Positions 1-47,285 of a stretch of DNA of 47,285 nucleotides are shown in pieces. The position numbers and the translations under genes are program-made. The notes under the pieces were generated by a model. The model was not told where the DNA came from. It did no database searches and saw nothing but the letters and a program-made list of their open reading frames with translations. Source of the stretch: Escherichia phage phiKP26; the sequence record KC579452; one strand, written 5' to 3'. How positions within the stretch are numbered: position 1 is the first letter of the stretch; each line of letters opens with the position of its first letter.

Positions 1-65
1 TCGGTTACGCGTATATAAAATAGCACGATTTGCATAGACAACNAAGCCGAAAAATNNCGGGAGCC

Positions 66-446
66 CAAGTTGAAGTAAAATACGGTGTCGNAGTTAGCAG
101 GATTAGCCGCCATGGCTGGAATGGAGTGGTTGGCATTCGATCTCTATACGAGGCAATAGAAAAGGNCCAGCCATTCGTCGGGCGCGAAGGGATTATGCAT
201 GACCTGACAATTAAANNCATCCCANAAATACAAAAGAGGGGAATNGTTTGCCTCATTGGCGATAAGATTTATGTTCATCCGGCCCTGGTTGAGATGGATA
301 AGGACGACGTGCAAAACTGGTGCAGTCAGTGCCGATCCGACGTGCCACGCTCAAACTACGTGCCACCGCAAACAACAATCCATGGCTATAATGCCGATGA
401 GGTGGAGAAGGCCATACAGTTCTACCGGAAAGCGAAAGCTCTCCCG
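66..446. repeat. Direct repeat copy A (assembly overlap / terminal redundancy); near-identical to 46542-46922
   Basis: Base-by-base match to 46542-46922 at offset 46476; differences cluster at N-containing positions. ORF 30-473 is the repeat image of the C-terminal part of CDS 46389-46961. Confidence 0.85.
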
Positions 447-457
447 AATGGTGAATA

Positions 458-500
458 TAGCACAAATTGCTAAACAATAAATTGGGTAGTCAGCTATGAT
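458..500 (+). promoter_or_regulatory. palindrome/-10 promoter-like element (tagcacaaattgcta-N22-tatgat)
   Basis: Family member; upstream of CDS 531-761. Confidence 0.4.
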
Positions 501-530
501 TACCCTATCAACAACAAAGAGGAAATAACC

Positions 531-761
531 ATGAAAGCTGTAATTATTGAAGGTTTCGCAGGCGCTCGCACAGAGGTGTCAACCTCAGTACATTACGAAG
601 GCATCGTGAGTATTGATATCAACTTCGGTAACCATGGCGACGGATGTGCGCTTGCTCACTATACTGCCTACCAAGCGCGCAAACTGGCGGCGGCGCTTAT
701 TCAGGCGGCTGAGGGGATTGAGAATGGTAAGGGTTACACTGGTCGGCGTAGAAGCGAGTAA
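531..761 (+). CDS. hypothetical early protein
   Basis: 76-aa ORF with RBS (aaagagg) and upstream palindrome/TATGAT element. Confidence 0.45.
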   Translation: MKAVIIEGFAGARTEVSTSVHYEGIVSIDINFGNHGDGCALAHYTAYQARKLAAALIQAAEGIENGKGYTGRRRSE

Positions 762-811
762 ATTCAGTATCATAATTGAAGCAAATGACAACTAAACGAT
801 AGGAAGCTAAC

Positions 812-1045
812 ATGATTACCATTAACCTTTCAGAAGAGCATGCTGCCGAGATTAGGGCTATACTAATGCATTGCCTTAGCCGCAAGATGTTTAGCGCGTC
901 AGAATCGCTTACAGAGGTTGTAAATCAGATTCGAAATCAGGAGTTTGAAGATATACTGCCGTGGGAAGAGGACTTGGCCTGGCTTGAGTACGAGCAGATT
1001 TGCACGGCACTATCAGGCTGCCAACTGGCTAGCCAATACAAGTGA
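812..1045 (+). CDS. hypothetical early protein
   Basis: 77-aa ORF with RBS (taggaag) 7 nt upstream. Confidence 0.45.
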   Translation: MITINLSEEHAAEIRAILMHCLSRKMFSASESLTEVVNQIRNQEFEDILPWEEDLAWLEYEQICTALSGCQLASQYK

Positions 1046-1324
1046 CAATCTACGAACACAAATTCAGCAGCAGGGGTATCGATATGCTCCTGCATTACGT
1101 AGACGAGAGATACGCCATGTTAATGCAGAAGACGCATGGCGGCACAATAACGAGGATTGAGATATGAGCTTGAATTTTTTNAAAACTAGCATAATTGAAG
1201 TTGATGAGGCAGTTTACTTTCACGAAAATCACGGATTCGACACCGAATGCCTTGCTGATGAGGGTATGGTACTTATTGTTGAGCGAGATGAGTTTTCAGA
1301 AANCGTAAANTGGAGTGAAAANTA

Positions 1325-1576
1325 ATGAGCAAGTACAACCGACAGATTGTTGGGCTGAATGGTAAAGTAACAACCATTGATGTATATCGGGTTCTGGATG
1401 CATTCCAGGTAACTGACCCCGCAACTCAACACGCCATTAAGAAAATGCTTTGTAGTGGGTTGCGTGGGCACAAGGACTATTTAACAGACCTTGATGAAGC
1501 TATTGAGTCGCTTAATAAGGCTTATGAACTTCGAAAGCAGCGTGATGAGCTTGGATATGTTTATTTCAGTAAATAG
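1325..1576 (+). CDS. hypothetical early protein
   Basis: 83-aa ORF; stop TAA abuts the palindrome element at 1574. Confidence 0.45.
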   Translation: MSKYNRQIVGLNGKVTTIDVYRVLDAFQVTDPATQHAIKKMLCSGLRGHKDYLTDLDEAIESLNKAYELRKQRDELGYVYFSK

Positions 1577-1616
1577 CACAAATTGCTAAACATCCATCGC
1601 AAGGATGCGTTACCAT
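1574..1616 (+). promoter_or_regulatory. palindrome/-10 promoter-like element (weak -10 taccat)
   Basis: tagcacaaattgcta plus 22 nt; leader ...atcgaaattagacgaggaaag before a 42-aa ORF at 1650. Confidence 0.3.
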
Positions 1617-1773
1617 TACTTTATCGAAATTAGACGAGGAAAGATTAAATGTGTGGATATGATGAGTTGCCAAGTGAATGGTGTAAAAAANTGATGGATG
1701 AGGCTAAAGATGGGGATGAAGTAATGGCGTACTTTGAGTTGATGAACATGTGGCGCGAACGTGAGGAGAAGAA

Positions 1774-2067
1774 ATGAAAATTAACGTATTCACTGGCAAC
1801 TTATTGGCAGCCAACGATTCTGAGGGTGGAGACGGCAAGCGAGCAATTCATATGTGGAGTAAGAAACAAACAATGAGGCGCATATCTATTGATGAGGCAA
1901 TTAAAATTGGTAGCTTCGTTTGCTTGTGGGTATGTGATGGTGAGCTTCAAGCGGAACAGGTTAGGAATGGTTACGTATATACTGGATATGATGAATATGA
2001 CGATGAGAGAGAATTGTTTCAGCCTGCATTTTATCTCGACGCTGAATTTTACATCGCTGGAGAATAA
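1774..2067 (+). CDS. hypothetical early protein
   Basis: 97-aa ORF in a co-oriented array of small ORFs. Confidence 0.4.
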   Translation: MKINVFTGNLLAANDSEGGDGKRAIHMWSKKQTMRRISIDEAIKIGSFVCLWVCDGELQAEQVRNGYVYTGYDEYDDERELFQPAFYLDAEFYIAGE

Positions 2068-2207
2068 CCCATGATATGGATTCACACGTACTACACTGGC
2101 AAGTTCAATAGCGTAATGCACAAACGAGTGTATGACAGCTATGAAGCGGCAAAGGCACAGCAGGCAGTCCTGGGTGGCGATATTCAATCTTACAAGAAGG
2201 CTTAATC

Positions 2208-2447
2208 ATGTTCGGACTTACTCAACCACAATTTAATGCAGTTCGCGCCCAAGCTAAGAANCTTAACGAGGCGGTGGATAAGCTGACAAGCAAGCAGAAG
2301 CAGGATAATGACATCATGAAGGCGATTATCTGTGAGTTTCATAGCCCAGTCAGTACAATCATCGAGAAGATGAAGTTTGTTNGGGTTGCAGGCTATCTTG
2401 CTGGTCGCGTAGGTAAGCGTGAAGATGGGGAGCAGATTTATGACTAA
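2208..2447 (+). CDS. hypothetical early protein
   Basis: 79-aa ORF; ATGA-type overlap with the next ORF. Confidence 0.4.
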   Translation: MFGLTQPQFNAVRAQAKXLNEAVDKLTSKQKQDNDIMKAIICEFHSPVSTIIEKMKFVXVAGYLAGRVGKREDGEQIYD

Positions 2448-2634
2448 ATCACTAGGGAAAGTCAGATGTATTGTGTCTTACAATGATAAGAAGTTCAAAA
2501 CTGGTAAATCTTACAGCATTTTGTCATCACCCGCATATGGTTGGGTTAAATGTGAGTCAGAAGATGGGTGTATAGAGATGGTTAAAGATGGCATTGACAT
2601 TGAGTTTGGTNACTTTGAGGTATTTTATGACTGA
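2440..2634 (+). CDS. hypothetical early protein
   Basis: ORF beginning MTKSLGK; start chosen at the ATG overlapping the upstream stop. Confidence 0.4.
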   Translation: MTKSLGKVRCIVSYNDKKFKTGKSYSILSSPAYGWVKCESEDGCIEMVKDGIDIEFGXFEVFYD

Positions 2635-2920
2635 GCTATCAATCTGGTTCCTGGCTGGCATGTTGACGTGGATTTATTTCGTCGTCATGGCTTGACGAAA
2701 ATGTTAAAAGTGGTTAGTATTAACCACGTAGACGGCAATGACCGTAACGCGCATCGCGGAGATGCAAGCCGATAGCCGGGCTGGATAAAGATACGAGGCA
2801 AATAAAACCGCAGTTAGACATTGAGAACTTCGCGAAGCGAACCAATCAATGCAGTAAGTCGGGCTTGACATTCCGAGGATTGTGAAACCTCCCCGCATTC
2901 GGTAAGCGGGACTCATTCTA

Positions 2921-2996
2921 GTTCTGCTGGCGTAACAGGATAACGCAGAGACCTCCTAAGTCTCAGTTACTGGTTCGAGTCCAGTGCGGAACACCA
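2921..2996 (+). tRNA. tRNA-Arg (anticodon CCT, reads AGG)
   Basis: Hand-folded cloverleaf: 7-bp acceptor stem (gttctgc/gcggaac, one G-U), D stem gcgt/acgc with GG in loop, anticodon stem gagac/gtctc, loop ctCCTaa with U33 and A37, T stem actgg/ccagt, T loop ttcgagt, discriminator A, encoded CCA. Confidence 0.8.
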
Positions 2997-3012
2997 AACA
3001 TGGAGCATCCTA

Positions 3013-3198
3013 GTGAATAACTACGAAGTCCGTTTAACTTCCCGCCTAATGGGTCGGCAATGCAAATCTTGCCAGCAATCCTACGAAGGTAGGTTCATTG
3101 CTAAAAGCCCTGAAGAAGCAGTTGCAGCCGCAAAGGCAGCATTTAAGATTGACCTGACAGTCCACAAAGTCAGCGTTGATAAAGTATCCCTCGTTTGA
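3013..3198 (+). CDS. hypothetical protein
   Basis: 61-aa ORF followed by a rho-independent terminator. Confidence 0.4.
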   Translation: MNNYEVRLTSRLMGRQCKSCQQSYEGRFIAKSPEEAVAAAKAAFKIDLTVHKVSVDKVSLV

Positions 3199-3226
3199 GA
3201 TTGGTCATCTCGCAATGCAGTACTTT

Positions 3227-3250
3227 GCCCTCCTTGTGAGGGCTTTTTTN
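3227..3250 (+). terminator. rho-independent terminator
   Basis: gccctc-cttgt-gagggc stem-loop followed by a T6 run. Confidence 0.7.
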
Positions 3251-3297
3251 CGTCCATAGTCATGGTACAATGACTTTTAAAACAGGAGGAATATCAA

Positions 3298-3813
3298 ATG
3301 TCAGAAGAGAAAAAAATTCACCAGAAGATTGGTAACTTCAAGGAGCTTTACAATAAGAAGTATGGCGACATTGCCAATCTTAAGATTAACCACAGATACA
3401 CTCCCGAGCAGGTATTCGACATGGCTGTAAGGTATTTCAGCTGGGCTGAAGAGCAGGCAATTAAAGCTATCGAGACAGCAAGCTTTCAGGGTGTCGTAAC
3501 GGAAAACCTTGTTCACAAGCCGAGGGTATTTACGATAACTGGATTCCAGCTTTTCTGCGGCGTTGGTCATAATGCTATTAGCAAATGGCGCTCATCACCA
3601 GGATTCGATGAAGTTATGGAGTTCGTCGACTCAGTTATCTTTGAACAGAAGTACCAGTTGGGTGTTAACAACATCGTCAACCCTGGACTTATTAGCAAAG
3701 ACCTTGGCATCGATAAGCCGCAAGAGGTTAACATCAACAACGCTTCTAATGCTGTAGTAAACGACGAGGAAGCAATGAAGTCTGCTCTGGCTTCTGTAAT
3801 GGATAAACTATGA
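3298..3813 (+). CDS. putative terminase small subunit
   Basis: 171-aa ORF immediately upstream of and overlapping the large terminase; call is by position only. Confidence 0.5.
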   Translation: MSEEKKIHQKIGNFKELYNKKYGDIANLKINHRYTPEQVFDMAVRYFSWAEEQAIKAIETASFQGVVTENLVHKPRVFTITGFQLFCGVGHNAISKWRSSPGFDEVMEFVDSVIFEQKYQLGVNNIVNPGLISKDLGIDKPQEVNINNASNAVVNDEEAMKSALASVMDKL

Positions 3814-5378
3814 AGACATTGGTTTGGGAAGAAATGACGCCAGCCGAAAAGCTGGCAGTTAAAGTGCTGTCCACTCACAGCTTCGAGGCATTCCTTCGCG
3901 TGTGGTTTCAGCTAAGCCAGGGAGAGCGATACATCCCTAACTGGCATCACAAGTACCTTTGCCGAATAATTGACGAGGTTATTAGTGGCGAGCGTAGGGA
4001 TACCATCATTAACGTGGCTCCCGGGGCCGGGAAGACCGAGATTACTTCAATACACTTCCCTGTATACTCAATGCTTAAGCTAAAGAAGGTGCGAAATCTG
4101 AGCCTCTCATTCTCTGACAGTCTGGTGAAGCGCAACTCTAAGCGTGTTCGCGACCTTATAAAGTCAGCTGAGTTTCAGGAACTATGGCCCTGTAAGTTCG
4201 GCACGTGCAAGGATGACGAGATTCAGGTTCTTGACGAGAGTGGAAAGGTTAGGTTCGAAGCGATATCTAAGGCAATTGGCGGTCAGATTACCGGCGCTCG
4301 TGGCGGTTATATTACTGAAACCTATAGCGGTTGCTTGATGCTTGATGACCCAGACAAGCCAGACGATATGCTCAGCAAGGTAAGGCGAGAAGCTGTCCAC
4401 GTTTTACTTAAAAATNCCATTCGCTCACGTAGGGCGAGTAGCGTTAAAGGTAAAGCTACGCCGATTTTGTCCATCCAGCAAAGGCTTCATACGCAGGATT
4501 CGACGTGGTTCATGACTTCTGGTGGTATGGGTATCGACTTTGATGTATTGAAGATACCGGCGCTGGTCACTGAAGAATATGTGAATGAACTTCCTGACTG
4601 GATTCGTGAGCAGTTCGAGAAGGACGTGCTTTCATCCGAGTACGTCGAGCGAGATGGTGTTAAGTATTACAGCTACTTCCCGCAGAAGGAATCTGCGCAT
4701 GACTTGATGGCAATGTGGGACTCAGATCCGTACACGTTCCTAAGCCAGTACCAACAATCTCCAGTAGCCTTAGGTGGAAACCTGATTAACGTAGATTGGT
4801 TCGTGAGGCTTGACGAGAACAACAGGCCGCCAGTCAAGTATGACTACCGCTTCATTACAGCTGATACTGCCATGACTACGAAGAGTTACAGCGATTATTC
4901 TGTGTTCCAGCTTTGGGGTAGAAAGGATAACAAGATTTATCTTCTGGATATGGTTAGGGGTAAATGGGAGGCTCCAGAGCTTGAGCAAACTCTTCTGAAC
5001 TTTGAGAGTAAGCACCGAGCAGCTAGTAAAACAGATGGTATCTTACGTAAGGTTATTATCGAGAAGAAAGCATCTGGCATAGGGCTTATCCAGTCAGCAG
5101 GTCGAACGATGCGGACTCCTATTGAGCCTTTCGTTCCCGATACAGATAAGTTAACCAGGGTGATGAGCGCATTACCACAGATTAAGGCTGGTAACGTAGT
5201 TCTGCCAGACTCAGCGCCATGGCTTACATCTCTGCTAACTGAGTTCTCGGCGTTCACTGCGGACGATTCACACCCCCATGATGACATTGTAGATACAACA
5301 ACGATGGCAATAAACTGTGAATTGAACTTGAGTGACGACCCAAGAGCTAGGTTAATGAGGCTAGCTGGAGTTAAGTAA
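3810..5378 (+). CDS. terminase large subunit
   Basis: 522 aa; Walker A-like NVAPGAGKTE, Walker B-like LMLDDPD, C-terminal nuclease-like region; canonical position. Confidence 0.85.
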   Translation: MKTLVWEEMTPAEKLAVKVLSTHSFEAFLRVWFQLSQGERYIPNWHHKYLCRIIDEVISGERRDTIINVAPGAGKTEITSIHFPVYSMLKLKKVRNLSLSFSDSLVKRNSKRVRDLIKSAEFQELWPCKFGTCKDDEIQVLDESGKVRFEAISKAIGGQITGARGGYITETYSGCLMLDDPDKPDDMLSKVRREAVHVLLKNXIRSRRASSVKGKATPILSIQQRLHTQDSTWFMTSGGMGIDFDVLKIPALVTEEYVNELPDWIREQFEKDVLSSEYVERDGVKYYSYFPQKESAHDLMAMWDSDPYTFLSQYQQSPVALGGNLINVDWFVRLDENNRPPVKYDYRFITADTAMTTKSYSDYSVFQLWGRKDNKIYLLDMVRGKWEAPELEQTLLNFESKHRAASKTDGILRKVIIEKKASGIGLIQSAGRTMRTPIEPFVPDTDKLTRVMSALPQIKAGNVVLPDSAPWLTSLLTEFSAFTADDSHPHDDIVDTTTMAINCELNLSDDPRARLMRLAGVK

Positions 5379-5390
5379 TCATGATAAACT

Positions 5391-5413
5391 GCCCCTTACT
5401 CAGGGGCTTTTTN
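5391..5413 (+). terminator. rho-independent terminator
   Basis: gcccct-tactc-aggggc hairpin followed by a T-run. Confidence 0.65.
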
Positions 5414-5427
5414 ATTGGAGAAATTAC

Positions 5428-6702
5428 ATGGTAAAAGCAGACAGCTACGCAAACATCTTTCTCAACGGGAGTGATGGTAGCGAGATTTACGGAAAGCTTG
5501 GCGGCCTTGGCCTAACAGCTCCAGCGCAGCTTGAGCAGCTTTACGTCAACAGCGCACTGGTTCGCCGAATCATTGATATCGTGCCGGAGGTTGCACTTGG
5601 TGCTGGCTTTAACATCGAAGGCATCAGCGATGAAGGTGCTTTCTGGTCTCGATGGGATGATTTAGACCTTTCAGATAGCGTAATTGACGCCCTGGCGTGG
5701 GCAAGGTTATACGGTGGCGCAGCTGTAGTAGCAATAGTTAAGGATGGTAGGGCGCTAACTAGCCCAGCTCGTGAAGGTGCGGAGCTCGAAACCGTTCGCG
5801 TATACGACCGGCAGCAAGTAAAAGTGCAGACTCGCGAGGAGAATCCACGAAACGCTCGATTTGGTAAGCCATTAACTTACCGCATCACGCCAAATGGTTC
5901 AGCTACGTTCTATGATGTACACTACACACGTTGCCATATCATTGATGGCGAGCGAGTGCCTAACAATTTACGTCGTAATAACGATGGTTGGGGCGCAAGC
6001 GTGCTAACTAGTGACTTAATCGACGCGATTGACGACTATCAGAACTGCGAGAGACTGGCTACTCAGTTACTGCGTCGTAAGCAGCAGGCTGTATGGAAAG
6101 CTAAAGGCCTTGCTGACTTGTGCGATGATTCGGATGGATTTGGCGCGGCTCGTTTACGTCTGGCTCAGGTAGATAATAACAGTGGCGTTGGTCAGGCTAT
6201 CGGGATTGACGCGGAGAGTGAAGAGTACAACGTTCTCAACTCAGATATTGGCGGTATTGATACATTTCTGAGTCAGAAGTTCGATCGAATCGTTGCCCTG
6301 AGCGGCATCCATGAAATTATTCTCAAAGCCAAGAATACTGGCGGTGTATCAGCCAGCCAAAATACGGCTCTGGAAACTTTCTATGGTTACGTTGACCGCA
6401 AGCGCAAGGCTGAATTACTGCCCCTTCTTGAGTTCCTGATTTCATTCATTGTAAGTGAGCAGGAATGGTCAGTAGAATTTAACCCTCTATCGCAGATTAG
6501 CGACAAGGATAAATCTGAGATTCTTGAGAAGAACGTCAATTCAGTTGCCGCATTGATTGCAGCTGGAATCATTGACGCAGACGAAGCAAGAGATACGTTG
6601 CGCGCAATTTCAACTGAGGTTAAGATTGGCGAAGGCTCAATTCAAACGGAGGTTGTAATTAATGAATCAGAAGACCCGCTGGATGTATCCGCAAATAATT
6701 GA
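5428..6702 (+). CDS. portal protein
   Basis: 424-aa ORF directly after the large terminase; size and position typical. Confidence 0.7.
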   Translation: MVKADSYANIFLNGSDGSEIYGKLGGLGLTAPAQLEQLYVNSALVRRIIDIVPEVALGAGFNIEGISDEGAFWSRWDDLDLSDSVIDALAWARLYGGAAVVAIVKDGRALTSPAREGAELETVRVYDRQQVKVQTREENPRNARFGKPLTYRITPNGSATFYDVHYTRCHIIDGERVPNNLRRNNDGWGASVLTSDLIDAIDDYQNCERLATQLLRRKQQAVWKAKGLADLCDDSDGFGAARLRLAQVDNNSGVGQAIGIDAESEEYNVLNSDIGGIDTFLSQKFDRIVALSGIHEIILKAKNTGGVSASQNTALETFYGYVDRKRKAELLPLLEFLISFIVSEQEWSVEFNPLSQISDKDKSEILEKNVNSVAALIAAGIIDADEARDTLRAISTEVKIGEGSIQTEVVINESEDPLDVSANN

Positions 6703-7426
6703 GAGCCAGATTAATCGCAGCCTTTTGGTTGCGGTATCTGAACTTATTGAGCAAATGAAGTTATCTGCAAAGAGGCTAAAAATTGACACAGCGCAGGAGA
6801 TTGAAGAGGAAGATTCAGACCTTTCAGATGTAATCTCAGCGCTGCTATCTGGTTTTGTTTCCACTCTGCCTGCGCTGGCACTAGCAATATATCGTTATAA
6901 CTCGGCGCAATTCCTTAAGGTGGCCAACAACTCCGGAGGTAAGGATAATCCTGTAGTTCTTGCGCTAGGATTGTATGGTATTAACGCGGATGAACCATGG
7001 TGGCTCGACACCAGGAACTCATGGATTGTTGGCACGCAGTTAAGTGCATCAAAGCTGCTAAACAACATCAAGGATGATTTCATAAACAACGCCATTACTG
7101 CGCAGGCTGGTAACACTGTTGACCTTGATGATAGATACCGAATCTACAGAAAGAGAACAGCAAATATCGCTGCTGGAATTACAGGGTCTCTAAACTCAAA
7201 CCTTATGCGGAGAAGGCTTGAAGATGCCGGTGTATCTCAGTATGTTTGGCGTGGTAGACTTGACGACAAAGAGCGACCATCTCACGTTTTGCGTGAGGGG
7301 GTTAGCTTTAAATCAGATGGTTCGGACGCTGGAAAACTTGACGGCCTTGCGATATTCCCCGGTCAGCAATACGGGTGTCGTTGCTGGGCTGTTCCTAAAT
7401 GGGAGAATTTAATTAATGAAGAGTAA
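6662..7426 (+). CDS. head morphogenesis protein (Mu F / SPP1 gp7-like minor head protein)
   Basis: 254 aa after the portal; C-terminal region with the VWRGRLDDKERPSH motif typical of this family. Confidence 0.6.
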   Translation: MNQKTRWMYPQIIESQINRSLLVAVSELIEQMKLSAKRLKIDTAQEIEEEDSDLSDVISALLSGFVSTLPALALAIYRYNSAQFLKVANNSGGKDNPVVLALGLYGINADEPWWLDTRNSWIVGTQLSASKLLNNIKDDFINNAITAQAGNTVDLDDRYRIYRKRTANIAAGITGSLNSNLMRRRLEDAGVSQYVWRGRLDDKERPSHVLREGVSFKSDGSDAGKLDGLAIFPGQQYGCRCWAVPKWENLINEE

Positions 7427-8525
7427 AATGCGTTATGATAGCGCCAAGGTAAAAGCCCGTTTCGATGAGAACGGTTTTCTCGTGGACACCCCAGTGGTTG
7501 CTCGCGTAGGTGTACAAACCTACTATATGCCAGATGGTTCAGAGCGCCGAGAGTTCCGTCCGGCTTCAGAGGTTTTTAAAGCCGATTCGCTGCAAAGTTA
7601 CCAGGGTAAGCCGCTTACTCTTGGTCACGTGGTTGTAAACTCTGAAAATGCTAAAGAGGTGGTTGTTGGTTCTGTATCTGGGTCAGCAATGCGTCAGGAC
7701 TCGGCAGTGATTGTTCCTCTTACCGTTTACGACAAGGAAGCAATTGAGAAGGCCAAGTCTGGCGTTGCTGGTGAGCTCTCTGTTGGCTACAACACTGTTG
7801 ACATTGAGTCTCCTGGCTGGGGTAGTAATGAAACGGGTGAGTACAAGCTTGATGGAGAGTACGCAAGCCAGGATGAGATTCCTGCTGATTGGGTACGCTT
7901 TGATGCGCTACAGACGAATATCGTTGTTAATCATATCGCACTCGTATATAAAGGTCGCGCAGGTATTGCTAAACTCAATCTGGACGCGGAACAGGAAAAC
8001 CCGTATACTGATACCGTTCAATCAAATAAAGAGGATAAATTGATGATTAAGATTAAACTCGATGGCGAACAGGAGTTCGAAATCGCCCCGGAAGTTGCTA
8101 AGCATATCGAAGCTGTTAAGGCTGATGCGGAGCAGGCTAAAGCTAAAGCTGACACTCTGGAAGCTGAGCGCGACGCACTGAAAGCTAAAGTTGATGGCAT
8201 CCCCGCTGAAATAGAAGCTGCTTTAGCCAAAGCTAAGACTGATGCTGACGAAATGGCTGCCCTGGTCGCAGTTGCCGCAGAAGCTGGCGTTAAATGTGAT
8301 GGCCTGGATGCTAAAGCAATCAAAGTTGCTTACGTTAAAGAAGTGTCTGGTATTGAAGTTGCTGAGAAATCTGACGCATACATCGATGCAGCCTTTGATA
8401 TCGCTAAAGATAGTGATAAAATGGCCGAAGCCCGCAAAGCAGTTGCTGCTGCGGATAAATCTGACGCAGCCGACGCGCCTAAGAAATTAGACCCGCGCGC
8501 TCGCCTCGCTAAATTGAAAAAATAA
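7416..8525 (+). CDS. head scaffolding protein (N-terminal globular domain plus Ala/Lys/Glu-rich coiled coil)
   Basis: 369 aa; C-terminal half is strongly helical and A/K/E/D-rich; sits between morphogenesis and capsid genes. Confidence 0.6.
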   Translation: MKSKMRYDSAKVKARFDENGFLVDTPVVARVGVQTYYMPDGSERREFRPASEVFKADSLQSYQGKPLTLGHVVVNSENAKEVVVGSVSGSAMRQDSAVIVPLTVYDKEAIEKAKSGVAGELSVGYNTVDIESPGWGSNETGEYKLDGEYASQDEIPADWVRFDALQTNIVVNHIALVYKGRAGIAKLNLDAEQENPYTDTVQSNKEDKLMIKIKLDGEQEFEIAPEVAKHIEAVKADAEQAKAKADTLEAERDALKAKVDGIPAEIEAALAKAKTDADEMAALVAVAAEAGVKCDGLDAKAIKVAYVKEVSGIEVAEKSDAYIDAAFDIAKDSDKMAEARKAVAAADKSDAADAPKKLDPRARLAKLKK

Positions 8526-8536
8526 GGAGTCTTAAT

Positions 8537-9004
8537 ATGGCAATTCGTCGTCAAGCTACTGCTGGTATGGTTGCAGATACCTCTCTGTACAATATTGATG
8601 GTGCCTGTGTAACATCTTCGGCTCTCGTGCGCAATGTTGGCACTGCTGTTGGAGTTGGTTCAGTTGTTGATGGTCACAAGGTGCTGGTAGCCCCGGCATC
8701 TGGTAACGTTTACGGCGTCCTGGTTAAGTCACACTATGAAAGCCCTCGCGGTTCTTACGGTGGCGCTGTTGGCAATGTCGACAACTTCTCCGTGGCTAAC
8801 GTAATGACTCACGGTCGAATCTGGATGGCAACTAGCCTTTCAGAAGCGCCTGCATTTGGTAGCGCCGTTACCGTTGATGCCAATGGGTTAGCAACAAGCG
8901 GTGATGCCTTAGGTACTAACTGGACATTCGCAGGTGGATTCCAGGCAGCTGATGCCGCATCTGGAGAACCAGCGCTCGTTGAAGTCCAGGTCATTCAGAA
9001 GTAA
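8537..9004 (+). CDS. putative head decoration / capsid accessory protein
   Basis: 155-aa Gly/Ala/Val-rich ORF in the head module, followed by a terminator. Confidence 0.4.
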   Translation: MAIRRQATAGMVADTSLYNIDGACVTSSALVRNVGTAVGVGSVVDGHKVLVAPASGNVYGVLVKSHYESPRGSYGGAVGNVDNFSVANVMTHGRIWMATSLSEAPAFGSAVTVDANGLATSGDALGTNWTFAGGFQAADAASGEPALVEVQVIQK

Positions 9005-9022
9005 TTATCACCTCCAAATCAA

Positions 9023-9045
9023 ACCTCCTTCGGNAGGTTTTTTAT
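9023..9045 (+). terminator. rho-independent terminator
   Basis: acctcc-ttcg-gNaggt hairpin followed by a T-run. Confidence 0.65.
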
Positions 9046-9097
9046 TGCCTGTTTTCTGTTAGACTGTCAATGATCATTAACCAATCAGGAGATAGAA

Positions 9098-10543
9098 ATG
9101 GCTTACACAGAAATTGCTATGGCAGTAGGGAATTCACCTGAAATCTTAGCCAGGANCGTAAAAGTGATGATGTCATCAGGCTTTCAGCCATATGGTGATG
9201 TGCAGATGCTAAGCGGCACCCTCTTTGGCATGAAGATGGCGAAAGGAACAACAAACAACGTTGAAGACTTCATGGTTACATCCGACACCACAATTCAGGG
9301 GCTAGTTAACAGGGTTAACCGATATCTAGCGCAGGGCTGGAAAAGGTTTGGCAATGCTCACTTCGAGGATGGCGCTTATATTTCAGCTCTGGCTAAAGGT
9401 GATTTTGCAAGTGATGAAGNAGGGGGTTCAGGTGAAGCAGGTCCACAAGGTCCGGTTGGTCCGCAGGGTCCAGCAGGTCCCGCAGGCGAAGCTGGTCCGC
9501 AAGGCCCTCAAGGTCCAACTGGTGCAACTGGCCCAGCAGGTGCGGCAGGCGCCAAAGGTGACACTGGTCCGGCAGGCCCTGCAGGCCCGCAAGGTCCTCA
9601 AGGCGAGACTGGAGAAGCTGGTCCACAGGGTCCTATGGGCCCAACAGGTGCAACAGGTCCGGCTGGCCCAAAAGGTGATAAAGGTGATGCAGGTCCAGTT
9701 GGTCCGGCAGGCTTGACATTCCGTGGGGTGTACGACGCAGCGACAGCTTACGTTAAAGATGATGTTGTTACATTCAATAACTCCAGCTGGTTTGCTACCA
9801 CTGCTGTTACCGGAGAGAATCCAGATGTTAGCGATTCCTGGGAATTGCTGGCTGCACAAGGCGCCCCTGGCCCACAAGGAGCAACCGGTCCAGCAGGCCC
9901 GACTGGCCCAGCAGGCCCGGCTGGCATTCAAGGTCCTCAGGGAGAAAGAGGCCTTCAGGGTGAGCAGGGTCCGACAGGTCCGCAAGGCTTGCAAGGTGCA
10001 GCAGGTGCAGTCGGGCCTCAAGGCCCAGCAGGTCCTCAGGGTGAGCCAGGAATACAGGGTCCTGTTGGCCCTCAAGGTCCAATTGGCCCTAAAGGCGATA
10101 AGGGAGACCCGGGAATATCAAGAACCTTCATGAAAGTTAAANCATCGCCTGATGTTGGCACTAATCATATGTTAAGACTACCAGCTCCTCTTAACAACCT
10201 ATCTGTTGGTATAAGGCTTGATTCAACAGTGCTTTTTAGCATTAGAGCCTGGATTGATGAGGGAAGCACTGCCAGGAACATAAGAGGTAATATTGAGGGC
10301 TTCAATAATACAGATAACTACTTCAATACAACAGTAAGGACAGCAATATCTTCATCTTCCGTAACTGGAACAGCATTGGTTACTGGCATTGGTGAATTTC
10401 AAAGAATAAGGCCATATGTTTTTAGCTTTTATGAAACCACAACAGGAACGGCGTGGAGAGTAACAATAAATCTATTTACAGTCGGTTATGTTGTGAGCGA
10501 CAATCAAGACCTGTGTATAGAAGTTGTAAGGCTTGATGCATAA
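9098..10543 (+). CDS. collagen-like repeat protein (two G-X-Y blocks, globular N- and C-terminal domains)
   Basis: 481 aa; two long Gly-X-Y runs ([17 protein letters not shown]...) separated by a ~45-aa non-collagen linker; C-terminal beta-rich domain. Confidence 0.8.
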
Positions 10544-10568
10544 AATCAATAGAGAAATGATTACTCTA

Positions 10569-10596
10569 TTGTTCCAATTAAAATCTCGTGTATAAT
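10569..10596 (+). promoter_or_regulatory. sigma70-like promoter candidate for the major capsid gene (TTGTTC-N16-TATAAT)
   Basis: Perfect TATAAT at 10591-10596 with a -35-like TTGTTC 16 bp upstream; preceded by an 8-bp-stem hairpin (caatagag...ctctattg). Confidence 0.4.
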
Positions 10597-10634
10597 TGAC
10601 ACGTAAACTCATAAACAAANGGATGCATCTTAAT

Positions 10635-11582
10635 ATGACTATCAAACTTGACGCTTTCGAGCAAGAAAAGATCACTAACCACCTGCGAGCCATGGGCGTT
10701 GATAAGGCTGATGCAGCTGGTATCTGGACCGTGAAGCAGCTCACCGCAAGCCTGAATAAAGCTTACGAAACCGAGTACGACCAGAACTCCGTGGTAAACC
10801 TGTTCCCTGTAAGCAATGAAATTCCTGGCTACGCTAAGTACTTTGAGTATCCGGTATTTGATGGCGTTGGTATTGCTCAGATCGTGGCTGACTACACTGA
10901 TGACCTGCCGCTGGTTGATGCTTTGGCAACTGAACGTCAGGGTAAAGTTTNCCGTTNCGGTAACGCGTTCCTGATTTCCATTGATGAANTTAAAGTTGGT
11001 CAGGCTACCGGTCAGTCTCTGTCTACTCGCAAGCAGTCTCTTGCTTTCGAAGCTCATGACAAGCTGCTTGATAAACTGGTGTGGTCCGGCTCTACTGCTC
11101 ACGGCATCCCGAGTGTGTTCGACTACCCGAACATCAACAACGTTGTTAGCGGTGGTTCATGGTCTCAACCAACTACAGCAGTAAGCGATATTACAAGCCT
11201 GCTGGATATCATTGAGACTTCAACTAATGGTCAGCACCGTGCAACTCACCTGCTTCTGCCTACTACCGCCCGTCGTATTATGCAGAACCTGGTGCCTGGC
11301 ACTTCTGTTAGCTACGGTGAGTTCTTCCGTCAGAACAATAGCGGCGTAACCGTTGAGTTCGTTCAGTACCTGAATGATTACAATGGCACTGGTACCTCTG
11401 CAGCTATCGCTTACGAGAAAGACCCTAACAACATGGCAATCGAGATTCCGGAAGCGACTAACGCACTGCCGGCTCAGCCGCGCGACTTGCACTTCCGTGT
11501 TCCGGTAACTTCTAAAGCAACCGGTTTGATCGTGTTTAGGCCTTTAACTATGGCTGTCATGAAGGGCATTACTTTTGCTTAA
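10635..11582 (+). CDS. major capsid protein
   Basis: ~316 aa (MTIKLDAFEQEK...) with a strong upstream promoter and a terminator immediately downstream; head-module position. The ORF track start at 10596 is probably 5' UTR. Confidence 0.65.
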   Translation: MTIKLDAFEQEKITNHLRAMGVDKADAAGIWTVKQLTASLNKAYETEYDQNSVVNLFPVSNEIPGYAKYFEYPVFDGVGIAQIVADYTDDLPLVDALATERQGKVXRXGNAFLISIDEXKVGQATGQSLSTRKQSLAFEAHDKLLDKLVWSGSTAHGIPSVFDYPNINNVVSGGSWSQPTTAVSDITSLLDIIETSTNGQHRATHLLLPTTARRIMQNLVPGTSVSYGEFFRQNNSGVTVEFVQYLNDYNGTGTSAAIAYEKDPNNMAIEIPEATNALPAQPRDLHFRVPVTSKATGLIVFRPLTMAVMKGITFA

Positions 11583-11603
11583 TAGCACTTTTTGACAATG
11601 ACA

Positions 11604-11629
11604 AGCACCCTTCGGGGTGCTATTTTTTN
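11604..11629 (+). terminator. rho-independent terminator
   Basis: agcaccc-ttcg-gggtgct hairpin followed by a T6 run, directly after the capsid stop. Confidence 0.75.
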
Positions 11630-11652
11630 GTCTAAAGAAANGTGGAGGGGTT

Positions 11653-12118
11653 ATGATTAAGGTAAANGACATAATTGATCTTATAAATGTTGATAGTGAA
11701 AGTGGGGTGATAACATGGAAGCTCAGGGATTCAGGGAGGAAGCAGTGAAATACAAGGTTTACCGGTAAGNGGAGAGACAACGAGTTCATGGGTAGATAGG
11801 ATGATATGGAAAGTTGTTTATGGTGTAATACCTAAGGAGAGAGAGATAGATCACTGAAACATAGAATGATCGAAGAACTCATTATCAATGATTTAGGTGT
11901 GGAAATGAGGTCAGATCAGATNAAACAAAGACTGAAAGACCAACAATACATCTGGGTATAAAGGTGTATCATACTTTAAGCAAACCGATAAGTTCAGGGC
12001 GAGAATAATGCATAATGGTAACGACATGCATATAGGTTACTTCGATACAGCTGAAGGCGCTCACCGGGCCTACATGTTAAAGCAGGCAGAGTTGTGCGGT
12101 GAGTTTGCTAGAGGGTAG
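11653..12118 (+). pseudogene. HNH homing endonuclease with AP2-type DNA-binding domain, disrupted by frameshifts and stops
   Basis: Four frame segments read in order: MIKV.DIIDLINVDSESGVITWKLRDSGRKQ / GETTSSWVDRMIWKVVYGVIPKEREIDH / EELIINDL... / SGYKGVSYFKQTDKFRARIMHNGNDMHIGYFDTAEGAHRAYMLKQAELCGEFA (AP2-like). Confidence 0.6.
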
Positions 12119-12160
12119 CTATTGAGATATAATCAAACAATCGAAACAAAGGAGGAATAA

Positions 12161-12406
12161 ATGAAACTGTTACATAAAGGTGCTTGTGTTATCCGTCTTG
12201 GCGCAAAAGATTATCTTCCAGGCGACACTATCGAGGTTGAAGAGTTATCAGTTGGATTAAAGATTCTGGTAGCTGAAGGTAAGCTTGAGGTTGAGGATGA
12301 CCACAAGGCAACTAANGAAATCGAGCAGGAAGTTAAAGCCAAGGCTAAGCCCAAGAAGCAACCAAAGACTATTGATGAAGCTGAGAATGGCGGCGACTAC
12401 AAATAA
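12161..12406 (+). CDS. hypothetical structural-module protein
   Basis: 81-aa ORF with RBS (aaggagg), followed by a terminator-like hairpin. Confidence 0.45.
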   Translation: MKLLHKGACVIRLGAKDYLPGDTIEVEELSVGLKILVAEGKLEVEDDHKATXEIEQEVKAKAKPKKQPKTIDEAENGGDYK

Positions 12407-12410
12407 ACCA

Positions 12411-12436
12411 AAAGGGCGCTTCGGCGTCCTTTATTG
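12411..12436 (+). terminator. rho-independent terminator candidate
   Basis: aaagggcgc-ttcg-gcgtccttt hairpin (one G-U) followed by a T-rich tract. Confidence 0.5.
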
Positions 12437-12450
12437 TATGGAGATATCAC

Positions 12451-12852
12451 ATGAATGAAGAAGTAATTGCGTACATGCGCACGCTTTACCCGCCTCTTAA
12501 GAGTCAGCCTGATGATGTTCTTAACGCATGGATTGAGGTAGCCAAGCTATTCATCTGCTTAGACAAGTTTGGTGACAAGCAGGTTCAGGCACTGGCATTC
12601 TACACTCTTCACTTGCTTAGCCAGGATATTGCACTTAAGACTGAGAATGATTCAAGCCAGACATCATCTGAGCGGGTTAAGTCCTACTCACTTTCAGGCG
12701 AGTACACGATTAGCTACGATACAAGCACTGCCGCAGCTAGCTCATCAAACCTTGAGGAATCCTCATGGGGTAAGCTTTACATTGATTTGATGCGTCGCAA
12801 GGTTGGCCGCTGGGGCTTGATTACCTCTGGTGGGTCGAGGTGCTGCCGATGA
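12451..12852 (+). CDS. putative head-tail connector / adaptor protein
   Basis: 133-aa ORF, first of four overlapping small genes between capsid and major tail genes; call by position. Confidence 0.45.
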   Translation: MNEEVIAYMRTLYPPLKSQPDDVLNAWIEVAKLFICLDKFGDKQVQALAFYTLHLLSQDIALKTENDSSQTSSERVKSYSLSGEYTISYDTSTAAASSSNLEESSWGKLYIDLMRRKVGRWGLITSGGSRCCR

Positions 12853-13217
12853 ATCATGCACTTTTGCAGCAGCAAATTAAGGCTGGTATTAATCTCCTGT
12901 CAGATGGTGATGGAGTTTTCGAAGCTACGACACAGCCAGCCATCTCTATCGTTAATGGCTATGAAGTGCGCACACCAGGCACTTCCTACACTGTGCGGGG
13001 TGTTATCCGTGAATTCAAAGCGAGAGACATTGATGGTGACATCATCAAATTCGGTGACCGTCGCGGAATTTTTACTGCTGATTCAGTTGTATCGGAAGGA
13101 GACCGCATCTACATTGACCAGGAAGCATACACAGTAATTGACCCTCGACCAGTGAAGCCAACTGGCACGGTAATCGCCTACAGGCCAGTATTGCGGAGGG
13201 CTGCAACTTATGGCTAA
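12840..13217 (+). CDS. putative head closure / head-tail joining protein
   Basis: 125 aa; translationally coupled within the head-tail joining cluster. Confidence 0.45.
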   Translation: MLPMNHALLQQQIKAGINLLSDGDGVFEATTQPAISIVNGYEVRTPGTSYTVRGVIREFKARDIDGDIIKFGDRRGIFTADSVVSEGDRIYIDQEAYTVIDPRPVKPTGTVIAYRPVLRRAATYG

Positions 13218-13638
13218 TGACGTTGTNAGTTTCAGGAACTCAATTAACGCATGGATTGATGGAGTCACGGAGGGTGTAGAATTGATTGTGGAAGGCACAT
13301 TAACCAAGGCTGCCAACGACATCGTTAAGCTATCTCCCGTTGATACTGGTCGATTTAGAGGTAACTGGCAGGCTACTGGCAACTCACCAGCTGCGCAGTC
13401 ACTGAATAATTACGACCCTGACGGAAATGAGACTCGAAACTCTCTTCGTAGGCAGATCTACGCACTCGCCAGTGATAACAATACGAACGTAATTTACATT
13501 ACCAACCGCCTTGATTATGCGCAAGGTCTTGAGTTTGGTTCATCCAATCAGGCACCTTCTGGTGTTCTTGGAGTTGTCCAAAAGAGGCTTGGCCGTTACT
13601 TTGCTGAGGCGGTACAGGAGGCTAAACGTGCACTATGA
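13210..13638 (+). CDS. tail completion / neck protein (HK97 gp10-like)
   Basis: 142 aa; contains the PVDTGRFRGNW motif typical of the HK97 gp10 family. Confidence 0.55.
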   Translation: MANDVXSFRNSINAWIDGVTEGVELIVEGTLTKAANDIVKLSPVDTGRFRGNWQATGNSPAAQSLNNYDPDGNETRNSLRRQIYALASDNNTNVIYITNRLDYAQGLEFGSSNQAPSGVLGVVQKRLGRYFAEAVQEAKRAL

Positions 13639-14026
13639 AATGATGGTTGCAGCAAGGAAACTGGTTAGTGATGCGGCAGTTGATATTGCTGGCAGTCTAC
13701 CAGTTGCTTACGAGAACTGCGGATTCACGCCACCNAAAAACGGAAGTTCATGGTTGAAGTTTGATTACACGGAGGTTGATAGTGTGACATGGGGATTGCA
13801 GCGAACATGCAGGTATTACGTAGGCATGGTTCAGGTCTCTATATTCTTTTCACCAGGTGAGGGGACTGATAGACCTCGCCAATTGGCTGGGCGATTGTCA
13901 GAAGCTTTCGCCGATGGTACAATGCTTGACAGCGGATACATTTATGAAGGCGGATCCGTATTTCCTCCAGTGAAATCGCAATCCGGCTGGTTCATTCCTG
14001 TCCGATTCTACGTACGTATGGATTAA
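13628..14026 (+). CDS. putative tail terminator / tail-tube initiator protein
   Basis: ORF immediately before the major tail gene; GTG start 7 nt after GGAGG (an in-frame ATG lies at 13640). Confidence 0.4.
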   Translation: MHYEMMVAARKLVSDAAVDIAGSLPVAYENCGFTPXKNGSSWLKFDYTEVDSVTWGLQRTCRYYVGMVQVSIFFSPGEGTDRPRQLAGRLSEAFADGTMLDSGYIYEGGSVFPPVKSQSGWFIPVRFYVRMD

Positions 14027-14040
14027 TTAAGGAGATTTAC

Positions 14041-14691
14041 ATGGCCCATCTCAGCAATGGCACACAAATTTTTTTGCAAGGCTCTAAATCTGAATCGGTA
14101 GCCGTAACGGCTATCACTAACGCAGCTCAGCCAGTTATGACGGTAGCTGACGCTTCAACTTTCGCAGCTGGTGACTTCATTGTTGTTGAGTCATCTTCAT
14201 GGTCTAAACTTTCAGAGAAACAGTTGCGAGTAGTTACATCAACGGATACAACAATTACCGTTGAAGGCATTGACACTACTGACCCGCTTCAGTTCCCAGC
14301 TGGCGGAACGGCATCGATCTACAAGGTTCTTACCTGGTATGAAATGCCTTGTGTTCAAGACGTTTCAACTGATGGCGGAGAGCAGCAGTTCGTTACTTAT
14401 CAGTGCCTGGCTGATGACCGTGAGCAGCAGATTCCAACTTATAAGTCAGCGGTAAACACGACCTATACGTTTGCTCACGAGTTCACCAACCCGATCTACC
14501 CGGTACTCCGTAACTACGACGAGTCTGGCGCGCTGATTGCGATTCGTGCATACGTTCCTAAAGCTGGCGAAGTTCGACTTTGGACTGGCACTATCGCGTT
14601 TAACGAAACTCCAAACGTTTCCGTTAACGAGATCGAAACTGTATCCGTAGCAATTACGGTACGTGGACGCTATAGCTTCCTGGCTGCATAA
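14041..14691 (+). CDS. major tail protein
   Basis: 216 aa with a strong RBS (aaggag); position before chaperones and tape measure; terminator downstream. Confidence 0.65.
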   Translation: MAHLSNGTQIFLQGSKSESVAVTAITNAAQPVMTVADASTFAAGDFIVVESSSWSKLSEKQLRVVTSTDTTITVEGIDTTDPLQFPAGGTASIYKVLTWYEMPCVQDVSTDGGEQQFVTYQCLADDREQQIPTYKSAVNTTYTFAHEFTNPIYPVLRNYDESGALIAIRAYVPKAGEVRLWTGTIAFNETPNVSVNEIETVSVAITVRGRYSFLAA

Positions 14692-14697
14692 CAATCA

Positions 14698-14721
14698 AGC
14701 CCCTTCACAGGGGCTTTTTTN
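14698..14721 (+). terminator. rho-independent terminator
   Basis: agcccct-tcac-aggggct hairpin followed by a T6 run. Confidence 0.7.
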
Positions 14722-14764
14722 ATGTTATAATTTCAACTCAAACAAACACGAGAGGATTATTTAA

Positions 14765-15079
14765 ATGGCGAAATTCAAATTAAAATTAGGCGCGCTCCCT
14801 GATTTCAAGCTTCCGGTTAAGTTCCAGATGATCAACGGCGAGGAAGCTGAGGTTATCTTCAATGCCAAGCACCGTAAGGCTAAGGAGATTCAGGAAGTAT
14901 TCCAGACCGAAGGCCTTAAGGATTTTGACTTTGTTAAAGAGATTTGCAGCGGCTGGAACCTTGAAGAAGAATTTAACGACGAGAACATCGAAGAGCTGGT
15001 ATCTCTGTTCCCCGCATCCGTTCTGGCACTGACTAATGCTTACATGCAAGCTCTGGCGGGCCAGCGCGCAAAGGTCTAA
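14765..15079 (+). CDS. tail assembly chaperone (gpG-like)
   Basis: 104-aa acidic ORF directly upstream of the tape measure gene. Confidence 0.6.
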   Translation: MAKFKLKLGALPDFKLPVKFQMINGEEAEVIFNAKHRKAKEIQEVFQTEGLKDFDFVKEICSGWNLEEEFNDENIEELVSLFPASVLALTNAYMQALAGQRAKV

Positions 15080-15141
15080 AGCGCGCAGTATATCTACAGT
15101 ATCAAAGAGAGCCAACGGACGCCGAACTTGAAGCCATTGGA

Positions 15142-15396
15142 ATGCGGCGTTCCGATTACGAAGATGAGGAGCCAGAGGAGTTACACTTCGATGATGACAT
15201 GATGCTGGCATGGACTGTTTATCAGGCAGCTTCAACTCAATGGCGTGTAGGTATGAACGGCGCTACCGGAATAGATTATTCAGTACTCCCTTTCCTCTTT
15301 GATGTGTATAATGTCAAGGACAAAGAGATGACTTTAAATGACTTGCGAATACTGGAGTGCAAAGCACTTGAGATGATGCAAGTAAGGCAAAANTAA
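15142..15396 (+). CDS. tail assembly chaperone extension (gpT-like, probably made as a -1 frameshift G-T fusion)
   Basis: The -1 frame is open from ~15067 through 15396, overlapping the end of the G-like ORF; no canonical slippery heptamer seen. Confidence 0.4.
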   Translation: MRRSDYEDEEPEELHFDDDMMLAWTVYQAASTQWRVGMNGATGIDYSVLPFLFDVYNVKDKEMTLNDLRILECKALEMMQVRQX

Positions 15397-15430
15397 CCTC
15401 CCTTTGTGGAGGTTTTTTNATGGAGGTTAC

Positions 15431-18400
15431 ATGGCAGAATTTGCAGGTATCACACTTGGCGTTGACGTTCGCCAGGTTGACCAGGGCACAAAGTCCCTGC
15501 AAGANTTTAAACGTGCCAATGAACAGGCGGCAGCTGGAGTTAGCGAGTTCGTTAATGCTGAGCTGGTTGCGAAGAATCAGGCTCGCGACACTGCAAGGTA
15601 TCTTTCTGAGCAGAGAAGTGCTTTTCAGTCGCTTCAGTCTGCAATTGATCCAACAGCTTCAAAATTGCGAAAACTTCAAGATGCAGCAAGTTCTCTTGAT
15701 AAGGCCTTCTCCGCAGGGGTTGTTCCAGAGGCTGAGTTTTACAGGCTTGGTGAAGCATTAGAAACGCAAACAAATAGGTTAATAAGGTCTAGGTCAGCAT
15801 TAACTGAGGAGGGTAGGGCGGCTATAGAAGCTGCAAAAAATAAAGAGTCCGCTGAGAGGCAAGCGCAATCATTTATTAGGTCGCTTCAAGCGCAGGCTGA
15901 TGCAGCGACATTAAGTAGGGATGAGTTCTTAAAGTTAAGGGCGGCACAGCTTGGAGTTAGCGATCAGGCAGCACCAATAATAGATAGAATAACACAGGCA
16001 TCAAGTAACAATACTAACGCTATAGCAAATCAAAGTAGGGCGTTTCAGGCGGCTGGGATATCGGCAGGTCAGTACAATCAGGCCTTAAGGTTCCTTCCTG
16101 TACAGATCAATGATATCACCAGCTCGATTGCTAACGGTATGCCTTTATTTATGGTGCTTACCCAGCAAATACCGCAGATTACAGATTCATTTGGTGGATT
16201 TTCAAATACATTATCAGCTGCGCAAGGTGCAGTTATAGATTATGTATCATCAATAGGAGAGCTGAGAAGTTCATTTGCTGATGTTAAGACTCTTGGTGAT
16301 GAGGCTATCTTAAGGTTTGGTCGTGCTGCAACTATATTTGGTGGCGCGATAGTTGCTTCATTAGCTGTTCTTGGTAAAGCCGCTTACGACTCATTTATTG
16401 AGGTTAGGCAACTTAATAACGCAATAATTGAAACTGGAAGGTCGTCGACTTTATCAGTTGCCGCTATCAAGGATTACGCTGATCAGCTAAATGAAACATC
16501 AAGGGCAACAAAAGGTTCTATTGGTGACATTTACCAGTCGCTAGTATCAAACGGAAGGCTTACTGTTAGTCAGATTAACTTAATCGCTAAGTCTGTTGCT
16601 AACCTTTCAGCTGTTAGTTCAAGGTCTGCGGAATCAATAATATCTGACTTTGATAAGATAGCAAAAGATCCAGTTAAGGGGCTGATAGAGTTAGATAAGC
16701 AATTTAACTTNCTTAGCGAAGGGCAGTTGACCCTAGTTAACAACCTAAANGAAACGGAAGGGCAAACAGCAGCAGTAACAGCAGCTTTAGAAATATTTGC
16801 AGCTAGAAATGAGTCAGTTACAAAGCAGATTGAAGGCTCGCTTACACCTCTTGAATTGGCTTGGGGCGATTTCCGTAAGTTCGTTTCAGACACATGGGAT
16901 GCTATAGGTGACAGGACTATAGGAGCTCTAAACCTATTTACTGACGTTATAGCTGCGACTATTGAGCGAATAAGACTGATAATTGGCACTGGCGACAAGC
17001 TAATAAATGATTTCGTAATACGCGGAATAGAGGCGTTACAAAAGATACCAGGAGCATCTGGCGTTGGTAATGGAATAGCCGAACAACTAAGGAAGGATAA
17101 TGACGCAATAGAAAAGGAAAACATAAGGCTAGCTAAATCTATCGCTGATAGGGATGCAAGGGTTCGCAGGGGCGAGACTGGTTACTTGAGTGTTGGAGAG
17201 GGTTCAGAAAGTCAAACTGGAACTTCTGATAGAGATTCAGAATCAAGAAGAAAGGCTTTGGCCGATGAGATTAAAGCAATTGAGGAGAGAAGTAAAAAGA
17301 CAAAATCTGGAGCAAAAGAAGAGAGGGATTTGACTATAAGTTATGAGTCTGGCGTTCTAGCTCTTCAGGCTCAGCTTAAGGTTCTTCAGGAGCACCGCCA
17401 GATTAGTGATGTTATCAGTAACGAACGCAAGCAGCTTTTTGCGGAGGAAGCTAAGTTTGCAATCCTTAATGAAAGGCTTGCAGACGGAACCATCACAAAG
17501 CAACAGCGATCATTACTGTTGCAGCAGGATAAAATCTTAGGACTTGCTCGCGAGAAGGCTGAGATTGGCGACCAGATTGTGCTGCAAGAAAGGGCCAATA
17601 AACTTCTTGATGACAACATCAAGAAGACTCGGCAGATTAACGCTGAAGCGGCATCAATTAGTGTTGGAGCAGGATTATCTCAGCGCGAAGCGGAAAGGCG
17701 GCGTGAGTTGGCGGCGCTAGAAGCCCAGCAAATTTCTAAAGGTGGCTCCGTAGATGACACTGACTTCCAGGCTTTACTTCAGGCTCGTCAGAATTTCTAC
17801 AATCAGGAAGATGCATTACGTGGTAACTGGCTGGCTGGCGTTAAATCTGCGTTTGCTGAGACGGCTGATGAATTGGCAAACTTTAATCAGATTGGTTCCG
17901 AGCTAGCCATGAGTGCCTTTAACGGATTGACTGACCAGATAACAAACCTGGTAACTACTGGAGAAGCTAGCTTCCGTGAGTTTACCGCATCGATTCTGAA
18001 GCAGATTGCACGCATTGCAACGCAGCTACTTTTAATTAAGGCGATTGAATCAACCATCTCCAGTTTTGGCGGTAGTGGTGGTGCAATTGGCTCTATTGGT
18101 AGCGCATTTGGTTTCGCTTCTGGCGGTTATACTGGAAACGGTGGTAAGTACGAGCCAGCTGGCACGGTGCATAAAGGTGAATTCGTCTTTACGAAGGAGG
18201 CAACCTCAAGGATTGGCGTTGATAACCTTTATAAGTTAATGCGCGGATACGCAAATGGTGGAGTGGTTGGTGCTGGTCCTGGCTATGCGACTGGCGGGCT
18301 TGTTGGTGGAAGTAACGTTAATGTTGGTGGAGTGAATGTTACCGTTCAGACAGGTCTTGGCGGTGGTGGCGGTAATGACGCTAAACAGTTAGAATCTGGT

Positions 18401-18484
18401 ATCAGGGTTATCATCGCGGAAGAGATTACTCAGTCCTTCCAGCAGGGCGGAACGGCTTACCAGTTCTTGCGAGGTTATAGTTAA
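15431..18484 (+). CDS. tail tape measure protein
   Basis: ~1017 aa, largely helical and Ala/Gln/Leu-rich, with a Gly-rich C-terminal segment; canonical position. Confidence 0.85.
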   Translation: MAEFAGITLGVDVRQVDQGTKSLQXFKRANEQAAAGVSEFVNAELVAKNQARDTARYLSEQRSAFQSLQSAIDPTASKLRKLQDAASSLDKAFSAGVVPEAEFYRLGEALETQTNRLIRSRSALTEEGRAAIEAAKNKESAERQAQSFIRSLQAQADAATLSRDEFLKLRAAQLGVSDQAAPIIDRITQASSNNTNAIANQSRAFQAAGISAGQYNQALRFLPVQINDITSSIANGMPLFMVLTQQIPQITDSFGGFSNTLSAAQGAVIDYVSSIGELRSSFADVKTLGDEAILRFGRAATIFGGAIVASLAVLGKAAYDSFIEVRQLNNAIIETGRSSTLSVAAIKDYADQLNETSRATKGSIGDIYQSLVSNGRLTVSQINLIAKSVANLSAVSSRSAESIISDFDKIAKDPVKGLIELDKQFNXLSEGQLTLVNNLXETEGQTAAVTAALEIFAARNESVTKQIEGSLTPLELAWGDFRKFVSDTWDAIGDRTIGALNLFTDVIAATIERIRLIIGTGDKLINDFVIRGIEALQKIPGASGVGNGIAEQLRKDNDAIEKENIRLAKSIADRDARVRRGETGYLSVGEGSESQTGTSDRDSESRRKALADEIKAIEERSKKTKSGAKEERDLTISYESGVLALQAQLKVLQEHRQISDVISNERKQLFAEEAKFAILNERLADGTITKQQRSLLLQQDKILGLAREKAEIGDQIVLQERANKLLDDNIKKTRQINAEAASISVGAGLSQREAERRRELAALEAQQISKGGSVDDTDFQALLQARQNFYNQEDALRGNWLAGVKSAFAETADELANFNQIGSELAMSAFNGLTDQITNLVTTGEASFREFTASILKQIARIATQLLLIKAIESTISSFGGSGGAIGSIGSAFGFASGGYTGNGGKYEPAGTVHKGEFVFTKEATSRIGVDNLYKLMRGYANGGVVGAGPGYATGGLVGGSNVNVGGVNVTVQTGLGGGGGNDAKQLESGIRVIIAEEITQSFQQGGTAYQFLRGYS

Positions 18485-18515
18485 TAAATGGGGCTTCGGC
18501 CCCTAAGGATTTTAA

Positions 18516-18866
18516 ATGGCATTAGATACTTTTACATGGTGTACCCAAATTCAAGGTGGATCAGCAAACTTTACTAACGCGAATAACGTTAGGGTTGTTA
18601 GCTTTGGCAATGGCTACGAGCAGCGCGGAACCGGAGGTTACAGGACCAATAAGCGCACCTACAACATGACCTACACCAACACCAGCTGGAAGGAAGTGTT
18701 GGACTTCTGCTTTGCTCACATCATCACCCCGTTCGCATGGACAACTCCGCAGGGTGAGCTTAAGCTGTTTGTTGTAGCTCAGGACAGTATCAGCGTCACA
18801 CCAAACACCAAGGACGTGCAGACTGTATCAATGCAGTTTGTAGAAGTTTTCACATCTATGCAGTAA
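18516..18866 (+). CDS. minor tail protein (lambda gpM-like)
   Basis: 116-aa ORF directly after the tape measure gene; M-L-K-I-J order follows. Confidence 0.6.
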   Translation: MALDTFTWCTQIQGGSANFTNANNVRVVSFGNGYEQRGTGGYRTNKRTYNMTYTNTSWKEVLDFCFAHIITPFAWTTPQGELKLFVVAQDSISVTPNTKDVQTVSMQFVEVFTSMQ

Positions 18867-18867
18867 A

Positions 18868-18910
18868 TAGCACTAATTGCTAAACAGAAATACCAAGGAA
18901 GGTTTACAAT
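18868..18910 (+). promoter_or_regulatory. palindrome/-10 promoter-like element (tagcactaattgcta-N22-tacaat) inside the tail module
   Basis: Family member directly upstream of the moron-like ORF 18930-19154. Confidence 0.4.
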
Positions 18911-18929
18911 TAAAAANCTTAANCAAGAG

Positions 18930-19154
18930 GTGATTGATATGAAAATTAATTTGCTTTGCACAAATGCTGAAGTTGGTGTCTTTGATTTAAATGTTGGTCA
19001 AACTTATGTGGCATACTTCAATGATGATTATGGTCATTATGAACTTTCTGATGAAGGTTTTTCTTATGAGTTAAGCGAGGTTAGAGGTGCTCCTTTGACT
19101 TTCTACTGTAAATCTTTTAGTGGTGGATTGGTGACATTCATTAAAGTAANCTAA
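18930..19154 (+). CDS. hypothetical protein (moron-like insert in the tail-tip module)
   Basis: 74-aa ORF with its own palindrome/TACAAT element upstream, an RBS (aagaggtg) and a hairpin plus T-run downstream. Confidence 0.5.
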   Translation: MIDMKINLLCTNAEVGVFDLNVGQTYVAYFNDDYGHYELSDEGFSYELSEVRGAPLTFYCKSFSGGLVTFIKVX

Positions 19155-19173
19155 GGCCCTACGGGGTCTTTTN
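19154..19173 (+). terminator. rho-independent terminator candidate
   Basis: aggccc-tac-ggggtct hairpin followed by a T-run. Confidence 0.5.
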
Positions 19174-19187
19174 ATTGGAGAAATATT

Positions 19188-19952
19188 ATGGCTACGCCAT
19201 TGAGCACTAAGTTTGAGAATCAATTACAAAGCTTGTTCCCTGGTGAGGTTGTCACGTTGATTGAGGTTGACGGAGGAAAGTTTGGTGCACCAGTTTACCG
19301 ATTTCATGGGGAGAATATCAGCTATACCCCAGAAGAAATCATGATGGCGCAATCAACAGGCCAGCCACTACCAGCAAAGACAATTACCTTCCGTGGGCAA
19401 GAGTACGGAGCAAGGCCTTTCGGTATTCAGGGGATCAATATGACCTCTGATGGCAAGGCAAATAAGGTGACTCTAGTCGTATCCAACGTAGACCAGAATA
19501 TATCTGCGCTTATCCGCACTTACAATGGACTTGTTCAGGCCAAAGTTACTATCTGGATCACCCTCCGCGAGAATATTAACGAAGATGGCACCATTGCTGA
19601 TGGGGATTACCGCAAGCTGGTTTACTTCATTGAGCGACCTAAGCAGGTTGATTACAATACAGCCTCATTTGAACTAACTAGCCCAATGGATATGGATGGT
19701 ATTTACATTCCAGCGCGACTTGTTCAGTCTGTTTGTTATTGGGCACAGCGAGGGCTTTACCGATCAGGTAATGGATGTAACTACATGGGTACTCGATATT
19801 TCGATAAGGACAACGCGCCTGTGACTGACCCATCGCAAGACTTCTGTGCCGGAACGGTTCGTGCGTGCAAGCTAAGGTTCGGAGAAANTAATCAGTTAGA
19901 CTTTGGTGGTTGCGCTGCTGCAAGCCTGCAAGCTAAAGCCAACCAAAACTAA
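19188..19952 (+). CDS. minor tail protein (lambda gpL-like)
   Basis: 254 aa; position and size in the M-L-K-I-J series; C-terminal Cys cluster. Confidence 0.6.
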   Translation: MATPLSTKFENQLQSLFPGEVVTLIEVDGGKFGAPVYRFHGENISYTPEEIMMAQSTGQPLPAKTITFRGQEYGARPFGIQGINMTSDGKANKVTLVVSNVDQNISALIRTYNGLVQAKVTIWITLRENINEDGTIADGDYRKLVYFIERPKQVDYNTASFELTSPMDMDGIYIPARLVQSVCYWAQRGLYRSGNGCNYMGTRYFDKDNAPVTDPSQDFCAGTVRACKLRFGEXNQLDFGGCAAASLQAKANQN

Positions 19953-19961
19953 GGAGAGGTA

Positions 19962-20708
19962 ATGTTAACGCCTAAAGTTAAGATCGAAATATTTCGCCAC
20001 GCCAACGAGGTTTACCCGCAAGAATCTTGCGGGGTTGTAACTCAGAAGGGGATGGCGCAGAAGTATCACAGGATTACCAACGTATCCAAAACACCAGAGC
20101 AATCATTCATTCTCGACCCAATGGAATTCATGGAGATTTCGGACAATGAAAGCGTTGTTTATGTTGTACATTCACATACTGGTGATGGCGCTACTACTAG
20201 GCCAAGCGCAGCTGATATTTGCAGCTGCAATGAGTGCGATCTGCCTTATGTTATTGTTTCTATACCTGAAGGGGACTTGCGGATTATTCAGCCAGAAAAG
20301 ATGCCGCTTGCTGGTCGCCCATGGGGTCTTGGCAGCTTCGACTGCTGGGGTTTGGTTATGGAATTTCACAAGCTACACGGTGTTAAGCTTAACGATTATC
20401 GCGTAGATTATCAGTGGTGGACCAATGAATACCCTGACAATATCTACGATGATAATTGGGAGTTAGAAGGGTTCGAATTAGTCAGAAGCAATGATATTCC
20501 AATTGGCTCAATGGTTATGATGCAGATTCAGAGCGAGAAGACCAACCACGCCGCCATATACATTGGTGACAATAAAATCCTACACCATTTATATGGTAAG
20601 ATGAGTAAGGTTGATTTGTACGGCGATTACTATCGTGAGCGGACTGTACGAATCGTAAGGCATAAAGATTTACCGGAGGATGCTGGTTATGACCCAGAAC
20701 GTGATTGA
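19962..20708 (+). CDS. tail assembly protein K-like (JAB/MPN metalloprotease motif plus NlpC/P60-like domain)
   Basis: 248 aa; HSHTGDGATTRPSAAD matches the JAMM HxH...S..D motif; Cys/His-containing C-terminal half. Confidence 0.7.
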   Translation: MLTPKVKIEIFRHANEVYPQESCGVVTQKGMAQKYHRITNVSKTPEQSFILDPMEFMEISDNESVVYVVHSHTGDGATTRPSAADICSCNECDLPYVIVSIPEGDLRIIQPEKMPLAGRPWGLGSFDCWGLVMEFHKLHGVKLNDYRVDYQWWTNEYPDNIYDDNWELEGFELVRSNDIPIGSMVMMQIQSEKTNHAAIYIGDNKILHHLYGKMSKVDLYGDYYRERTVRIVRHKDLPEDAGYDPERD

Positions 20709-21255
20709 TGTTAAGTTGGGATTAGGTTTGGGCAGGAGGTTTGGAAAGCTACATAAGCTTTGCGTTAAAACGGTTCCAGAGGCAATGCGGGCGCTGTCTG
20801 TAAACATCCCTGAGTTTAAAGATTTCATGCGTAGCCATGTGGGCCAGAACACAAGGTTTGCTGTATTCGTTGACGGTAAGAATGTTAACGAGCACAAGAT
20901 TAATGACCTTGAGACTGTGCGTGAAATTAGGATTATGCCAATCCCGCAAGGTCGAAAATCTGGCGGCTTATTCCAGACCATCCTTGGAGGTGTACTTTTG
21001 GTGGCATCATACTTCTTTCCTGTTCTTTTGCCAGTGGCTGTAGGCCTCCTTGCTGGTGGAGTGGCTCAGTTATTGGCGCCACAAGCTACAGGATTGAATG
21101 ACCAGGCATCACAAACAAGCAACCGAGCATCATACGCATTCGGCTCAGCAGTAAATACAATTGCGGCAGGCAACCCCGTTTGCTTACCTTATGGATATCG
21201 AACTGTTGGTGGTGCTGTATTTAGTGCAGGCTCGTATGCAGAAGACATTAGTTAA
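20680..21255 (+). CDS. tail assembly protein I-like
   Basis: 191 aa overlapping the K-like gene; hydrophobic Gly/Ala-rich C-terminal segment typical of gpI. Confidence 0.6.
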   Translation: MLVMTQNVIDVKLGLGLGRRFGKLHKLCVKTVPEAMRALSVNIPEFKDFMRSHVGQNTRFAVFVDGKNVNEHKINDLETVREIRIMPIPQGRKSGGLFQTILGGVLLVASYFFPVLLPVAVGLLAGGVAQLLAPQATGLNDQASQTSNRASYAFGSAVNTIAAGNPVCLPYGYRTVGGAVFSAGSYAEDIS

Positions 21256-21262
21256 AATCACA

Positions 21263-21286
21263 ACCCGCCTAGTGCGGGTTTTTTAT
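21263..21286 (+). terminator. rho-independent terminator
   Basis: cccgc-ctagt-gcggg hairpin followed by a T-run. Confidence 0.65.
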
Positions 21287-21335
21287 TTAGTGTAGAATGG
21301 CACAAATGGTTAAACAAACAACGAGGTTATATGAT

Positions 21336-24300
21336 ATGGCCGATTTGCCAAAGATTTATGGAAGCAAGGGTGGTAGCAAGAAGCCGCACACACCTGTAGA
21401 GCAAGAAGATAACCTGATTTCACTAAACAAGATTAAGGTGCTACTGGCTGTAGCTGATGGAGAGGTTGATTCTAGTTTCTCGCTCAAGGATGTTTACCTT
21501 GCTGACGTTCCGGTGCAAAACCAGGATAACTCATTCAACTATGAAGGTGTTACGGCAGAGTTTAGGTCTGGTACTCAGTCGCAGGATTACATCGCAGGAC
21601 TAGATGGCGCAGCTTCAGAGATTCAGGTTAGTCGTGAAATCAATAATGACACACCTTATATCATCGCAGTCAACAACAGTCAGCTATCAGCAATTCGAGT
21701 CAAGCTGTTCTGGCCTCGACTCGTTAAGCAAGAAGAGAATGGAGATTTAAATGGCACAACATGTGAATATGCAATCGATTTATCAGTTAATGGCTCAGCG
21801 TACACTGAGTATATCAGAGGCGTGGCTAACGGTAAAACTACAACAGGTTACGACCGCAGTATCAGGGTTAACTTACCAGCCGAGTTTAGCAGCGCTCTTG
21901 TTCGTATTAGGAAGTTAACGCCAGACTCAACAAATAGCACCCTGGTTAACGGGATGCAGATCACAACCTATCAGGAAGTAATCGATGCTAAATTCCGCTA
22001 CCCTCTTACGGCACTTGTTTACGTGGAGTTCAGTTCTGACCTGTTCCCTAACGGGATCCCAACTATAGCCATTAAGAAAAAGTGGAAACTTATCCGCGTA
22101 CCGACAAACTACAATCCAGAGACAAGGGCTTATAGCGGCACATGGAATGGAACTTTTAAAATGGCATGGTCTGACAACCCGGCCTGGGTTTTATATGATC
22201 TGGTGGTTAGTCAGCGCTACGGATTGGATCAGCGAGAGCTTGGTGTAGAGATTGATAAGTGGGGTCTGTATGAAGCAGCGCAATTCTGCGACCAGATGGT
22301 TCCTGATGGTAAGGGTGGAATGGAGCCGCGATATACTTGTAACGTTGTCATTCAGCAGAAAGTGGAAGCGTATCAGCTTATTCGTGACATCTGTTCTATC
22401 TTCCGCGGTTTAACCTTCTATGATGGTGAGCAAATCGGGATTGTTGTAGACAGGCCGCGCCAGCCAAGCTATGTGTTCACTAATGATAACGTTGTTGATG
22501 GATTGTTTAACAGGACATTCTCTAGCGACAAGAGCCTTTACACGACAGCCAACGTTCAGTTTGATGACGAGCAGAACAACTACCAGCAGGATGTCGAGCC
22601 AGTATTCGACTTAGAAGCAACACGCCGATTTGGTTACAACCCTGTAGACTTGACTGCAATTGGCTGCGTAAGGCGAAGCGAGGCTAACCGTCGCGGGCGT
22701 TGGTTGCTGAAAACAAACCTTCGCAGTGAAACGGTAACGTTCACAACTGGCCTCGAAGGCATGATTCCTATGATTGGTGATGTAATTGCCGTTAATGACC
22801 AGGCTTGGTCAAGCAACTACACATTAAACCTTTCGGGTCGAATTGTTGAAGCTACAGGTTTGCAGGTGTTCGTGCCATTCGCTATTGATGCTGACCCTGG
22901 CGACAGGATTTTAATCAACAAGCCAGATGGGAGCCCAGAGTACAGGACTATCGCTTCAGTATCTGCCGATAAGTTGACGCTTGAACTGAATACAGCATTC
23001 AGCTTCACACCTCAGCCGGATACGGTATTTGCAATCGACAAGCAGAATCTGGCGTTGCAGCAATACGTTGTGACAGGAATTCAAAAAGCAAACACGGACG
23101 GCGAGGATTCATTCCAGTACAGCATCACTGCGGTGCAGTATGACCCGAACAAGTATGACGAGATTGACTATGGTGTGAATATTGACGACAGGCCAACAAG
23201 TATCGTTGACCCTGACAGGATTTTACCACCTGAAAATATCACCGTTACTAGTTACAGCAAGGTAGTTCAGGGCTTAAGCGTTGAGACGATGGTTATTGGT
23301 TACGACAAGGTGCAGTATGCGAAAACATACAACGTACAGTGGCGCAAGAATAACGGCAACTGGATTAACGTACCTGAGACAGCTAATACCGAGGTTGATA
23401 TTGAAGGCATTTACGCTGGCATCTACGACGTCAGGGTTCGCGCCGTAACTGACCAGAAATCAGTGTCGGCATGGTCAGATATCACGACAGTTAGCCTGAC
23501 TGGCAAGATTGGGGAACCTTCGGAGCCGCCTGTAATTACGGCTTCTGATGATGAGGTTTTCGGGATTAGGGTTAAGTGGGGCTTCCCTACTGACTCAGCT
23601 GATACCGCTTACACCGAGCTTCAGCAGGTTCCTGATAATGGTGACGGAACATATACACCGGAGAACGCGTCACTGCTTACGCTGGTTCCGTATCCTCAAT
23701 ACGAATATTGGCACACCACTCTACCAGCAGGTAACGTGAGGTGGTACAGGGCCAGGATTATTGACAGGATAGGTAACGTATCTCCGTGGACTGATTTTGT
23801 CAGAGGTATGGCATCCGATGATGTAAGTGCGATCATTGGTGACATCAAGGTTGATATCGAAAACTCTGATGGTTACAAGTATCTTCTCCAGAACGCCATT
23901 GATGCAAATACTGACATCCAGAATCAGGCCGAAGCTATAATCGAGAACGCCCTGGCAAATGATACTGACGTACGCGTTATGACAAAGGAGAATCTTAACA
24001 GGAAGGCGGAATATCGCCAGGCAGTAAGTTTGATTGCTGATGAAACTCAGGCCCGTGTGGACGCTCTCACGCAGCTTAAAGCGCAGATTGATGATGAGAT
24101 TGTTGGTCAGATTACGACAATTGAAACCGCACTTGCTACGGAGACCGAAGCCAGGGCTACAGCTGATACTCAATTAAGCTCAAGGCTTGGTGATAACGAG
24201 GCGGCTTTGAATCAGAAGCTTGACTCTTATGCCACGGTCGAAGGTGTTGGTGTTCAGTACGGCGTTAAGCTCGGCCTGAAGTACAATGGGGTTGAGTACG

Positions 24301-24722
24301 GCGCTGGAATGAGCATGGAGTTAACTGGTAGTGGTGGAAATGTTCGTAGTCAGTTTATTTTTGATGCTAACAGGTTCGCAATCAGTAACGGCATTAGTTC
24401 TGGTTCCGGTCAGTGGTCGCTACCTTTCGTTGTGGAGAATAACCAGGTGTTCATTCAGAGCGCGGTGATTCAGGATGGTTCAATTACTAACGCGAAGATT
24501 GGTAACAGGATTCAATCAAACAACTATGTTGCTGGTAGTGCTGGTTGGGCAATTGATAAATCTGGTTTTGCTGAGTTAAGTAACGCTACCGTTCGCGGTA
24601 GTTTGTACGCTAACAATGGTAACTTCGCGTTTAACGGAACCAACAATACTGTCGTAATAAACAATAACGGCATAACTGTTAATTTACCAAATGGAGGTAG
24701 GGTAGTGGTTGGAGTATGGTAA
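21336..24722 (+). CDS. tail tip / host specificity protein (lambda gpJ-like)
   Basis: ~1128 aa; N-terminus MADLPKIYGSKGGSKKPHTPVEQEDNL resembles J-family N-termini; position after the I-like gene. Confidence 0.8.
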   Translation: MADLPKIYGSKGGSKKPHTPVEQEDNLISLNKIKVLLAVADGEVDSSFSLKDVYLADVPVQNQDNSFNYEGVTAEFRSGTQSQDYIAGLDGAASEIQVSREINNDTPYIIAVNNSQLSAIRVKLFWPRLVKQEENGDLNGTTCEYAIDLSVNGSAYTEYIRGVANGKTTTGYDRSIRVNLPAEFSSALVRIRKLTPDSTNSTLVNGMQITTYQEVIDAKFRYPLTALVYVEFSSDLFPNGIPTIAIKKKWKLIRVPTNYNPETRAYSGTWNGTFKMAWSDNPAWVLYDLVVSQRYGLDQRELGVEIDKWGLYEAAQFCDQMVPDGKGGMEPRYTCNVVIQQKVEAYQLIRDICSIFRGLTFYDGEQIGIVVDRPRQPSYVFTNDNVVDGLFNRTFSSDKSLYTTANVQFDDEQNNYQQDVEPVFDLEATRRFGYNPVDLTAIGCVRRSEANRRGRWLLKTNLRSETVTFTTGLEGMIPMIGDVIAVNDQAWSSNYTLNLSGRIVEATGLQVFVPFAIDADPGDRILINKPDGSPEYRTIASVSADKLTLELNTAFSFTPQPDTVFAIDKQNLALQQYVVTGIQKANTDGEDSFQYSITAVQYDPNKYDEIDYGVNIDDRPTSIVDPDRILPPENITVTSYSKVVQGLSVETMVIGYDKVQYAKTYNVQWRKNNGNWINVPETANTEVDIEGIYAGIYDVRVRAVTDQKSVSAWSDITTVSLTGKIGEPSEPPVITASDDEVFGIRVKWGFPTDSADTAYTELQQVPDNGDGTYTPENASLLTLVPYPQYEYWHTTLPAGNVRWYRARIIDRIGNVSPWTDFVRGMASDDVSAIIGDIKVDIENSDGYKYLLQNAIDANTDIQNQAEAIIENALANDTDVRVMTKENLNRKAEYRQAVSLIADETQARVDALTQLKAQIDDEIVGQITTIETALATETEARATADTQLSSRLGDNEAALNQKLDSYATVEGVGVQYGVKLGLKYNGVEYGAGMSMELTGSGGNVRSQFIFDANRFAISNGISSGSGQWSLPFVVENNQVFIQSAVIQDGSITNAKIGNRIQSNNYVAGSAGWAIDKSGFAELSNATVRGSLYANNGNFAFNGTNNTVVINNNGITVNLPNGGRVVVGVW

Positions 24723-24728
24723 ATGATT

Positions 24729-24749
24729 AAGCCCCTTTCGGGGCTTTTN
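24729..24749. terminator. bidirectional terminator between convergent genes
   Basis: aagcccc-tttc-ggggctt hairpin followed by T-run; lies between the J-like stop and the probable stop of the minus-strand gene. Confidence 0.65.
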
Positions 24750-24752
24750 CTT

Positions 24753-25724
24753 TNAGTAGAAGTTGGGAATAAATGGAAGTGCCATTGATATGTTTGTATC
24801 AAATGGGAATTGCGCGCCAGTTTGAGTTGAATAGTTACCTATAACAGTGCCTGGGACGGCTCTAACTGAACCTCCAGACATGCAAACACCCTTGTATCGT
24901 AAGTTATTATATCCACCAGTGACTCTAGTTGTCGCTCCGCATCTAAGTATTGGGAAGAACCCACCATTCACCGACTGGTAACCATTATTAATCTGCATAA
25001 ATCCACTTAGAACAAATGGCCTCCTGACGCTAGAGAAAACTATCTGCCCAGCGCTGTTTGATATCGTTAAACCCGGACCAGCTACTGGAGGTGTATTATT
25101 GAAAATAACTAACTGAACGTAAGTACTTGCAGCAACATCATCAATCCCATTGTACGTTATATCCCTACACCATATCGTACTACCATCACTTTCAAGTGAT
25201 ACGTTTNGGTTATCCCATTTACCAAANGGAATGCCGCCAACTGGCAATGATGCAGAGCCATTAACCTGGATGCCACCAACCCAAGCAGCAGTCATTAATC
25301 TGGAATTACTTGATATCGCTGTAAAGTCAGTCGAGTTCTCAACAAGGACACCGGGGCTTGATTGTGATGATGCTGGTAAAATCTCAAAGCACTGACCGCC
25401 AAACTGCAATATGCGACCATTAGCGCCGTTAAAGTTACTTAATGTAATCCTTCNAACCCCATCATTAACCTTCGAGAACCCATTCATGTAATAAACTTCT
25501 GGTATAACATCATATGCATCAACATAAACAGCCTGAGTTGGCAGGCAGAATGCTGTTGAGCCAGGAGTCATAGTCAGACCGAAATCCCATGATGATGCTG
25601 GTGAGCTTAACCCGCTAGTGTTTATTGAACCAGTCACGGCTGGAACTCTCAAGCCAGCTGTAATTTCCATTGCTGGCCTTCCGTCATTCAAATCTATCAA
25701 GATACCTTGAGGCATTATTTCCAC
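24753..25724 (-). CDS. Ser/Gly/Asn-rich beta-rich protein; candidate receptor-binding or tail-fibre accessory protein (function uncertain)
   Basis: ~323 aa; start overlaps the lipoprotein stop. Stop placed at a TNA codon at 24753-24755 just before the terminator; the track end at 24684 reads through an N. Confidence 0.5.
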
Positions 25725-25960
25725 TCCTTTGAGCCGTGATCTGCAACTGAGCCGCCGTAGCCTCCACCAACCTTTGACTCAATGCCAGCATAACGAATAT
25801 CAACCTCTCCAGCTGCAACAATAACACCACCTTTCCACTTAGCTACGCAAACATCACCCGCCTGAGTCGCACACCATCCGTCAGGGCGCGGACCAGAAGA
25901 ACAACCTACCGTCATGATTGCTGCTGCTGCGATGATTGCTGATTTGATGAAGTTAGTCAT
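25715..25960 (-). CDS. small lipoprotein, Cor/Llp-like superinfection-exclusion candidate
   Basis: 81 aa from the ATG at 25960 with RBS (aaggaa): [22 protein letters not shown]..., i.e. signal peptide plus lipobox-like Cys; Gly-rich mature part. Confidence 0.55.
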
Positions 25961-26010
25961 TTTGTATTCCTTAGTCAGTATGTTTCGTTTCGATGGAGTA
26001 ACTATAGCAA

Positions 26011-26054
26011 AGGCTTCTGCTGTAGTCTTTAGCAAATCGTGCTATTTTATATAC
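26011..26054 (-). promoter_or_regulatory. palindrome/-10 promoter-like element driving the lipoprotein operon
   Basis: Minus-strand reading: tagcacgatttgcta-N23-tatagt-tactccatcgaaacgaaa, then RBS and ATG at 25960. Confidence 0.45.
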
Positions 26055-26520
26055 GCGTAACCGATGTAACTCGATGTATACAATCTCATCCGCTGAAAAT
26101 TGTATACGCTTTTTACGCGAAGATACGCATTAGTTACATTTATAAATCCTTATATAATAAGGGTTTAGAGTATTATTATTATTATATATATTACTATGTA
26201 TATCTTGTAACTACTCTCTATAGCTATGTTGTTGTGTTTTACTAAAATACTATGTTTGATTTCCTGTTAAGGAGAAAATGCATATATATATAGATAGGGT
26301 GCAAATTTGGTGGATACATTGGTTACAAGGGTTACATTCAGCATTCATGCGGCGTACAGAGCATCAAAGCGTATTTATGTGAGTTTTACAGCTATATACA
26401 AAATAGCACGAATAATCAAAAAAAATGATTCCCGATTAATCACAGGGGAGTAAACAACTNAAGCGGTAATACTTGTGATGNATAAATTGGAACACAATTT
26501 ACAGGAATGAAAACANATCC
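26040..26520. promoter_or_regulatory. AT-rich non-coding switch region A (phased ACGC boxes, (TAT)5 tract, divergent promoters); candidate origin
   Basis: ~480 bp without credible ORFs between divergent operons; ACGC boxes at 26105/26116/26125; tattattattattat at 26171-26185; GGTTACA x2 near 26320; palindrome element at its left edge. Confidence 0.5.
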
Positions 26521-27180
26521 ATGAGCAAAATCGAAAGTGGAGAGATNACGAATATGAGTAATATCGACGTATTAAGAAATATAAGGGAGATGCTAAATGA
26601 TGAAGAGGTATCCCCAGATTTGGGGACACCATGCGTAGTTGATGATAATACAAAATTGTATTCTCAAAATGGAGGATGTGGCCTCAAATTTGAGGGCACC
26701 TACACTAACGAGCAAAACGGTCAGTCTTACCCATGTTTTAACTTGCCATACCGTGAAACTATGATTTTGATGGTCGGTTATAACAGAAAGGTAGCCGCAA
26801 GAATTATTGACCGCTGGCTTCATCTTGAGCGGGAGAATAAATTACTAAAAGACCACATGAAGAAGATGGTTTCACTTGACGAGGTCAAAGTTTACAAGAT
26901 CGAGGCTGCGTCAGCAAAAGCCGCGCAGCACAGAGCTGAGGATAACTATTACGCGATTGAGAAGTTCATGTTTAAGAGCATGGATAAGTGTGGAAATCCT
27001 GCGGAACTTGATGAGCAATACTTCGATGTTAAGTTCGAGTCAAATCGTTACCATGACTCTCAAGAGGTGGTTTACAAATATCAGGCTCAGCTTGAGGTTG
27101 CCTGCGAAAAGTTAAAGGCTAAAGATGAGCTTATTGCTAATCTAGTTGATAAGAATAGCGAGATTCTTAAGTTGAAATAA
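26521..27180 (+). CDS. hypothetical protein with coiled-coil C-terminus (possible phage regulatory / antirepressor-like protein)
   Basis: 219 aa; first gene transcribed rightward from the switch region; functional call is a weak impression only. Confidence 0.35.
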   Translation: MSKIESGEXTNMSNIDVLRNIREMLNDEEVSPDLGTPCVVDDNTKLYSQNGGCGLKFEGTYTNEQNGQSYPCFNLPYRETMILMVGYNRKVAARIIDRWLHLERENKLLKDHMKKMVSLDEVKVYKIEAASAKAAQHRAEDNYYAIEKFMFKSMDKCGNPAELDEQYFDVKFESNRYHDSQEVVYKYQAQLEVACEKLKAKDELIANLVDKNSEILKLK

Positions 27181-27253
27181 TAGGCAAAACCAATTGGATA
27201 AAATTAGCCACGGATGGCATAGTTAAACCACACAAACAAAGAGAGATATAGAA

Positions 27254-27448
27254 ATGGCATACTTCATTATTCAAGAGCGAAACAATCCTATTTTCGGCAC
27301 ATGTTACTACTGTGTAGATGGCTCAGGTTACACAAGCAATAAATCAGAGGCGGCAAGATTTGATACAAAGCAGGAAGCTATTGAATACGCCCACGTGACA
27401 GATGAGGAGCTTGGTTCAGTAATGAAGATTATTAAGGTGAAGGAATAA
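27254..27448 (+). CDS. hypothetical protein
   Basis: 64-aa ORF with RBS (agagagat). Confidence 0.4.
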   Translation: MAYFIIQERNNPIFGTCYYCVDGSGYTSNKSEAARFDTKQEAIEYAHVTDEELGSVMKIIKVKE

Positions 27449-27451
27449 ATT

Positions 27452-28420
27452 ATGAGCTTCAAGGTTTACACTAGCGACGAGTTAACCAACGAAGCCTACC
27501 ACAAGGAGTCAGACCATGTGTCTGGCTCTGGTCTGGCTCACATCTTCTCAACTTGCCCCGCTGCTTATAAGTTTGCAGAGCATGATGATAGCAATAAGGC
27601 TTTAAAGTTCGGTACATTAGCCCACACGGTTATTCTTGAAAACTCTGTATTCGATGCGACTTACTATCGCCAGCCAGCGCAAGAAGAGTTTGATGATCTG
27701 ATTACTAGCAAGACTGCTTTGGCAACTCGGTTGAAGTCGATGGGTATTGCTGGAACATCTGGTAAGGATTATCCAGAATTAATGGAGATTCTGGCGCTGA
27801 GCGGTGAATCACTTAACGTATGGTGGGATATTCAGCGCTCTAACGAGGTTAAAGCGAACGGTCGCGAGATTGTATCAGCTAAAGACTTTGACACAGTACA
27901 TGCGATGCGAGAGGTGCTGTGTGGCATTCCTGCATACAATGCGATAGTGAACAGTAAAACCGCTCAGCGAGAGTTATCAATCTTCGGTGAGATTAACGAG
28001 TGCGGCGTTAAGGTTCGTCTTGACCATGTCGATGTCGTTGATGATGTAGTTTATATCCGTGACTACAAGACGACTAGCGACGCATCTCCATCTGGATTTG
28101 GGAGATTGGCCTTCAAGCATGGTTACTTGCTAAAAATGGCGCTTCAGCATGATTTGTTTGTTCGCGCCTTTAATGAGAAGCGTCGAGTTGTTGTTCAGCT
28201 TCTTTGCCAGGAAANGAAAAGCCCATTCCTTCCAATGTGCTACACGATAACAAAAGAGCACTTAAAGGTTGGTAGATTGCAATACATGAGCGCCCTATCC
28301 ACATACAAGCAATGCAAGAAACTTGATATTTGGCCTGGTTACGGATTTGGCGAAACAGAGATGGAACTGCAAGTTCCTGAGTATGAGATGAAGAAGTACG
28401 AAGATAGCACGAATAGCTAA
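27452..28420 (+). CDS. PD-(D/E)xK family exonuclease (recombination exonuclease)
   Basis: 322 aa; D...VVDDVVYIRDYKTT motif characteristic of PD-(D/E)xK nucleases; immediately upstream of Erf. Confidence 0.6.
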   Translation: MSFKVYTSDELTNEAYHKESDHVSGSGLAHIFSTCPAAYKFAEHDDSNKALKFGTLAHTVILENSVFDATYYRQPAQEEFDDLITSKTALATRLKSMGIAGTSGKDYPELMEILALSGESLNVWWDIQRSNEVKANGREIVSAKDFDTVHAMREVLCGIPAYNAIVNSKTAQRELSIFGEINECGVKVRLDHVDVVDDVVYIRDYKTTSDASPSGFGRLAFKHGYLLKMALQHDLFVRAFNEKRRVVVQLLCQEXKSPFLPMCYTITKEHLKVGRLQYMSALSTYKQCKKLDIWPGYGFGETEMELQVPEYEMKKYEDSTNS

Positions 28421-28447
28421 AACGGTATTAAATTGATGGGGTATAGT
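28405..28447 (+). promoter_or_regulatory. palindrome/-10 promoter-like element (imperfect palindrome) upstream of erf
   Basis: tagcacgaatagcta-N22-tatagt-tacctcatcgacaacaaagagag; overlaps the exonuclease stop codon. Confidence 0.4.
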
Positions 28448-28476
28448 TACCTCATCGACAACAAAGAGAGATAGAA

Positions 28477-29103
28477 ATGAAGACTTCAGAGAGTAACAAA
28501 ACAGTTTTACAGGCACTATTTAAAGCTCGCACAGGATTTGCGAAGGCGGCAAGAGACAAGCAGAACAGTCACCTAAAGAATAGATACGCAACACTTGATT
28601 CCATGCTGGAGGCTGTAATCCCAGCACTTGATGATAACGACTTAATGATTATGCAGAGCATGTTAGAAACATCAACTACTGACAATCTTAACGTAGAGAC
28701 GACTCTCTATCACGTTTCTGGCGAGTGGGTTAGCTTCTTCATGATTATGCCAATAGTTAAGAAAGACCCGCAAGGAGTAGGATCTGCATTTACATACGCT
28801 CGGCGTTACTCACTAGCGGCGGCTTTGGGAATTAGTCAGTCTGACGATGATGCGCAGATGGCAGTTAAGAGCGTCAAGGACTGGAAGCGCGATATTGAGA
28901 AGGCAGAAACTCGAGAAGAGCTTATCGAAATCTACAAATCATGCAAATCACAAGCTGACACGGCAACGTGGGGTATAGTAGAGAAAGCGATAATAGATAA
29001 ACAAGCAGAGATCAAAATGGCTTCCGCAAGTGGCTTCAACCCAGCTAAGCCAAAGGAAGTCGCTAAAAAAGTTGCAAACGCAACGAATGAAGTAGTAAAA
29101 TAA
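28477..29103 (+). CDS. Erf-family single-strand annealing protein
   Basis: 208 aa; GSAFTYARRYSLAAALG matches the conserved ERF core. Confidence 0.7.
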   Translation: MKTSESNKTVLQALFKARTGFAKAARDKQNSHLKNRYATLDSMLEAVIPALDDNDLMIMQSMLETSTTDNLNVETTLYHVSGEWVSFFMIMPIVKKDPQGVGSAFTYARRYSLAAALGISQSDDDAQMAVKSVKDWKRDIEKAETREELIEIYKSCKSQADTATWGIVEKAIIDKQAEIKMASASGFNPAKPKEVAKKVANATNEVVK

Positions 29104-29392
29104 AAATAAATAAAGCTGTTCCAAAATAAAAGGGGCCTAAAACCCTAAATAAAACAAAATATGATATGAATTGGGACATATTCTCTGATATNNNGATTGG
29201 TAAGGCGGCGTGGAANTATAGAGAAGAAATACGGCAAGAGTAAATNGGAAGATATAAAGGATAAAAAGGAGGAAAGATTAGAAATGAAGAGATGGAGAGC
29301 GTAAGCATAGGAATTATCGAGCTACCTNCTTTGCTAGCGAGGCGCAAATTAGCTGGTATGACGAAGCATTTCAGGAAGGAAAAGTTATCTCT

Positions 29393-29599
29393 GTGAGCGG
29401 CGATTCATTAGCGGTTAATGAGCGCGAACATAATGGCAAGACATATATTACGCTTGAGTTGCAGAATCCTCGATTGATGTTTAGTCAGCGAGGAGGTGAA
29501 TCAGAACAGCAGCAGCAGCGACAACAAGCTCAACAGCAACAGAGACAGCAGCCGCAGCAACAAAGCCGATTTAGTGATGAAGATGATATTCCGTTTNAA
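29393..29599 (+). CDS. ssb: single-stranded DNA-binding protein, C-terminal part only (5' part unresolved)
   Basis: Ends ...SRFSDEDDIPF followed by NAA (probably TAA), the canonical SSB acidic tail; Q-rich linker; the OB-fold region upstream is broken by stops and Ns. Confidence 0.55.
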
Positions 29600-29608
29600 T
29601 GCAAAAGA

Positions 29609-29632
29609 TAAAGCCCCTTTCGGGGCTTTTTN
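29609..29632. terminator. bidirectional terminator between convergent ssb and tailspike genes
   Basis: aagcccc-tttc-ggggctt hairpin with a T-run on the plus side and an A-run on the other side. Confidence 0.7.
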
Positions 29633-32348
29633 ATTGTGACGTTACATCACCATTCAAACTCAAAANTACTGATTGTTTNGTCAAATCAACACCACCTTTA
29701 AGCGAATAGTATCTTGAAGCGCAATAATCAGACTCATCTGAATAGCTGCCAACGTAAACACCAAAGCCATATCCAGAGCAAGCTACATCACCAGCGCCTT
29801 GACCTGAATACATGGTTACATAGTTACCAGCTGTTGTTAGTATAGGTCTGACATCAATATCTATATACTGAGAATCAAATGACCTTCTAACTCTAAATCC
29901 AGTATTCAGGTTTAAGATGCTCCACCAAACCTTACCAGATACATCAAAACCAAGAGCAATATTGTAAGTACCACCATTGACCATTCTTGATGAGACTGGC
30001 AACACACCTGATAAAACTCTTGTTTCACCTGATGCTGATATTAACAATGAGACACTGTGTTCTCCTGATGCCATCACGTTATACTGCAAGTAAAGAGCAT
30101 TACTATTAACTCCAAAACCAGTCCCTATAGCTATAAGGTTAAAGTCTTCAGCAACAGTTATGGTCGGCGATATATTGCATGTAGCGGTGAAACCTAGTGA
30201 CGGGTCAAATCCAGTGCATATAATCTTATCTTTATTTGCCTGTGAAAGCCTTAGCCAATATTGCTGCCCAACTGATGATGCCGCTGCGGCGAATACTGGT
30301 GTATTAGAGACCCCATCAAAAGCTGAAGTGTCGTTTGCTGGCTTAATTCTTGTCTTCCTTTTGTCTATCAGTCCGTTTATCTTCAGGTTTCCTGAATACT
30401 CAGCAACATAGTTAGTGTCCCCTGAGAAATTTGGGCCAAAGTAACCAGATTCAACAACCCCATCGATCACAACATCAGATCTTGAGTCAAGGAATCTGAA
30501 GTTGCCAGCGGAAGTTGGCCTTCCATCGCCATTGTTAGATACATAGTTAAGCCCAACAAAACCATAGATTCTTACAGAGCTATTTGAAAACGAAACGTTA
30601 TAATCTCTGTAGTTTGAGTTTATGCTGTTCCTGTTACTATTTAATCCATTAAATACCACATTTCTAGAGTTTACAATTCTAACACCGTCACCACCGCAAT
30701 CCTGCGCCTCTATAGCTGACATGGTGATGTTTTGGCAGTTATCAATCAGGATGCCATAAGCATCATCAAGCTCATTATAAGCCGACCAACCCGACCAAAT
30801 AAACTTACCGCCAACAATCCTACAGTTTCCGGCATTCCTAAGTATTAGACAATTTCTTCCACAGGTGTTTACCTGTATGTTATTCCATGTGAAGTCTGTT
30901 GTTTCGTTAATCAATCCGCCTTTTTTNATGTGCTGAATAAGAACATCATCAAGAACAGGAGAGTAGTTACCAGCAGCAACGAAAATTCCGTAAACATCAA
31001 ACCCAGCAATGTGAGTGTTTCTTATCGTTAAGTCCCTCCTAGGGTCAGCACCAGTGTTGAATGGGTAATTGGTTGATAACCCAGTCGGCGTAGGGATGTA
31101 AATCCCAGCAGTACCATCAGTAAACGCCGTGTCTTGCTGGGCTCCAGTGCCGTAAAGAGCAATACCTTCAATATGAATGAGCGAGCAAGAATCAGAAACC
31201 TCAATTAAAGAGCCAATTGATGAACTAAGCTGAGTTATTCTTGACTTGTGCTTGCCAAAACCAATTATAGAGCAAGATTTATTTCTCATTACCAGGTTTG
31301 ATGCCATGTAGTCGCTATCAAGCTTTAATGCCAGCCCGGAGTCTAGGATTTGCTGTATCTGTGTCGTTGAGTCTGATGTCGATGACTTAATGGCCCCAAG
31401 TTCGCAAGGCGACAGCTCCCCGCTACAGATTCTTTCCCAGTAATAACCTGTACTTGATTCAAAAACCAATCCTGAAGATAATCCATATGATAAAGATGAC
31501 TCCGGCTTACAAACAAAGAACCCACCACCATAACCAAGACCACCAATGTAAGAATCACAATAGACAACCTCTAAGTCATAAATTCTGGCAGAGTTTGTCA
31601 TTGCTGATACTGATTCAAACCTTCTTGTGTAATCCTGTTGAATCCAAAAACCAACTCCAATACCACCTGTAGACTGTGGTGATGAGTTTTGTGGTATGGA
31701 TTTTGGAACGCTACCAGACCAGTAATAAACCGAAACATGATTGTCATTAANGTAAATTGCAGGCTGAGTTCTTGAGTTTATTTCTCCACCATTTGAGAAA
31801 TCAACTACAAGAGCAGATGACACAGAAGCCGCAGCAGAGCTTGCTATTGTAGCTGAAGAGGAAGCCGAGTTAGCGCTACTTTCAGCTAACTGCCTATCAG
31901 AAGATACCTGATCTTTGTCAGAAGAAACTTGAGCAGCATCAACAGCAACTTGCTGAGATTGCATGTTGACATTATTTACGCTTTGCTGGAAAGAATCAGA
32001 ATCAAATTGATTAAAAGCATCAACTGCCGCTGCAACCTCTGTTTCACGGGACTGATAATAACGAAGTGTCTCAGCAACGTCCTGAGCAAGACCTTGGACA
32101 GTAATTCCGTCATGAGCAAGGATTGAGTACTGAGTCCCAGCTGGCGCAGTAAAACCTTTATCATTGAATACACGAATCTCTGTATCGCTTAAAATCTCAG
32201 CGATAGTAACAATGCTTGTCGGGGTGGTGTTAAAAATCATTGTTGCGCCAACTCGGATTAGCGTTAGTGGTTGCCTCCACGTGGTGCCAACACCAGTTAC
32301 AGTTCCGTCAGCTGCAAGCGATGCAGTTCCAGCGTCATAAATTGCCAT
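29631..32348 (-). CDS. tail fibre / tailspike protein with probable beta-helix (depolymerase-like) central domain
   Basis: ~905 aa; N-terminal fibre-anchor-like domain, Ser/Ala-rich linker, long Asn/Gly/Ser-rich repetitive beta region; stop placed at a TNA codon at 29631-29633. Confidence 0.65.
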
Positions 32349-32426
32349 GTTATTTCTCCTATTTGATAGATGAAACCTATTGTATCAGATTAAATGCAAT
32401 AAAAANCCCTCCGAAGAGGGTGATTG

Positions 32427-33350
32427 CTATGAATGCTTATCTATCAGATCTTGCGGGTTATATAACCTTCTTTCAAGCCCCATCTTGAAATTGCCACCTT
32501 TAGGTATTACGACTTTTAGACCTCTATCATCAGCAACATAAAGCGACTCCTTTTCATCAGCTAAGCAAGCTATCCTGCACTCTTTATTCCTGAGTTCATA
32601 AGCAACCATTTCTAAGTTGTGGTGAGTTAGGCAGTCGTAAGTTGNCCTTTTTGTGCATGCCGATACATGTAGTGCGTTAATCCAGCCAACAGTGAGGTAG
32701 ATAGCGCCATCACTACATTTACTTACCGGAACAACCGAGCCGCGAGTGTAGTCTTTTGCGAGATATGACTCATTACCCTCTTCATCTATAAACTTTACGT
32801 TACAAGGCTCATCTGATAAACCATCCTCGTAAACCATAAAGCATTGCTCGGCTATAATTTCTTCTCCAGACCCCTTTATTCCTATTTTGTATTCCCGTTC
32901 AGTAATAATTGCTTCAAATCTCGTAAGCTGTGTCATTTCTACAGACTTGGTGCGAGAGATTACCTTCTCGATTGATTCAATGGATGCCTGAGCGCCAAAG
33001 TTATATCTCTGAACTCGGCTCGCTGCTTTGTTTGCCTTCACTATGATTTCGACGGGAGTCAAATTAAGCCAGTCGCCAAGTAAATTTATAGCTTCCACAA
33101 ATCTAAGGCCGGAACATTTCATAACCCAGCCTATTCCTGAGTCACTGCCGCACTTAGAGCAAACTGCGGCCCCATTACCTTTTTCGCTTCCTATTTCGTC
33201 TGTAAACCTGAATCTGTCAGTACCAAAGCAATAAGGGCACGGCCCGTGCTTCTTGCTAAGGTGTCTATCATTCCAACCAAGCTCCTTTGCATAAAATGAT
33301 TTCCACAATCCAGCCATTTTAGGTATTACTTCATTCTTGTCGTAATTCAT
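32427..33350 (-). CDS. DNA primase (zinc-ribbon plus TOPRIM-like)
   Basis: 307 aa; CPYC-x19-CSKC zinc-ribbon near the N-terminus; acidic TOPRIM-like segment; adjacent to the helicase region. Confidence 0.55.
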   Translation of the reverse strand: MNYDKNEVIPKMAGLWKSFYAKELGWNDRHLSKKHGPCPYCFGTDRFRFTDEIGSEKGNGAAVCSKCGSDSGIGWVMKCSGLRFVEAINLLGDWLNLTPVEIIVKANKAASRVQRYNFGAQASIESIEKVISRTKSVEMTQLTRFEAIITEREYKIGIKGSGEEIIAEQCFMVYEDGLSDEPCNVKFIDEEGNESYLAKDYTRGSVVPVSKCSDGAIYLTVGWINALHVSACTKRXTYDCLTHHNLEMVAYELRNKECRIACLADEKESLYVADDRGLKVVIPKGGNFKMGLERRLYNPQDLIDKHS

Positions 33351-33402
33351 TTTNATTTAATCCAATAAAAAGGTTGTACCGATTATGGCACAACCTTAAT
33401 TT

Positions 33403-33876
33403 TTACTCTTTAGCTTTTCGTGCTTCTTCTCTTTCTTTCTTAACCTTTCGCCATGATTTACGCTGCGGCTTGGTTGCTAACTCAGCTTCTGTAACAACTC
33501 GAAGCATCTGACGCTTCTTGCATCGCAGTGTTAGAGGCTTGCCGTTACCGTCGAACTGTAAATCAGGTCGGCAGAATGTAGCCCTGAACCCCTCGCCAGT
33601 TCGCTTATATCGATTATGCGCAAGCTGTGCGCCGCGAGCTGAAATCATTCCCCGCTTACACCATTCTTCTACAGCCTGGCGCGTAACCTTTAGCTGCTTA
33701 GCTAGATTGGCCTTGCTGCCGTAGAAGTCCAATACAATCTCAAGGCGCGCCCTTAATCCCGCTCTCACTTCATCCTTTAGTACATAGTAACCTGATGGAC
33801 GCTTACGCGGCTTCTTGTCTTCTGTGCGAATTGTTCCGTTGTTACCATTAAGAGTACGCTTGTCAATTGAATCCAT
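33403..33876 (-). CDS. Cro/YdaS-like HTH DNA-binding protein with basic N- and C-terminal tails
   Basis: 157 aa; LAKQLKVTRQAVEEWCKRGMI...CRPDL matches the YdaS/Cro-type HTH pattern; divergent from the helicase across an intergenic region holding the palindrome element. Confidence 0.55.
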   Translation of the reverse strand: MDSIDKRTLNGNNGTIRTEDKKPRKRPSGYYVLKDEVRAGLRARLEIVLDFYGSKANLAKQLKVTRQAVEEWCKRGMISARGAQLAHNRYKRTGEGFRATFCRPDLQFDGNGKPLTLRCKKRQMLRVVTEAELATKPQRKSWRKVKKEREEARKAKE

Positions 33877-33889
33877 TTTCTCACCTCAA

Positions 33890-33932
33890 TAGCACTTTTT
33901 GTTAAACATTGGTTTATATGGCTGTTATTATA
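33890..33932 (+). promoter_or_regulatory. palindrome element in the divergent HTH/helicase intergenic region
   Basis: tagcactttttgtta followed by an AT-rich -10-like tract and leader ...caatcgaacgaaca before the helicase ATG at 33969; the HTH gene starts 14 nt to the left on the other strand. Confidence 0.4.
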
Positions 33933-33968
33933 TCGTCAATCGAACGAACATTAAAGGCATTTGATATT

Positions 33969-35912
33969 ATGGAAAACCGATTGAAAACAATACAAAAACA
34001 GATTGAAGAATTGGGCGAAGATAAGATTAAAGAGATTCAAACTAAATTCACCTCTTCTAACTGTATGGTTCCGTATAGCTATCAGTGTGTTATGTACAAT
34101 GAGATTGCAAAGCGCATTAGTCGCTATGAGCATCCATTTATCGCAATGGCTTCAGTTTCTGCTGGTAAGACTCTGGTTTTTGGTATGGTTGCTAAGCGTT
34201 GCTCTGAGCTTGGCTTGCCTATGCTTGTTCTTGCTCGTCAGGCAGAGCTGGTTAGCCAGAATGCTTCTGAGATTTCTGATTACGGGGTTCCTAACTCCAT
34301 TTATTGCTCTGGGCTTGGAATAAANTCATCTTATTTCCCTGTGGTGGTTGGCTCTGAGGGCACAGTAGTTGGCGGGCTTAAGAAGTCACTTGGCGATTTC
34401 TGTCCTGCGGTAGTTGCTATTGATGAGTGTCACCATATTGATGACCAGGACATAGCGGAGGCAATTGATAACAATGAGACTGCGCAACAGGCATCAGATA
34501 AGGGGCGTAGCCAGTATACGGTCATCATCCTGACTTTAATGGAGCGCTGCCGTGCTAAGTATGGCAAGAATCTTCGTATCTTTGGACTGACTGGTTCTCC
34601 TTTCCGTGGAACTACGCCAATAGTTGTTGAAANCAAAANGGAGTTGGGATTTTGGCGTGAGACGGTCACAAATATCGATACAAACTACCTGGTAGAGTTC
34701 GGTTCCGTGGTTCCGACAAACTTTGGTGCTACTGATGGCGTTGGTTACGACCTGTCAGAGTTTGATGCATCATCTGAAGATGGTGTTCAGGATTACACTA
34801 AAGCCCAGCTTGAAGCCATGGATAAAAAGATTCAGGCATCTGGAACAATGACAGCGGAGATAATGAAGAAAGTATGGCTTGCCGCGAAAGACAGGAATGG
34901 AGTTCTGGTAACATGCGCAGGTGAGCGCCATTGCCACGAAGCCGCAAGTTACCTTCCTGAAGGTGAAAAGTTCTGCATTATAACTGGAAAGACTGGCGAG
35001 AAGCAGCGCAAGGAGTTGCTTGATAAGTGCTTTAGCGGGGAGATTAAATATTGCTTTCAGGTTCAGGCGCTAACCACTGGCGTAAATGTGCCTACATGGG
35101 ATACAAGCGTTATTCTGCGTAAGATCGGTAGCCTTACGCTCCTGGTTCAGCTACTTGGTCGAGGAATGCGTAAGCTTAAGAAGCTCCATGAAGATAAAGG
35201 AATGGTAAAGAATGACCATTTGGTACTGGACTTCGCAGGAACGATGGACTCTATGGCATCATTGTACTTCAATCCAATTCTTGAGCAGGCTCAATATCAG
35301 CTACGAAAGAGTAATGGCAAGGAGACTAAGCAGTGTCCAGTATGCGGAACAGAGAACAGCTTCTTTGCTCGACGTTGCATGCATATTGATGAGAATAATA
35401 ATCGCTGCGAATATTTCTGGGTTAGTCGCACATGTGAAGACCAGAAAGACCCACGAACCGGAAAGGTTATCGTTAAAGGCTGTGGAGTTCAGAATGACGT
35501 TGCAGCTAAGATTTGTAGGGGTTGCGATTGCACTTTGCTTGATCCAAATCTCAACTTAAGCGGCAAACATTACCGCAAGAACGACTGGTTTGATGTTGTT
35601 GACTTTAAGGTTGGGCTAACAAAGAACCAATCAGGAATCATCTACAACTACATCCTTGATGATGGCATGGGTGGGACATTCAAAGCTCATGAGGTTTTCT
35701 TTGTAGAGTCTGGCCATCGAGTATGTAAAACGCTCTGGTTGAACAATGGAATTAAAGGTCACGTAGTCGACATGAACGCTAAGCGATATATGGCTGCATA
35801 TCGCAATGCTCGCAAGATTATGGAGTATGCGCAGTACATCCATGCCCCTAAGAGGGTAACTCACCGCAAGACCGCTAAAGGTGGCGATAATATTGCTAAT
35901 AAGGAGTTCTAA
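33969..35912 (+). CDS. SF2 DEAD/DEAH-box helicase with C-terminal zinc ribbon
   Basis: Walker A SAGKTLV, DECHH box, C-terminal CPVCG...CxxC cluster; the track start at 33909 is probably leader, ATG at 33969 follows the RBS. Confidence 0.75.
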   Translation: MENRLKTIQKQIEELGEDKIKEIQTKFTSSNCMVPYSYQCVMYNEIAKRISRYEHPFIAMASVSAGKTLVFGMVAKRCSELGLPMLVLARQAELVSQNASEISDYGVPNSIYCSGLGIXSSYFPVVVGSEGTVVGGLKKSLGDFCPAVVAIDECHHIDDQDIAEAIDNNETAQQASDKGRSQYTVIILTLMERCRAKYGKNLRIFGLTGSPFRGTTPIVVEXKXELGFWRETVTNIDTNYLVEFGSVVPTNFGATDGVGYDLSEFDASSEDGVQDYTKAQLEAMDKKIQASGTMTAEIMKKVWLAAKDRNGVLVTCAGERHCHEAASYLPEGEKFCIITGKTGEKQRKELLDKCFSGEIKYCFQVQALTTGVNVPTWDTSVILRKIGSLTLLVQLLGRGMRKLKKLHEDKGMVKNDHLVLDFAGTMDSMASLYFNPILEQAQYQLRKSNGKETKQCPVCGTENSFFARRCMHIDENNNRCEYFWVSRTCEDQKDPRTGKVIVKGCGVQNDVAAKICRGCDCTLLDPNLNLSGKHYRKNDWFDVVDFKVGLTKNQSGIIYNYILDDGMGGTFKAHEVFFVESGHRVCKTLWLNNGIKGHVVDMNAKRYMAAYRNARKIMEYAQYIHAPKRVTHRKTAKGGDNIANKEF

Positions 35913-36301
35913 TGGTTAAGGTTTTTCACGACAAAACAAGCACGGACAAGGCTAAAGAGGTTGTTCACCAAATAAATTCAATAGCTTGGGTTCGCCACAA
36001 CCATCCAGAGATATTTGCTTTTCACGTGAAGAATGAAGGTCTCAAGTCTATCGGCACAGCAATGAAGGACAAGCAGGAGGGAGTAATTAAGGGTGTATCA
36101 GATATTCTACTGATTGGACCAAATGGCTTTGCCGCAATAGAGCTTAAGCGAGCAATAAAATCAGATAGCAAGGTTTCAAAGGAGCAAAAGGAGTTCCTGG
36201 AAAAGGTATCAGAAACAGGAGGTTACGCAGCAATCTGTTATGGGTTTGAAATGTTTAAGTTGGCAATTACAGATTATCTATCAAATAGCACGAATTGCTA
36301 A
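35912..36301 (+). CDS. VRR-NUC domain nuclease
   Basis: 129 aa; ...SDILLIGPNGFAAIELKR... resembles the PD-(D/E)xK VRR-NUC core; stop codon lies inside the palindrome element. Confidence 0.55.
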   Translation: MVKVFHDKTSTDKAKEVVHQINSIAWVRHNHPEIFAFHVKNEGLKSIGTAMKDKQEGVIKGVSDILLIGPNGFAAIELKRAIKSDSKVSKEQKEFLEKVSETGGYAAICYGFEMFKLAITDYLSNSTNC

Positions 36302-36328
36302 AGAGATTTCGCAAGGATGCGATATAGT
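36286..36328 (+). promoter_or_regulatory. palindrome/-10 promoter-like element (best consensus copy)
   Basis: tagcacgaattgcta-N22-tatagt-tacttcatcgaaacgaagagag, then ATG at 36360. Confidence 0.45.
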
Positions 36329-36359
36329 TACTTCATCGAAACGAAGAGAGAGAAACAAA

Positions 36360-36554
36360 ATGACTACTATCTACACTGAAAAGCTGTACAAGTCACGCAA
36401 AACTGGTTATGAATATGAATTAGCAATCACCCCTGAGGGTTATATTCTTGATGATGGAGACGGTTACTCATTCGAAGTTAGCCCAACATACAAAGATGAT
36501 TTAGAGACTGTTAAAAACGCATTCGGCGAAAAATTTGATGAGGTGTCAGAATAA
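36360..36554 (+). CDS. hypothetical protein
   Basis: 64 aa from the ATG at 36360, directly after a full copy of the promoter/leader element. Confidence 0.45.
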   Translation: MTTIYTEKLYKSRKTGYEYELAITPEGYILDDGDGYSFEVSPTYKDDLETVKNAFGEKFDEVSE

Positions 36555-36772
36555 TGAAATTAACCTTTGATAAGCAATGGGAACTCTTTCAGGCAATGGT
36601 GGCGCAGGAGTTGAGTAAAGCTGGATATAAAAATGATGTTTGGGATTTAGCTTGGTGTCTTGATTATAGTTTCGAAGAGGATTATCTGAACACTGATATC
36701 GAAACATGGCGCGACCGAATGATTGCTGATATCGAAGAAATGAAGAAAGATTGCCCGGAGGATTTTTCATGA
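36554..36772 (+). CDS. hypothetical protein
   Basis: 72-aa ORF overlapping its neighbours by ATGA. Confidence 0.4.
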   Translation: MKLTFDKQWELFQAMVAQELSKAGYKNDVWDLAWCLDYSFEEDYLNTDIETWRDRMIADIEEMKKDCPEDFS

Positions 36773-36969
36773 TTACTGCGACTTGCGTAATGACGAACGG
36801 CTCATTCACCCTGCTCAATGAGTATGAATTCAAACTTGACCCGATTAATGACCAGGTTGAAATAGTTAGCGATGACGGATTTGCATGGAAGTTACATAAT
36901 GAATTTGATGGGTACTACGGGTGTAATGATGCGAAAGGTAAGCATGTAAGTTTTCTTGTTTATGAGTAA
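36769..36969 (+). CDS. hypothetical protein
   Basis: 66 aa from the ATG at 36769; stop followed by a palindrome element. Confidence 0.4.
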   Translation: MITATCVMTNGSFTLLNEYEFKLDPINDQVEIVSDDGFAWKLHNEFDGYYGCNDAKGKHVSFLVYE

Positions 36970-36970
36970 A

Positions 36971-37013
36971 TAGCACTTTTNGTTAAAACTAAANTACAAG
37001 GATGGATTATATT
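36971..37013 (+). promoter_or_regulatory. palindrome/-10 promoter-like element
   Basis: tagcacttttNgtta-N22-tatatt; upstream of the small ORF at 37043. Confidence 0.4.
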
Positions 37014-37165
37014 AATTACATCAGCAAATGAGAGGGTTAAGAGATGAAAATTATAGACAAAGAGATGTTCGAGATTGCGCAGTCTTTCGCAAATGACGCA
37101 GTTAAGACTGGATCTGAATATTGCTGGATTTGCGCTCGAGAAGCTTTAAAAATGGCTTACGGCCT

Positions 37166-37405
37166 ATGATAGTTGAAACCGGACGCGCCGCTGTATGGGC
37201 GCATTGTGGAGAGGCGGGATTGCAGGATGACATCAAGATGATAGGTAAATACTTTGATATTGATGACATATCTGTAGTTTTCAATGGGAAGTTTAGTTAT
37301 ATGAACCAGCGGCCACGCAAGTATGTAAGAGTTCCAGCAACGCCTAGCCTCGCAATGTATCGTGAGGAAGGTAAGAAGATATTTAAGAAAGGTGCGAAGA
37401 AATGA
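37166..37405 (+). CDS. hypothetical protein
   Basis: 79 aa from the ATG at 37166; a 41-aa ORF (37043-37168) precedes it. Confidence 0.35.
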   Translation: MIVETGRAAVWAHCGEAGLQDDIKMIGKYFDIDDISVVFNGKFSYMNQRPRKYVRVPATPSLAMYREEGKKIFKKGAKK

Positions 37406-37659
37406 ATTTACCTGGTCTGGATTTTGATGAGAGTAAGTATCAGGTTGTGTTTTTTGGTGAGAAGCCTTATCGGAAGATTCCTTTCTCTGAGTGGATTCCT
37501 CCGGACTACCTCGATGTACTGGTGCAAATTGAGATTGGTAAGGCTGAGTTGATGTACTACTCACCTGGCTGCAATATGATGATGCCTAGTGAGTATTCTC
37601 CAGCAATTGCTGCGCTTGAAACTGAGTTTCTTGATTACTGGCTAAAAGANGTTAAATAG
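37402..37659 (+). CDS. hypothetical protein
   Basis: 85-aa ORF; ATGA overlap upstream; stop at a palindrome element. Confidence 0.4.
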   Translation: MNLPGLDFDESKYQVVFFGEKPYRKIPFSEWIPPDYLDVLVQIEIGKAELMYYSPGCNMMMPSEYSPAIAALETEFLDYWLKXVK

Positions 37660-37699
37660 CACTTTTNGTTAAAACACATCGCCATGGATGGCGTATAGT
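37657..37699 (+). promoter_or_regulatory. palindrome/-10 promoter-like element
   Basis: tagcacttttNgtta-N22-tatagt-gtgttcatcgaaacgagag; upstream of a 22-aa hydrophobic ORF and the phosphoesterase gene. Confidence 0.4.
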
Positions 37700-37810
37700 G
37701 TGTTCATCGAAACGAGAGACGATTCAGATGAAAACATTACTACCGTTGATGGCTATGCCATTAACCTTTATAATCATGTACTTCATAATCTGCTAACAGG
37801 AAATTAAATA

Positions 37811-38947
37811 ATGTCTATAGCTAAAATCACCAACGAAGAGTTAAAGCAAGAACTGGCTAACGGTATGACTAACAAGGCAATCGCAGAGAAGTACGGTATG
37901 AATATTCGTAACGTAGAGCTGCGTCGCAGCAAGTTGGCTAAGGCTGGGGATGGTCACGGTCGCGATGTGAGTAACCTAATTCCTCAGGGCTACATGGTTA
38001 AAGGTGTATCTAGCCTTGTTGATAATGATGGCAATGTGAAGTTGCAATGGGTTAAGTCCTCTATTGATGCAGAGAAGCTTGAGGAGATGATGAATCAAGC
38101 GCGAGAGGCATTCTCTAGCGAGCTACCAAANGAAAAAGCAGTTAAATCTGAAGGTCTGAATTTTGATGAAGATACTTTAGCTATGTATCCAGTATTTGAC
38201 CTTCACATTGGCGCAATGGCCCACAAGCATGAGTGCGGAGAAAACTACGACACAGCAACGGCAGAGAAAGTAATGAACGATTATTTTGACTACGCCGTAC
38301 AGAAATCTCCAAATTCAAAGAATGCTGTACTAGTGCTAGGAGGTGATCTGCTTCATTATGATTCTTTGGAAGCCAAAACTCCAGCCAGTGGTCACATCCT
38401 GGACAGTGACAGTCGCTACGCCAAGATTGTTTATGTTTGCATTCGAGCGGTTCGCCGCGCAATTCGAAACATGCTTAGCAAACATGAAAACGTAGAGGTT
38501 AAAGTTATATCTGGTAATCATGATGAAAGTGGTATGGTTTGGTTGCGGGCTGCGCTTGCTGCATTTTATGAGGAAGAGCCACGCGTTAGTATTGATGTTA
38601 GTCCCGCGGCAATGATGGTAACTAAGTTTGGTTCTACAATGCTTGGTTTCACTCACGGGCATCAAATGCGTAAAGCTGATACTCGCCTTTCGGTTATGGC
38701 TACTGACTGGCGACGTGACTTTGGTTTAAGTGATTATGTATACACCCACTCAGGCCACTGGCATTCACAGAAGATTACAGAGACAAATCTTGGTATTGAT
38801 GAGGTTCATGGTCAGCTTGGTTCACCAGATGCATATAGTGCGAATGGCGGGTGGCGCTCACAAAGGCAGGCTGCGGTAATCATATATCATAAAGAGTTTG
38901 GTGAGGTTGGTCGTTTTATCTGTCGCCCAGAAATGTTTAATAANTAG
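37811..38947 (+). CDS. calcineurin-like metallophosphoesterase with N-terminal HTH-like domain
   Basis: 378 aa; metallophosphatase motifs in order (DLHIG, GGDLLHYD, GNHDE, GHQ, HSGHWH); N-terminal ~50 aa HTH-like. Confidence 0.65.
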   Translation: MSIAKITNEELKQELANGMTNKAIAEKYGMNIRNVELRRSKLAKAGDGHGRDVSNLIPQGYMVKGVSSLVDNDGNVKLQWVKSSIDAEKLEEMMNQAREAFSSELPXEKAVKSEGLNFDEDTLAMYPVFDLHIGAMAHKHECGENYDTATAEKVMNDYFDYAVQKSPNSKNAVLVLGGDLLHYDSLEAKTPASGHILDSDSRYAKIVYVCIRAVRRAIRNMLSKHENVEVKVISGNHDESGMVWLRAALAAFYEEEPRVSIDVSPAAMMVTKFGSTMLGFTHGHQMRKADTRLSVMATDWRRDFGLSDYVYTHSGHWHSQKITETNLGIDEVHGQLGSPDAYSANGGWRSQRQAAVIIYHKEFGEVGRFICRPEMFNX

Positions 38948-39022
38948 CACAAATAGTCAAGAAACTACCAGAAAAAGCAGATGGTGGCAATTCAAACAAA
39001 TGAAAAAGCTAGATGAATNNGA

Positions 39023-39214
39023 ATGACTTGCGGAAATATTGAGATGAATTGGTTCAAGAAAGAAATCAAATGGAAAGAAATGTTAAGCATAAAGAGGAAG
39101 GTGGGGATGGGGATAACAGGAGTTATTNATTATAGTGAGTGTTTCAACGACGCGGTATTGGCAAGGANGAAAGCTGAATCTGAATACTCATTTCATGAAA
39201 ATCACGGAAANTAG
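39023..39214 (+). CDS. hypothetical protein
   Basis: 63-aa ORF; Ns within. Confidence 0.3.
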   Translation: MTCGNIEMNWFKKEIKWKEMLSIKRKVGMGITGVIXYSECFNDAVLARXKAESEYSFHENHGX

Positions 39215-39254
39215 CACGAATTGCTAAAACACAAATCAAAAGATGGGGTATATT
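39212..39254 (+). promoter_or_regulatory. palindrome/-10 promoter-like element
   Basis: tagcacgaattgcta-N22-tatatt-tactccatcaaa...; upstream of CDS 39288-39473. Confidence 0.4.
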
Positions 39255-39287
39255 TACTCCATCAAANCAAANCGAGAGGATACAAAG

Positions 39288-39473
39288 ATGGCTAAGTTCA
39301 CACAATCAGATGCACAGATTGAAGTTAAAGATGTNGGTTTTGGTAAGACATTTCGGATTGCACAGGCTTACGGAACTAGCGAAGAAGATGTAAAGGTTGA
39401 CACTATTAACCTTACTGCTAAGAATGCACGTGAGATCGCTTATGCAATCCTTGCGGCACTTGGAGAGCGTTAA
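39288..39473 (+). CDS. hypothetical protein
   Basis: 61 aa from the ATG at 39288 after a full promoter/leader element with RBS (gagagga). Confidence 0.45.
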   Translation: MAKFTQSDAQIEVKDXGFGKTFRIAQAYGTSEEDVKVDTINLTAKNAREIAYAILAALGER

Positions 39474-39661
39474 TGTTGCAAACAATTAAAGCTGATATGG
39501 TAAAGGTGGGTGATGAGGTTTTGTTCTCAAATTGCCAACGGCAAAAAGTTAAGGCCACAAGCCTTGAGTATTACCCTAGCTGTACGTTCGTAATGATTAA
39601 GACCATGGGCGGTAACTGCTTCCCAATTAATGTAAACACACTTATTTGCGTAAACCGTTAA
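39473..39661 (+). CDS. hypothetical protein
   Basis: 62-aa ORF overlapping the upstream stop (TAATG). Confidence 0.4.
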   Translation: MLQTIKADMVKVGDEVLFSNCQRQKVKATSLEYYPSCTFVMIKTMGGNCFPINVNTLICVNR

Positions 39662-39873
39662 GAGATTATCAAAATGACTAAATTATTCTGCGTTAGCAAC
39701 AAATCAAAATCACTGCCTTTCACTGTAAACAACCCTTACAGTGGTGAGTACCAGGGGGATGGTAATTACAAGATTTATGGAGATGACATGACTTGGATCT
39801 TCACCCCGATTGATGGAGAATTGGTGGAATTCATTATCGCAGACTAACTTATAAGAAACATCAACTTGAAAAC

Positions 39874-39900
39874 AGGCGGCCTTTAAGGCTGCCTTTTTTN
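39874..39900 (+). terminator. rho-independent terminator
   Basis: ggcggcc-ttta-aggctgcc hairpin followed by a T6 run, before the lysis cassette. Confidence 0.65.
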
Positions 39901-39962
39901 CGTTTATGTCAAAGTTTAATATCTGGTATTATTTAATCAAATCAACTTAAAGAGGCCGCAAC

Positions 39963-40178
39963 ATGAAGCATTTCTATGACGCAGCCGCCTTATCCGGTAG
40001 CGGAGTAGCTATGGGCGGCGGTTTATCTGACAACACAATCATCGGCATTATCGGCTTAGTTATCGCCGTATGCTTTGGNATTTTTGGCGCATGGCTGCGA
40101 TGGCGTGACAGTAAGGCGCTCCATAAAGCACTTGAGGATGGTGACATTCGAGAGGCAATGAGAATCAGGAGTAAATGA
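39963..40178 (+). CDS. holin
   Basis: 71 aa; hydrophobic core IIGIIGLVIAVCF, charged C-terminus; directly upstream of the endolysin with ATGA overlap. Confidence 0.6.
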   Translation: MKHFYDAAALSGSGVAMGGGLSDNTIIGIIGLVIAVCFXIFGAWLRWRDSKALHKALEDGDIREAMRIRSK

Positions 40179-40660
40179 TGAGCTTCAAGANTAAGGTCAT
40201 TGGTTCGGCTGTGGCTGGAGCCATGGCATTAGCTATTCCGTTCCTGAATGAGCATGAAGGAGTTAAGTACAGGCCTTACAGAGATATTGCTGGAGTGTGG
40301 ACTGTTTGCCAGGGAATCACTGGTCCTGATGTTATTCTCGGTAAAAAGTNCACCCAGAGAGAATGCGATGCACTCCTGATGAAGCACCTTTCAATTCATA
40401 GAGCTGCTGTAGATAAAGCGCTGAAGGTTAATGTTCCAGTTAGCACCAGGGCGGCGCTGTACAGTTTTTCATTCAATGTTGGAACCAGTGCAATGCGCAA
40501 TTCAACTGCTATAAGGCGCATAAATCGTGGTGATATCAGGGGAGGATGCGAGGCGTTATCTATGTGGAATAAAATCAGCGTTGGTGGTAAGAAAGTTGTT
40601 AGCAAAGGCCTGGTTAACAGGCGTAACGCGGAGATTAAGCTATGCGTCTCGGAATTGTAG
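40175..40660 (+). CDS. SAR endolysin (T4-lysozyme-type muramidase with N-terminal signal-anchor-release segment)
   Basis: 161 aa; N-terminal Ala/Gly-rich weakly hydrophobic segment then an E...D/C...T catalytic arrangement (NEHEG...VCQGIT). Confidence 0.7.
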   Translation: MMSFKXKVIGSAVAGAMALAIPFLNEHEGVKYRPYRDIAGVWTVCQGITGPDVILGKKXTQRECDALLMKHLSIHRAAVDKALKVNVPVSTRAALYSFSFNVGTSAMRNSTAIRRINRGDIRGGCEALSMWNKISVGGKKVVSKGLVNRRNAEIKLCVSEL

Positions 40661-41046
40661 TTCTGGTAATTGCATCACTGACTGGCTGCTCTGCTATGTC
40701 AGCCATTTCTGATTTCTTACCAGCAAAGGATGGCGTCGAGGCAACGGCGCAGGTTGGCGAGTCAAACCAGAAAACTGGCGTTGGATTATCCAGCCAGACA
40801 GACAAATCTAGCTCAACAGAGAGCGATATGCGCAACTCAACTAACAGAGATGTAGATTCATCAAGCCATAAAAAGACTGCTGCTACGGGTCTCTCAGCTA
40901 ACACAATAACAGCTGAAAAGATTGAAATTCATAGCACTGAAAACTCTGGGGTTGACTCTTTAGTCTGGGGTATTCTGGCTGGATTAGTTTCAGGTTTGCT
41001 AACTTACTTCGCTTTAAGATTCGCAGGAAACAAAAANGGAGCCTAA
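40642..41046 (+). CDS. unimolecular spanin candidate (lipobox plus C-terminal transmembrane segment)
   Basis: 134 aa; lipobox LTGC at residues 13-16; C-terminal TMD LVWGILAGLVSGLLTYFAL; overlaps the endolysin 3' end. Confidence 0.6.
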   Translation: MRLGIVVLVIASLTGCSAMSAISDFLPAKDGVEATAQVGESNQKTGVGLSSQTDKSSSTESDMRNSTNRDVDSSSHKKTAATGLSANTITAEKIEIHSTENSGVDSLVWGILAGLVSGLLTYFALRFAGNKXGA

Positions 41047-41059
41047 TGGCTCCTTTATT

Positions 41060-41395
41060 TTACGCGAACAGTTGGTCGTCTGTCATTTCTTTNATGGTCA
41101 TCATCTCATTGGTGTACTTATCACTCTCACCTCCGAGGCACCTAAAGCTAAAACCGAATGGTCGCTTCGTGCTTCCTTTGCTCCAGTAACTGCCATTAAC
41201 TCCATCGATGTAACCTTCAGTCATGCATCTTGCCAGAAACTCCTTTGACGCAGATGATGCAAAGTAACGCGCATTAACTCCAGCTGCCTTAGCCATTCTT
41301 TCACATTCTTTGTGGCGGTAAATGAATACCGCCAGGTGCTGCCTGTTAAACTTTTCGTAGCTCTCGCAGAACTTGAACACATCAAGGATGAACAT
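41060..41395 (-). CDS. hypothetical protein
   Basis: 111-aa ORF, last gene of the minus-strand operon. Confidence 0.4.
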   Translation of the reverse strand: MFILDVFKFCESYEKFNRQHLAVFIYRHKECERMAKAAGVNARYFASSASKEFLARCMTEGYIDGVNGSYWSKGSTKRPFGFSFRCLGGESDKYTNEMMTXKEMTDDQLFA

Positions 41396-41399
41396 TTAA

Positions 41400-42989
41400 T
41401 TACCCCAGCAGCCGTGGATTGATATATACCTTGTCACCAATCAGGCAGGTATAGTTTTTATCATCAAGCATCGGGAGTAAGTGGTCTTTAATTTTAGCCA
41501 TAACACCAGCCTGTGACTCGAAAGGTCGAACCTTACGCGCAGCTTCATAAAGTGAGCGCAAACCCACAACTCCTTTACTGTTCTTGCCTTGCTTGATAAG
41601 GATATCAATTAACTTGTTCATCTCAGCGTTATCGCCAGCATGACCAGCTGCGTTAGCAGAAGATAAGTAAGTCTTGCTAAGTTCTTCAAACATCAATAAA
41701 GCCTCCTGCATCGTTTCCAGTCCAATCTCCCTGGACTTCTGCGGACTACCGCCATTTGGATTAAACCAGTTACGTATGGTGTGAAGAACGGCAGCAAGGC
41801 GAATAACCTGCTTATCCATTTTACCTAGTGCGCCACGGAGCATTGTGTGTGAATACTTGCCGCCATCCGCAAGGTGTGGCTCCATTTCCTGTCGAGCACG
41901 GTTAAGGTGCTTCATTGCTGAGTTACTAATAGTCAACTTCACATCTTGCTCACTCATAATTTCATGAACAAGACGGAAGTAATCAGCCTTCAACGCTCCG
42001 TCAATCGGCTCATATGTTGACTCGCCATTATCATCGACGAAAACACGCTCACCAAGGAATGACTTTTCACGCACAAGCAAGAAACGTTCGGATACACCAA
42101 TACCGCGAGCACCAGCATTCATGATTGCGACTATTGTTTCATCCTGCGCAATTACAGAAATACACCCCATAGCAATAAAGCTCATGTTGTTCTCTGCGTT
42201 CGCACGCGCGATAGATACGTTACCAGCATCCCAGGCCTTAAGTACCAGTTCGCTGTTTGTTTNCTTTGTTCCATCACCATAGGTCATGCCAAGCAGTGAG
42301 TTGACGCTCGTCGCCTCATCCGAGATGACAGCGAAGCTACCCTGACGATGGTTAATGCGTGCCAGACCTTCAGGAGTAGTATCAGATACAGGGAATACGA
42401 TGTCGCAAAGTTTCTCGAGCTTATCTTCCAGCTCCTCCTTCTCCTCAAACAAACCAGCCATCTCAGAAGGCGACTTCTCCTGCTTCATTTCTTTAGCCAG
42501 AGCCGACAGCTTGGCCATAATCTTTTTACGGTCACGCTTACGCAGATCGTTTAGTCGCTCAGTCTCTGCAATCATTGGAGCCAGAGACAGCGAGTTAATG
42601 GCGGATTTACCAGTTGATGGAGGCTGGCTGGTCACTACATACAGTGATGTTGGTTGTTGAGTTCCGTGATACTCAACCGTAAAGCGACCTAACATAGCTG
42701 CCGAGATGCAACCAAGGAAGTGCATATAAGCAGATGATTCAGGAAACTGAACAGAACGAGCAATGTTGCTTGATAGTTTGCCAACTACATCATAGTCGTT
42801 ACCAAGCGAGATAACAGGATACTTGTCGCCAGTAGAATCAATCTCAACCGGAGCTTTCCAGAATGATGCGCTCTGGCGATAACCGTTCGCATTAATAGCA
42901 ACACGTAAAGGAGGTAATCCATCCTGAGCGGCAACAGCCATTACTTGTTCAACAGTCAATTTGTCATCATTAAAATCAAACATTATCAT
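41400..42989 (-). CDS. P-loop NTPase of unknown function (Walker A-like PPSTGKS, Walker B-like AVISDEA)
   Basis: 529 aa; N- and C-terminal segments are paralogous to the short protein at 46389-46961. Confidence 0.5.
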   Translation of the reverse strand: MIMFDFNDDKLTVEQVMAVAAQDGLPPLRVAINANGYRQSASFWKAPVEIDSTGDKYPVISLGNDYDVVGKLSSNIARSVQFPESSAYMHFLGCISAAMLGRFTVEYHGTQQPTSLYVVTSQPPSTGKSAINSLSLAPMIAETERLNDLRKRDRKKIMAKLSALAKEMKQEKSPSEMAGLFEEKEELEDKLEKLCDIVFPVSDTTPEGLARINHRQGSFAVISDEATSVNSLLGMTYGDGTKXTNSELVLKAWDAGNVSIARANAENNMSFIAMGCISVIAQDETIVAIMNAGARGIGVSERFLLVREKSFLGERVFVDDNGESTYEPIDGALKADYFRLVHEIMSEQDVKLTISNSAMKHLNRARQEMEPHLADGGKYSHTMLRGALGKMDKQVIRLAAVLHTIRNWFNPNGGSPQKSREIGLETMQEALLMFEELSKTYLSSANAAGHAGDNAEMNKLIDILIKQGKNSKGVVGLRSLYEAARKVRPFESQAGVMAKIKDHLLPMLDDKNYTCLIGDKVYINPRLLG

Positions 42990-43241
42990 CTCTCTCTAAA
43001 TGCCCCCGAAGGGGCTTGATTATTTACTTGATACGAACTTCAATCATCTGACCTTTATGAGGAAGATACAGCTTTGCGCGACCTCTAATCATTACGGTGA
43101 TGATATTCTCCTTAAGGTCAACGTGAAGTACTTTGCGGAACAGTGGCCCCATTTTTACCATCATGCCAGGTTTGATGTTTTCGATAGTAGTCATGATATC
43201 CATTTTTTAGCCCTTTTAATGTATTTCGTTTCGATGAAGAG

Positions 43242-43285
43242 AATATATCAATTTTTGTTGTTAAGGTCTTTAGCAAAAAGTGCCA
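43242..43285 (-). promoter_or_regulatory. palindrome/-10 promoter-like element (minus strand)
   Basis: Minus reading: tggcactttttgcta-N23-tatatt-ctcttcatcgaaacgaaa, then a 59-aa ORF starting near 43200. Confidence 0.4.
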
Positions 43286-43439
43286 TTAAAGACCAACCAG
43301 ACATTTGCCAACTACAACAGCGATTGCGCCCATGAAGCCAAAGAANCCAAACTTAATTACTTGTTCCATTACCGCATCAACTGCTTTAGAGATGTTTTTC
43401 ATTTTGTTCACCTTAGTGTTTGTCTTCTTGATGGAAACA

Positions 43440-43483
43440 AATATACCCGCCGAAGCGGGTAGTGTCATTAGCAAAAAGTGCTA
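43440..43483 (-). promoter_or_regulatory. palindrome/-10 promoter-like element with embedded GC hairpin (minus strand)
   Basis: Minus reading: tagcactttttgcta, spacer containing cccgc-ttcg-gcggg, then tatatt; small membrane ORF downstream. Confidence 0.4.
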
Positions 43484-43678
43484 TTAATTAAAACCTTTCG
43501 CCAGATGATAGCTTATTACTAGGCATTTTATCTATGAAAGTTTCAAGCAACCATTTTCTAGTAATGAAATCAACCACGCAAAAATAGCCTCTATCTTTGC
43601 AGTATCTGTACTTAGTGCCGTGTTGTATAGACTTGCAATAAATTGAATCTTTTGTTATGTAAATTCTTACTGTCTCAT

Positions 43679-44032
43679 TCATTTGTATTGGCTCTCGAAT
43701 TTATAAGTTCCGCAAACAGTTGTAAATCCAACATCTTCAGAGCGAATCAGCGTCCATGAGTCACCATCTTCATCAAATATTTTACCAGCGTTCTGTCCAA
43801 GAGATGCGGTCATTTCTACCTGATAGCGACGACCTTGCTTGAATGACTTTGATACTCCTGATTTATGGTTAACAAATGTGACATAAAGAGTCTTAGTCTT
43901 GATGTAACGCCCCCGCTCAGTGAGATTTTGCCATTTACCATGAATCTTGATTTGCTCAATACCATCTTTAACGCGAGCTTTAAACAGATTGTTATCTGAG
44001 CTGATCCAGTTTTTAGTGATAGTGGTAGCCAT
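43679..44032 (-). CDS. hypothetical protein
   Basis: 117-aa ORF in the minus-strand small-gene island. Confidence 0.4.
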   Translation of the reverse strand: MATTITKNWISSDNNLFKARVKDGIEQIKIHGKWQNLTERGRYIKTKTLYVTFVNHKSGVSKSFKQGRRYQVEMTASLGQNAGKIFDEDGDSWTLIRSEDVGFTTVCGTYKFESQYK

Positions 44033-44057
44033 TACTATTTTCCTTTTNGGTTTGTTA

Positions 44058-44360
44058 TTAGTTAGCGTTATGACGTTCGATATAGTCGCGGATTGTTTCG
44101 CCTACGCTTTTAGCGGCACCAAAAGTGCCCTTTGCGTGGCGTGAATCGCGGTACGTCTGGAAGAATTTACGAGCGATGTTTGCGAACATTGAACCAGTCA
44201 CGCGAGCATCACCGAAATTTGTTTCGATAGCGTTGCTAATGCCATCCTTGAACTCATTTTCAGTCATGAACATCTCTGCCATGCCAGCAGTCTCGAAAAG
44301 GTTAGCTAATTCATTCATGTTGTTATGGTCTTCGGCTGTAAACAGGTTCATGTTAATCAT
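44058..44360 (-). CDS. hypothetical protein
   Basis: 100-aa ORF preceded on the minus strand by a full promoter/leader element. Confidence 0.45.
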   Translation of the reverse strand: MINMNLFTAEDHNNMNELANLFETAGMAEMFMTENEFKDGISNAIETNFGDARVTGSMFANIARKFFQTYRDSRHAKGTFGAAKSVGETIRDYIERHNAN

Positions 44361-44394
44361 CTTCGTGATTCTTTAGTTTCGTTTCGATGAGATG

Positions 44395-44437
44395 AATATA
44401 CAATAAAAGCCCCGAAGGGCTTTAGCAATTCGTGCTA
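44395..44437 (-). promoter_or_regulatory. palindrome/-10 promoter-like element with embedded terminator hairpin (minus strand)
   Basis: Minus reading: tagcacgaattgcta, spacer aaagccc-ttcg-gggcttt, then tatatt-catctcatcgaaacgaaa; upstream of CDS 44058-44360. Confidence 0.45.
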
Positions 44438-44587
44438 TTNCTTTGCTGCTTTTGCAATTGCCTTCTGGACGATGTTGAAGCTCTCAATCAAATCTTCTTT
44501 GAAGTAGTCACCAACAGGCCAACCCTTACCGCTGTACTTGGCTATGGTTTCTAGATCGTAATAGTTCAAGTCAGATGGCTTTAGCAT

Positions 44588-44827
44588 TTACTTAACCTCA
44601 TCAAAAGTTGCAATACCAGGAATAAACACTCCAACCTTCCAGCCTGTAATGGCAATCCATCCAGAATCGTGCTTGTGTGGTCGCTCAGCGCCATTAATAA
44701 CCCATTCGTTCGGGATTGCCTTGCCGTTAATGATTAGACGCTCAGCGTCGTATAAAGAGCCTTTTACGAATGGTGTTAGTATTTTCTTGTCGGTACTTGT
44801 AATGCAATTGGTGCAGCGAATTTTCAT
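44588..44827 (-). CDS. hypothetical protein
   Basis: 79-aa ORF; small ORFs flank it (44441-44587 and 44832-45011, the latter Cys-rich). Confidence 0.4.
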   Translation of the reverse strand: MKIRCTNCITSTDKKILTPFVKGSLYDAERLIINGKAIPNEWVINGAERPHKHDSGWIAITGWKVGVFIPGIATFDEVK

Positions 44828-45006
44828 ATCTCAATCCTCAAATAAATGGTAAACATTCGACGCAGCCAAGTCCATCGCAGCACAGAAATTCATCTTCTGA
44901 CTGGAATTGCTTAGCCAAATCAATGTCCAGCTTTCCGCGCAGCACAAGGTTGGTGTAAACTTCGTTAAGTCCAATCAGTGCGCATTCGTGGCGCAACTCG
45001 TCTTTA

Positions 45007-45201
45007 TCAATCTTCATAACGCTCTACCTCGAAGTTGTATACCATTACGTTTCTATCATGCTTGTTCTTTATCACCATTGACTCAAGCTCTTCGTATACA
45101 GCCACTACATTGTAAACACCACCAGGCTCAAGGCCGTAGAATTCGTACTCTTCATCGTCAAAACCATCCGTTTTACTTAGTGCTGTTATTTTNACCTTCA
45201 T
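45007..45201 (-). CDS. hypothetical protein
   Basis: 64 aa; first gene after a full promoter/leader element with RBS (gaggag). Confidence 0.45.
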   Translation of the reverse strand: MKXKITALSKTDGFDDEEYEFYGLEPGGVYNVVAVYEELESMVIKNKHDRNVMVYNFEVERYED

Positions 45202-45228
45202 ATCTATCTCCTCGTTGTTGATGAGTTT

Positions 45229-45272
45229 ACTATAGCCTTGCCATCCCCATTTGTCTTTAGCAAAAAGTGCTA
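45229..45272 (-). promoter_or_regulatory. palindrome/-10 promoter-like element (minus strand), first promoter of the leftward operon from region B
   Basis: Minus reading: tagcactttttgcta-N23-tatagt-aaactcatcaacaacgaggag, then ATG at 45201. Confidence 0.45.
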
Positions 45273-45289
45273 TTCGTCAGATTTATGGA

Positions 45290-45870
45290 TTGTTGCAGGC
45301 ATTGCGATGATTAGCATGACTATTACACATAAAGCAATATTTCATCGATTGCAATGATTTTCTGGACTGTTGCGAATTTATCAATGATTGATGGATTGAT
45401 GGAATGAAGTGAGGGTTGTATCAACTAGTTGGTTGGTTTTAGCTTTCACAAGGAGCTTTCCTTTATGTACGCGTTATGGCTTGTTCAACCGTGTAGAGAA
45501 ATTGCCATATTTACGCCATCCACGCCAGTTTACGCGCTGGTTACAAANTAAATCCCTTATATAACAACCATTTAGATTTATTATTATTATTATTATTATA
45601 TATGTTATTCCGTAACCATGATTATCTGAGATATTGGTGATATTTTTTGATATTGCGCGGCGCATAAAGATTTAGATAAAGAGATAGGGATGCAAGCGGG
45701 GTGGCGAAAATGGCTTAACATACCATAACGGCAATAACAGCCTTGATACGACTAGCGTCAGCATGTAACAATTTAGCATAACGTGCGATTACCGAGTTGA
45801 ACGTGTAAATAACGCTTGCGACATTCACCAATCATGGTAAGATGCTCTCACACCAAACGAGAGGAGTAGT
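45290..45870. promoter_or_regulatory. AT-rich non-coding switch region B, paralogous to 26040-26520 (phased ACGC boxes, (TTA)6 tract); candidate origin
   Basis: ACGC boxes at 45513/45522/45532; ttattattattattattat at 45578-45596 with flanks similar to 26141-26215; tandem gattgatgg x2 near 45390; no credible ORF. Confidence 0.5.
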
Positions 45871-45873
45871 AAA

Positions 45874-46389
45874 ATGAGTAATACAATTCGTGAAGCAAAC
45901 CCGACACTTGGCGACCTGGTGCGGCACCTTGTTAAGATGGCTCTTAATTCAGAGGATGGAAGCGTAACAGTTCCCGTTAAGTTGCTTTACAAGAATCTTT
46001 ACGGAGAAATTGATAACGACTATGTAGCAGCTGACTTTAGACCTGGCGGCAAATATTCACTTCCAAAGCTTAAGGCTTCCTATGTTTCAAATACAGCCAG
46101 CAGAATGCAGGAAGTTAAAGACGCAGATAAGCGCGCAAGGTTCTCTTGTGGAGAGATGGAGTATAATGGTGATGAGCATTATTGCGTAAAAATCACAATG
46201 GTCAACGGTGCTGTTAAGAATGGAACCCGAGCTAAGACAAACAGTCAATTAGAGGAGAAAGCGGTAAGCGAGTTTAAAGCTAGGCTACTTAAGCTTTCCC
46301 CNAGCGTAGCAGGAATGAGTGGAGATGAACTGAAGGGTGCGGTAGCTATGATTAACGCATATCAGGAAATGATTAAGGAGACTAAATAA
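45874..46389 (+). CDS. hypothetical protein
   Basis: 171-aa ORF with a strong RBS (gagaggag); first rightward gene after region B. Confidence 0.5.
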   Translation: MSNTIREANPTLGDLVRHLVKMALNSEDGSVTVPVKLLYKNLYGEIDNDYVAADFRPGGKYSLPKLKASYVSNTASRMQEVKDADKRARFSCGEMEYNGDEHYCVKITMVNGAVKNGTRAKTNSQLEEKAVSEFKARLLKLSXSVAGMSGDELKGAVAMINAYQEMIKETK

Positions 46390-46961
46390 TGTTTGATTTC
46401 AACGAGGATAAGTTAACTGATGACCAGGTGATGGAAGTCGCCAGGCAAGATAACCTGCCGCCACTTCGTGTGGCAATCAGTACTAATGGATACCGCCAAT
46501 CATTCAATTTCTGGCCCAGCGCCGAAGAGATGCTGTGCGTCAAGTTGAGCTACAAATACGGTGTCGTAGTTAGCAGGATTAGCCGCCATGGCTGGAATGG
46601 AGTGGTTGGCATTCGATCTCTATACGAGGCAATNCGAAATGTCCAGCCATTCGTCGGGCGCGAAGGGATTATGCATGACCTGACAATTAACATCATCCCA
46701 GAACTACAAGAGNCGGGAATTGTTNGCCTCATTGGCGATAAGATTTATGTTCATCCGGCCCTGGTTGAGATGGATAAGGACGACGTGCAAAACTGGTGCA
46801 GTCAGTGCCGATCCGACGTGCCACGCTCAAACTACGTGCCACCGCAAACAACAATCCATGGCTATAATGCCGATGAGGTGGAGAAGGCCATACAGTTCTA
46901 CCGGAAAGCGAAAGCTCTCCGAAAGGGGAAATTTAAAAAAAATGAACCATCTATCAATTAA
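46389..46961 (+). CDS. short paralogue of the 529-aa P-loop protein, lacking the ATPase core; 3' end runs into low-quality sequence
   Basis: N-terminus MFDFNEDKLTDDQVMEVARQDNLPPLRVAISTNGYRQS matches the N-terminus of 41400-42989; a later block (VVGIRSLYEA...LIGDKIYVHPAL) matches its C-terminus. In the cleaner repeat copy the ORF ends at 473. Confidence 0.5.
   Translation: MFDFNEDKLTDDQVMEVARQDNLPPLRVAISTNGYRQSFNFWPSAEEMLCVKLSYKYGVVVSRISRHGWNGVVGIRSLYEAXRNVQPFVGREGIMHDLTINIIPELQEXGIVXLIGDKIYVHPALVEMDKDDVQNWCSQCRSDVPRSNYVPPQTTIHGYNADEVEKAIQFYRKAKALRKGKFKKNEPSIN
46542..46922. repeat. Direct repeat copy B (matches 66-446)
   Basis: Same as copy A; after 46922 the sequence degrades instead of continuing as 447 onward. 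Confidence 0.85.
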
Positions 46962-47285
46962 AAAAAATAAGTNANNAACCCCCACCACCAAAAAAACCAN
47001 NAACACANNNANAAATAACAACAAATAACAACCAAAAACCCANNNAAAAACANCAACACAACANCACNAANAANNCNCCACANAANAAAGGACAAATAAC
47101 ANNAGGATGCGAAGANACGNAGNNNNGCNNNNAGTANNCTNCGCAANNNNNGACAGGCNNNGGTGGACCCTCGTCACCGTAACACTTACAGGTACGCACG
47201 GACGGTAACGGTCGGACGAGGCAGGGTACGTACGGTCGGTAGGGACGGCGGGTACCTAGGTAGGGGTACTTTCGGAACGGTAACG
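46923..47285. other. Low-quality / artefactual sequence tail (N-rich, A/C homopolymer-rich)
   Basis: Dense Ns, poly-A and poly-C runs, no coherent reading frame; the ORFs predicted here are full of X. Confidence 0.8.

Follow-up and report, generated by a model that had tools for sequence, protein, structure and literature searches.

The window analysed here is the whole 47,285-nucleotide sequence of Escherichia phage phiKP26 (KC579452). It is nearly a copy (99.4%) of Escherichia phage C119, which belongs to Rogunavirus within the T1-like family Drexlerviridae. Ahead of genes on both strands, among them those for the Erf recombinase, the helicase and a phage lipoprotein, it carries copies of one composite element, in which a short repeat is followed by a hexamer TAnnnT, a leader and a start codon (Table 1). 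A preliminary description of the sequence had counted at least 14 copies, and all 14 strong copies are indeed found where it had placed them, apart from one start position: the minus-strand copy said to be read from 26054 lies at 26030-26044. The elements are concentrated in the early and replication arms, as had been noted.

Table 1. Predicted composite promoters and associated features of the window (marbox, 20-bp asymmetric site; gap, distance in bp from marbox to -10 box)
Feature	Position	Strand	Marbox	Gap	-10 box	Start codon	Other parts
Composite promoter (predicted)	457..533	+	457-476 (ATAGCACAAATTGCTAAACA)	18	TATGAT 495-500	ATG 531	leader; hairpin arm GGGTA in gap, arm TACCC after -10
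Composite promoter (predicted)	1573..1651	+	1573-1592	18	TACCAT 1611-1616	ATG 1649	
Decayed half-repeat, then intrinsic terminator, after major capsid gene	11583..11640	+					AATAGCACTTTTTGACAATG; GCACCC-TTCG-GGGTGC-TATTTTTT
Composite promoter (predicted), inside tail module	18867..18932	+	18867-18886		TACAAT 18905-18910	18930	
Composite promoter (predicted), phage lipoprotein gene	25958..26045	-	26045-26026	19	TATAGT 26006-26001	probable ATG 25960	
Composite promoter (predicted), Erf recombinase gene	28404..28479	+	28404-28423 (1 mismatch)		TATAGT 28442-28447	ATG 28477	hairpin arms GATGGGGTA / TACCTCATC flank -10
Drexlerviridae-specific transcriptional regulator	33403..33876	-					157 aa, Cro-like single HTH
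Composite promoter (predicted), helicase gene	33889..33971	+	33889-33908	17	TATTAT 33926-33931	probable ATG 33969	
Composite promoter (predicted), copy named in the preliminary description	36285..36362	+	36285-36304		TATAGT 36323-36328	ATG 36360	predicted +1, A 36335; leader ATCGAAACGAAGAGAGAG; gap hairpin CGCA-AGGA-TGCG
Composite promoter (predicted)	36970..37046	+	36970-36989		TATATT 37008-37013	ATG 37044	
Composite promoter (predicted)	37656..37730	+	37656-37675		TATAGT 37694-37699	ATG 37728	gap hairpin CGCCAT-GG-ATGGCG
Composite promoter (predicted)	39211..39290	+	39211-39230		TATATT 39249-39254	probable ATG 39288	hairpin arms GATGGGGTA / TACTCCATC flank -10
Composite promoter (predicted)	43201..43286	-	43286-43267 (ATGGCAC variant)	19	TATATT 43247-43242	ATG 43203	
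Composite promoter (predicted)	43409..43484	-	43484-43465 (2 mismatches)		TATATT 43445-43440	ATG 43411	hairpin CCCGC-TTCG-GCGGG, ends at -10
Composite promoter (predicted)	44358..44438	-	44438-44419		TATATT 44400-44395	ATG 44360	terminator-like hairpin AAAGCCC-TTCG-GGGCTTTT in gap
Composite promoter (predicted)	45199..45273	-	45273-45254	19	TATAGT 45234-45229	ATG 45201	
Canonical-type promoter without marbox, upstream of DUF7174 gene	45816..45876	+			TAAGAT		TTGCGA, 16 nt, TAAGAT

The pattern TAGCANNNNNTGCTA, with at most one mismatch, has 14 matches in the window against 2.2 expected and a maximum of 6 in 100 shuffles, and TAnnnT stands at a fixed distance from the repeat in 13 of the 14 copies. 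The inverted repeat had been written as TAGCAC-N5-TGCTA, a pattern with no match in the window; its true form is the 15-bp TAGCA-N5-TGCTA. The spacer, given as 22-23 bp, is 22 bp in most copies and 23 bp in four minus-strand copies, but 21 bp at 33890. The supposedly shared leader, TCATCGAAACGA, is exact in four copies and has one mismatch in a fifth, whereas the remaining copies have different, if related, A/C-rich leaders. Partial features were also seen at the four sites described as degenerate copies (11583, 26404, 27205 and 38944), although these are weaker than had been claimed: 26404 and 38944 have the repeat and no -10 box at the right distance, 27205 has a -10 box and leader and no repeat, and at 11583..11640 there is no -10 box at promoter distance.

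Presence in related genomes had been named as a check on the element, and the composite was found in T1, Klebsiella phage TAH8, Citrobacter phage HCF1 and Vc1, with conservation across Tunavirus, Webervirus, Hicfunavirus and Jhansiroadvirus. Two relatives outside the Drexlerviridae, coliphage C1 and Vibrio phage 207E29.1, lack it, and shuffled genomes contained about one marbox and no composites. A sequencing adapter or assembly artefact is ruled out, since the element is kept in independently sequenced genomes of five genera. The comparison genomes were annotated records from a spread tblastn; a helicase-based search for related loci returned only four near-identical phages, and a pattern scan of IMG/VR for the repeat only six single-hit contigs.

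Pooling five phages gave 51 elements, in all of which, as in all 14 copies of the window, GCAC...AAA reads towards the downstream gene. The gap between the end of the repeat and TAnnnT is 18 bp in 41 elements, 17 bp in six and 19 bp in four. The hexamers are TATAGT, TATTAT, TATATT and similar, their A2 and T6 being present in 51/51 by selection, and there is no -35 hexamer, the best match at the elements reaching 2-4 of 6 positions. An extended -10 motif (TGn) occurs in 19/51, most elements being without it. Downstream, the most conserved position is an A, the seventh nucleotide after the hexamer (43/51), preceded by a C in 35/51, and we take this C-A, 6-7 nt past the hexamer, as the expected transcription start (-1/+1). 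When the hexamer is set at -12 to -7, the centre of the palindrome falls at -42, as had been computed before. These features agree with the earlier proposal of a genome-wide promoter family. Its predicted parts are a -10 hexamer of sigma-70 type and, upstream, a protein site where class II activators sit, with the -35 missing; judged by its sequence, the repeated element forms the principal promoter family of the phage.

The further suggestion that one dimeric protein may control the family through the palindrome fits the pooled alignment poorly, as the 51 elements are symmetric at only 5 bp per arm. G4, C5 and A6 of the repeat are invariant and C7 and G13, like A3 and T11, are 94-98% conserved. 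Two pairs, A1/A17 (invariant) and C7/T11 (nearly so), are complementary in 0% of elements, and while G4 is 100% conserved, its partner C14 is found in 71% of copies and is a T in 29%. The element is strictly orientation-dependent. The repeat lacks the two-fold symmetry of a palindromic operator for an HTH dimer, and an asymmetric conserved site of this kind argues against a homodimer as its probable reader.

What the asymmetric 20-bp site does match is the E. coli marbox, the binding site of MarA/SoxS/Rob, and it does so in its sequence, its orientation and its spacing from the -10 box. Marboxes are non-palindromic and bound by monomers, and those of class II are forward-oriented and overlap the -35 (PMC12052159, PMC6900184). 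The definition gcannwwntgnnaaa (PMC12052159) has 12 exact matches in the window against 1.12 expected, and a second one, GCAHWWWWTGYYAAA (PMC6900184), has 16 matches with at most one mismatch against 1.57 expected. As we found no statement of the class II distance in bp in open texts, the spacing was measured on E. coli MG1655, where the marbox to -10 gap is 18 bp at micF and 19 bp at fumC and inaA, three promoters only, sodA and nfo being left out because their sites could not be placed with confidence. Martin et al. are said to have given a 20-mer marbox consensus and a spacing rule of 18-19 bp. The RamA site at micF is centred near -41.

[quoted passage not shown] Unlike the chromosomal marboxes, which are degenerate, the phage sites hardly depart from the consensus or from one another, there are 14-20 copies in a 47-kb virulent genome, and spacer and discriminator hold a covarying hairpin. 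A phage operator would hardly agree with the marbox in all three respects, sequence, orientation and spacing, by chance alone. The site, taken as a monomer-bound marbox, leaves the control by a single dimeric protein unsupported, and the match suggests that early and middle genes of the phage may be wired to a host stress activator. We found no paper connecting T1-like phages with mar/sox/rob or the marbox. A3 and T11 are left free by the marbox consensus and yet are highly conserved, so that the site may have a further reader, in addition to MarA-type proteins or in their place.

The preliminary description had not recognised the element as a regulatory system already described. However, German, Kropinski et al. 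2024 reported 21-nt direct repeats, aaATAGCACnnnTTGnTAAAA, in phage TLS and noted them for T1, Rtp and Rogue1, in silico only and with no function assigned, naming a stoperator, an enhancer site or an UP element as options; their re-annotation of TLS found "unexpectedly" only three sigma-70 promoters (PMC11447400). These repeats have the same sequence as the window element, are intergenic and co-oriented, stand about 76 nt before start codons and form the same three sub-groups by central bases (AAA, TTT, GAA). The window repeat conforms to aaATAGCACnnnTTGnTAAAA, and its distance to the start codon adds up to 20 + 18 + 6 + ~31 nt, or about 75 nt. Since the window is a Rogunavirus, its copies are those that the TLS authors called 'unpublished observations'. 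The TLS paper treats the repeat as an isolated 21-mer, with no tie to a -10 box 18 bp downstream, a marbox or a hairpin; new here are the marbox match, the orientation and spacing, the absence of a -35, the asymmetry, the lack of a phage MarA-like protein and the covarying hairpin.

We favour, with about even confidence, a family of activator-dependent class II sigma-70 promoters whose activator is probably of the host MarA/SoxS/Rob type. Each element would be a compact intercistronic module around such a promoter: the end of the upstream gene would be followed by the site ATAGCAC-N4-TTG(C/T)TAAA(A/C)n at about -50 to -31, the 18-bp gap, a -10 TAnnnT without -35, a 6-nt discriminator, C-A as -1/+1, a 5' UTR of some 24 nt, A/C-rich and carrying a Shine-Dalgarno sequence, and the start codon. 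A monomeric host activator would bind the site and recruit or retain RNA polymerase via sigma region 4 and alpha, standing in for the missing -35 contact, and would activate some 14 transcription units of the early, middle and replication sets. Among MarA, SoxS and Rob, only Rob is constitutively abundant; unstressed cells contain little MarA or SoxS, and Rob shows little activity before induction, so that it would be surprising for a fast lytic phage to rely on them. It also speaks against a host activator that the repeat co-occurs with a Drexlerviridae-specific regulator gene, divergent from a repeat-bearing promoter, that coliphage C1, with the same host and a related helicase, has neither repeat nor regulator gene, and that Vc1, reported on Vibrio cholerae, retains the identical repeat. 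No MarA-like protein encoded by the phage was found: Pfam scans of 48 window proteins showed no AraC-type match, and tblastn with MarA, SoxS and Rob-N as queries gave nothing better than E ~1.

The same class II architecture could instead be read by an early protein of the phage, either the Cro-like regulator or a different immediate-early protein, for example that of the DUF7174 gene, which would be made from a promoter of the small canonical group and then activate the repeat promoters as a middle class, by analogy with lambda cI at OR2 (centre -42) or T4 MotA; we regard this as possible but doubtful. The promoter at 45816..45876, a candidate for an immediate-early one, has the same kind of leader (ACACCAAACGAGAGG) as the repeat elements. 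Phages usually make their own middle activator, and the promoters of the T4 MotA box (-30), Mu Mor/C and lambda cI at OR2 (PRM) resemble those of the window: they too form a genome-wide class in which a good -10 lacks a -35 partner and a single conserved box stands upstream at a constant spacing. Their activators are encoded by the phage and, MotA apart, bind symmetric sites as dimers, whereas in the window phage no protein of matching fold was found and the box matches a host activator site. The regulator family is confined to T1-like phages (113 clusters, 823 phage records), and besides the co-occurrence, the absence from C1 and the divergent position already mentioned, its gene has a -35/-10 promoter of its own (P57 in TLS). 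The half-sites TAGCA and TGCTA, 10 bp apart, would suit an HTH dimer, the palindrome is completed by A3 and T15, whose conservation exceeds what a marbox needs, and among the structures matched by a fold search is lambda cI-NTD in complex with sigma region 4. The regulator, which has an invariant basic N-terminal arm and a conserved C-terminal motif, is a candidate alternative binder or shut-off factor. The preliminary description had offered it as a possible binder, and its fold is Cro-like, but its recognition helix reads TRQAVEEW, SNQTVQGW, SIQVVQQW, VCRLTNAY and CVRLTNAY in five phages that share an identical repeat, a helix that varies where the operator does not, and its invariant residues lie outside the HTH; the asymmetry of the site and the improbability of a chance marbox match weigh in the same direction. 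The second binder offered, the N-terminal region of 37811-38947, has no HTH match, its sole Pfam match being a weak phosphoesterase. That a phage protein such as the Cro-like regulator uses the repeat as a negative site, an operator or stoperator for shutting off early transcription from intrinsically active promoters, possibly with a dual use as host-activator marbox, seems to us quite unlikely. Stoperators were proposed by the TLS authors (PMC11447400), a Cro-like fold is typical of shut-off repressors, and the predicted minus-strand promoter of the regulator (TTGACG...TATAAT) overlaps the -10 box of the helicase element face to face, which puts the repeat at about +12 to +31 of the regulator transcript, downstream of its own promoter as in autorepression. 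The TGn motif, where present, could partly replace a -35; however, the elements have no -35 hexamer and most are without TGn, so that unaided they should show little activity, a site whose end lies at -31 is poorly placed for repression compared with the core promoter, and the asymmetry and the variation of the recognition helix count here too. The stoperators of mycobacteriophage L5 are likewise many short, asymmetric, intergenic sites oriented with transcription, but they bind the repressor of a temperate phage and block elongation downstream of promoters, whereas the window phage is virulent and its site precedes a -10 box by a fixed distance.

That RNA polymerase reads the repeat unaided by another protein, whether alpha-CTD contacts it like an UP element or TTGCTA serves as a displaced -35, we hold to be very unlikely. 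UP elements are among the options of the TLS authors (PMC11447400), the repeat is A/T-rich between G/C blocks, at -50 to -31, and TTGCTA is similar to TTGACA; however, TTGCTA lies 21-23 bp (mostly 22) from the -10 box, beyond the tolerance of sigma-70, and is ruled out as a -35. UP elements, for their part, are A/T tracts at -60 to -38 without invariant G/C, and are rejected for a repeat with conserved G/C (invariant G4 and C5, nearly invariant C7 and G13) and a different span. A sigma-54 promoter (-24/-12) is also excluded, the repeat having (A/G)G-N8-GC and not GG-N10-GC; the conserved TAnnnT after the repeat counts against it as well. At the RNA level, a covarying hairpin brackets the -10 box or directly precedes it, native elements fold to a mean of -10.2 kcal/mol versus -6.5 for chimeras (p = 1.6e-8), and U.G pairs are possible in the sense strand only. 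A GC hairpin with U tract is clear in a subset (44438, 43484 and 11583; 39976 and 41956 in T1), the bracket hairpins being mostly without a U tract. Under the host-activator reading this hairpin of variable sequence, whether it brackets the -10 or forms a GC stem with tetraloop ending at the hexamer, would most likely work in transcripts that read through from the preceding gene, terminating them or stabilising their 3' ends. One might go further and regard the module as mainly RNA-level, with intercistronic hairpins (UAGCA-N5-UGCUA and the second one) that terminate, pause or direct processing and with TAnnnT as a loop or U-tract. The covariation, the sense-strand U.G pairs, the bona fide terminator-like form of several copies (44438, 43484, 11583) and the constant co-orientation with transcription would suit this, yet we judge it very unlikely, since the repeat shows no compensatory changes, its conserved A1, C7, A17 and A18 lie outside any stem, TAnnnT is an exact -10 signature fixed at 18 bp from the repeat whatever the hairpin type, C-A is conserved at the expected transcription start, and Rfam has no family at the elements, its sole match in the window being a tRNA at 2921-2993.

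Transcription of T1-like phages has been unclear since the T1 genome was sequenced, and the work on TLS left the 21-nt repeats unexplained. Taken as a class II marbox promoter, the repeat with its -10 box would account for about 14-20 transcription units per genome. We tentatively suggest, as a possibility on the less likely side, that the Drexlerviridae, a whole family of virulent enterobacterial phages, replaced the -35 of nearly all early and middle promoters with the consensus host marbox; the antibiotic-stress regulators Rob/MarA/SoxS/RamA of the host would in that case drive phage gene expression, and bile salts, salicylate or oxidative stress would tune it through them, the embedded 5-bp palindrome could be the operator for a later Cro-like shut-off, and some 15-20 high-affinity sites per genome could titrate the regulators away from host resistance genes. 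If the host Mar/Sox/Rob proteins do drive these promoters, infection by these coliphages and Klebsiella phages, a very common family with members used in therapy and notorious for laboratory contamination, would be coupled to the regulators of intrinsic antibiotic resistance, the efficacy of such phages might vary with bile, salicylate or oxidative stress, and the promoters would be compact, strong and inducible parts. Should a phage protein read the site instead, it would be a new activator mimicking marbox specificity.

The stop codon of the VRR-NUC gene upstream of the 36285..36362 element falls within its marbox, and the ATG at 37728 opens an unannotated 22-codon ORF ahead of the exonuclease gene.

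As judged from its sequence and recurrence, the intercistronic element of phiKP26 is genuine, with overwhelming statistical support and a family-wide spread, and we predict it to be a promoter module. When every position in the preliminary description was extracted, all 14 strong copies were found to exist and to be co-oriented with the downstream gene, each with a TAnnnT hexamer, so that the observation is confirmed with small corrections. The inverted repeat as it was literally given, TAGCAC-N5-TGCTA, has 0 matches in the window; the real 15-mer core is TAGCA-N5-TGCTA, with 14 matches at ≤1 mismatch against 2.2 expected (maximum of 6 in 100 shuffles). The hexamer mostly follows after 22 bp, over a range of 21-23 bp instead of 22-23 bp, and the copy read from 26054 exists at a different position (see table). 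Four copies carry the 12-nt leader TCATCGAAACGA unchanged and a fifth differs from it at one position, the others having related A/C-rich leaders; each of the four copies called degenerate lacks one half of the composite.

The preliminary description did not recognise the element as a described regulatory system, yet its repeat is on record: a re-annotation of phage TLS (German, Kropinski et al. 2024, PMC11447400) reported a 21-nt direct repeat, aaATAGCACnnnTTGnTAAAA, in 21 places, 18 of them intergenic, co-oriented with transcription and about 76 nt before start codons, with three sub-groups set by the central bases. The same paper mentions, as unpublished observations, similar repeats in T1, Rtp and Rogue1; it detected just three sigma-70 promoters in TLS, and for the repeat it considered a role as stoperator, enhancer-binding site or UP element. 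Promoter searches in the Rogue1 and AHP24-group papers were limited to TTGACA-N15-17-TATAAT or a neural-network predictor. Thus the repeat is already known as a sequence feature, its role left unassigned by its publication; what we add is a marbox-type class II reading and an embedded hairpin. No paper joining T1-like phages to the mar/sox/rob system was found in the literature, and such a link, if confirmed, would be new and easily tested.

The marbox, the binding site of MarA, SoxS and Rob in E. coli, has been defined as 5'-gcannwwntgnnaaa-3' (PMC12052159) and as 5'-GCAHWWWWTGYYAAA-3' (PMC6900184), and both sources describe it as non-palindromic and monomer-bound; in class II promoters it is forward-oriented and overlaps the -35. 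The window contains 12 exact matches to the first definition (1.12 expected), two more repeat copies missing it solely through N characters. To the second it contains 16 matches at ≤1 mismatch (1.57 expected), and this definition fits the TTT and AAA repeat sub-groups in 15 of 15 cases. Martin et al. reportedly gave the consensus AYnGCACnnWnnRYYAAAYn in 1999. The phage consensus, ATAGCAC-N4-TTG(C/T)TAAA(A/C)n, fits 13 of its 14 specified positions, among them Y14, the exact position of the C/T alternation in the phage repeat; the 3' half, TTTTGCTAAA, is identical to the marRAB marbox reportedly used in the MarA-DNA crystal structure.

Binding of one dimeric protein to a palindrome had been proposed. 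Among 51 elements pooled from the window, T1, Klebsiella phage TAH8, Citrobacter phage HCF1 and Vc1, the symmetric part is confined to T2-A6 and T12-A16. The invariant A1 and A17 are complementary in none of the elements, and the same holds for the conserved C7 (94%) and T11 (98%); G4 is invariant, its partner C14 is replaced by T in 29% of copies, and the invariant A18 has no symmetric partner. Selection by marbox similarity biases the marbox-specified columns of this set and leaves the comparison of symmetric partners unbiased. The asymmetric columns and the strict orientation speak against a palindrome bound by a homodimer.

The RamA site at micF is centred near -41. The distance from marbox to -10 in bp was not stated in the open-access text that we found, and we therefore measured how far the hexamer lies beyond the end of the 20-mer in three MG1655 class II promoters: 18 bp in micF (-10 TAGAAT, annotated RNA 5' end 8 nt past the hexamer) and 19 bp in both fumC and inaA. 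The phage gap is 18 bp in 41 of the 51 elements, 17 bp in six and 19 bp in four, and with the hexamer set at -12 to -7 the site covers -50 to -31. TATAGT (15), TATTAT (10) and TATATT (5) are the most frequent hexamers, A2 and T6 being present in 51/51 as the selection criterion; TGn precedes the hexamer in 19/51. At 16-18 bp the best match to a -35 hexamer reaches only 2-4 of 6 positions, the sequence there being AAAACn. Downstream conservation is highest for A at the 7th nucleotide past the hexamer (43/51), preceded by C in 35/51, and this C-A is where transcription would be expected to start. About 30 nt separate the hexamer from the start codon, so that the element as a whole reproduces the 76 nt between repeat and start codon of the TLS paper. 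We thus reassign the repeat as a putative asymmetric marbox-type activator site in class II position, overlapping the -35 region of a predicted sigma-70 promoter that has no -35 hexamer. That these elements are activator-dependent promoters we consider likely.

Presence in related genomes was borne out. At ≤1 mismatch, the window holds 17 marboxes, 12 of them composites in which TAnnnT follows after 18 or 19 bp; the corresponding numbers are 21 and 13 in T1, 14 and 8 in TAH8, 7 and 3 in HCF1, 0 and 0 in coliphage C1, and 1 and 0 in Vibrio phage 207E29.1, with about 1 marbox and ≤0.05 composites in shuffled genomes.

Host Rob, MarA or SoxS has, in our judgement, not quite an even chance of being the activator. 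These proteins are highly conserved across Enterobacteriaceae, as would suit a repeat that is invariant in Escherichia, Klebsiella and Citrobacter phages. Searching the phage by tblastn for relatives of MarA, SoxS and the Rob N-domain gave no match with E below ~1. The 48 window proteins scanned with Pfam, which take in the small ORFs of unknown function on both arms and the main genes for recombination and replication, show no HTH_18/AraC domain. The main rival, which we regard as rather improbable, is a phage reader, either an unknown early product or the Drexlerviridae-specific 157-aa Cro-like regulator. In its favour, coliphage C1 (Deseoctovirus), which shares the host and has a helicase homologue, lacks the repeat as well as the regulator gene; the repeat is identical in Vc1, a phage recorded on Vibrio cholerae; and the DUF7174 gene has a marbox-less promoter with a family-type leader, plausibly immediate-early, which may be one of the few activator-independent promoters. 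The modules at Vc1 2801 and HCF1 41740 are near-identical, down to the hairpin GATGCCG/CGGCATC, with Vibrio cholerae vs Citrobacter as recorded hosts; the Vibrio assignment of Vc1 bears on the host-factor question.

The regulator gene is moreover divergent from the helicase promoter, and its own TTGACG...TATAAT (-) overlaps the helicase -10 TATTAT (+) face to face, which places the repeat at about +12 to +31 of the regulator transcript; P57 and DR11 of TLS are a parallel (PMC11447400). Competition between the two for RNA polymerase is to be expected, and the pair may thus form a switch. The regulator, with homologues found only in T1-like phages, gave weak P22_Cro and YdaS matches. Its recognition helices (TRQAVEEW, SNQTVQGW, SIQVVQQW, VCRLTNAY and CVRLTNAY) vary among five phages despite identical repeats, which weakens its case as the reader. 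Its invariant residues lie in the N-terminal basic arm and a C-terminal motif, none in the HTH; in the homologue alignment IDKRxxNGNNGTxRxxDKKxRK (N-terminal, modelled as disordered) is invariant and GFRAxFCRPDLxFDxNGK (C-terminal) conserved, both far above the HTH. These motifs may contact something invariant, e.g. RNA polymerase or the DNA backbone.

A stem of ≥5 base pairs encloses the -10 hexamer in 30 of 49 elements, the 5' arm lying within the gap and the 3' arm forming the discriminator and stopping just before the conserved C-A. The arms vary by copy (GGGGTA/TACCCC, AAGGCCA/TGGCCTT, GGGGAAT/ATTCCCC, ATGAGGTG/CACCTCAT, GATGCCG/CGGCATC), and two pairs hold T-G (U.G), for which pairing is possible in the sense strand only. 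About 14 other elements have a GC stem, capped by a GAAA or TTCG tetraloop and ending at the hexamer, which, being T-rich, would double as a U tract. Native elements fold at a mean of -10.2 kcal/mol vs -6.5 in chimeras whose gap and downstream arm come from different elements (Mann-Whitney p = 1.6e-8). Since transcripts from the predicted +1 would lack the hairpin, it would be expected to work in read-through RNA from the upstream cistron, terminating transcription, causing a pause or protecting the 3' end. A comparable packing is seen at E. coli fumC, where the fumA terminator abuts the marbox.

Coordinates of the elements and neighbouring features in the window
Feature	Position	Strand	Remark
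Element under study	36286-36362	+	
Copy read from 26054	26030-26044		
Perfect marbox match	21297-21316	+	No -10 at promoter distance; at start codon of 1141-aa tail gene
Perfect marbox match	45770-45789	-	No -10 at promoter distance; in divergent region separating two early arms
Helicase, predicted ATG	33969		ORF start 33909
Predicted later ATG	39288		vs 39243
Predicted later ATG	25960		vs 26035
Predicted later ATG	36360		vs 36240
Regulator gene	33403-33876	-	
Facing regulator and helicase promoters	33877-33975	-/+	
DUF7174 promoter and leader	45816-45876	+	TTGCGA-16-TAAGAT; leader ACACCAAACGAGAGG; gene at 45874
Unannotated 22-codon ORF	37728-37796	+	MKTLLPLMAMPLTFIIMYFIIC; directly behind repeat promoter 37656, before exonuclease gene
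tRNA-Arg (anticodon CCT)	2921-2996	+	Sole tRNA; between left early genes and small terminase gene
Small early genes	both arms		
Late structural block	3.3-24.7 kb		
Recombination, replication and lysis block	26-41 kb		
Dense N patch	~47.05-47.17 kb (47050-47170)		
Isolated Ns within repeats	36986, 37672, 39211		Several among isolated Ns elsewhere
ORFs interrupted by Ns	29.1-29.6 kb		Example; HNH and SSB genes in C119

The two marbox matches that have no -10 at that distance could be chance or decayed copies. Promoter geometry implies starts that lie beyond those of the longest ORFs or of the C119 annotation, and the four upstream 'starts' lie within promoter elements. Ns mask some exact motif matches.

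Over 33000-45000, megablast matches Escherichia phage C119 at 99.4% identity and 100% query coverage, and the large terminase comparison agrees. C119 belongs to Rogunavirus in the T1-like family Drexlerviridae, and its host is E. coli O157. The genes are arranged as in a T1-like siphovirus, and the placement of the tRNA matches that reported for related phages. The strong hydrophobicity of the 22-codon ORF product points to a small membrane peptide, and C119 has a gap with no annotated gene at the same place.

Follow-up and report, generated by a model that had tools for sequence, protein, structure and literature searches.

The lysis cassette of Escherichia phage phiKP26: a T1-like set with a predicted single-gene spanin

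Three overlapping genes on the + strand of Escherichia phage phiKP26, at positions 39963-41046 of the window (the whole 47,285-nucleotide stretch of record KC579452), raise the question of whether a complete lysis cassette with one spanin gene, instead of the usual two, is found there. The genes code for a 71-aa holin, a GH24 lysozyme of 160 or 161 aa, and a 134-aa protein. The limits of the cassette are exact, with the holin ATG at 39963 and the stop codon of the 134-aa open reading frame (ORF) ending at 41046. The answer given here is read from gene content, homology, synteny, sequence motifs, and the absence of a second spanin gene.

A T1-like cassette in a Rogunavirus

The first-pass annotation had read the locus as a holin, a SAR-type endolysin, and a single-gene spanin, and this is borne out by profile matches, by homology to phage T1, and by synteny. 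The matches of the cassette proteins are far beyond chance (Table 1) and amount to more than ORF patterns. The holin, endolysin, and spanin are syntenic homologs of T1 gp13 (37% identity, E = 2e-16), gp12 (51%), and gp11 (36% over 117 aa, E = 1e-15 in BLASTP). The phiKP26 locus and T1 have a common gene order, exonuclease-(HNH)-DUF7244-holin-endolysin-spanin, followed by a convergent helicase. Nothing in the analysis contradicts the reading of these genes as a lysis cassette.

Table 1. Features of the phiKP26 lysis locus (positions in the window)
Feature	Position	Strand	Evidence and remarks
57-aa DUF7244/standalone SH3-like protein, equivalent of T1 gp14	39674..39847	+	PF23896 7.4e-29; phrog_4788 6.7e-35
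Intrinsic-terminator-like hairpin	39874..39894	+	9-bp stem with 6 G-C pairs, then T-run; closes the upstream transcription unit, 5' boundary of the cassette
Candidate extended -10 promoter element TGGTATTAT (weak evidence)	39924..39932	+	Present in phiKP26 and in Rogunavirus locus L003
Holin ribosome-binding site (RBS) AAGAGG	39950-39955	+	7 nt before the ATG
Holin, 71 aa	39963..40178	+	phrog_2877 "holin" E = 7e-35, full length
GH24 (T4-lysozyme-type) endolysin, 161 aa	40175..40660	+	PF00959 Phage_lysozyme 1e-36; phrog_7 1.7e-54
Predicted unimolecular spanin, 134 aa, T1 gp11 homolog	40642..41046	+	phrog_1804 "Rz-like spanin" 4.3e-45, residues 1-132 of 134
Bidirectional terminator-like hairpin GGAGCC-TAAT-GGCTCC	41038..41053	.	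T-runs on both strands; overlaps the spanin stop codon

Between 39600 and 41400, the DNA is identical to that of Escherichia phage C119 (Drexlerviridae; Rogunavirinae; Rogunavirus) with the exception of six masked N bases. There is no difference from C119 within the cassette; upstream, about 290 bp of the HNH endonuclease gene of C119 are missing from phiKP26. The lysis genes of the C119, phiJLA23, and Rogue1 group (NC_042046 gp45-gp47) are the same DNA, and they are annotated as holin, endolysin, and "Rz-like spanin" or "putative spanin." The phiKP26 cassette thus very probably serves lysis in a T1-like siphophage of the genus Rogunavirus, and it is essentially the cassette of C119.

The cassette is a standard set of T1-like coliphages (a small holin, a membrane-tethered lysozyme, and a single-protein u-spanin), already known, annotated, and catalogued. 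According to Kongari et al. 2018 (PMC6139136), the holin and endolysin of T1-family u-spanin cassettes are a pinholin and a SAR endolysin. The single-gene spanin had been described beforehand as an uncommon solution best known from T1. The link to T1 holds, the protein being a homolog of gp11, but "uncommon" is true only in a relative sense, as the holin-endolysin-spanin module is found in 508 of 522 Drexlerviridae genomes (PMC13164509).

The cassette matters little beyond correct annotation, and it opens no new question. Many GenBank and RefSeq records of T1-like phages still use "Rz1 protein" or "Rz-like spanin" for the last gene, which curators should name "unimolecular spanin (u-spanin)"; the label of the endolysin should read "SAR endolysin." A near-identical protein, the spanin of phiJLA23, already has an entry in the published spanin database, under the T1-family u-spanins.

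One predicted spanin gene

By its sequence, the 134-aa protein is a unimolecular spanin of the T1 gp11 family. The lipobox LTGC and the C-terminal transmembrane helix claimed in the first-pass annotation are both present on formal scanning. The lipoprotein signal occupies residues 1-16 (nt 40642-40689, MRLGIVVLVIAS-LTGC), with R2 in the n-region, an h-region of Kyte-Doolittle (KD) mean 2.5, and the codon of the lipid-bearing Cys16 at 40687-40689. The predicted transmembrane domain (TMD) spans about residues 107-126 (nt 40960-41019; 107-LVWGILAGLVSGLLTYFAL-125; KD 1.96) and is followed by the basic tail RFAGNKKGA. Between the two anchors, residues 17 to about 106 form a putative periplasmic domain devoid of cysteine, Cys16 being the only cysteine of the protein. 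In the Lol pathway, lipoproteins lacking an Asp at position +2 are sorted to the outer membrane. The residues after Cys16 are Ser (+2) and Ala (+3), and since Ser at +2 is no Lol-avoidance signal, the protein is predicted to be sorted to the outer membrane.

A single-sequence AlphaFold2 model has helices only at residues 2-23 and 102-129, in agreement with the two anchors, and it is informative for these terminal helices only, its overall confidence being low (pLDDT 59, pTM 0.26). The helix at 102-129 has the highest pLDDT of the model, and residues 24-101 show neither helix nor strands, with low confidence (pLDDT about 46-58). No Pfam family was found for the periplasmic domain. A match of the protein to Pfam Dsc3_C was rejected as a chance hit below threshold (15.9 bits for a cut-off of 25).

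A two-component spanin would require an Rz1-like gene embedded in, overlapping, or adjacent to the gene of the 134-aa protein, which would then be only one of two partners. This is what the labels "Rz1 protein" or "Rz-like spanin" in the GenBank records of close relatives suggest, and two-component spanins are the usual type in phages of Gram-negative hosts (528 vs 58, PMC6139136). The absence of an embedded Rz1-like ORF had been set beforehand as a check. All ATG, GTG, and TTG starts in the six frames of 39600-41400 were scanned for ORFs of at least 20 aa having a lipobox within the first 35 residues. Apart from the 134-aa gene, the only hit was a 20-aa ORF on the minus strand, and thus no embedded or adjacent o-spanin or Rz1-like ORF was found in that region. 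The 20-aa ORF is a chance occurrence, its N-terminus being nonhydrophobic (KD -0.07) and hence unable to serve as a signal peptide. No second lipobox ORF with a hydrophobic N-terminus is thus available as a partner, the 134-aa protein bears both anchors itself, and beyond its gene, past a terminator, come convergent minus-strand genes. The single-gene layout is also that of 25 of 27 relatives, and the "Rz1" labels reflect annotation habit rather than evidence. A two-component spanin at this locus is therefore extremely improbable.

The assignment of the 134-aa protein as a u-spanin is reinforced by its relatives. It is of the T1 kind: a homolog of gp11, the founding u-spanin, in the same gene order, and the two proteins align from the lipobox through the TMD. 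It is 99.3% identical to the phiJLA23 protein, which is named in the T1 gp11 u-spanin family in Table 5 of Kongari et al. 2018 (PMC6139136), together with proteins of Rogue1, JK06, AHP42, AHS24, AKS96, and e4-1c. In the supplement of the same work, the phiJLA23 protein is a USP of 134 aa without coiled coil; of its 90 periplasmic residues, 26 are predicted as beta and 6 as helix. Among 27 related viral loci, 25 keep both the lipobox and the C-terminal TMD. Each feature taken alone is kept in 26, the exceptions being L020 for the lipobox and L018 for the TMD, both of which look frameshifted. In none of the 27 is there a cysteine in the periplasmic domain or an Asp at +2. The lack of periplasmic cysteine is general for all 58 u-spanins (PMC6139136).

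The phiKP26 spanin and T1 gp11 are alike in length (134 and 133 aa), in lipobox (LTGC and LSGC), in Ser at +2, in the periplasmic motifs TAQVG and ANT..AE, in lacking periplasmic cysteine, and in ending with a TMD and a basic tail. In both phages, the gene closes the lysis cassette; a terminator comes next, and then a convergent helicase operon. They differ in the signal peptide, which is shorter in phiKP26 (Cys16 vs Cys22 in T1), and in the middle of the periplasmic domain (residues 49-76), which is richer in Ser, Thr, Asn, and Asp. The overlap between spanin and endolysin genes is 19 nt, whereas it is 1 nt in T1.

The comparison with Rz/Rz1 of lambda is one of function. The protein would do the same job, namely linking inner and outer membranes across the periplasm and disrupting the outer membrane after murein degradation, and gp11 indeed substitutes for Rz/Rz1 in lambda (PMC6139136). 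Unlike Rz/Rz1, it is one polypeptide with no embedded gene and no detectable sequence similarity, and its periplasmic domain lacks both predicted helix and the cysteines that would allow intermolecular disulfides.

T1-like phages also encode superinfection-exclusion lipoproteins such as Cor, and one might ask whether the 134-aa protein, whose periplasmic domain matches no Pfam family, is such a Cor/Llp-like or another envelope lipoprotein that lies after the endolysin by chance. The full-length homology is, however, to T1 gp11, which complements the Rz/Rz1 lysis defect of lambda (PMC6139136). The gene has its own RBS (GGAG at 40630-40633) within the endolysin gene, with which it shares the 19 nt of overlap at the 3' end, as one expects for translational coupling, and in 508 of 522 Drexlerviridae this gene likewise comes last in the cassette (PMC13164509). 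A C-terminal TMD on an outer-membrane lipoprotein is also the specific topological signature of a periplasm-spanning protein. An exclusion lipoprotein is thus hardly credible here, and the u-spanin reading is kept.

We know of no structure of a u-spanin. The family periplasmic domain is predicted to be beta-rich, and the membrane-fusion mechanism of u-spanins is itself a model (PMC6139136). A divergent Rogunavirus homolog, 36% identical to gp11, could for these reasons serve as a comparison partner in the study of u-spanins.

Endolysin and holin

The endolysin gene starts over the holin stop codon (ATGATGA), and two ATG codons are available. The AGGAG at 40167-40171 leaves a spacing of 6 nt to the second (40178) but of just 3 nt to the first, and both T1 gp12 and the Rogunavirus locus L003 begin at the equivalent of the second. 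Hence, the start is probably at 40178, giving a protein of 160 aa; residue numbers below are those of the 161-aa reading.

A weakly hydrophobic Ala/Gly-rich segment of the SAR type had been claimed at the N-terminus. It is seen at residues 8-24 (nt 40196-40246, VIGSAVAGAMALAIPFL), where hydrophobicity is moderate (KD mean 1.93 over 15 aa), and it aligns with the segment of the phage 21 endolysin R21. The segment contains 53% Gly, Ala, Ser, and Thr and no Cys, and it is preceded by K5 and K7. The catalytic triad, E28-x8-D37-x5-T43, follows closely, its Glu being 4 residues past the hydrophobic segment. A cysteine-free Gly/Ala-rich segment directly before the E-8-D-5-T triad is found in C119, in T1, and in 14 T1-like loci (those with a readable GH24 gene upstream of the spanin).

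The best PDB matches of the endolysin are R21 (3HDE/3HDF) and RrrD (4ZPU), the lysozyme of an E. coli cryptic prophage, with phmmer E-values of about 1e-38. R21 is the prototype of SAR endolysins and is experimentally characterized; its released segment becomes part of the active fold. The absence of cysteine in the SAR segment sets the R21 type apart from the disulfide-caged type of P1 Lyz. The phiKP26 protein has in common with R21 and RrrD the GH24 fold, the E-8-D-5-T triad, a length of about 160 aa, and a Gly/Ala-rich, cysteine-free, hydrophobic N-terminal segment. Unlike R21, it has an N-terminal region about 7 residues shorter (catalytic Glu at 28 vs 35), and its partners are a u-spanin and a T1-type holin, where R21 has S21 and Rz/Rz1. 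From the homology with R21, we infer that the protein is a SAR endolysin, which would be exported by Sec, tethered in an inactive state, and released by depolarization.

The segment might instead be a cleavable Sec signal peptide or a permanent anchor, in which case the timing of lysis would be independent of depolarization-triggered release. It is indeed short (about 17 residues), its AXA-like motif A16-M17-A18 could serve signal peptidase I, and T1 gp12 itself is described only as a "predicted" SAR endolysin (PMC11447400). The motif, however, is not conserved among T1-like endolysins (T1 has GAALTLTPT), and R21, whose alignment starts at residue 10 and thus inside the hydrophobic segment, also bears Ala-rich AXA-like strings. 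The catalytic Glu placed 4 residues after the segment matches the logic of R21, and the partner holin is small and pinholin-like. A cleaved or permanently anchored endolysin is thus unlikely, though less so than the two alternatives considered for the spanin, and a releasable SAR segment remains the preferred reading.

The 71-aa holin of the first-pass annotation is confirmed by its profile match. It has one strong TMD at about residues 25-45 (25-TIIGIIGLVIAVCFGIFGA, KD 2.56) and a clearly charged C-terminal tail. A Gly/Ala/Ser-rich N-terminal segment (residues 7-21, 7-AAALSGSGVAMGGGL) is only marginally hydrophobic as a candidate TMD1 (KD 1.15), and the T1 record annotates a single TMD in its holin. 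The Pfam search returned no family at E ≤ 1, and hence no Pfam holin family. Nor was homology found to a characterized pinholin family, the matches being phrog_2877, which groups T1-type holins, and a weak one to phrog_20 (2.4e-4). In the literature, T1-family holins are called pinholins (PMC6139136, PMC11447400, PMC13164509); the term is used in the papers on TLS and KanT1, and T1 gp13 is given as a class II pinholin (PMC11447400, PMC13164509). By analogy, the phiKP26 holin is probably a pinholin. Because of the weak TMD1, the single TMD of the T1 record, and the lack of a Pfam holin match, this assignment is the weakest link in the reading of the cassette: the protein may function as pinholins do, but membership in the S21 family is not demonstrated.

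Course of lysis and flanking signals

A course of lysis can be proposed in which, taken as a whole, we have high confidence. The cassette would be a compact unit bracketed by terminators, whose three translationally coupled genes act in sequence. The holin would build up in the inner membrane until, at a programmed time, small lesions collapse the proton-motive force. The endolysin would have been exported beforehand by Sec and kept inactive by its SAR segment at the periplasmic side of the inner membrane, where just 4 residues separate the catalytic Glu from the membrane segment. Depolarization would free this segment, and the enzyme would refold as R21 does and degrade the murein. The u-spanin would receive its lipid at Cys16 and go to the outer membrane, its C-terminal TMD remaining in the inner membrane, so that one polypeptide would cross the periplasm by passing through the murein mesh. 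Loss of the murein would leave the u-spanin free to move and collapse, and it may then fuse or disrupt the outer membrane, completing lysis. The parts of this scheme on SAR release, on a pinholin mode of action, and on membrane fusion follow what is described for homologs.

On the upstream side, the terminator-like hairpin is present at the same position in T1 (L002 42781-42807) and in all 15 T1-like loci that could be assessed, with at least 5 different stem sequences. A consensus scan found no full sigma-70 promoter before the holin gene, and the candidate element TGGTATTAT is absent from T1 and from other genera. The DUF7244/SH3 gene has been proposed as an accessory of the Drexlerviridae lysis module (PMC13164509). 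Because it lies upstream of the hairpin at 39874-39894, it is probably not cotranscribed with the cassette. Two bolder ideas may be mentioned, both of which we consider doubtful. Either the lysis genes of Drexlerviridae are timed by regulated read-through or antitermination from the replication/SH3 unit, or the DUF7244 gene is transcriptionally separate and unrelated to lysis. The second and weaker idea concerns the periplasmic domain of the Rogunavirus u-spanin, which is rich in Ser, Thr, and Asn: this domain may be disordered and act in a way unlike the beta-sheet-collapse model proposed for gp11.

On the downstream side, the bidirectional hairpin parts the cassette from the convergent genes of the minus strand, which are a 111-aa ORF (41060-41395) and then the helicase. 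In the T1 record, a terminator is annotated at the corresponding site (43966-43988).

A Probable Single-Gene Spanin

The 134-aa protein that ends the cassette matches phrog_1804, "Rz-like spanin," over residues 1–132 (4.3e-45); a Pfam match was below threshold and is attributable to chance. The first-pass annotation had taken it for a unimolecular spanin (u-spanin), a class defined by an N-terminal lipoylation signal together with a transmembrane domain (TMD) at the C-terminus (Kongari et al. 2018, PMC6139136), and both anchors are present. The lipobox (LTGC, with Cys16) follows R2 and a hydrophobic h-region (mean Kyte-Doolittle hydropathy, KD, of 2.5), and the TMD occupies residues 107–125 (KD 1.96 over 19 aa, summing to about 0 on the Hessa scale), with a basic tail directly C-terminal to it. 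In a single-sequence AlphaFold2 model the only helices are 2–23 and 102–129, the latter having the best pLDDT. The residue at +2 after Cys16 is Ser, which by the established Lol sorting rule means that the lipoprotein is predicted to be sorted to the outer membrane.

Two-component spanins have a Rz1-like outer-membrane partner, the o-spanin. A scan of the six frames of 39600–41400 for ORFs of ≥20 aa (ATG, GTG, or TTG starts) whose first 35 residues include a lipobox retrieved the 134-aa gene but no embedded or adjacent o-spanin. The one other match to the pattern, a minus-strand ORF of 20 aa, was rejected because its N-terminus is not hydrophobic. With lipobox and TMD present and a separate o-spanin absent from this stretch, the observation is confirmed and its interpretation as a u-spanin is supported; the cassette itself is already known.

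By megablast, 39600–41400 is 99.7% identical to Escherichia phage C119 (Drexlerviridae; Rogunavirinae; Rogunavirus, a T1-like siphophage), 99.5% to phiJLA23, and 88–91% to the Rogue1/AHP42/AKS96/e4-1c/JK06 group. Compared base by base with C119, it differs solely at six masked N (39900, 40079, 40191, 40350, 41037, and 41093), the window containing 149 such isolated N (0.3%), which give X residues in translations. The three C119 genes are labeled holin, endolysin, and "Rz-like spanin" in RefSeq. The phiJLA23 spanin is 99.3% identical to that of the window, a masked residue being the one difference, and is listed in the supplement of PMC6139136 as a 134-aa u-spanin without coiled coil, whose periplasmic domain of 90 residues has 6 predicted in helix and 26 in beta. 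The T1 family in Table 5 of that work has 28 proteins, including those of phiJLA23, vB_EcoS_Rogue1, JK06, AHP42, AHS24, AKS96, and e4-1c.

Endolysin, Holin, and Cassette Layout

The coordinates first proposed for the cassette are exact, and its three genes are consecutive on the + strand (see table). The holin and endolysin genes overlap in ATGATGA, and the spanin gene starts inside the 3′ end of the endolysin gene (19-nt overlap), with its own GGAG (40630–40633) 8 nt 5′ of the ATG. The endolysin ORF opens with two ATGs, at 40175 and 40178. Because an AGGAG (40167–40171) is suitably spaced for the second, and T1 gp12 and the Rogunavirus locus L003 begin with the corresponding Met, the endolysin probably starts at 40178 and has 160 aa; the 161-aa start annotated in C119 is thus probably one codon too long.

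Features of the lysis region (lysis gene coordinates from the ORF listing, raw sequence)
Feature	Position	Strand	Remarks
DUF7244 protein	39674-39847	+	57 aa; 7e-29
Terminator-like hairpin	39874-39894	+	5′ of the three lysis genes
Holin gene	39963-40178	+	71 aa
Endolysin gene	40175-40660	+	161 aa as ORF
Spanin gene	40642-41046	+	134 aa
Bidirectional terminator-like hairpin	41038-41053	both	overlaps spanin stop codon
111-aa ORF	41060-41395	-	C119 gp48; position of T1 gene 10

The endolysin belongs to PF00959 (Phage_lysozyme, 1e-36) and phrog_7. Its N-terminus had been described as a signal-anchor-release (SAR) segment, and a SAR-like stretch is indeed found at residues 8–24 (VIGSAVAGAMALAIPFL), moderately hydrophobic and 53% Gly/Ala/Ser/Thr, preceded by K5 and K7 and ending 4 residues before the catalytic E28. 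The nearest solved structures are RrrD (4ZPU, 9.6e-39) and R21, the phage 21 endolysin (3HDE, 4e-38; 3HDF), alignment starting at residue 10, within the hydrophobic segment. Cleavage of this segment by signal peptidase, to which the A16-M17-A18 motif would lend itself, is improbable, as the motif is not kept among homologs. What is shared by C119, T1, and the 14 T1-like loci with a readable GH24 gene upstream of the spanin is a cysteine-free Gly/Ala-rich hydrophobic segment immediately N-terminal to the E-8-D-5-T triad. The SAR reading also agrees with the prediction in the literature that T1 gp12 is a SAR endolysin.

Along its full 71 positions the holin matches phrog_2877 ("holin," 7e-35), and Pfam gave no family; most of the GH24-bearing loci have a holin of this type, of 71–80 aa. 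TMD2 is unambiguous and the putative TMD1 marginal (KD 1.15). T1-type holins are termed pinholins in the literature, but no homology to a characterized pinholin family was detected in Pfam, and this label is the weakest element of the assignment.

By analogy, triggering of the holin would depolarize the inner membrane, upon which the SAR endolysin, exported beforehand and tethered inactive, would be released, refold like R21, and degrade the murein. The u-spanin, threaded through the murein with its lipid anchor in the outer membrane and its TMD in the inner one, would then be freed to disrupt or fuse the outer membrane, a step that is a model even for T1 gp11 (PMC6139136).

Relation to T1 and Conservation

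In the T1 record, the DNA repair exonuclease is followed by an HNH endonuclease, small ORF 14, holin 13 (71 aa), endolysin 12 (162 aa), gene 11 (133 aa), a terminator, and then convergent gene 10 and the helicase; the window's lysis region has the same order. By BLASTP, the window proteins are 37% (holin, E=2e-16), 51% (endolysin, E=2e-56), and 36% (spanin, E=1e-15) identical to T1 gp13, gp12, and gp11. The gp11 alignment spans lipobox through C-terminal TMD, with SL-GCS, TAQVG, and ANT--AE motifs invariant. T1 gene 11 complements the lysis defect of lambda RzRz1, and all T1-family u-spanins but two are in pinholin plus SAR endolysin cassettes (PMC6139136). Of the 522 Drexlerviridae genomes examined in a 2026 study, 508 had the exonuclease-holin-endolysin-spanin module.

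Searching viral contigs with the C119+T1 alignment gave 27 loci (29–94% identity). Lipobox (LTGC, LSGC, VSGC, LGGC, or LCGC) and C-terminal hydrophobic stretch (KD 1.8–3.2) are both present in 25 of the 27 homologous ORFs, and none of the 27 has a cysteine in the periplasmic domain, as in the 58 u-spanins of PMC6139136 (0/58). The exceptions are two IMG/VR T1-like genomes, L018 (2501–2881), without the TMD, and L020 (2411–2794), without the lipoprotein signal. These look like frameshifts, probably sequencing errors of the kind discussed for phage ADB-2 in PMC6139136, a case that L020 resembles.

In ~44-kb phage contigs (L021–L029, ~1870–2880 in each locus), what precedes the phrog_1804 homolog (126–129 aa, with C-terminal TMD and an LGGC, LSGC, or LCGC lipobox) is not a GH24 lysozyme but a protein of unknown function, phrog_9732, and the u-spanin thus travels there in a different gene context.

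Flanking Genes and Hairpins

Terminator-like sites number 5 in ~2 kb around the cassette, against 1.6 expected from shuffled sequence. The downstream hairpin, a single 6-bp G+C-rich stem flanked by T-runs, would terminate transcription in both directions, from the spanin gene and from the 111-aa ORF convergent with it, for which Pfam gave no family; the genes downstream of the cassette are on the minus strand.

The upstream hairpin separates the holin from the gene of DUF7244, a "standalone SH3" for which a role as accessory to the lysis module of Drexlerviridae was put forward in 2026. T1 (L002) has an unannotated hairpin at the equivalent position (42781–42807), after the equivalent ORF (42583–42759), and all 15 T1-like loci assessed have one, the stems having at least five different sequences. 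This suggests either regulated read-through or separate transcription units, and the SH3 gene may therefore be transcribed apart from the lysis genes.

Further upstream, the exonuclease gene and the small ORFs of C119 are separated by an intact HNH endonuclease of 163 aa (L001 2124–2615; HNH_3, 1.6e-20, and AP2). The corresponding region of the window (38947–39243) is ~290 bp shorter and retains a C-terminal remnant, a 63-aa ORF (39023–39214) with no Pfam match; Rogue1 matches the window in the length of this region. Between genomes that are nearly identical elsewhere, a homing endonuclease seems to differ by presence or absence, or to have decayed.

Follow-up and report, generated by a model that had tools for sequence, protein, structure and literature searches.

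A putative accessory arm of small genes led by composite promoter-like elements in a T1-like phage

A 21-nt direct repeat, aaATAGCACnnnTTGnTAAAA, is known from phage TLS and has been noted for T1, Rtp, and Rogue1; it lies about 76 nt upstream of start codons, is oriented with transcription, and has been left open in function as a stoperator, an enhancer site, or a UP element (PMC11447400). In phage Bas11, gene 54 encodes a small dispensable protein, Gp54 (PDB 9axb, Pfam PF25180), which is the trigger of the defence protein CapRelSJ46 and which its authors suspect of an anti-defence role (PMC11578894). In T4-like phages, composite promoter-terminator motifs are described as promoter-early stem-loop (PeSL) cassettes (PMC2839356, PMC4122927). 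T1-like phages themselves frequently contaminate laboratories and are candidate agents for the biocontrol of O157, yet hardly any work has been devoted to their gene regulation or to their small early proteins.

We analysed a 47,285-nt stretch of phage DNA (the window), of which the region considered here shares 99.8% identity with phage C119 (Rogunavirus, Drexlerviridae). Positions 43024 to 45201 hold nine ORFs of 38 to 117 aa, all on the minus strand, as are the promoter-like elements and hairpins described below. They are bounded on one side by the conserved anchor gene gp49 (minus strand, 41400-42989), which encodes a DUF3987 helicase/primase-type P-loop protein, and on the other by a divergent intergenic region. 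We read this region as the leftward hyperplastic (accessory), swappable arm of a T1-like phage, one that is probably ordinary for its kind and that would be expressed early in infection. The repeat was already known in this phage family, and our sequence comparison would add only its anatomy and its link to junctions. Current understanding is not overturned by these results. They provide a corrected map of the arm, with one missed gene (gX), one over-long start (g51), and one ORF annotated on the other strand in relatives that is probably spurious, together with a statement of core or swappable status for all nine genes. They also lead to a testable model in which the family repeat would be a host-polymerase promoter fused to a terminator and would, in addition, mark cassette borders.

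Small genes of the arm and a possible role against host defences

At least eight short minus-strand ORFs had been proposed for this region in the earlier note, and the nine that we found fall in the same size range. Eight of the nine products match a PHROG family, gX being the exception, and purifying selection was detected in five of the genes (pN/pS of 0.05 to 0.4), which are the ones covered by the test, diverged homologues of g50, g51, g57, and gX being too few. Taken with the translation starts described below, the sequence indicates that all nine small ORFs are genuine genes. No Pfam match was obtained for any of the nine proteins, and none was obtained when they were compared with known families, solved structures, and anti-defence proteins. 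Profile-profile comparison of every arm family against every other gave no significant pair. A scan of positions 42900 to 46000 against Rfam returned nothing, and a search for repeats in the 670-bp divergent intergenic region returned nothing convincing. The same note had spoken of several acidic proteins, which overstates the case: three of the nine (g57, g56, and g53) are acidic, with pI values of 4.4, 4.4, and 5.3, whereas five are clearly basic (9.1 to 10.2) and one is near neutral (6.1).

The promoter-proximal first gene, g57 (gp57 of C119; 45007-45201; phrog_14327), encodes 64 aa with a pI of 4.4 and belongs to a fast-diverging family, with 35% identity in Braunvirinae-like relatives compared to about 88% for the neighbouring g55 and about 90% for the helicase. 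It is followed by g56 (gp56; 44838-45017; phrog_9053), whose acidic 59-aa product ends in CCDGLGCVECLPFI; this Cys-rich ORF had been recognised before but placed 6 nt away, at 44832-45011. All four Cys residues of its C-terminal CC-x4-C-x2-C-LPF are invariant across 10 homologues. The protein is probably related to 74-aa proteins with a CxC-x5-CxxC-FPF tail in TLS/T1-like phages. Support came from hhalign (E = 0.0012) and BLAST (E = 0.019), with hmmsearch not significant, and we keep the kinship as probable because motif and position are both shared. In phage UDF157lw, the g56 product is named as a BFD-like [2Fe-2S] domain, for which we found no Pfam Fer2_BFD match at E <= 10; the names "DUF2693" for g52 and "chemotaxis protein" for g53 in the same phage had no Pfam support even at E <= 10.

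Downstream, g55 (gp55, homologue of Rtp73; 44588-44827; 79 aa; pN/pS of 0.11 to 0.2) is conserved in Rogunavirinae and Braunvirinae, and the start codon of g54 (gp54, homologue of Rtp72; 44435-44587; 50 aa) abuts its stop. The next gene, g53 (gp53; 44058-44360), encodes a mildly acidic protein of 100 aa that is predicted to form a generic helical bundle. Its distribution is sporadic, with 26 phage records scattered over subfamilies, and its slot is the place of a Dcm-like methyltransferase in T1/TLS-like phages. Judged by occurrence among relatives, the cargo sorts into a core gene (g52), clade-level genes (g54, g55, and g56), and sporadic or fast-evolving genes (g50, g51, gX, g53, and g57).

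Could such an arm be a dedicated anti-defence or host-takeover cluster, in which one or more of the nine proteins would block restriction or abortive infection directly or switch off a host function? An anti-defence role is plausible from the genes found at the same place in relatives, where the syntenic arm of Bas07 and Bas11 carries a Dcm-like C5 methyltransferase, found in relatives at the g53 slot, together with Gp54, which according to its authors may inhibit another defence (PMC11578894). The acidity of g57, g56, and g53, the rapid divergence of g57, and the patchiness of g53 are consistent with this idea, as is the finding of the BASEL study that Drexlerviridae differ strongly, and for unexplained reasons, in restriction sensitivity; the same study, however, saw no simple tie of gene content to restriction resistance (PMC8594841). 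Most arm proteins, moreover, are not acidic, the g53 model is too generic to be telling, g52 is core, and g54 to g56 are conserved at the level of the clade rather than of the strain. Nor did we find any sequence or fold similarity to characterised anti-defence proteins (Ocr/Ard, Acr, Tad, Gad, Acb, and similar), with structure models covering three of the nine arm proteins. We regard a dedicated cluster of this kind as a tenable but minority reading.

A known early anti-restriction gene of a virulent coliphage is gene 0.3 (Ocr) of T7. Like gene 0.3, g57 encodes a small acidic protein and is the first gene after the first promoter of an arm that would be read by the host polymerase. In contrast to Ocr, the g57 product is not predicted to be a DNA mimic or any other kind of protein, and no sequence or structural similarity between the two was found.

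The core protein g52, its structural relative, and the helicase

The core gene g52 (gp52, homologue of T1 gp07 and of Rtp69; 43679-44032) encodes a basic protein of 117 aa and is the sole arm gene for which tblastn found a match at each of the 63 loci scored. ORF maps place its family next to the helicase, or one small gene away from it, in nearly all Drexlerviridae loci, and the family is confined to these phages, with 27 clusters among 1.84 billion representatives. Its predicted model is all-beta and contains a C-terminal six-stranded small beta-barrel that resembles that of Bas11 Gp54 in 9axb. This similarity did not extend to sequence: g52 has no match to PF25180 even at E <= 10, whereas TLS gp82 matches that family at 5.7e-32, and profile comparison between g52 and the Gp54 family was not significant. 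The two proteins also differ in that g52 is twice as long, basic, and encoded by a core gene, while Gp54 is dispensable. No true Gp54 homologue was found in the phage stretch examined. As modelled, the link between g52 and Gp54 would provide a wider context for the otherwise orphan fold of T1 gp07. A fusion (Rosetta-stone) search with the g52 profile gave as long hits only a cellulase and an FG-GAP protein, both through a DxDG-like repeat, and these were judged to be spurious. Ksap1, the trigger of KpAvs2, was set aside as a relevant relative, since it belongs to Dhillonvirus and not to this family.

Alternatively, g52 and perhaps g50 might belong to the replication machinery and assist the neighbouring DUF3987 helicase, for instance, in DNA binding or in loading. 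The presence of g52 in every locus scored, nearly always at or near the helicase, and the restriction of its family to these phages would fit such a role, as would its pI of 9.6 and a model that can be described as an SH3-like barrel, a fold that often binds nucleic acid. The layout of the end of the arm also fits, since no terminator of normal strength separates g50 from the helicase, which lacks a promoter element of its own. The hairpin found between g50 and the helicase start, at 43002-43015 (5-bp GC stem, -11.1 kcal/mol, poor U-tract), may be a weak terminator or an attenuator, and the interval from this hairpin to the helicase contains no promoter element. It appears that g50 and the helicase share a transcript, and the helicase gene is probably transcribed from P50. 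However, no DNA-binding motif was identified in g52; Gp54, its best structural relative, can be dispensed with and is not known to act in replication; and most relatives lack g50 and have a separate promoter element for the helicase. A replication function for these two genes is, in our judgement, unlikely.

Composite elements and the units that they would lead

The earlier note had described four full promoter elements in the arm, and we located all of them. Each consists of an upstream motif, ATAGCAC-N3-TTGCTAAA, centred near -43, followed by a weak -35, a TATAnT -10, and a CATCGAAACGAA leader that precedes the RBS. The P57 element (45202-45272) carries the motif TAGCACTTTTTGCTAA at 45257-45272, a -35 of AAGACA, a 17-nt spacer without a hairpin, a -10 of TATAGT, and the leader CATCAACAACGAGGAG with an RBS. 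In the P53 element (44361-44437), the motif is TAGCACGAATTGCTAA at 44422-44437, the -10 is TATATT, the leader is CATCGAAACGAAA, and a hairpin is nested in the spacer at 44406-44423 (AAAGCCCTTCGGGGCTTT with a T-run; 7-bp stem, UUCG loop, -12.2 kcal/mol). The P51 element (43403-43483) has the motif TAGCACTTTTTGCTAA at 43468-43483, a -35-like ATGACA, and a -10 of TATATT, again with a nested hairpin, at 43444-43461 (TACCCGCTTCGGCGGGTA with a T-run; 7-bp stem, UUCG loop, -12.5 kcal/mol). Finally, the P50 element (43204-43285) combines the motif TGGCACTTTTTGCTAA at 43270-43285 with a -10 of TATATT after TGA and the leader CATCGAAACGAAA. Both nested hairpins, whose position inside promoter spacers had been correctly noted before, show the GC-rich stem-loop and subsequent T-rich tail of intrinsic (rho-independent) terminators. 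Family-wide, a nested hairpin was present in 124 of 378 elements, compared to 1 of 378 shuffled controls.

The consensus aaATAGCACnnnTTGnTAAAA is found in the four copies of the arm and in all 12 full copies of the genome. The arm element shares with the TLS repeat its sequence motif, its orientation with transcription, its intergenic place, and its distance from start codons (71, 77, 81, and 82 nt from motif start to ATG for g57, g53, g51, and g50, respectively), and also the subclasses A, T, and G, the arm copies being T, T, G, and T. The description of the TLS repeat does not include the -10 at its fixed place, the leader, the terminators nested in the element, or the link to mosaic junctions, all of which are added here from sequence alone. 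Across the window, the motif had 22 strand-matches, compared to 1.45 expected from shuffles, and of the 12 full elements 4 lie in the arm, which is 5% of the genome; others lie upstream of Erf, a helicase, a cor-like gene, and further genes. The element is therefore used genome-wide and marks neither this island nor a special gene class. Nor are the arm genes individually promoted, as had been suggested, because four promoters serve nine genes.

In about 60 related loci we collected 389 distinct copies of the element, and in 221 of them the -10 lies at a constant +37 relative to the start of the motif. Compared to sigma-70 promoters, the -10 hexamers are TATAGT or TATATT, and a -35 of AAGACA or ATGACA (4 to 5 of 6 positions) is present in two of the four elements, the family consensus at that place being AAAAC; a distance of 22 nt separates the TTGCTA of the upstream motif from the -10, more than a normal -35 would allow. 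A sigma-54 promoter (TGGCAC-N5-TTGCW) was rejected, the motif reading T(A/G)GCAC-N3-TTGC, with a spacing 2 nt short and mostly AG in place of GG. In Bas11, the 75 nt that precede gene 54 make up precisely this composite element, and escape mutations immediately upstream of that gene are reported to lower its expression (Zhang et al., PMC11578894). In MG1655, Gp54 was also detected when its gene was placed on a plasmid under the native promoter, where plasmid read-through is possible (PMC11578894). We infer that the composite elements are candidate host-polymerase promoters.

The upstream motif could instead be an operator through which a phage regulator controls all 12 units, so that the phage itself would time the arm; a Cro/YdaS-like HTH protein encoded at 33403-33876 is a candidate. 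In this phage the motif is near-palindromic (TAGCA-N5-TGCTA), its centre near -43 is typical of a class II activator site, a T-class copy is found in the divergent promoter region beside the HTH gene, and stoperator and enhancer-binding ideas have been raised by the TLS authors (PMC11447400). Yet the symmetry is not kept, with TGTTAA in place of TGCTAA in 172 of the 389 copies (44%), which weakens the case for a strict palindrome or dimeric operator, and the TLS consensus is asymmetric too. The HTH match falls under the Pfam threshold, and expression from the Bas11 element occurs without infection, albeit from the plasmid and with the same possibility of read-through. Control by a phage regulator seems to us quite improbable.

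The smallest genes lie at the helicase end. Missing from the C119 RefSeq annotation, gX (43488-43682) encodes a basic protein of 64 aa, and its ATG overlaps the g52 stop (ATGA); it is found in only four phages, among them BECP10, whose copy is 69% identical with the frame open. The 38-aa product of g51 (43286-43402), a membrane peptide whose size and position had been given correctly before, has a hydrophobic C-terminal segment (GRAVY of 1.18), and the start of its 60-aa GenBank version would fall within the promoter of g51 itself. The product of g50 (gp50; 43024-43203) is a basic protein of 59 aa, one homologue of which is 44% identical. The nucleotide substitutions between related phages are silent in the g50 frame but alter the overlapping plus-strand ORF. 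Other annotators' records of relatives place this plus-strand ORF over both g50 and g51; it is probably spurious. That gX, g51, and g50 are chance ORFs between regulatory elements is very improbable: although gX lacks a PHROG family and a C119 annotation, all three have too few diverged homologues for the selection test, and a plus-strand ORF has been drawn over two of them, an RBS or a coupled start is present in every case, a separate promoter element precedes g50 and another g51, the gX frame stays open in BECP10, substitutions are silent in the g50 frame but not in the plus-strand one, and small membrane peptides recur at the equivalent place in other Drexlerviridae.

We consider it likely that this region is an accessory arm of four element-led units with a small cargo that would modulate the host or its immunity. 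In this model, host sigma-70 RNA polymerase would read four compact transcription units: g57-g56-g55-g54 from P57, ended by the hairpin at 44406-44423; g53-g52-gX from P53, ended by the hairpin at 43444-43461; g51 from P51; and g50, the weak hairpin, and the helicase from P50. At two of the elements, P53 and P51, transcription of the unit before would thus end at the hairpin within the spacer, ahead of the -10 that serves the next unit, resulting in stop-and-restart insulation. Related phages would exchange cassettes element by element, with the elements as borders, and the cargo would most likely act early in infection to modulate the host or its immunity. A literature search for time-resolved transcriptomes of Drexlerviridae found none in the library searched.

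Cassette borders among relatives and comparison with PeSL cassettes

The 4.5 kb upstream of the helicase contains 164 ORF families in about 60 loci. The most recurrent homology breakpoints, at 43485-43494, 44376-44379, 44437-44439, and 45188-45207, all fall at elements, namely, at the edges of P51, P53, and P57. Clusters of breakpoints lay inside elements in 12 of 34 cases, compared to 16% expected (p = 0.005), in genomes that are related and whose breakpoints are not independent. Alignments end at elements partly by construction, because the elements themselves are islands of similarity, and the junction statistic is therefore one of coincidence rather than of recombination. Genes are apparently exchanged element by element.

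In its most far-reaching form, the ATAGCAC element with its nested terminator would be a mobile cassette that drives gene shuffling in Drexlerviridae, a sequence-unrelated counterpart of the T4 PeSL. Its cargo would be radiating small beta-barrels (the core g52/T1 gp07, standalone proteins of 65 to 80 aa, and Gp54) that engage immune sensors such as CapRel. We consider this proposal speculative and rather improbable as a whole; were it true, the target would originally have been the core g52, with the small paralogues as decoys or inhibitors.

The PeSL cassettes and the arm element are alike as short conserved motifs of promoter and stem-loop that flank small genes annotated without function in hyperplastic regions, and in both, indel and replacement junctions between close relatives fall at the motif. 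As with PeSL, a composite promoter and stem-loop motif is repeated through the hypervariable region here, and junctions coincide with it, a coincidence that is partly circular because the motifs themselves are conserved. The two are unrelated in sequence and in phage family. Unlike in PeSL, the arm element carries its hairpin within the promoter itself, after the upstream motif and ahead of the -10, and only about one-third of the copies have one.

Gene content and coding status of the island

The minus-strand small-gene cluster analyzed here, the island, is 99.8% identical to its counterpart in Escherichia phage C119 (NC_042046; Rogunavirus, Rogunavirinae, Drexlerviridae), where it comprises gp50 to gp57 (here g50 to g57), all annotated as "hypothetical protein." AHP24/AHS24, Rogue1, and AHP42 share 93 to 97% identity across 72 to 88% of its length, with lower similarity in JK06, e4/1c, and Rtp. 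Its left border is a P-loop gene of the DUF3987 helicase type (41400-42989; Pfam E = 3e-42), and its right border is a non-coding divergent region of 670 bp (45202-45873), beyond which genes run rightward. This region, possibly a site of control or an origin, contains a stretch of (ATA)n near 45575-45600 as well as a degenerate promoter element copy without -10 and leader (45773-45788); a comparable gap between arms is present in Bas11.

The window represents a C119-like genome in rotated form, without the two HNH homing-endonuclease genes of the C119 record, gp27 (missing at ~29286-29289) and gp41 (~38969-38993). The same ~390 bp of that record (39609-39999) occurs at both window ends (66-456 and 46540-46930), and the last 300 bases are N dense (46970-47165), which points to a circularly permuted genome with terminal redundancy or overlapping assembly ends. 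A 190-amino-acid (aa) ORF in the rightward arm (46389-46961, plus strand) is a paralogue of the DUF3987 helicase that lacks the ~420-aa ATPase core: it matches the two termini of the 529-aa protein with its first 48 aa (69% identity) and its residues 71 to 126 (46% identity).

The packing of short minus-strand ORFs described in the earlier note was confirmed, with nine ORFs filling 43024-45201. Eight of them, all but gX (43488-43682; 64 aa), match PHROG families of unknown function. The gX ORF is unannotated in the C119 record and likewise missing from that of JK06, and its frame stays open at 69% identity in BECP10. A ribosome-binding site (RBS) or coupled start is present for all nine. Where diverged homologues exist, pN/pS was 0.13 to 0.40 for g52, 0.08 to 0.29 for g53, 0 to 0.33 for g54, 0.11 to 0.20 for g55, and 0.05 to 0.25 for g56. 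For g50, the relatives' substitutions are silent on the minus strand and non-silent in an overlapping plus-strand ORF (43000-43335), and a 44%-identical homologue was found in another phage. The plus-strand ORF, annotated instead over g50 and g51 in JK06, Rogue1, and UDF157lw, is probably spurious. The C119 record gives gp51 a length of 60 aa (43286-43474), with a start upstream of the -10, inside its own promoter; the 38-aa version of g51, being compatible with that promoter, is more likely. Judged from these sequence features, the nine ORFs are real genes.

Core and accessory genes among relatives

We compared 55 viral loci, fetched via the helicase, with eight phage records added. The sole gene matched by tblastn in all loci (37 to 100% identity) is g52 (43679-44032), homologous to T1 gp07 and Rtp69, and ORF maps place its family beside the helicase, with at most one small gene in between, in nearly all Drexlerviridae loci. 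In the loci examined, g54 and g55 occur only in Rogunavirinae and Braunvirinae and g56 in a subset of these, and within the locus set g50, g51, g53, and g57 are confined to the closest relatives; gX occurs in four phages. Across the set, 164 ORF families were counted within 4.5 kb upstream of the helicase. Among phage records, g53 is present in 26, scattered across several subfamilies. Full-length g57 homologues are just 35% identical where the helicase is ~90% and g55 ~88% identical.

The g52 gene shares only 75 to 79% identity with its AHS24, Rogue1, and AHP42 counterparts, between g53 and g54 flanks of 100% identity, and 95% with that of JK06; by this pattern, the g52-gX segment resembles a JK06-type allele that entered a Rogue1-type arm by recombination.

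A family-wide putative promoter element with nested terminator-like hairpins

The motif TAGCA-N5-TGCTAA has 22 strand matches in the window, against 1.45 expected. Twelve sites have the full architecture of motif, 20 to 22 nt, TATAGT/TATATT, ~5 nt, CATCGAAACGAA-like leader, RBS, and ATG. Four lie within the island (43270, 43468, 44422, and 45257), as the earlier note had proposed, and for two of these a consensus scan found a weak -35 (AAGACA or ATGACA) with a spacing of 17 nt. The other eight full copies of this ATAGCAC element (458, 1574, 18868, 26029 on the minus strand, 28405, 33890, 36286, and 39212) precede, in C119, non-structural genes, among them rightward-arm small genes, Erf, and the large helicase; two stand ahead of small genes that lie within the tail region, one of them a cor-like lipoprotein gene. 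None stands ahead of the C119 terminase, head, or main tail operons. By central triplet, the elements fall into A, T, and G classes, the T class occurring only in the island and at 33890. Divergent from the latter copy lies a gene (33403-33876, minus strand) whose 157-aa product matches a Cro/YdaS-like helix-turn-helix below threshold and is a candidate regulator of the elements.

A TLS re-annotation described a 21-nt repeat, aaATAGCACnnnTTGnTAAAA, in 21 copies ~76 nt before start codons in the direction of transcription, with A/T/G subclasses and occurrence also in T1, Rtp, and Rogue1; stoperator, enhancer site, and UP element were floated as roles (PMC11447400). From about 60 related loci we collected 389 distinct copies, with the consensus aAATAGCACtttTTGcTAAAAc-N16-GgTATaaT-N5-CAtcgaAAc.AAa and the -10 at a fixed +37 in 221 of them. 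TGCTAA (199 copies) and TGTTAA (172) are nearly equally frequent, so the "palindrome" is a local feature of the C119-like phage rather than a conserved requirement, and TTGCTA, 22 nt from the -10, is too distant for a normal -35. The sequence comparison thus indicates that the element is a family-wide property and no mark of the island.

Two of the four island elements contain terminator-like hairpins in their spacers, again as described before (43444-43461 and 44406-44423; -12.5 and -12.2 kcal/mol); folding revealed no structure in the other two spacers. A hairpin of -9 kcal/mol or lower in the 27 nt between motif and -10 was present in 124 of 378 distinct elements and in 1 of 378 shuffled controls. 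Since the 3' arm of the nested hairpin adjoins the T-rich -10, one short stretch can end a transcript and start the next. Contrary to the suggestion that each small gene has its own promoter, four predicted promoters serve the nine genes, each named after the gene it precedes. P57 would drive g57-g56-g55-g54 up to a terminator, P53 would drive g53-g52-gX up to another, P51 would serve g51, and P50 would transcribe g50 and, past a weak hairpin, the helicase, for which the window offers no separate element.

In Bas11 (phage JohannLBurckhardt), the gene for Gp54, which triggers the defence protein CapRelSJ46, lies in the syntenic arm, and the 75 nt upstream of it are exactly this element. In the Bas11 study, mutations immediately upstream of gene 54 are reported to lower expression, and Gp54-FLAG was detected in E. 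coli MG1655 from "its native promoter" on pBR322 (PMC11578894). Together these observations suggest that the element may be workable by host polymerase alone, which would fit early expression. In agreement with the element ahead of the cor-like gene, a review-type passage describes T1 Cor as acting early (PMC13164509).

Possible anti-defence role and cassette borders

Pfam, NCBIfam, and PADLOC gave no match for any of the nine proteins, and PDB sequences no meaningful one; the g53 model (pLDDT 86) is a helical bundle with generic structural matches only. The Cys-rich ORF of ~59 aa noted earlier does exist, its position being corrected to 44838-45017. The four C-terminal cysteines of g56 are invariant, and g56 has a Cys knuckle ending in [FLI]PF, an N-terminal GLN[EK]E, and its arm position in common with the 74-aa proteins of TLS/T1-like phages; homology to these has weak statistical support. 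As to acidity, g53, g56, and g57 are acidic, five proteins are clearly basic (pI 9.1 to 10.2), and g54 is near neutral (pI 6.1). With its acidity, promoter number, and Cys-rich ORF position so corrected, the earlier description is accurate.

In T1/TLS-type relatives, a 230- to 260-aa protein directly upstream of the g52 homologue occupies the slot of g53 in C119; BASEL records call it a Dcm-like C5 methyltransferase, and it matches PF00145 weakly. TLS gp82 and its arm homologues match PF25180, "Phage antiviral trigger protein Gp54," found in the syntenic arm of TLS-, Bas07-, and Bas11-type phages behind the same element (TLS, locus L030, 744-965; Bas11, L065, 3498-3698). Taken across the family, the arm thus includes one protein known to be sensed by host immunity and at least one probable anti-restriction enzyme. 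The BASEL study found no simple relation of such genes to restriction sensitivity (PMC8594841). An anti-defence role is a reasonable hypothesis for g57, g53, g56, and perhaps g51.

We conclude that the island, though nicely organised, is an ordinary feature, the hyperplastic arm of a T1-like phage, probably expressed early. Both the repeat and the presence of hypothetical genes were already known; this analysis adds the fixed architecture of promoter and leader, a terminator often nested within it, cassette borders coinciding with elements, the core-versus-accessory split, a model-based g52-Gp54 structural link, and three annotation corrections.

The borders emerged from BLASTN of the island against all loci. 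The most recurrent homology breakpoints lay at the upstream edge of P51 (43485-43494; 12 loci), in the P53 leader (44376-44379; 11 loci), at the P57 leader and g57 start (45188-45207; 11 loci), at the g55 start (44815-44828; 9 loci), and at the P53 motif edge (44437-44439) and g52 start (44032-44034), each in 8 loci. Elements make up 16% of the span and contain 12 of the 34 breakpoint clusters (p = 0.005), with the caveat that conserved motifs draw alignment ends by construction. In several distant relatives the elements alone remain, as 60-nt islands at 88 to 96% identity. This breakpoint-at-element pattern matches the picture of the promoter-early stem-loop (PeSL) cassettes of T4-like phages (PMC2839356, PMC4122927).

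Follow-up and report, generated by a model that had tools for sequence, protein, structure and literature searches.

Nested promoter-like elements and stem-loops in a T1-like phage genome as candidate cassettes for ending one transcript and starting the next

In three cassettes of a T1-like phage genome, a composite element of approximately 60 bp probably ends one transcript and starts the next. In the reading that we favor with moderate confidence, the hairpin of such a compact cassette would terminate or attenuate read-through from the upstream unit, and the same cassette would then reinitiate transcription. Here, we describe the anatomy of these cassettes, their fixed spacing, the variation of their stems with preserved complementarity, their strand bias, their conservation, and their modular context.

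T1-like phages are common candidates for therapy and notorious laboratory contaminants, and their transcription program is essentially unmapped. Published annotations list a handful of sigma-70 promoters per genome. The nested promoter/stem-loop design is new in that no description of it for T1-like phages was found in the literature searched; what was already known are the promoter-early stem-loops (PeSLs) of T4-type phages and the box discussed below, as a repeat of TLS and T1.

The window (the whole stretch of DNA analyzed, 47,285 nucleotides) is a T1-like siphovirus genome in permuted form and contains 149 N. Between positions 36000 and 46000, it is 99.3% identical to Escherichia phage C119 (KT825490/NC_042046; Rogunavirus, Drexlerviridae) and 93 to 96% identical to Rogue1, AHP24, AHS24, AKS96, and JK06. 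Integration functions are absent from the annotation of the phage (PMC4070988), and a virulent lifestyle has been described for the T1-like phages TLS and SU57.

The box, the -10 hexamer, and the leader

A position-weighted scan detected about 15 copies of the box AATAGCACnnnTTGCTAAA in the window, all oriented along transcription. The palindrome TAGCA-N5-TGCTA occurred 14 times (2.2 expected), and AATAGCAC occurred 15 times (1.8 expected). A TAnnnT hexamer (TATAGT, TATATT, TATGAT, TACAAT, and similar variants) was located 19 to 21 nt past the box in 14 of the 15 window elements and 20 to 21 nt past it in 13, and in many copies it was preceded by TGn, giving an extended -10. Most copies were followed by TTACTYCATCGAAACGAA and then by a ribosome-binding site and a start codon, and the stop codon of the upstream gene usually fell within the box or immediately 5' of it. 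An element spans approximately 60 to 80 bp, bounded by the stop codon of the preceding gene and the start codon of the following one.

A canonical -35 at 17 nt is generally absent from the elements, and the box occupies its place. When the hexamer is taken as -12 to -7, the box is calculated to lie at -51 to -33, with the center of the palindrome at about -42. TTGCTA was considered as a -35 and ruled out, because 22 nt from the -10 is too far. The box was also considered as an RNA hairpin maintained by covariation. This was rejected on the half-site variants TGTTA, TGATA, TGACA, and TGCAA, which carry no compensating change opposite, in a comparison that is less than a formal covariation test and drew on scans demanding the left half-site AGCA. 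In Rfam, no family matched at the cassette sites, a tRNA-Arg being the sole match in the window.

The box has been seen before. Reannotation of TLS revealed 21 copies of a 21-nt direct repeat, aaATAGCACnnnTTGnTAAAA, which is also present in T1, Rtp, and Rogue1; the copies are oriented with transcription approximately 76 nt before start codons, and their function was left open as a stoperator, an enhancer site, or a UP-like element (PMC11447400). Copies in the window match this consensus and are likewise oriented with transcription upstream of start codons. The repeat is the same box, as orientation, the distance of about 76 nt, and the AAA, TTT, and GAA subgroups all agree. The TLS paper deals with the repeat only; the fixed -10, the stem-loops, and the embedded terminators go unmentioned (PMC11447400).

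Three composite cassettes and their relatives

The features of the three cassettes are as follows.

First cassette, read from 44439
44421..44439 (-): box AATAGCACGAATTGCTAAA, score 16/16, with the palindrome TAGCA-N5-TGCTA at 44437..44423
44437..44435 (-): TAG, apparent stop codon of the upstream 49-codon gene, placed by the offset of the C119 annotation and a translated ORF
44406..44423 (-): spacer hairpin AAAGCCC-TTCG-GGGCTTT followed by TATTGTATATT, detected by the terminator scan; it looks like the intrinsic terminator of the upstream unit
44395..44400 (-): -10 hexamer TATATT, 20 nt past the box, overlapping the T-rich tail of the hairpin
44375..44394 (-): conserved leader CATCTCATCGAAACGAAAC, part of a cross-genus island
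44360..44058 (-): downstream gene of 100 codons, with its ATG at 44360

Second cassette, read from 43485
43467..43485 (-): box AATAGCACTTTTTGCTAAT, score 15/16; TAA at 43490..43488 ends the upstream ORF
43444..43461 (-): spacer hairpin TACCCGC-TTCG-GCGGGTA, abutting the -10, with the tail TATTTGTTTCC; it looks like an intrinsic terminator
43440..43445 (-): -10 hexamer TATATT, 21 nt past the box, with a -35-like ATGACA 17 nt upstream (promoter scan, 10/12 matches)

Third cassette, read from 11581
11581..11599 (+): degenerate box AATAGCACTTTTTGACAAT, 13/16 specified positions, right after the stop of ORF 10596..11582
11604..11628 (+): capsid terminator AGCACCC-TTCG-GGGTGCT plus ATTTTTT, with the stem at 11604..11621
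11621..11626 (+): TATTTT, occupying the -10 position 21 nt past the box

The first cassette, 44439..44395(-), reads AATAGCACGAATTGCTA-AAGCCCTTCGGGGCTTTTATTG-TATATT and the second, 43485..43440(-), reads AATAGCACTTTTTGCTA-ATGACACTACCCGCTTCGGCGGG-TATATT, with spacers of 22 and 23 nt between the palindrome and the -10. The sequence-only reading had described these spacers as holding a ttcg hairpin whose T-run merges into TATATT, and the sequence, the terminator scan, and the folds all agree with it. The first hairpin folded at -10.2 kcal/mol (z, -2.25), and its tail TTTTATTG continues into TATATT (44400..44395). It is overlapped by the palindrome by 1 nt, at 44423, and by the 19-nt box by 3 nt. 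The start site of this cassette is predicted to be the A at 44388. The upstream stop codon lies only 11 to 14 nt from the hairpin, and a terminating ribosome might hinder its folding. The second hairpin folded at -12.6 kcal/mol (z, -3.0); its final two pairs are formed with the TA of the -10, and the palindrome is 7 nt away.

The third cassette reads AATAGCACTTTTTGACAATGACA-AGCACCCTTCGGGGTGCT-ATTTTTT on the plus strand and follows what is, by position, the major capsid gene. Its hairpin folded at -13.2 kcal/mol (z, -4.0). This cassette is a paralogue of the second, with an identical layout and 87% identity over 31 nt. Half-sites AGCAC...GTGCT had been proposed to form the terminator stem from 11583. 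They do lie within the stem, but their gap is 8 nt rather than 5 and the stem is no copy of the box; the box-like copy begins at 11581, 23 nt upstream of the stem. In all three cassettes, the distance from the start of the box to the start codon is 73 to 84 nt.

The consensus scan caught both minus-strand hairpins, and a separate genome-wide census caught all three. A GC-rich hairpin with a loop of 3 to 8 nt and a U-rich tract, the definition of an intrinsic terminator used here, was found at 44423..44406, 43461..43444, and 11604..11621. Since the census counted about 16 intergenic terminators in the window, a lone intergenic hairpin is unremarkable. What goes beyond chance is that the hairpins fit a fixed spacer of 20 to 21 nt, that they are conserved across genera, and that the design is repeated in T1, Rtp, and TLS.

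Database records agree with the claim that about 45 bp hold both a terminator-like hairpin and, interleaved with it, a promoter-like element. In the T1 record (AY216660), a terminator is annotated at 41978-42000, inside the box-to--10 spacer of the element at 41955. The AHP42 record has a terminator at the orthologue of the first cassette and an overlapping promoter and terminator at that of the second. The composite design is thus present in such records without comment, and the cassette view explains the overlapping features.

In the first cassette, the box, GCCC-TTCG-GGGC, TGTATATT, and the leader are almost unchanged in AHP42, Sd1 (Wilsonroadvirus), BEK3 (Braunvirinae), and ESCO41 and TH27 (both Nouzillyvirus), and the hairpin itself is identical in all five. 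The stem, which has only four G-C pairs, carries a mismatch in AHP24 and L003 and is disrupted in SU57, and the hairpin is absent from phiEB49; because of this weakening and loss, it is dispensable in some lineages. The second cassette is kept in AHP42, Sd1, ESCO41, and phiEB49, with the loop TCCG in phiEB49.

The two islands, 44439..44376 and 43485..43430 (56 to 64 nt), are shared across four genera, while the flanking genes differ. In a handful of genomes compared with C119 (Sd1, phiEB49, ESCO41, BEK3, and TH27), the edges of the cassettes are precisely where homology ends. The site upstream of the first cassette is occupied in Sd1 by a methyltransferase gene and in ESCO41 by an ORF of comparable size that lacks annotation. 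On the downstream side, Sd1, phiEB49, ESCO41, and TH27 lack the 100-codon gene (44360..44058), which in BEK3 stands behind a different cassette; a search of viral contigs with the protein of this gene returned only two nearly identical loci. Only in the C119/AHP lineage is the second cassette separated from the helicase gene by two additional modules of small genes, of which one has a box of its own, at 43287.

These comparisons bear on whether the composite copies are terminators and nothing else, with TATATT and TATTTT serving merely as U-tract, the box a decayed relic, and no promoter firing. The third cassette, with its 13/16 box, its TATTTT, and no ATCGAAAC leader, would fit such a description, and the capsid terminators of T1, Rtp, and TLS have no box at all. 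However, the boxes of the first two cassettes score 16/16 and 15/16, the -10 and the leader CATCGAAACGAA are kept across genera amid diverged DNA, and the spacing is exactly the 20 to 21 nt of the family. We therefore regard this explanation as extremely improbable.

Stem-loops across the family

The first set of elements was drawn from the window, T1 (AY216660), Rtp (AM156909), and TLS (AY308796) and comprised 68 elements. Folding of the 43 nt that follow the box gave a mean of -10.2 kcal/mol, compared with -5.9 kcal/mol in 1200 random windows (Mann-Whitney, p = 7.5e-11). Against dinucleotide shuffles, the mean z of the 68 elements was -2.58, and z was below -2 in 63% of them. About 120 further loci came from scanning viral contigs for the pattern, and all loci together comprised 525 distinct elements, 495 of which had a good -10. 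Folds of -8 kcal/mol or lower were obtained for 76% of all 525 elements and for 25% of random windows.

Among the 495 elements of T1-like phages with a good -10, the hairpin enclosed or overlapped the -10 in 267 (54%), lay in the spacer in 168 (34%), and was weak or absent in 60, so that a stem-loop of some kind was present in 88%. The sequence-only reading had confined the hairpins to a special subset of elements. That did not hold: the spacer type alone accounts for about a third.

The stems use few registers. Those of the spacer type begin at the AAA of the box or abut the -10, and those of the other type enclose the -10 and are centered, relative to the first base of the hexamer, either 0.5 nt before it or 3.5 nt after it. 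The register seen most often (L1) has a 3' arm that finishes at the predicted +1, and its hairpin is therefore confined to read-through RNA. Examples of hairpins that enclose the -10 are listed below.

Window, element 28403, 28414..28458 (+): TTGATGGGGTA-tagt-TACCTCATCGA; -14.4 kcal/mol, z -4.2
Window, element 39210: GATGGGGTA-tatt-TACTCCATC; -13.1 kcal/mol, z -6.9
T1, element 3534: AAGGCCATT-tgatat-AGTGGCCTT
T1, element 4343: AGGGGAAT-acgctatg-ATTCCCCT
Rtp, element 37794: GATGGGGTA-tagt-TACCCCATC
TLS, element 45154: TGTTGCCGTTA-taat-TAGCGGCAACA

These hairpins have ATCGAAAC downstream instead of a U-tract and hence are not canonical terminators. Whatever function they serve may also be that of the spacer hairpins.

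A terminator rule (at least 5 pairs, at least 3 of them G-C, at least 5 T among the 8 nt that follow, and a fold of -7 kcal/mol or lower) selected 36 spacer hairpins from the 525 elements, or about 7% of elements. Their stems are diverse, and include AAAACCCGC/GCGGGTTTT, AAAAGCCC/GGGCTTTT, AAACCCTC/GAGGGTTT, ACCCGGTC/GATCGGGT, AGCGGGTC/GATCCGCT, and ATAGCGCC/GGCGCTAT. The terminator-in-spacer design was found at nonorthologous sites, namely T1 39975, T1 41955, Rtp 2358, and TLS 39623; judged by these sites, it recurs independently.

The arms of the stems vary between copies yet stay complementary. In one register, represented by 13 elements picked for having hairpins, 88.8% of the cells were paired, compared with 70.6% in shuffles, and none of 500 shuffles reached 88.8%. 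In the same set, changes on both sides were seen in 8 of the 11 pairs, and controls slid out of register paired at 39 to 48%. Among close relatives, the stems of the first two cassettes showed no compensatory changes and are nearly invariant; the structural evidence was drawn instead from paralogous and nonorthologous copies.

The structure is also strand biased. The sense fold was better in 51 of the 68 elements and the antisense fold in 15 (Wilcoxon, p = 7e-6); with strong hairpins only, the counts were 38 and 4. The mean difference between sense and antisense was -2.05 kcal/mol, compared with -0.79 kcal/mol in coding-sense control windows. Elements whose box abuts a co-directional upstream ORF had a mean z of -2.84 (n = 55), compared with -1.47 otherwise (n = 13; p = 0.008, under a strict version of the split in which a few elements are still misclassified). 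Weak hairpins or none were seen at the helicase promoters of C119, Rtp, and TLS, each of which heads a divergent unit. One exception is T1 36443, a divergent promoter without a co-directional upstream gene that has a 9-bp stem around its -10. The strand bias and the link to an upstream ORF favor a role in read-through RNA over a protein operator or a symmetric DNA structure.

A role at the DNA level would have the hairpin or cruciform extrude to expose or hide the -10, which would make the promoters sensitive to supercoiling, or serve as a recombination or resolvase target for the shuffling of cassettes. The early promoters of phage N4, which are recognized as hairpins, are a loose parallel. 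Such a role would suit the 54% of elements with the -10 in or at the loop in fixed registers, the stem of T1 36443, and the homology breakpoints at cassette edges. However, the G-U pairs and the significantly better sense fold point to RNA, the hairpins are weaker at the first promoters of units, stems of 5 to 11 bp extrude poorly, and in spacer hairpins the -10 lies outside. On balance, we consider it improbable.

RNA structures need not be terminators. The hairpins might be stability or processing elements: read-through RNA would be cut in the single-stranded, A-rich leader (AUCGAAACGAA), the hairpin would protect the 3' end of the upstream mRNA, and the three U-tailed hairpins would merely be the strongest of a class that uncouples mRNAs. 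The 267 hairpins that enclose the -10 without a U-tract and the L1 register, whose hairpin exists only in read-through RNA, speak for this proposal; the sense bias and the association with upstream ORFs are equally compatible with it, and the leader downstream is conserved. Against it, no cleavage site is known, the hairpins of the three composite cassettes bear canonical terminator tails, and termination by a PeSL stem-loop was demonstrated in a reporter assay (PMC2839356). For these reasons, we hold stability or processing to be unlikely, though it is the main rival of the favored reading.

The box itself might control the embedded terminator. A protein bound to the palindrome would act by antitermination or by handing the terminating polymerase over to the next promoter; polymerase can slide after termination and reinitiate at nearby promoters. 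The box and the hairpin are contiguous, and a gene for a helix-turn-helix protein (Cro/YdaS-like, 157 aa; 33403..33876, minus strand) adjoins a box, with a score below the Pfam cutoff. The sequence-only reading had pointed the same way, placing any protein on the palindrome on the terminator and suggesting coupled termination and reinitiation or else antitermination control. On the DNA map the first part stands; during termination, however, polymerase would be approximately 25 to 45 bp past the box, with the protein behind it at the release point. As for antitermination, nothing points there, as the terminator would act as RNA once polymerase is beyond the box. In addition, terminator-like hairpins occur in about 7% of elements and the box in all, so its main role must lie elsewhere, and the box is conserved in sequence with half-site variants left uncompensated, so nothing suggests a nut-like RNA site. 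Control of the terminator through the box is, in our judgment, very improbable.

Proposed mechanism and comparison with known systems

In the favored reading, the cassette both terminates and reinitiates transcription; that either event takes place, the position of the start site, and the nature of whatever recognizes the box are our inferences. For the promoter half, host sigma-70 polymerase would read the -10, often extended by TGn, with the conserved box replacing the normal -35. For the other half, a stem of free sequence would be put where the promoter tolerates variation. In the three composite cassettes, the GC-rich stem with its UUCG loop would fill the spacer of 20 to 21 nt, and the T-rich -10 region would double as U-tract. 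Transcription coming in from the upstream unit would pass through the box and the spacer, the RNA of the spacer would fold, and the transcript would be released within or just past the -10, on the U-rich tail encoded by the -10 bases. A fresh polymerase would then use the box and the -10 and initiate at the A of ATCGAAAC, approximately 8 to 15 nt downstream. In this way, successive co-directional units would be insulated from each other and the level of expression would be reset. A terminator inside a promoter gives no shield against occlusion by incoming polymerases.

In the literature searched on T1-like phages, no transcriptome, start-site map, or transcript 5' or 3' ends were found. Among the analogous PeSLs, a stem-loop examined by lacZ assay behaved like the rrnB T1 terminator, and promoter activity was demonstrated (PMC2839356).

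In a bolder proposal, T1-like phages would have a promoter class of their own, to which the stem-loop is mechanistically indispensable. A phage-encoded factor would sit on the box, centered at about -42. Use of the promoter would be gated by the hairpin, either extruded from DNA or formed in nascent read-through RNA, and termination upstream would be physically coupled to firing of the next promoter by polymerase hand-over. The cassettes would be portable recombination modules, carrying genes among T1-like phages and even into T4-like phages (compare the copy in KP15). We rate this proposal as a long shot.

With the 21-nt repeat read as the upstream part of a promoter/stem-loop cassette, a testable map of transcription units is obtained, with about 15 promoters and about 16 terminators in this genome. 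In addition, the cassettes of 56 to 64 nt are ready-made, compact insulator-plus-promoter parts for engineering.

The cassettes also resemble known elements in part. As in intrinsic terminators, a stem rich in G-C pairs carries a tetraloop (UUCG or GAAA) and is followed by a U-rich tail, with an upstream A-tract at 44423; unlike in typical ones, the U-tract is interrupted and doubles as the -10, and the stems are short, with 4 to 5 G-C pairs. Class II activator-dependent promoters, such as those with CRP or FNR at -41.5 and lambda PRM with cI, offer a likeness for the promoter half, as the 15-bp palindrome has its calculated center at about -42 and extends into the -35 region of a promoter whose own -35 is poor. 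T4 middle promoters are another likeness: TTTGCTAAA resembles the MotA box, and the annotation of phage KP15 labels one T1-type cassette a putative middle promoter. The MotA box lies 11 to 13 nt from the -10, compared with 20 nt for the T1-like box, and T1-like phages are not known to us to encode homologues of MotA or AsiA.

The succession of a conserved box and a hairpin also recalls lambda nut sites (boxA plus boxB hairpin), and many oriented intergenic copies recall the stoperators of mycobacteriophage L5, a comparison raised by the TLS authors (PMC11447400). The T1-like elements differ from both in that 15 to 20 copies each stand at a fixed distance from a -10, with hairpins that vary in sequence and position. 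Neither system accounts for the conservation of the -10 and the leader, and the phage is annotated without integration functions, with TLS and SU57 described as virulent. As read from the sequences, copy number, the fixed -10 distance, and the variable hairpin position would argue against a nut-type antitermination site.

The closest counterparts are the PeSLs of the T4-type phages RB49, phi1, PST, and nt-1 (Arbiol et al. 2010, PMC2839356; Comeau et al. 2014, PMC4122927). [quoted passage not shown] Stems that include G-T pairs and a proposed role as terminator or attenuator are likewise shared. Many copies of both precede small genes of unknown function, and breakpoints of indels and replacements lie at the cassettes; for PeSLs, recombination between cassettes accounts for the indels (PMC2839356; PMC4122927).

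The differences are also clear. The T1-like cassettes occur in Drexlerviridae, not in the hyperplastic regions of T4-like genomes, and have no sequence homology to PeSL motifs. PeSLs have a -35 and an AT-rich upstream region, whereas the T1-like cassettes have the 19-nt palindromic box, calculated to lie at -51 to -33, and a conserved transcribed leader. The T1-like cassettes are known from sequence alone, whereas PeSLs are known also from assays and mini-circles. From this comparison, the T1-like cassettes are best described as an analogue of PeSLs, not a homologue. Read in this way, they extend the PeSL idea of portable, gene-shuffling promoter-terminator cassettes from T4-like myoviruses to an unrelated family of siphoviruses, and the analogy suggests that such cassettes are a convergent solution in unrelated virulent phages.

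Shared leader and weak spacer hairpins

The conservation of the cassettes (box, the 19-nt palindromic element, followed by spacer, -10 hexamer and leader) extends beyond the promoter itself. The sequence 3' of the -10 hexamer is conserved as TTACTYCATCGAAACGAA, for example, at 36323-36344, 37694-37715, and 44394..44375(-) in the window. With transcription predicted to start (+1) at the A of ATCGAAAC, many transcripts would begin with the same ~12 nucleotides. Leaders conserved this strongly are unusual at host-polymerase promoters.

A group of weak spacer hairpins has a common conserved core, CAnGGATG, around which the outer pairs covary. Their loops are AGGA, TGGA, or CGGA, none of which is a classic stable tetraloop, and AGGA is the most frequent loop in the 168 spacer hairpins. 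Examples are found in the window and in the T1-like phage Rtp.

Spacer hairpins with the CAnGGATG core
Window 36290-36303
Window 37661-37674
Window 1590-1607
Rtp 4026
Rtp 8424
Rtp 38477
Rtp 44967

Single elements and ends of the window

The window contains several further single features.

Features of the window
33403..33876(-), gene for a 157-aa protein with a Cro/YdaS-like helix-turn-helix (score below the Pfam cut-offs)
33888(+), box
38945, degenerate box (TAGCACAAATAGTCAAG) after the exonuclease gene
43015..43002(-), GCCCC-TTCG-GGGGC hairpin without a box
2921-2996(+), tRNA-Arg, anticodon CCT

The 157-aa protein is a candidate box-binding factor. Its gene and the box at 33888(+) are 12 nt apart in divergent orientation, and its positional counterpart in T1 is gp23, which is annotated as a C2-like regulator. 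The hairpin at 43015..43002(-), which has a weak tail (ATTTAGAG), lies directly 5' of the ribosome-binding site of ORF 41400..42989, a DNA helicase according to the NC_042046 annotation.

At the position equivalent to 38945, T1 carries a cassette with the terminator in the spacer. Compared with the C119 record KT825490, the window is ~290 nt shorter somewhere inside 36000-46000, where the alignment is split in two. This shortfall seems likely to lie in the gene for the HNH endonuclease, which is 492 nt long in the C119 record, because the window has only a 63-aa ORF at the gene's position.

Both ends of the window are linked by a 300-nt direct repeat with 95% identity (78-377 versus 46554-46853), which is the terminal redundancy of the assembly. 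In inverted orientation, positions 1-33 repeat 26032-26064 (33 nt) without a mismatch, box included, and this copy may be an assembly artefact. Related Rogunavirus genomes have been reported to carry the same tRNA-Arg.

Cassettes in other phages and possible gene shuffling

One complete T1-type cassette was also present in the 174-kb T4-like Klebsiella phage KP15 (Straboviridae, Slopekvirus), upstream of KP15_13A (GU295964, 10042-10086, minus strand). It consists of the box, a GGGGTA..TACCCC hairpin around TATAGT, and the ATCGAAAC leader; the KP15 record labels TTGTTAAA..TATAGT as "putative middle promoter; discovered using MEME." The 12-kb locus holds only this copy, and its match to Drexlerviridae is limited to the 60-70-nt cassette. 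This looks like a transfer of a cassette between phage families.

The edges of the cassettes at 44439..44376 and 43485..43430 are exact breakpoints of homology with other genera in the five relatives compared, and the genes flanking one and the same cassette vary between genera.

Differences in flanking genes
Sd1, methyltransferase gene
BEK3, homologue of 44360..44058, relocated
C119/AHP lineage, two additional small-gene modules

A signature of modular shuffling has been reported for the promoter-early stem-loops (PeSLs), the composite cassettes of T4-type phages, and the breakpoints at the edges of the T1-like cassettes show the same signature.

Follow-up and report, generated by a model that had tools for sequence, protein, structure and literature searches.

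The window analysed here is the whole 47,285-nucleotide stretch of Escherichia phage phiKP26 (sequence record KC579452), a T1-like phage (Rogunavirus, Drexlerviridae). T1-like phages of the Drexlerviridae are common coliphages and are used in phage therapy; they lack a polymerase of their own and replicate with an MCM-like helicase. The gene for this helicase and a short gene related to it are found in the window as two separate genes 3.4 kb apart, on opposite strands and in divergent blocks around an intergenic region of ~670 bp (Table 1), an arrangement that a first-pass annotation of the DNA had described correctly; the 'region B' from which that annotation had both operons driven has consensus-like promoter sites only. 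In phage T1, the equivalent of the divergent intergenic region holds the physical left genome end. The helicase most likely starts at the second ATG of its reading frame (window position 42983; MFDF...), as annotated in phage AHS24, and with this start both proteins are colinear from residue 1.

Table 1. Positions in the window of the short gene, the helicase gene and the features discussed in the text (aa, amino acids of the respective protein)
Feature	Position	Strand	Remarks
Short helicase paralogue	46389..46961	+	C119 gp59, PHROG 7327; trustworthy to about 46930
Cleaner duplicate of the 3' two-thirds of the short gene	66..473	+	aa ~52-186
N-terminal mini-domain of short protein, aa 1-48	46389..46532	+	Predicted helices 11-21 and 25-33; homologous to helicase N-terminus
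Basic connecting segment and helix, aa 49-70	46533..46598	+	Predicted helices 45-49 and 55-67; corresponds to helicase helix 451-468
Winged-helix domain, aa 71-128	46599..46772	+	Homologous to the extreme C-terminus of the helicase
Family-specific C-terminal tail, aa 129-186, and stop	297..473	+	Corrupted duplicate at 46773-46943
DUF7174 gene	45874..46389	+	C119 gp58, PHROG 4841, rtp1-like
Divergent intergenic region between the gene blocks	45202..45873		~670 bp; promoter-like sites only
MCM-like DUF3987 (superfamily 6) replicative helicase, 529 aa	41400..42989	-	C119 gp49
Helicase N-terminal mini-domain, aa 3-50	42840..42983	-	Common to short protein
Helicase DUF3987/AAA+ motor, aa 83-435	41685..42743	-	Missing from short paralogue
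Helicase C-terminal helix and winged helix, aa 440-528	41406..41672	-	Common to short protein

The short protein is identical to gp59 of Escherichia phage C119 (186 amino acids), and its residues 1-181 match positions 1-179 of the 179-position PHROG 7327 profile, i.e. over its full length (E 1.3e-98). PHROG 7327 is a family without an annotated function. The first-pass annotation placed the reading frame at 46389-46961, of which the start and the gene itself stand. The end at 46961 does not: the last ~10 codons (~30 bases) and the stop codon of this copy are a read-end artefact, and the true stop lies at window positions 471-473 in the duplicate, giving a clean product of 186 residues that ends ...AKALPNGEYSTNC. 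Window positions 46541-46930 duplicate positions 66-455 with 94% identity, and positions 1-65 and 46931-47285 have no match to the reference phage. The two copies of the 3' part of the gene arise from a wrap-around assembly (circular or permuted), which is why the true 3' end is found in the 66-473 copy, and what had been termed a 'genome-unit boundary' is the wrap-around point of this assembly and not a biological boundary. The window end is rich in Ns and its final ~350 bases have no match in any relative, which might suggest that the short reading frame is an assembly or sequencing artefact of a low-quality end. However, the gene is intact in the clean genomes of phages C119, AHS24, Jk06 and phiJLA23, and its 3' part is present again at the window start, which leaves this explanation a negligible chance; for the gene as a whole it is refuted, the artefactual part being those last ~30 bases, and in this window only. 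The first-pass annotation had likewise argued against an end artefact, in agreement with the identical gene in C119 and with the 311 homologues (164-191 amino acids) present in public data. The short gene is real and accessory; it has a Shine-Dalgarno sequence (AAGGAG) 8 nt upstream of its ATG and, from its position, is probably expressed early.

The 529-amino-acid protein matches DUF3987 (Pfam PF13148) over residues 83-435 (3.4e-42), whereas a Pfam search with the short protein gives no match at E <= 0.1, and the Walker A (QPPSTGKS) and Walker B (VISDEAT) motifs of the helicase are absent from the short sequence. The similarity between the two proteins falls into two blocks: in BLASTP, short-protein residues 1-48 align with helicase residues 3-50 (33/48 identical, 69%; E 5e-20) and residues 71-126 with helicase residues 473-528 (26/56 identical, 46%; E 3e-15), and neither block is of low complexity. 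Profile comparison extends the second block by the preceding helix (helicase residues 440-527 against PHROG 7327 positions 41-128), and hhalign aligns short-protein residues 56-128 with helicase residues 454-527 (probability 99.3%, E 8e-21) and finds no third aligned segment between the two proteins, the tail having no counterpart in the helicase. BLASTP, Pfam and profile comparisons agree with the first-pass proposal of a duplicated gene that shares the N-terminus and the extreme C-terminus of the helicase and is missing the Walker A/B core in between, and the pairwise alignment dispels the concern, raised at the same time, that the similarity might be confined to low-complexity sequence. Judged by these alignments, the DUF3987 helicase gene has a paralogue in the short gene, from which the entire ATPase module is gone and in which the modules at both ends remain. 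Its product, as predicted from the missing ATPase core, cannot bind ATP or unwind DNA, so that helicase activity is excluded in principle. The short protein corresponds, as a same-genome paralogue, to both non-catalytic appendages of the DUF3987 superfamily 6 helicases (PHROG 2373; e.g. T1 ST9 and AgaPH), but it lacks the AAA+ core, is a third as long, has an acidic instead of a basic winged helix and carries an extra C-terminal helix. The duplication is old, since synonymous sites are saturated: at the nucleotide level, the two genes are 61% identical over the N block and 54% identical over the C block, and 21 of the 33 codons for identical amino acids in the N block differ synonymously, this block being held at the protein level despite the saturation. 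Recent duplication or ongoing gene conversion in phiKP26 was considered and rejected on account of the low nucleotide identity of the N block and the mostly different codons at its identical residues.

The N-terminal mini-domain, with the motif LPPLRVAI.ANGYRQS..FW, is strongly conserved in both the short protein and the helicase. The C-terminal tail (~58 amino acids) consists of a linker, which is variable, and then an amphipathic helix, which is conserved (..Y.ADEVEKAIEFYRKAK.L), and a tblastn search across the window gives no paralogue of it. AlphaFold2 models have a mean pLDDT of 84 for the short protein (residues 10-140 mostly >90) and of 88.7, with a pTM of 0.86, for the helicase, and the order of secondary-structure elements in the shared parts agrees between the two. 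In these models, the N-domain, the C-terminal helix and the winged helix are predicted to form one compact domain of ~130 residues; from the high pLDDT and pTM only, we infer that N-domain and winged helix pack together in both proteins. The winged helix has the three-helix bundle and beta-hairpin wing of this fold, in the order H-S-H-H-S-S, and matches ORC/Cdc6 winged-helix domains and MarR-type regulators. PDB sequence searches with the helicase, the short-family profile and DUF7174, and a search of NCBIfam, gave no matches. Similarity to the phage primase, suggested by a weak BFVD match between the short protein and a 'primase' from a Vibrio phage, found no support (hhalign probability 0.3%).

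The fold matches to DNA-binding ORC/Cdc6 winged helices and MarR-type regulators, together with the basic winged helix of the helicase (pI 9.4) and the basic segment that precedes the winged helix in the short protein (net +3.5), could suggest a DNA-binding competitor or regulator, which would bind the origin or DNA structure recognised by the helicase, or an operator, and block or time replication initiation, or repress transcription, like HSV-1 OBPC toward UL9. We regard such a function as quite improbable. The short protein has a pI of 5.4 overall and of 5.05 in its winged helix, the third helix of the winged helix is without net positive charge in all 54 members examined (mean net charge -2.1, range -4 to 0), and the mean charge of the whole winged helix is +0.7 in the short family versus +3.4 in the helicases; by this sequence proxy, the basic recognition helix or wing of DNA-binding winged helices is lacking. 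ORC/Cdc6 winged helices bind origin DNA via basic surfaces, whereas the short protein has no such surfaces, and its sequence identity to them and to the C-terminal winged helices of MCM is only 8-15%. Searching 750 bp at the divergent intergenic region for iterons or other repeats gave only short two-copy matches typical of chance, and thus no origin-like target for the winged helix. Also against DNA binding, the MCM C-terminal winged helix can be dispensed with in unwinding, has an auto-inhibitory effect and is considered to serve mainly loading or activation, or regulation (PMC4619765). DNA binding by the short protein is therefore unlikely as far as sequence can tell, and, also by analogy with MCM, we infer that its winged helix would bind protein instead.

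Directly upstream of the short gene lies the DUF7174 gene, whose TAA stop overlaps the ATG of the short gene by one base (TAATG). DUF7174 is found in this position in C119, AHS24, Jk06, XT34, UALMA_PCEc3, 12210III, AKS96, L122 and the divergent P0247; it also adjoins the short gene in P0270, but with a 220-nt gap. Because gene order and the TAATG overlap are conserved in the short-gene lineages examined, a link between the two products can be proposed: they are probably made together and possibly form a complex. The coupling to DUF7174, the ancient duplication and the extra conserved C-terminal helix are observations that go beyond the first-pass annotation.

The short gene is confined to T1-like phages and, even there, is patchy: matches that span 80% or more of the short protein are found in 103 of the 752 phage records with helicase-type matches, the other 649 having no full-length copy. 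When 80 IMG/VR helicase loci were each scanned with the termini of the local helicase, a paralogue was seen only at loci whose helicase begins MFDFN[ED]DKL, and the helicase N-terminus is nearly invariant among the genomes with the short gene. Rescanning IMG/VR with an alignment of divergent members gave zero new genomes; most of the divergent members are located on 1-3 kb contigs without the helicase. T1 ST76 was rejected as a diverged full member (hhalign probability 0.2%, with only the first 6 residues matching). Across lineages, the gene has repeatedly been lost, pseudogenised or truncated: phage Rtp has a 19-codon remnant, L019 a multi-stop pseudogene, and two lineages have in-frame stops, with a TAG or TGA at the hinge between core and tail in Veterinaerplatzvirus and in the L013 phage. 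Its slot holds unrelated cargo in other phages, the other T1-like ones having lipoproteins and small membrane proteins there, and first-codon remnants remain where the gene has been replaced. In the same genome pairs, at saturated dS, dN/dS is 0.11-0.49 for the short gene versus 0.01-0.05 for the helicase; purifying selection acts on the short gene, at roughly one-tenth of the strength seen for the helicase. Repeated loss and truncation, a dN/dS above that of the helicase and a slot open to unrelated cargo are what a decaying duplicate would show, but the short reading frame has very little chance of being such a non-functional relic, as its dN/dS is still well below 1, even members at no more than ~20-25% identity keep the length and the three-module architecture, conservation extends to the added tail helix, the protein is modelled with confidence and the Shine-Dalgarno sequence is a good one. 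The gene is dispensable and unusually fast-changing.

How it changes is best seen in C119 and AKS96, whose helicases are 99.4% and DUF7174 proteins 100% identical, whereas their short proteins share only 49% identity and the similarity of their DNA breaks down 112 nt inside the short gene. Between these two phages, the body of the gene has been swapped as a cassette. The reading that we favour, albeit tentatively, is that the short protein is an accessory protein that acts in trans, via protein-protein contacts, on whatever docks the helicase termini. Its gene arose by an old duplication of the MCM-like DUF3987 helicase gene that was followed by loss of the entire AAA+ motor, and a new C-terminal amphipathic helix was gained. 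In the proposed model, the nearly invariant N-domain would dock the partner of the helicase N-terminus, which may be adjacent helicase subunits or else a partner in loading or priming, and by docking as the helicase N-terminus does, the protein would compete with, or attach to, helicase assembly and loading. The cassette-swapped winged helix and tail would confer specificity toward a partner that varies, a factor of either the host or a rival phage. If the helicase itself were the direct partner, conservation would be expected wherever the helicase is conserved, and only the N-domain fits this; if the winged helix were a mimic or decoy of its helicase counterpart, similarity between the two would be expected, but identity is only 46% in the phiKP26 protein (70% in the AKS96 allele). 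The first-pass annotation had suggested an ATPase-less regulatory or dominant-negative partner, or a decoy. These readings are complicated by the dispensability and patchiness of the gene, by the drift of the winged helix and its lost positive charge, and by the divergent body between phages with near-identical helicases.

A positive role is possible, though rather unlikely: the short protein, perhaps together with DUF7174, would be a Cdt1-like adaptor or assembly chaperone that helps the MCM-like helicase of its own phage to load or assemble, joining or bridging the subunits by means of the N-domain and winged helix common to both proteins. Stand-alone, ATPase-less winged-helix MCM loaders exist, as exemplified by Cdt1, which loads MCM2-7 through protein-protein contacts with the Mcm6 C-terminal domain (PMC3326298), and the role proposed for the short protein would be of this type. 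The strong conservation of the N-domain in both proteins, the translational coupling of the short gene to a conserved upstream gene and the lack of a recognisable initiator or loader in the T1-like phages with this helicase also speak for a co-factor. However, Cdt1 has no sequence relationship to the short protein and is not helicase-derived, and Cdt1 is essential, whereas the short gene is dispensable and patchy. The large majority of records without a full-length copy and the deletion, pseudogenisation or truncation in several lineages further argue against a co-factor, and a divergence of 51% is not expected beside 99.4% identical helicases.

The same pattern raises another possibility, to which we give a low probability, namely that the short gene is a conflict gene encoding a trans-acting mimic of the helicase docking module. 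Such a protein may shield its own helicase, the termini of which would be protected against host defence or an inhibitor made by a rival phage, or it may poison co-infecting T1-like phages by disrupting their helicase assembly; the conserved N-domain would be the anchor and the cassette-swapped winged helix and tail the fast-evolving specificity part. A conflict role would explain the hypervariable early-gene slot with lipoproteins or small membrane proteins elsewhere, the roughly half-different bodies despite nearly identical helicases, and the persistence of first-codon remnants after replacement. If it were true, replication-protein appendages would be recycled as decoys or poisons, and phages would have derived a counter-defence or exclusion factor of a new class from a replication protein. 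As a natural motor-deleted copy, the short gene marks the docking or regulatory modules of the helicase and its product is a ready-made probe for what loads or regulates a bacterial-virus MCM. A testable hypothesis is now attached to PHROG 7327 and possibly to DUF7174, both without annotated function.

Shorter relatives of viral initiators or helicases that retain some of their domains and can modulate replication include HSV-1 OBPC/UL8.5 (relative to UL9), T7 gp4B (relative to gp4A) and the small Rep proteins of AAV, and the short protein resembles them in being such a virus-encoded relative. These proteins are nested in-frame products of the same gene with one end missing. In contrast to OBPC and gp4B, the short protein comes from a separate, anciently diverged gene on the opposite strand and not from an internal start in the same frame, and in contrast to all three it is internally deleted with both ends kept, has a new tail and shows cassette-like allelic variation. 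Within the literature library searched, no paper describes the short gene or the relationship of its family, PHROG 7327, to the helicase. Phages in culture that carry the gene are C119, AHS24, AKS96 and the BASEL phage JulesPiccard (Bas03), and Rtp represents a natural loss.

The ORF at window position 46389, equivalent to gp59 of Escherichia phage C119 (186 aa, annotated as a 'hypothetical protein') and a member of PHROG 7327 with a winged-helix fold, had been read in the first-pass annotation as an internally deleted paralogue of the 529-aa protein on the opposite strand, here called the helicase; this structural reading is correct and the feature is real. Both termini are shared: by BLASTP, residues 1-48 of the short protein match helicase residues 3-50 (69% identity, E 5e-20) and residues 71-126 match residues 473-528 (46% identity, E 3e-15), and profile methods join the preceding helix to the second block, helicase residues 440-527 corresponding to PHROG 7327 positions 41-128 (hhalign of short 56-128 versus helicase 454-527, probability 99.3%). 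What is missing in between is, as had been proposed, exactly the ATPase module: Pfam DUF3987 spans helicase residues 83-435, whereas nothing in Pfam matches the short protein. Since a test for this defining core showed it to be missing, the short protein is not a DUF3987 helicase; it lacks the ATPase, and what it keeps of an MCM-like helicase is the two appendages outside the motor. The mechanical helicase ORF begins MIMFDF, and translation probably starts at the second ATG (MFDF..., as annotated in AHS24), leaving the first two codons untranslated, so that the two proteins would be colinear from residue 1. Our literature search found no account of the short gene or of how it is related to the helicase.

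The window comes from a T1-like coliphage with a real unit length of ~46.5 kb; the assembly is of low quality, contains Ns and wraps around. It is ~99.1-99.8% identical to C119 (Rogunavirus, Drexlerviridae) over most of its length, with one 2.7-kb block at 98.1%. Because the window end repeats the window start and the extremities are foreign to C119, the 'genome-unit boundary' at which the gene had been placed is merely the cut point of a circular or permuted assembly, lying inside the short gene. The final 324 bases include 44 Ns. In the window-end copy the last ~10 codons of the gene are corrupted; the window-start copy supplies the true C-terminus (...AKALPNGEYSTNC) and stop codon. Two C119 stretches of ~0.5 and ~0.3 kb, both overlapping annotated HNH endonuclease genes, are missing from the window, and the two phages thus differ in the presence or absence of homing endonucleases.

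The AlphaFold2 model of the helicase (mean pLDDT 88.7, pTM 0.86) agrees with the published placement of DUF3987 among the MCM-like (superfamily 6) replicative helicases carrying a C-terminal winged helix (PMC4889955), and 5'-3' helicase activity that depends on the Walker motifs has been demonstrated for one PriCT-DUF3987 protein (PMC11724360). The other replication genes of the phage encode a primase and a second, SNF2-type helicase; a polymerase is absent, and an initiator is not recognisable either. The Jk06 record has three overlapping ORFs in place of a single DUF3987 helicase gene, which probably reflects frameshift errors in an old sequence and not biology. The model of the short protein, built from a 54-sequence alignment (mean pLDDT 84; residues 10-140 mostly >90), follows the predicted helicase element by element: H11-21 and H25-33 have the same positions in both, H55-67, E72-74 and H75-82 correspond to H451-468, E472-474 and H475-482, and H94-108, E112-115 and E118-121 to H494-508, E512-515 and E518-521. 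High confidence values suggest packing of the N-terminal helices against the winged helix in both proteins. Beyond residue ~128 a variable linker leads to a conserved amphipathic helix, H161-176 (..ADEVEKAIEFYRKAK.L); neither the helicase nor the rest of the genome contains anything corresponding to this tail.

The evidence says that the short gene is functional, and its being an artefact is refuted. Among 5.8 billion clustered proteins, 311 homologues (~164-191 aa) were found, which wherever the contig is long sit on 45-52 kb T1-like contigs, and when 1.84 billion cluster representatives were searched exhaustively by profile, only 53 hits came up, all of them short-family members or fragments, or DUF3987 helicases of T1-like phages; on these searches, the family is confined to T1-like phages. 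The N-domain, the winged helix and the tail helix are each retained in members down to ~20-25% identity, and pairwise dN/dS is 0.11-0.49 for the short gene versus 0.01-0.05 for the helicase in the same genome pairs, purifying selection being an estimated ten times or so weaker on the short gene. That the gene is a decaying relic of its parent is highly improbable in the face of this selection and of the conserved architecture. The N blocks of the two genes share 61% nucleotide identity in this phage, with synonymous differences at 21 of the 33 amino-acid-identical codons; the duplication is old. In a neighbour-joining tree of the shared blocks, which is rough and open to long-branch effects, the short proteins form one long-branched group beside the 'MFDF...' helicase clade.

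A DUF7174 gene (rtp1-like, PHROG 4841) always lies directly before the short gene, in most lineages with a 1-base stop/start overlap (TAATG); family member P0270 comes next to one too, but 220 nt separate the two. The start has a good Shine-Dalgarno sequence (AAGGAG) 8 nt before it. The pair reads away from a ~670-bp intergenic region, across which the small-gene block ending in the helicase runs the other way, bearing out the opposite orientation noted earlier. In phage T1, the physical left end of the genome, where the 2.8-kb terminal repeat starts, lies ~540 bp upstream of the corresponding first gene, so that the short gene is probably among the terminal-repeat genes; its position suggests early expression.

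The short gene is accessory and varies to an unusual degree; full-length copies occur in only 103 of the 752 phage records with helicase-type matches. In phage Rtp, rtp2 is a 19-codon stub (MFDFTEEKLTDEQVMRIVE, then a stop) right after rtp1 and before a lipoprotein-like gene; in other lineages the slot is occupied by unrelated small genes or by genes for lipoproteins or membrane proteins, and at one locus (L021) the replacement ORF still starts MFDLDE. Cargo exchange in the slot leaves the first codons of the short gene behind. In further Drexlerviridae (L026-L056, IMG/VR T1-like contigs), the 1-nt overlap is often kept and the slot contains Rtp-rtp3-like lipoproteins, ~40-aa membrane proteins or 61-77-aa ORFs; it looks like an accessory-gene hotspot. 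The same slot in T1, after the first gene, carries ST76 (108 aa), whose start, MFNIKP, equals the first six residues of the T1 DUF3987 helicase ST9 (16/18 nt identical) and whose remainder is unrelated to the short family; ST76 may be what is left of a short paralogue of T1 type or may have arisen by recombination at the 5' end, or the match may be due to chance. In an IMG/VR genome (L019) the short gene is a multi-stop pseudogene, and two separate lineages, L013 and L014 (the latter being the L006 phage, Veterinaerplatzvirus 12210III), each carry an in-frame stop in the core/tail hinge, at neighbouring codons (...YEG-TAG-HASRLPYH... and ...VYE-TGA-EHPSRLPYH...) with the conserved tail in frame downstream, reflecting either recent independent truncations or stop-codon read-through that gives two isoforms.

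Features and their coordinates
Feature	Record	Coordinates	Remark
Short gene	KC579452 (window)	46389 (+)	ORF start
Helicase gene	KC579452	41400-42989 (-)	ORF starts MIMFDF; second ATG after 42983-42989 (-) start region
Repeat at window end	KC579452	46541-46930	duplicates 66-455, 94% identity
Stop codon, window-start copy	KC579452	471-473
Ends with no match in C119	KC579452	1-65; 46931-47285
Missing stretch, ~0.5 kb	KC579452; C119	~29286-29289; 21557-22067	HNH gene gp27
Missing stretch, ~0.3 kb	KC579452; C119	~38969-38993; 31747-32063	HNH gene gp41
Mosaic junction inside short gene	C119 (L001); AKS96 (L125)	7701-9001; 6051-7350
Split helicase, Jk06 (L003)	NC_007291	1901-3492	JK_55, JK_54, JK_52
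rtp2 slot, Rtp (L009)	NC_007603	1064-1383
ST76, T1 (L010)	NC_005833	1127-1453	second gene
ST9, T1	NC_005833	44517-46085
TAATG overlap	C119, AHS24, Jk06, XT34 (Nouzillyvirus), UALMA_PCEc3, Veterinaerplatzvirus, AKS96; 45-kb metagenomic contig; contig of divergent member P0247

The alleles themselves are mosaic. The most telling pair, C119 and AKS96, belong to the same genus, with helicases 99.4% and DUF7174 proteins 100% identical, whereas their short proteins share 49% identity over 141 residues and have unrelated tails. [quoted passage not shown] The AKS96-type allele is nearer its own helicase (winged helix 67-70%, N block 68-76% identical). The short gene is selected, dispensable and diversifying.

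The mean net charge of the winged helix is +0.7 in the short family versus +3.4 in the helicase, its third helix averages -2.1 and is positive in 0 of 54 members, and the whole short protein has a pI of 5.4. Because positive charge is lost and no repeats able to serve as binding sites were found nearby, protein-protein contacts are favoured over DNA contacts; a DNA-binding competitor or regulator is quite improbable with this charge pattern. The MCM C-terminal winged helix is dispensable for unwinding, is auto-inhibitory and is believed to have a role in loading or activation (PMC4619765), and Cdt1 loads MCM2-7 via the C-terminal domain of Mcm6 (PMC3326298). By analogy, the helicase appendages, when present as a free copy, may act in trans on assembly or loading; since the N-domain is invariant and the winged helix and tail are swapped, the former could be an anchor and the latter the variable specificity part. 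We propose this model tentatively, as the likeliest of those considered but falling short of an even chance. A beneficial Cdt1-like co-loader, possibly working with the DUF7174 protein, is rather doubtful, as the distribution is patchy and the alleles diverge beside an invariant helicase; a conflict factor, that is, a decoy or poison built from helicase appendages, is unlikely.

We class the short protein with the motor-less relatives of replication proteins. It resembles in principle the viral 'partial' replication proteins HSV-1 OBPC, T7 gp4B and the small AAV Rep proteins. Unlike these, it has an ancient gene of its own, located on the opposite strand, which behaves as a hypervariable cassette; the protein keeps both ends of its parent with the middle deleted and has gained a new tail.
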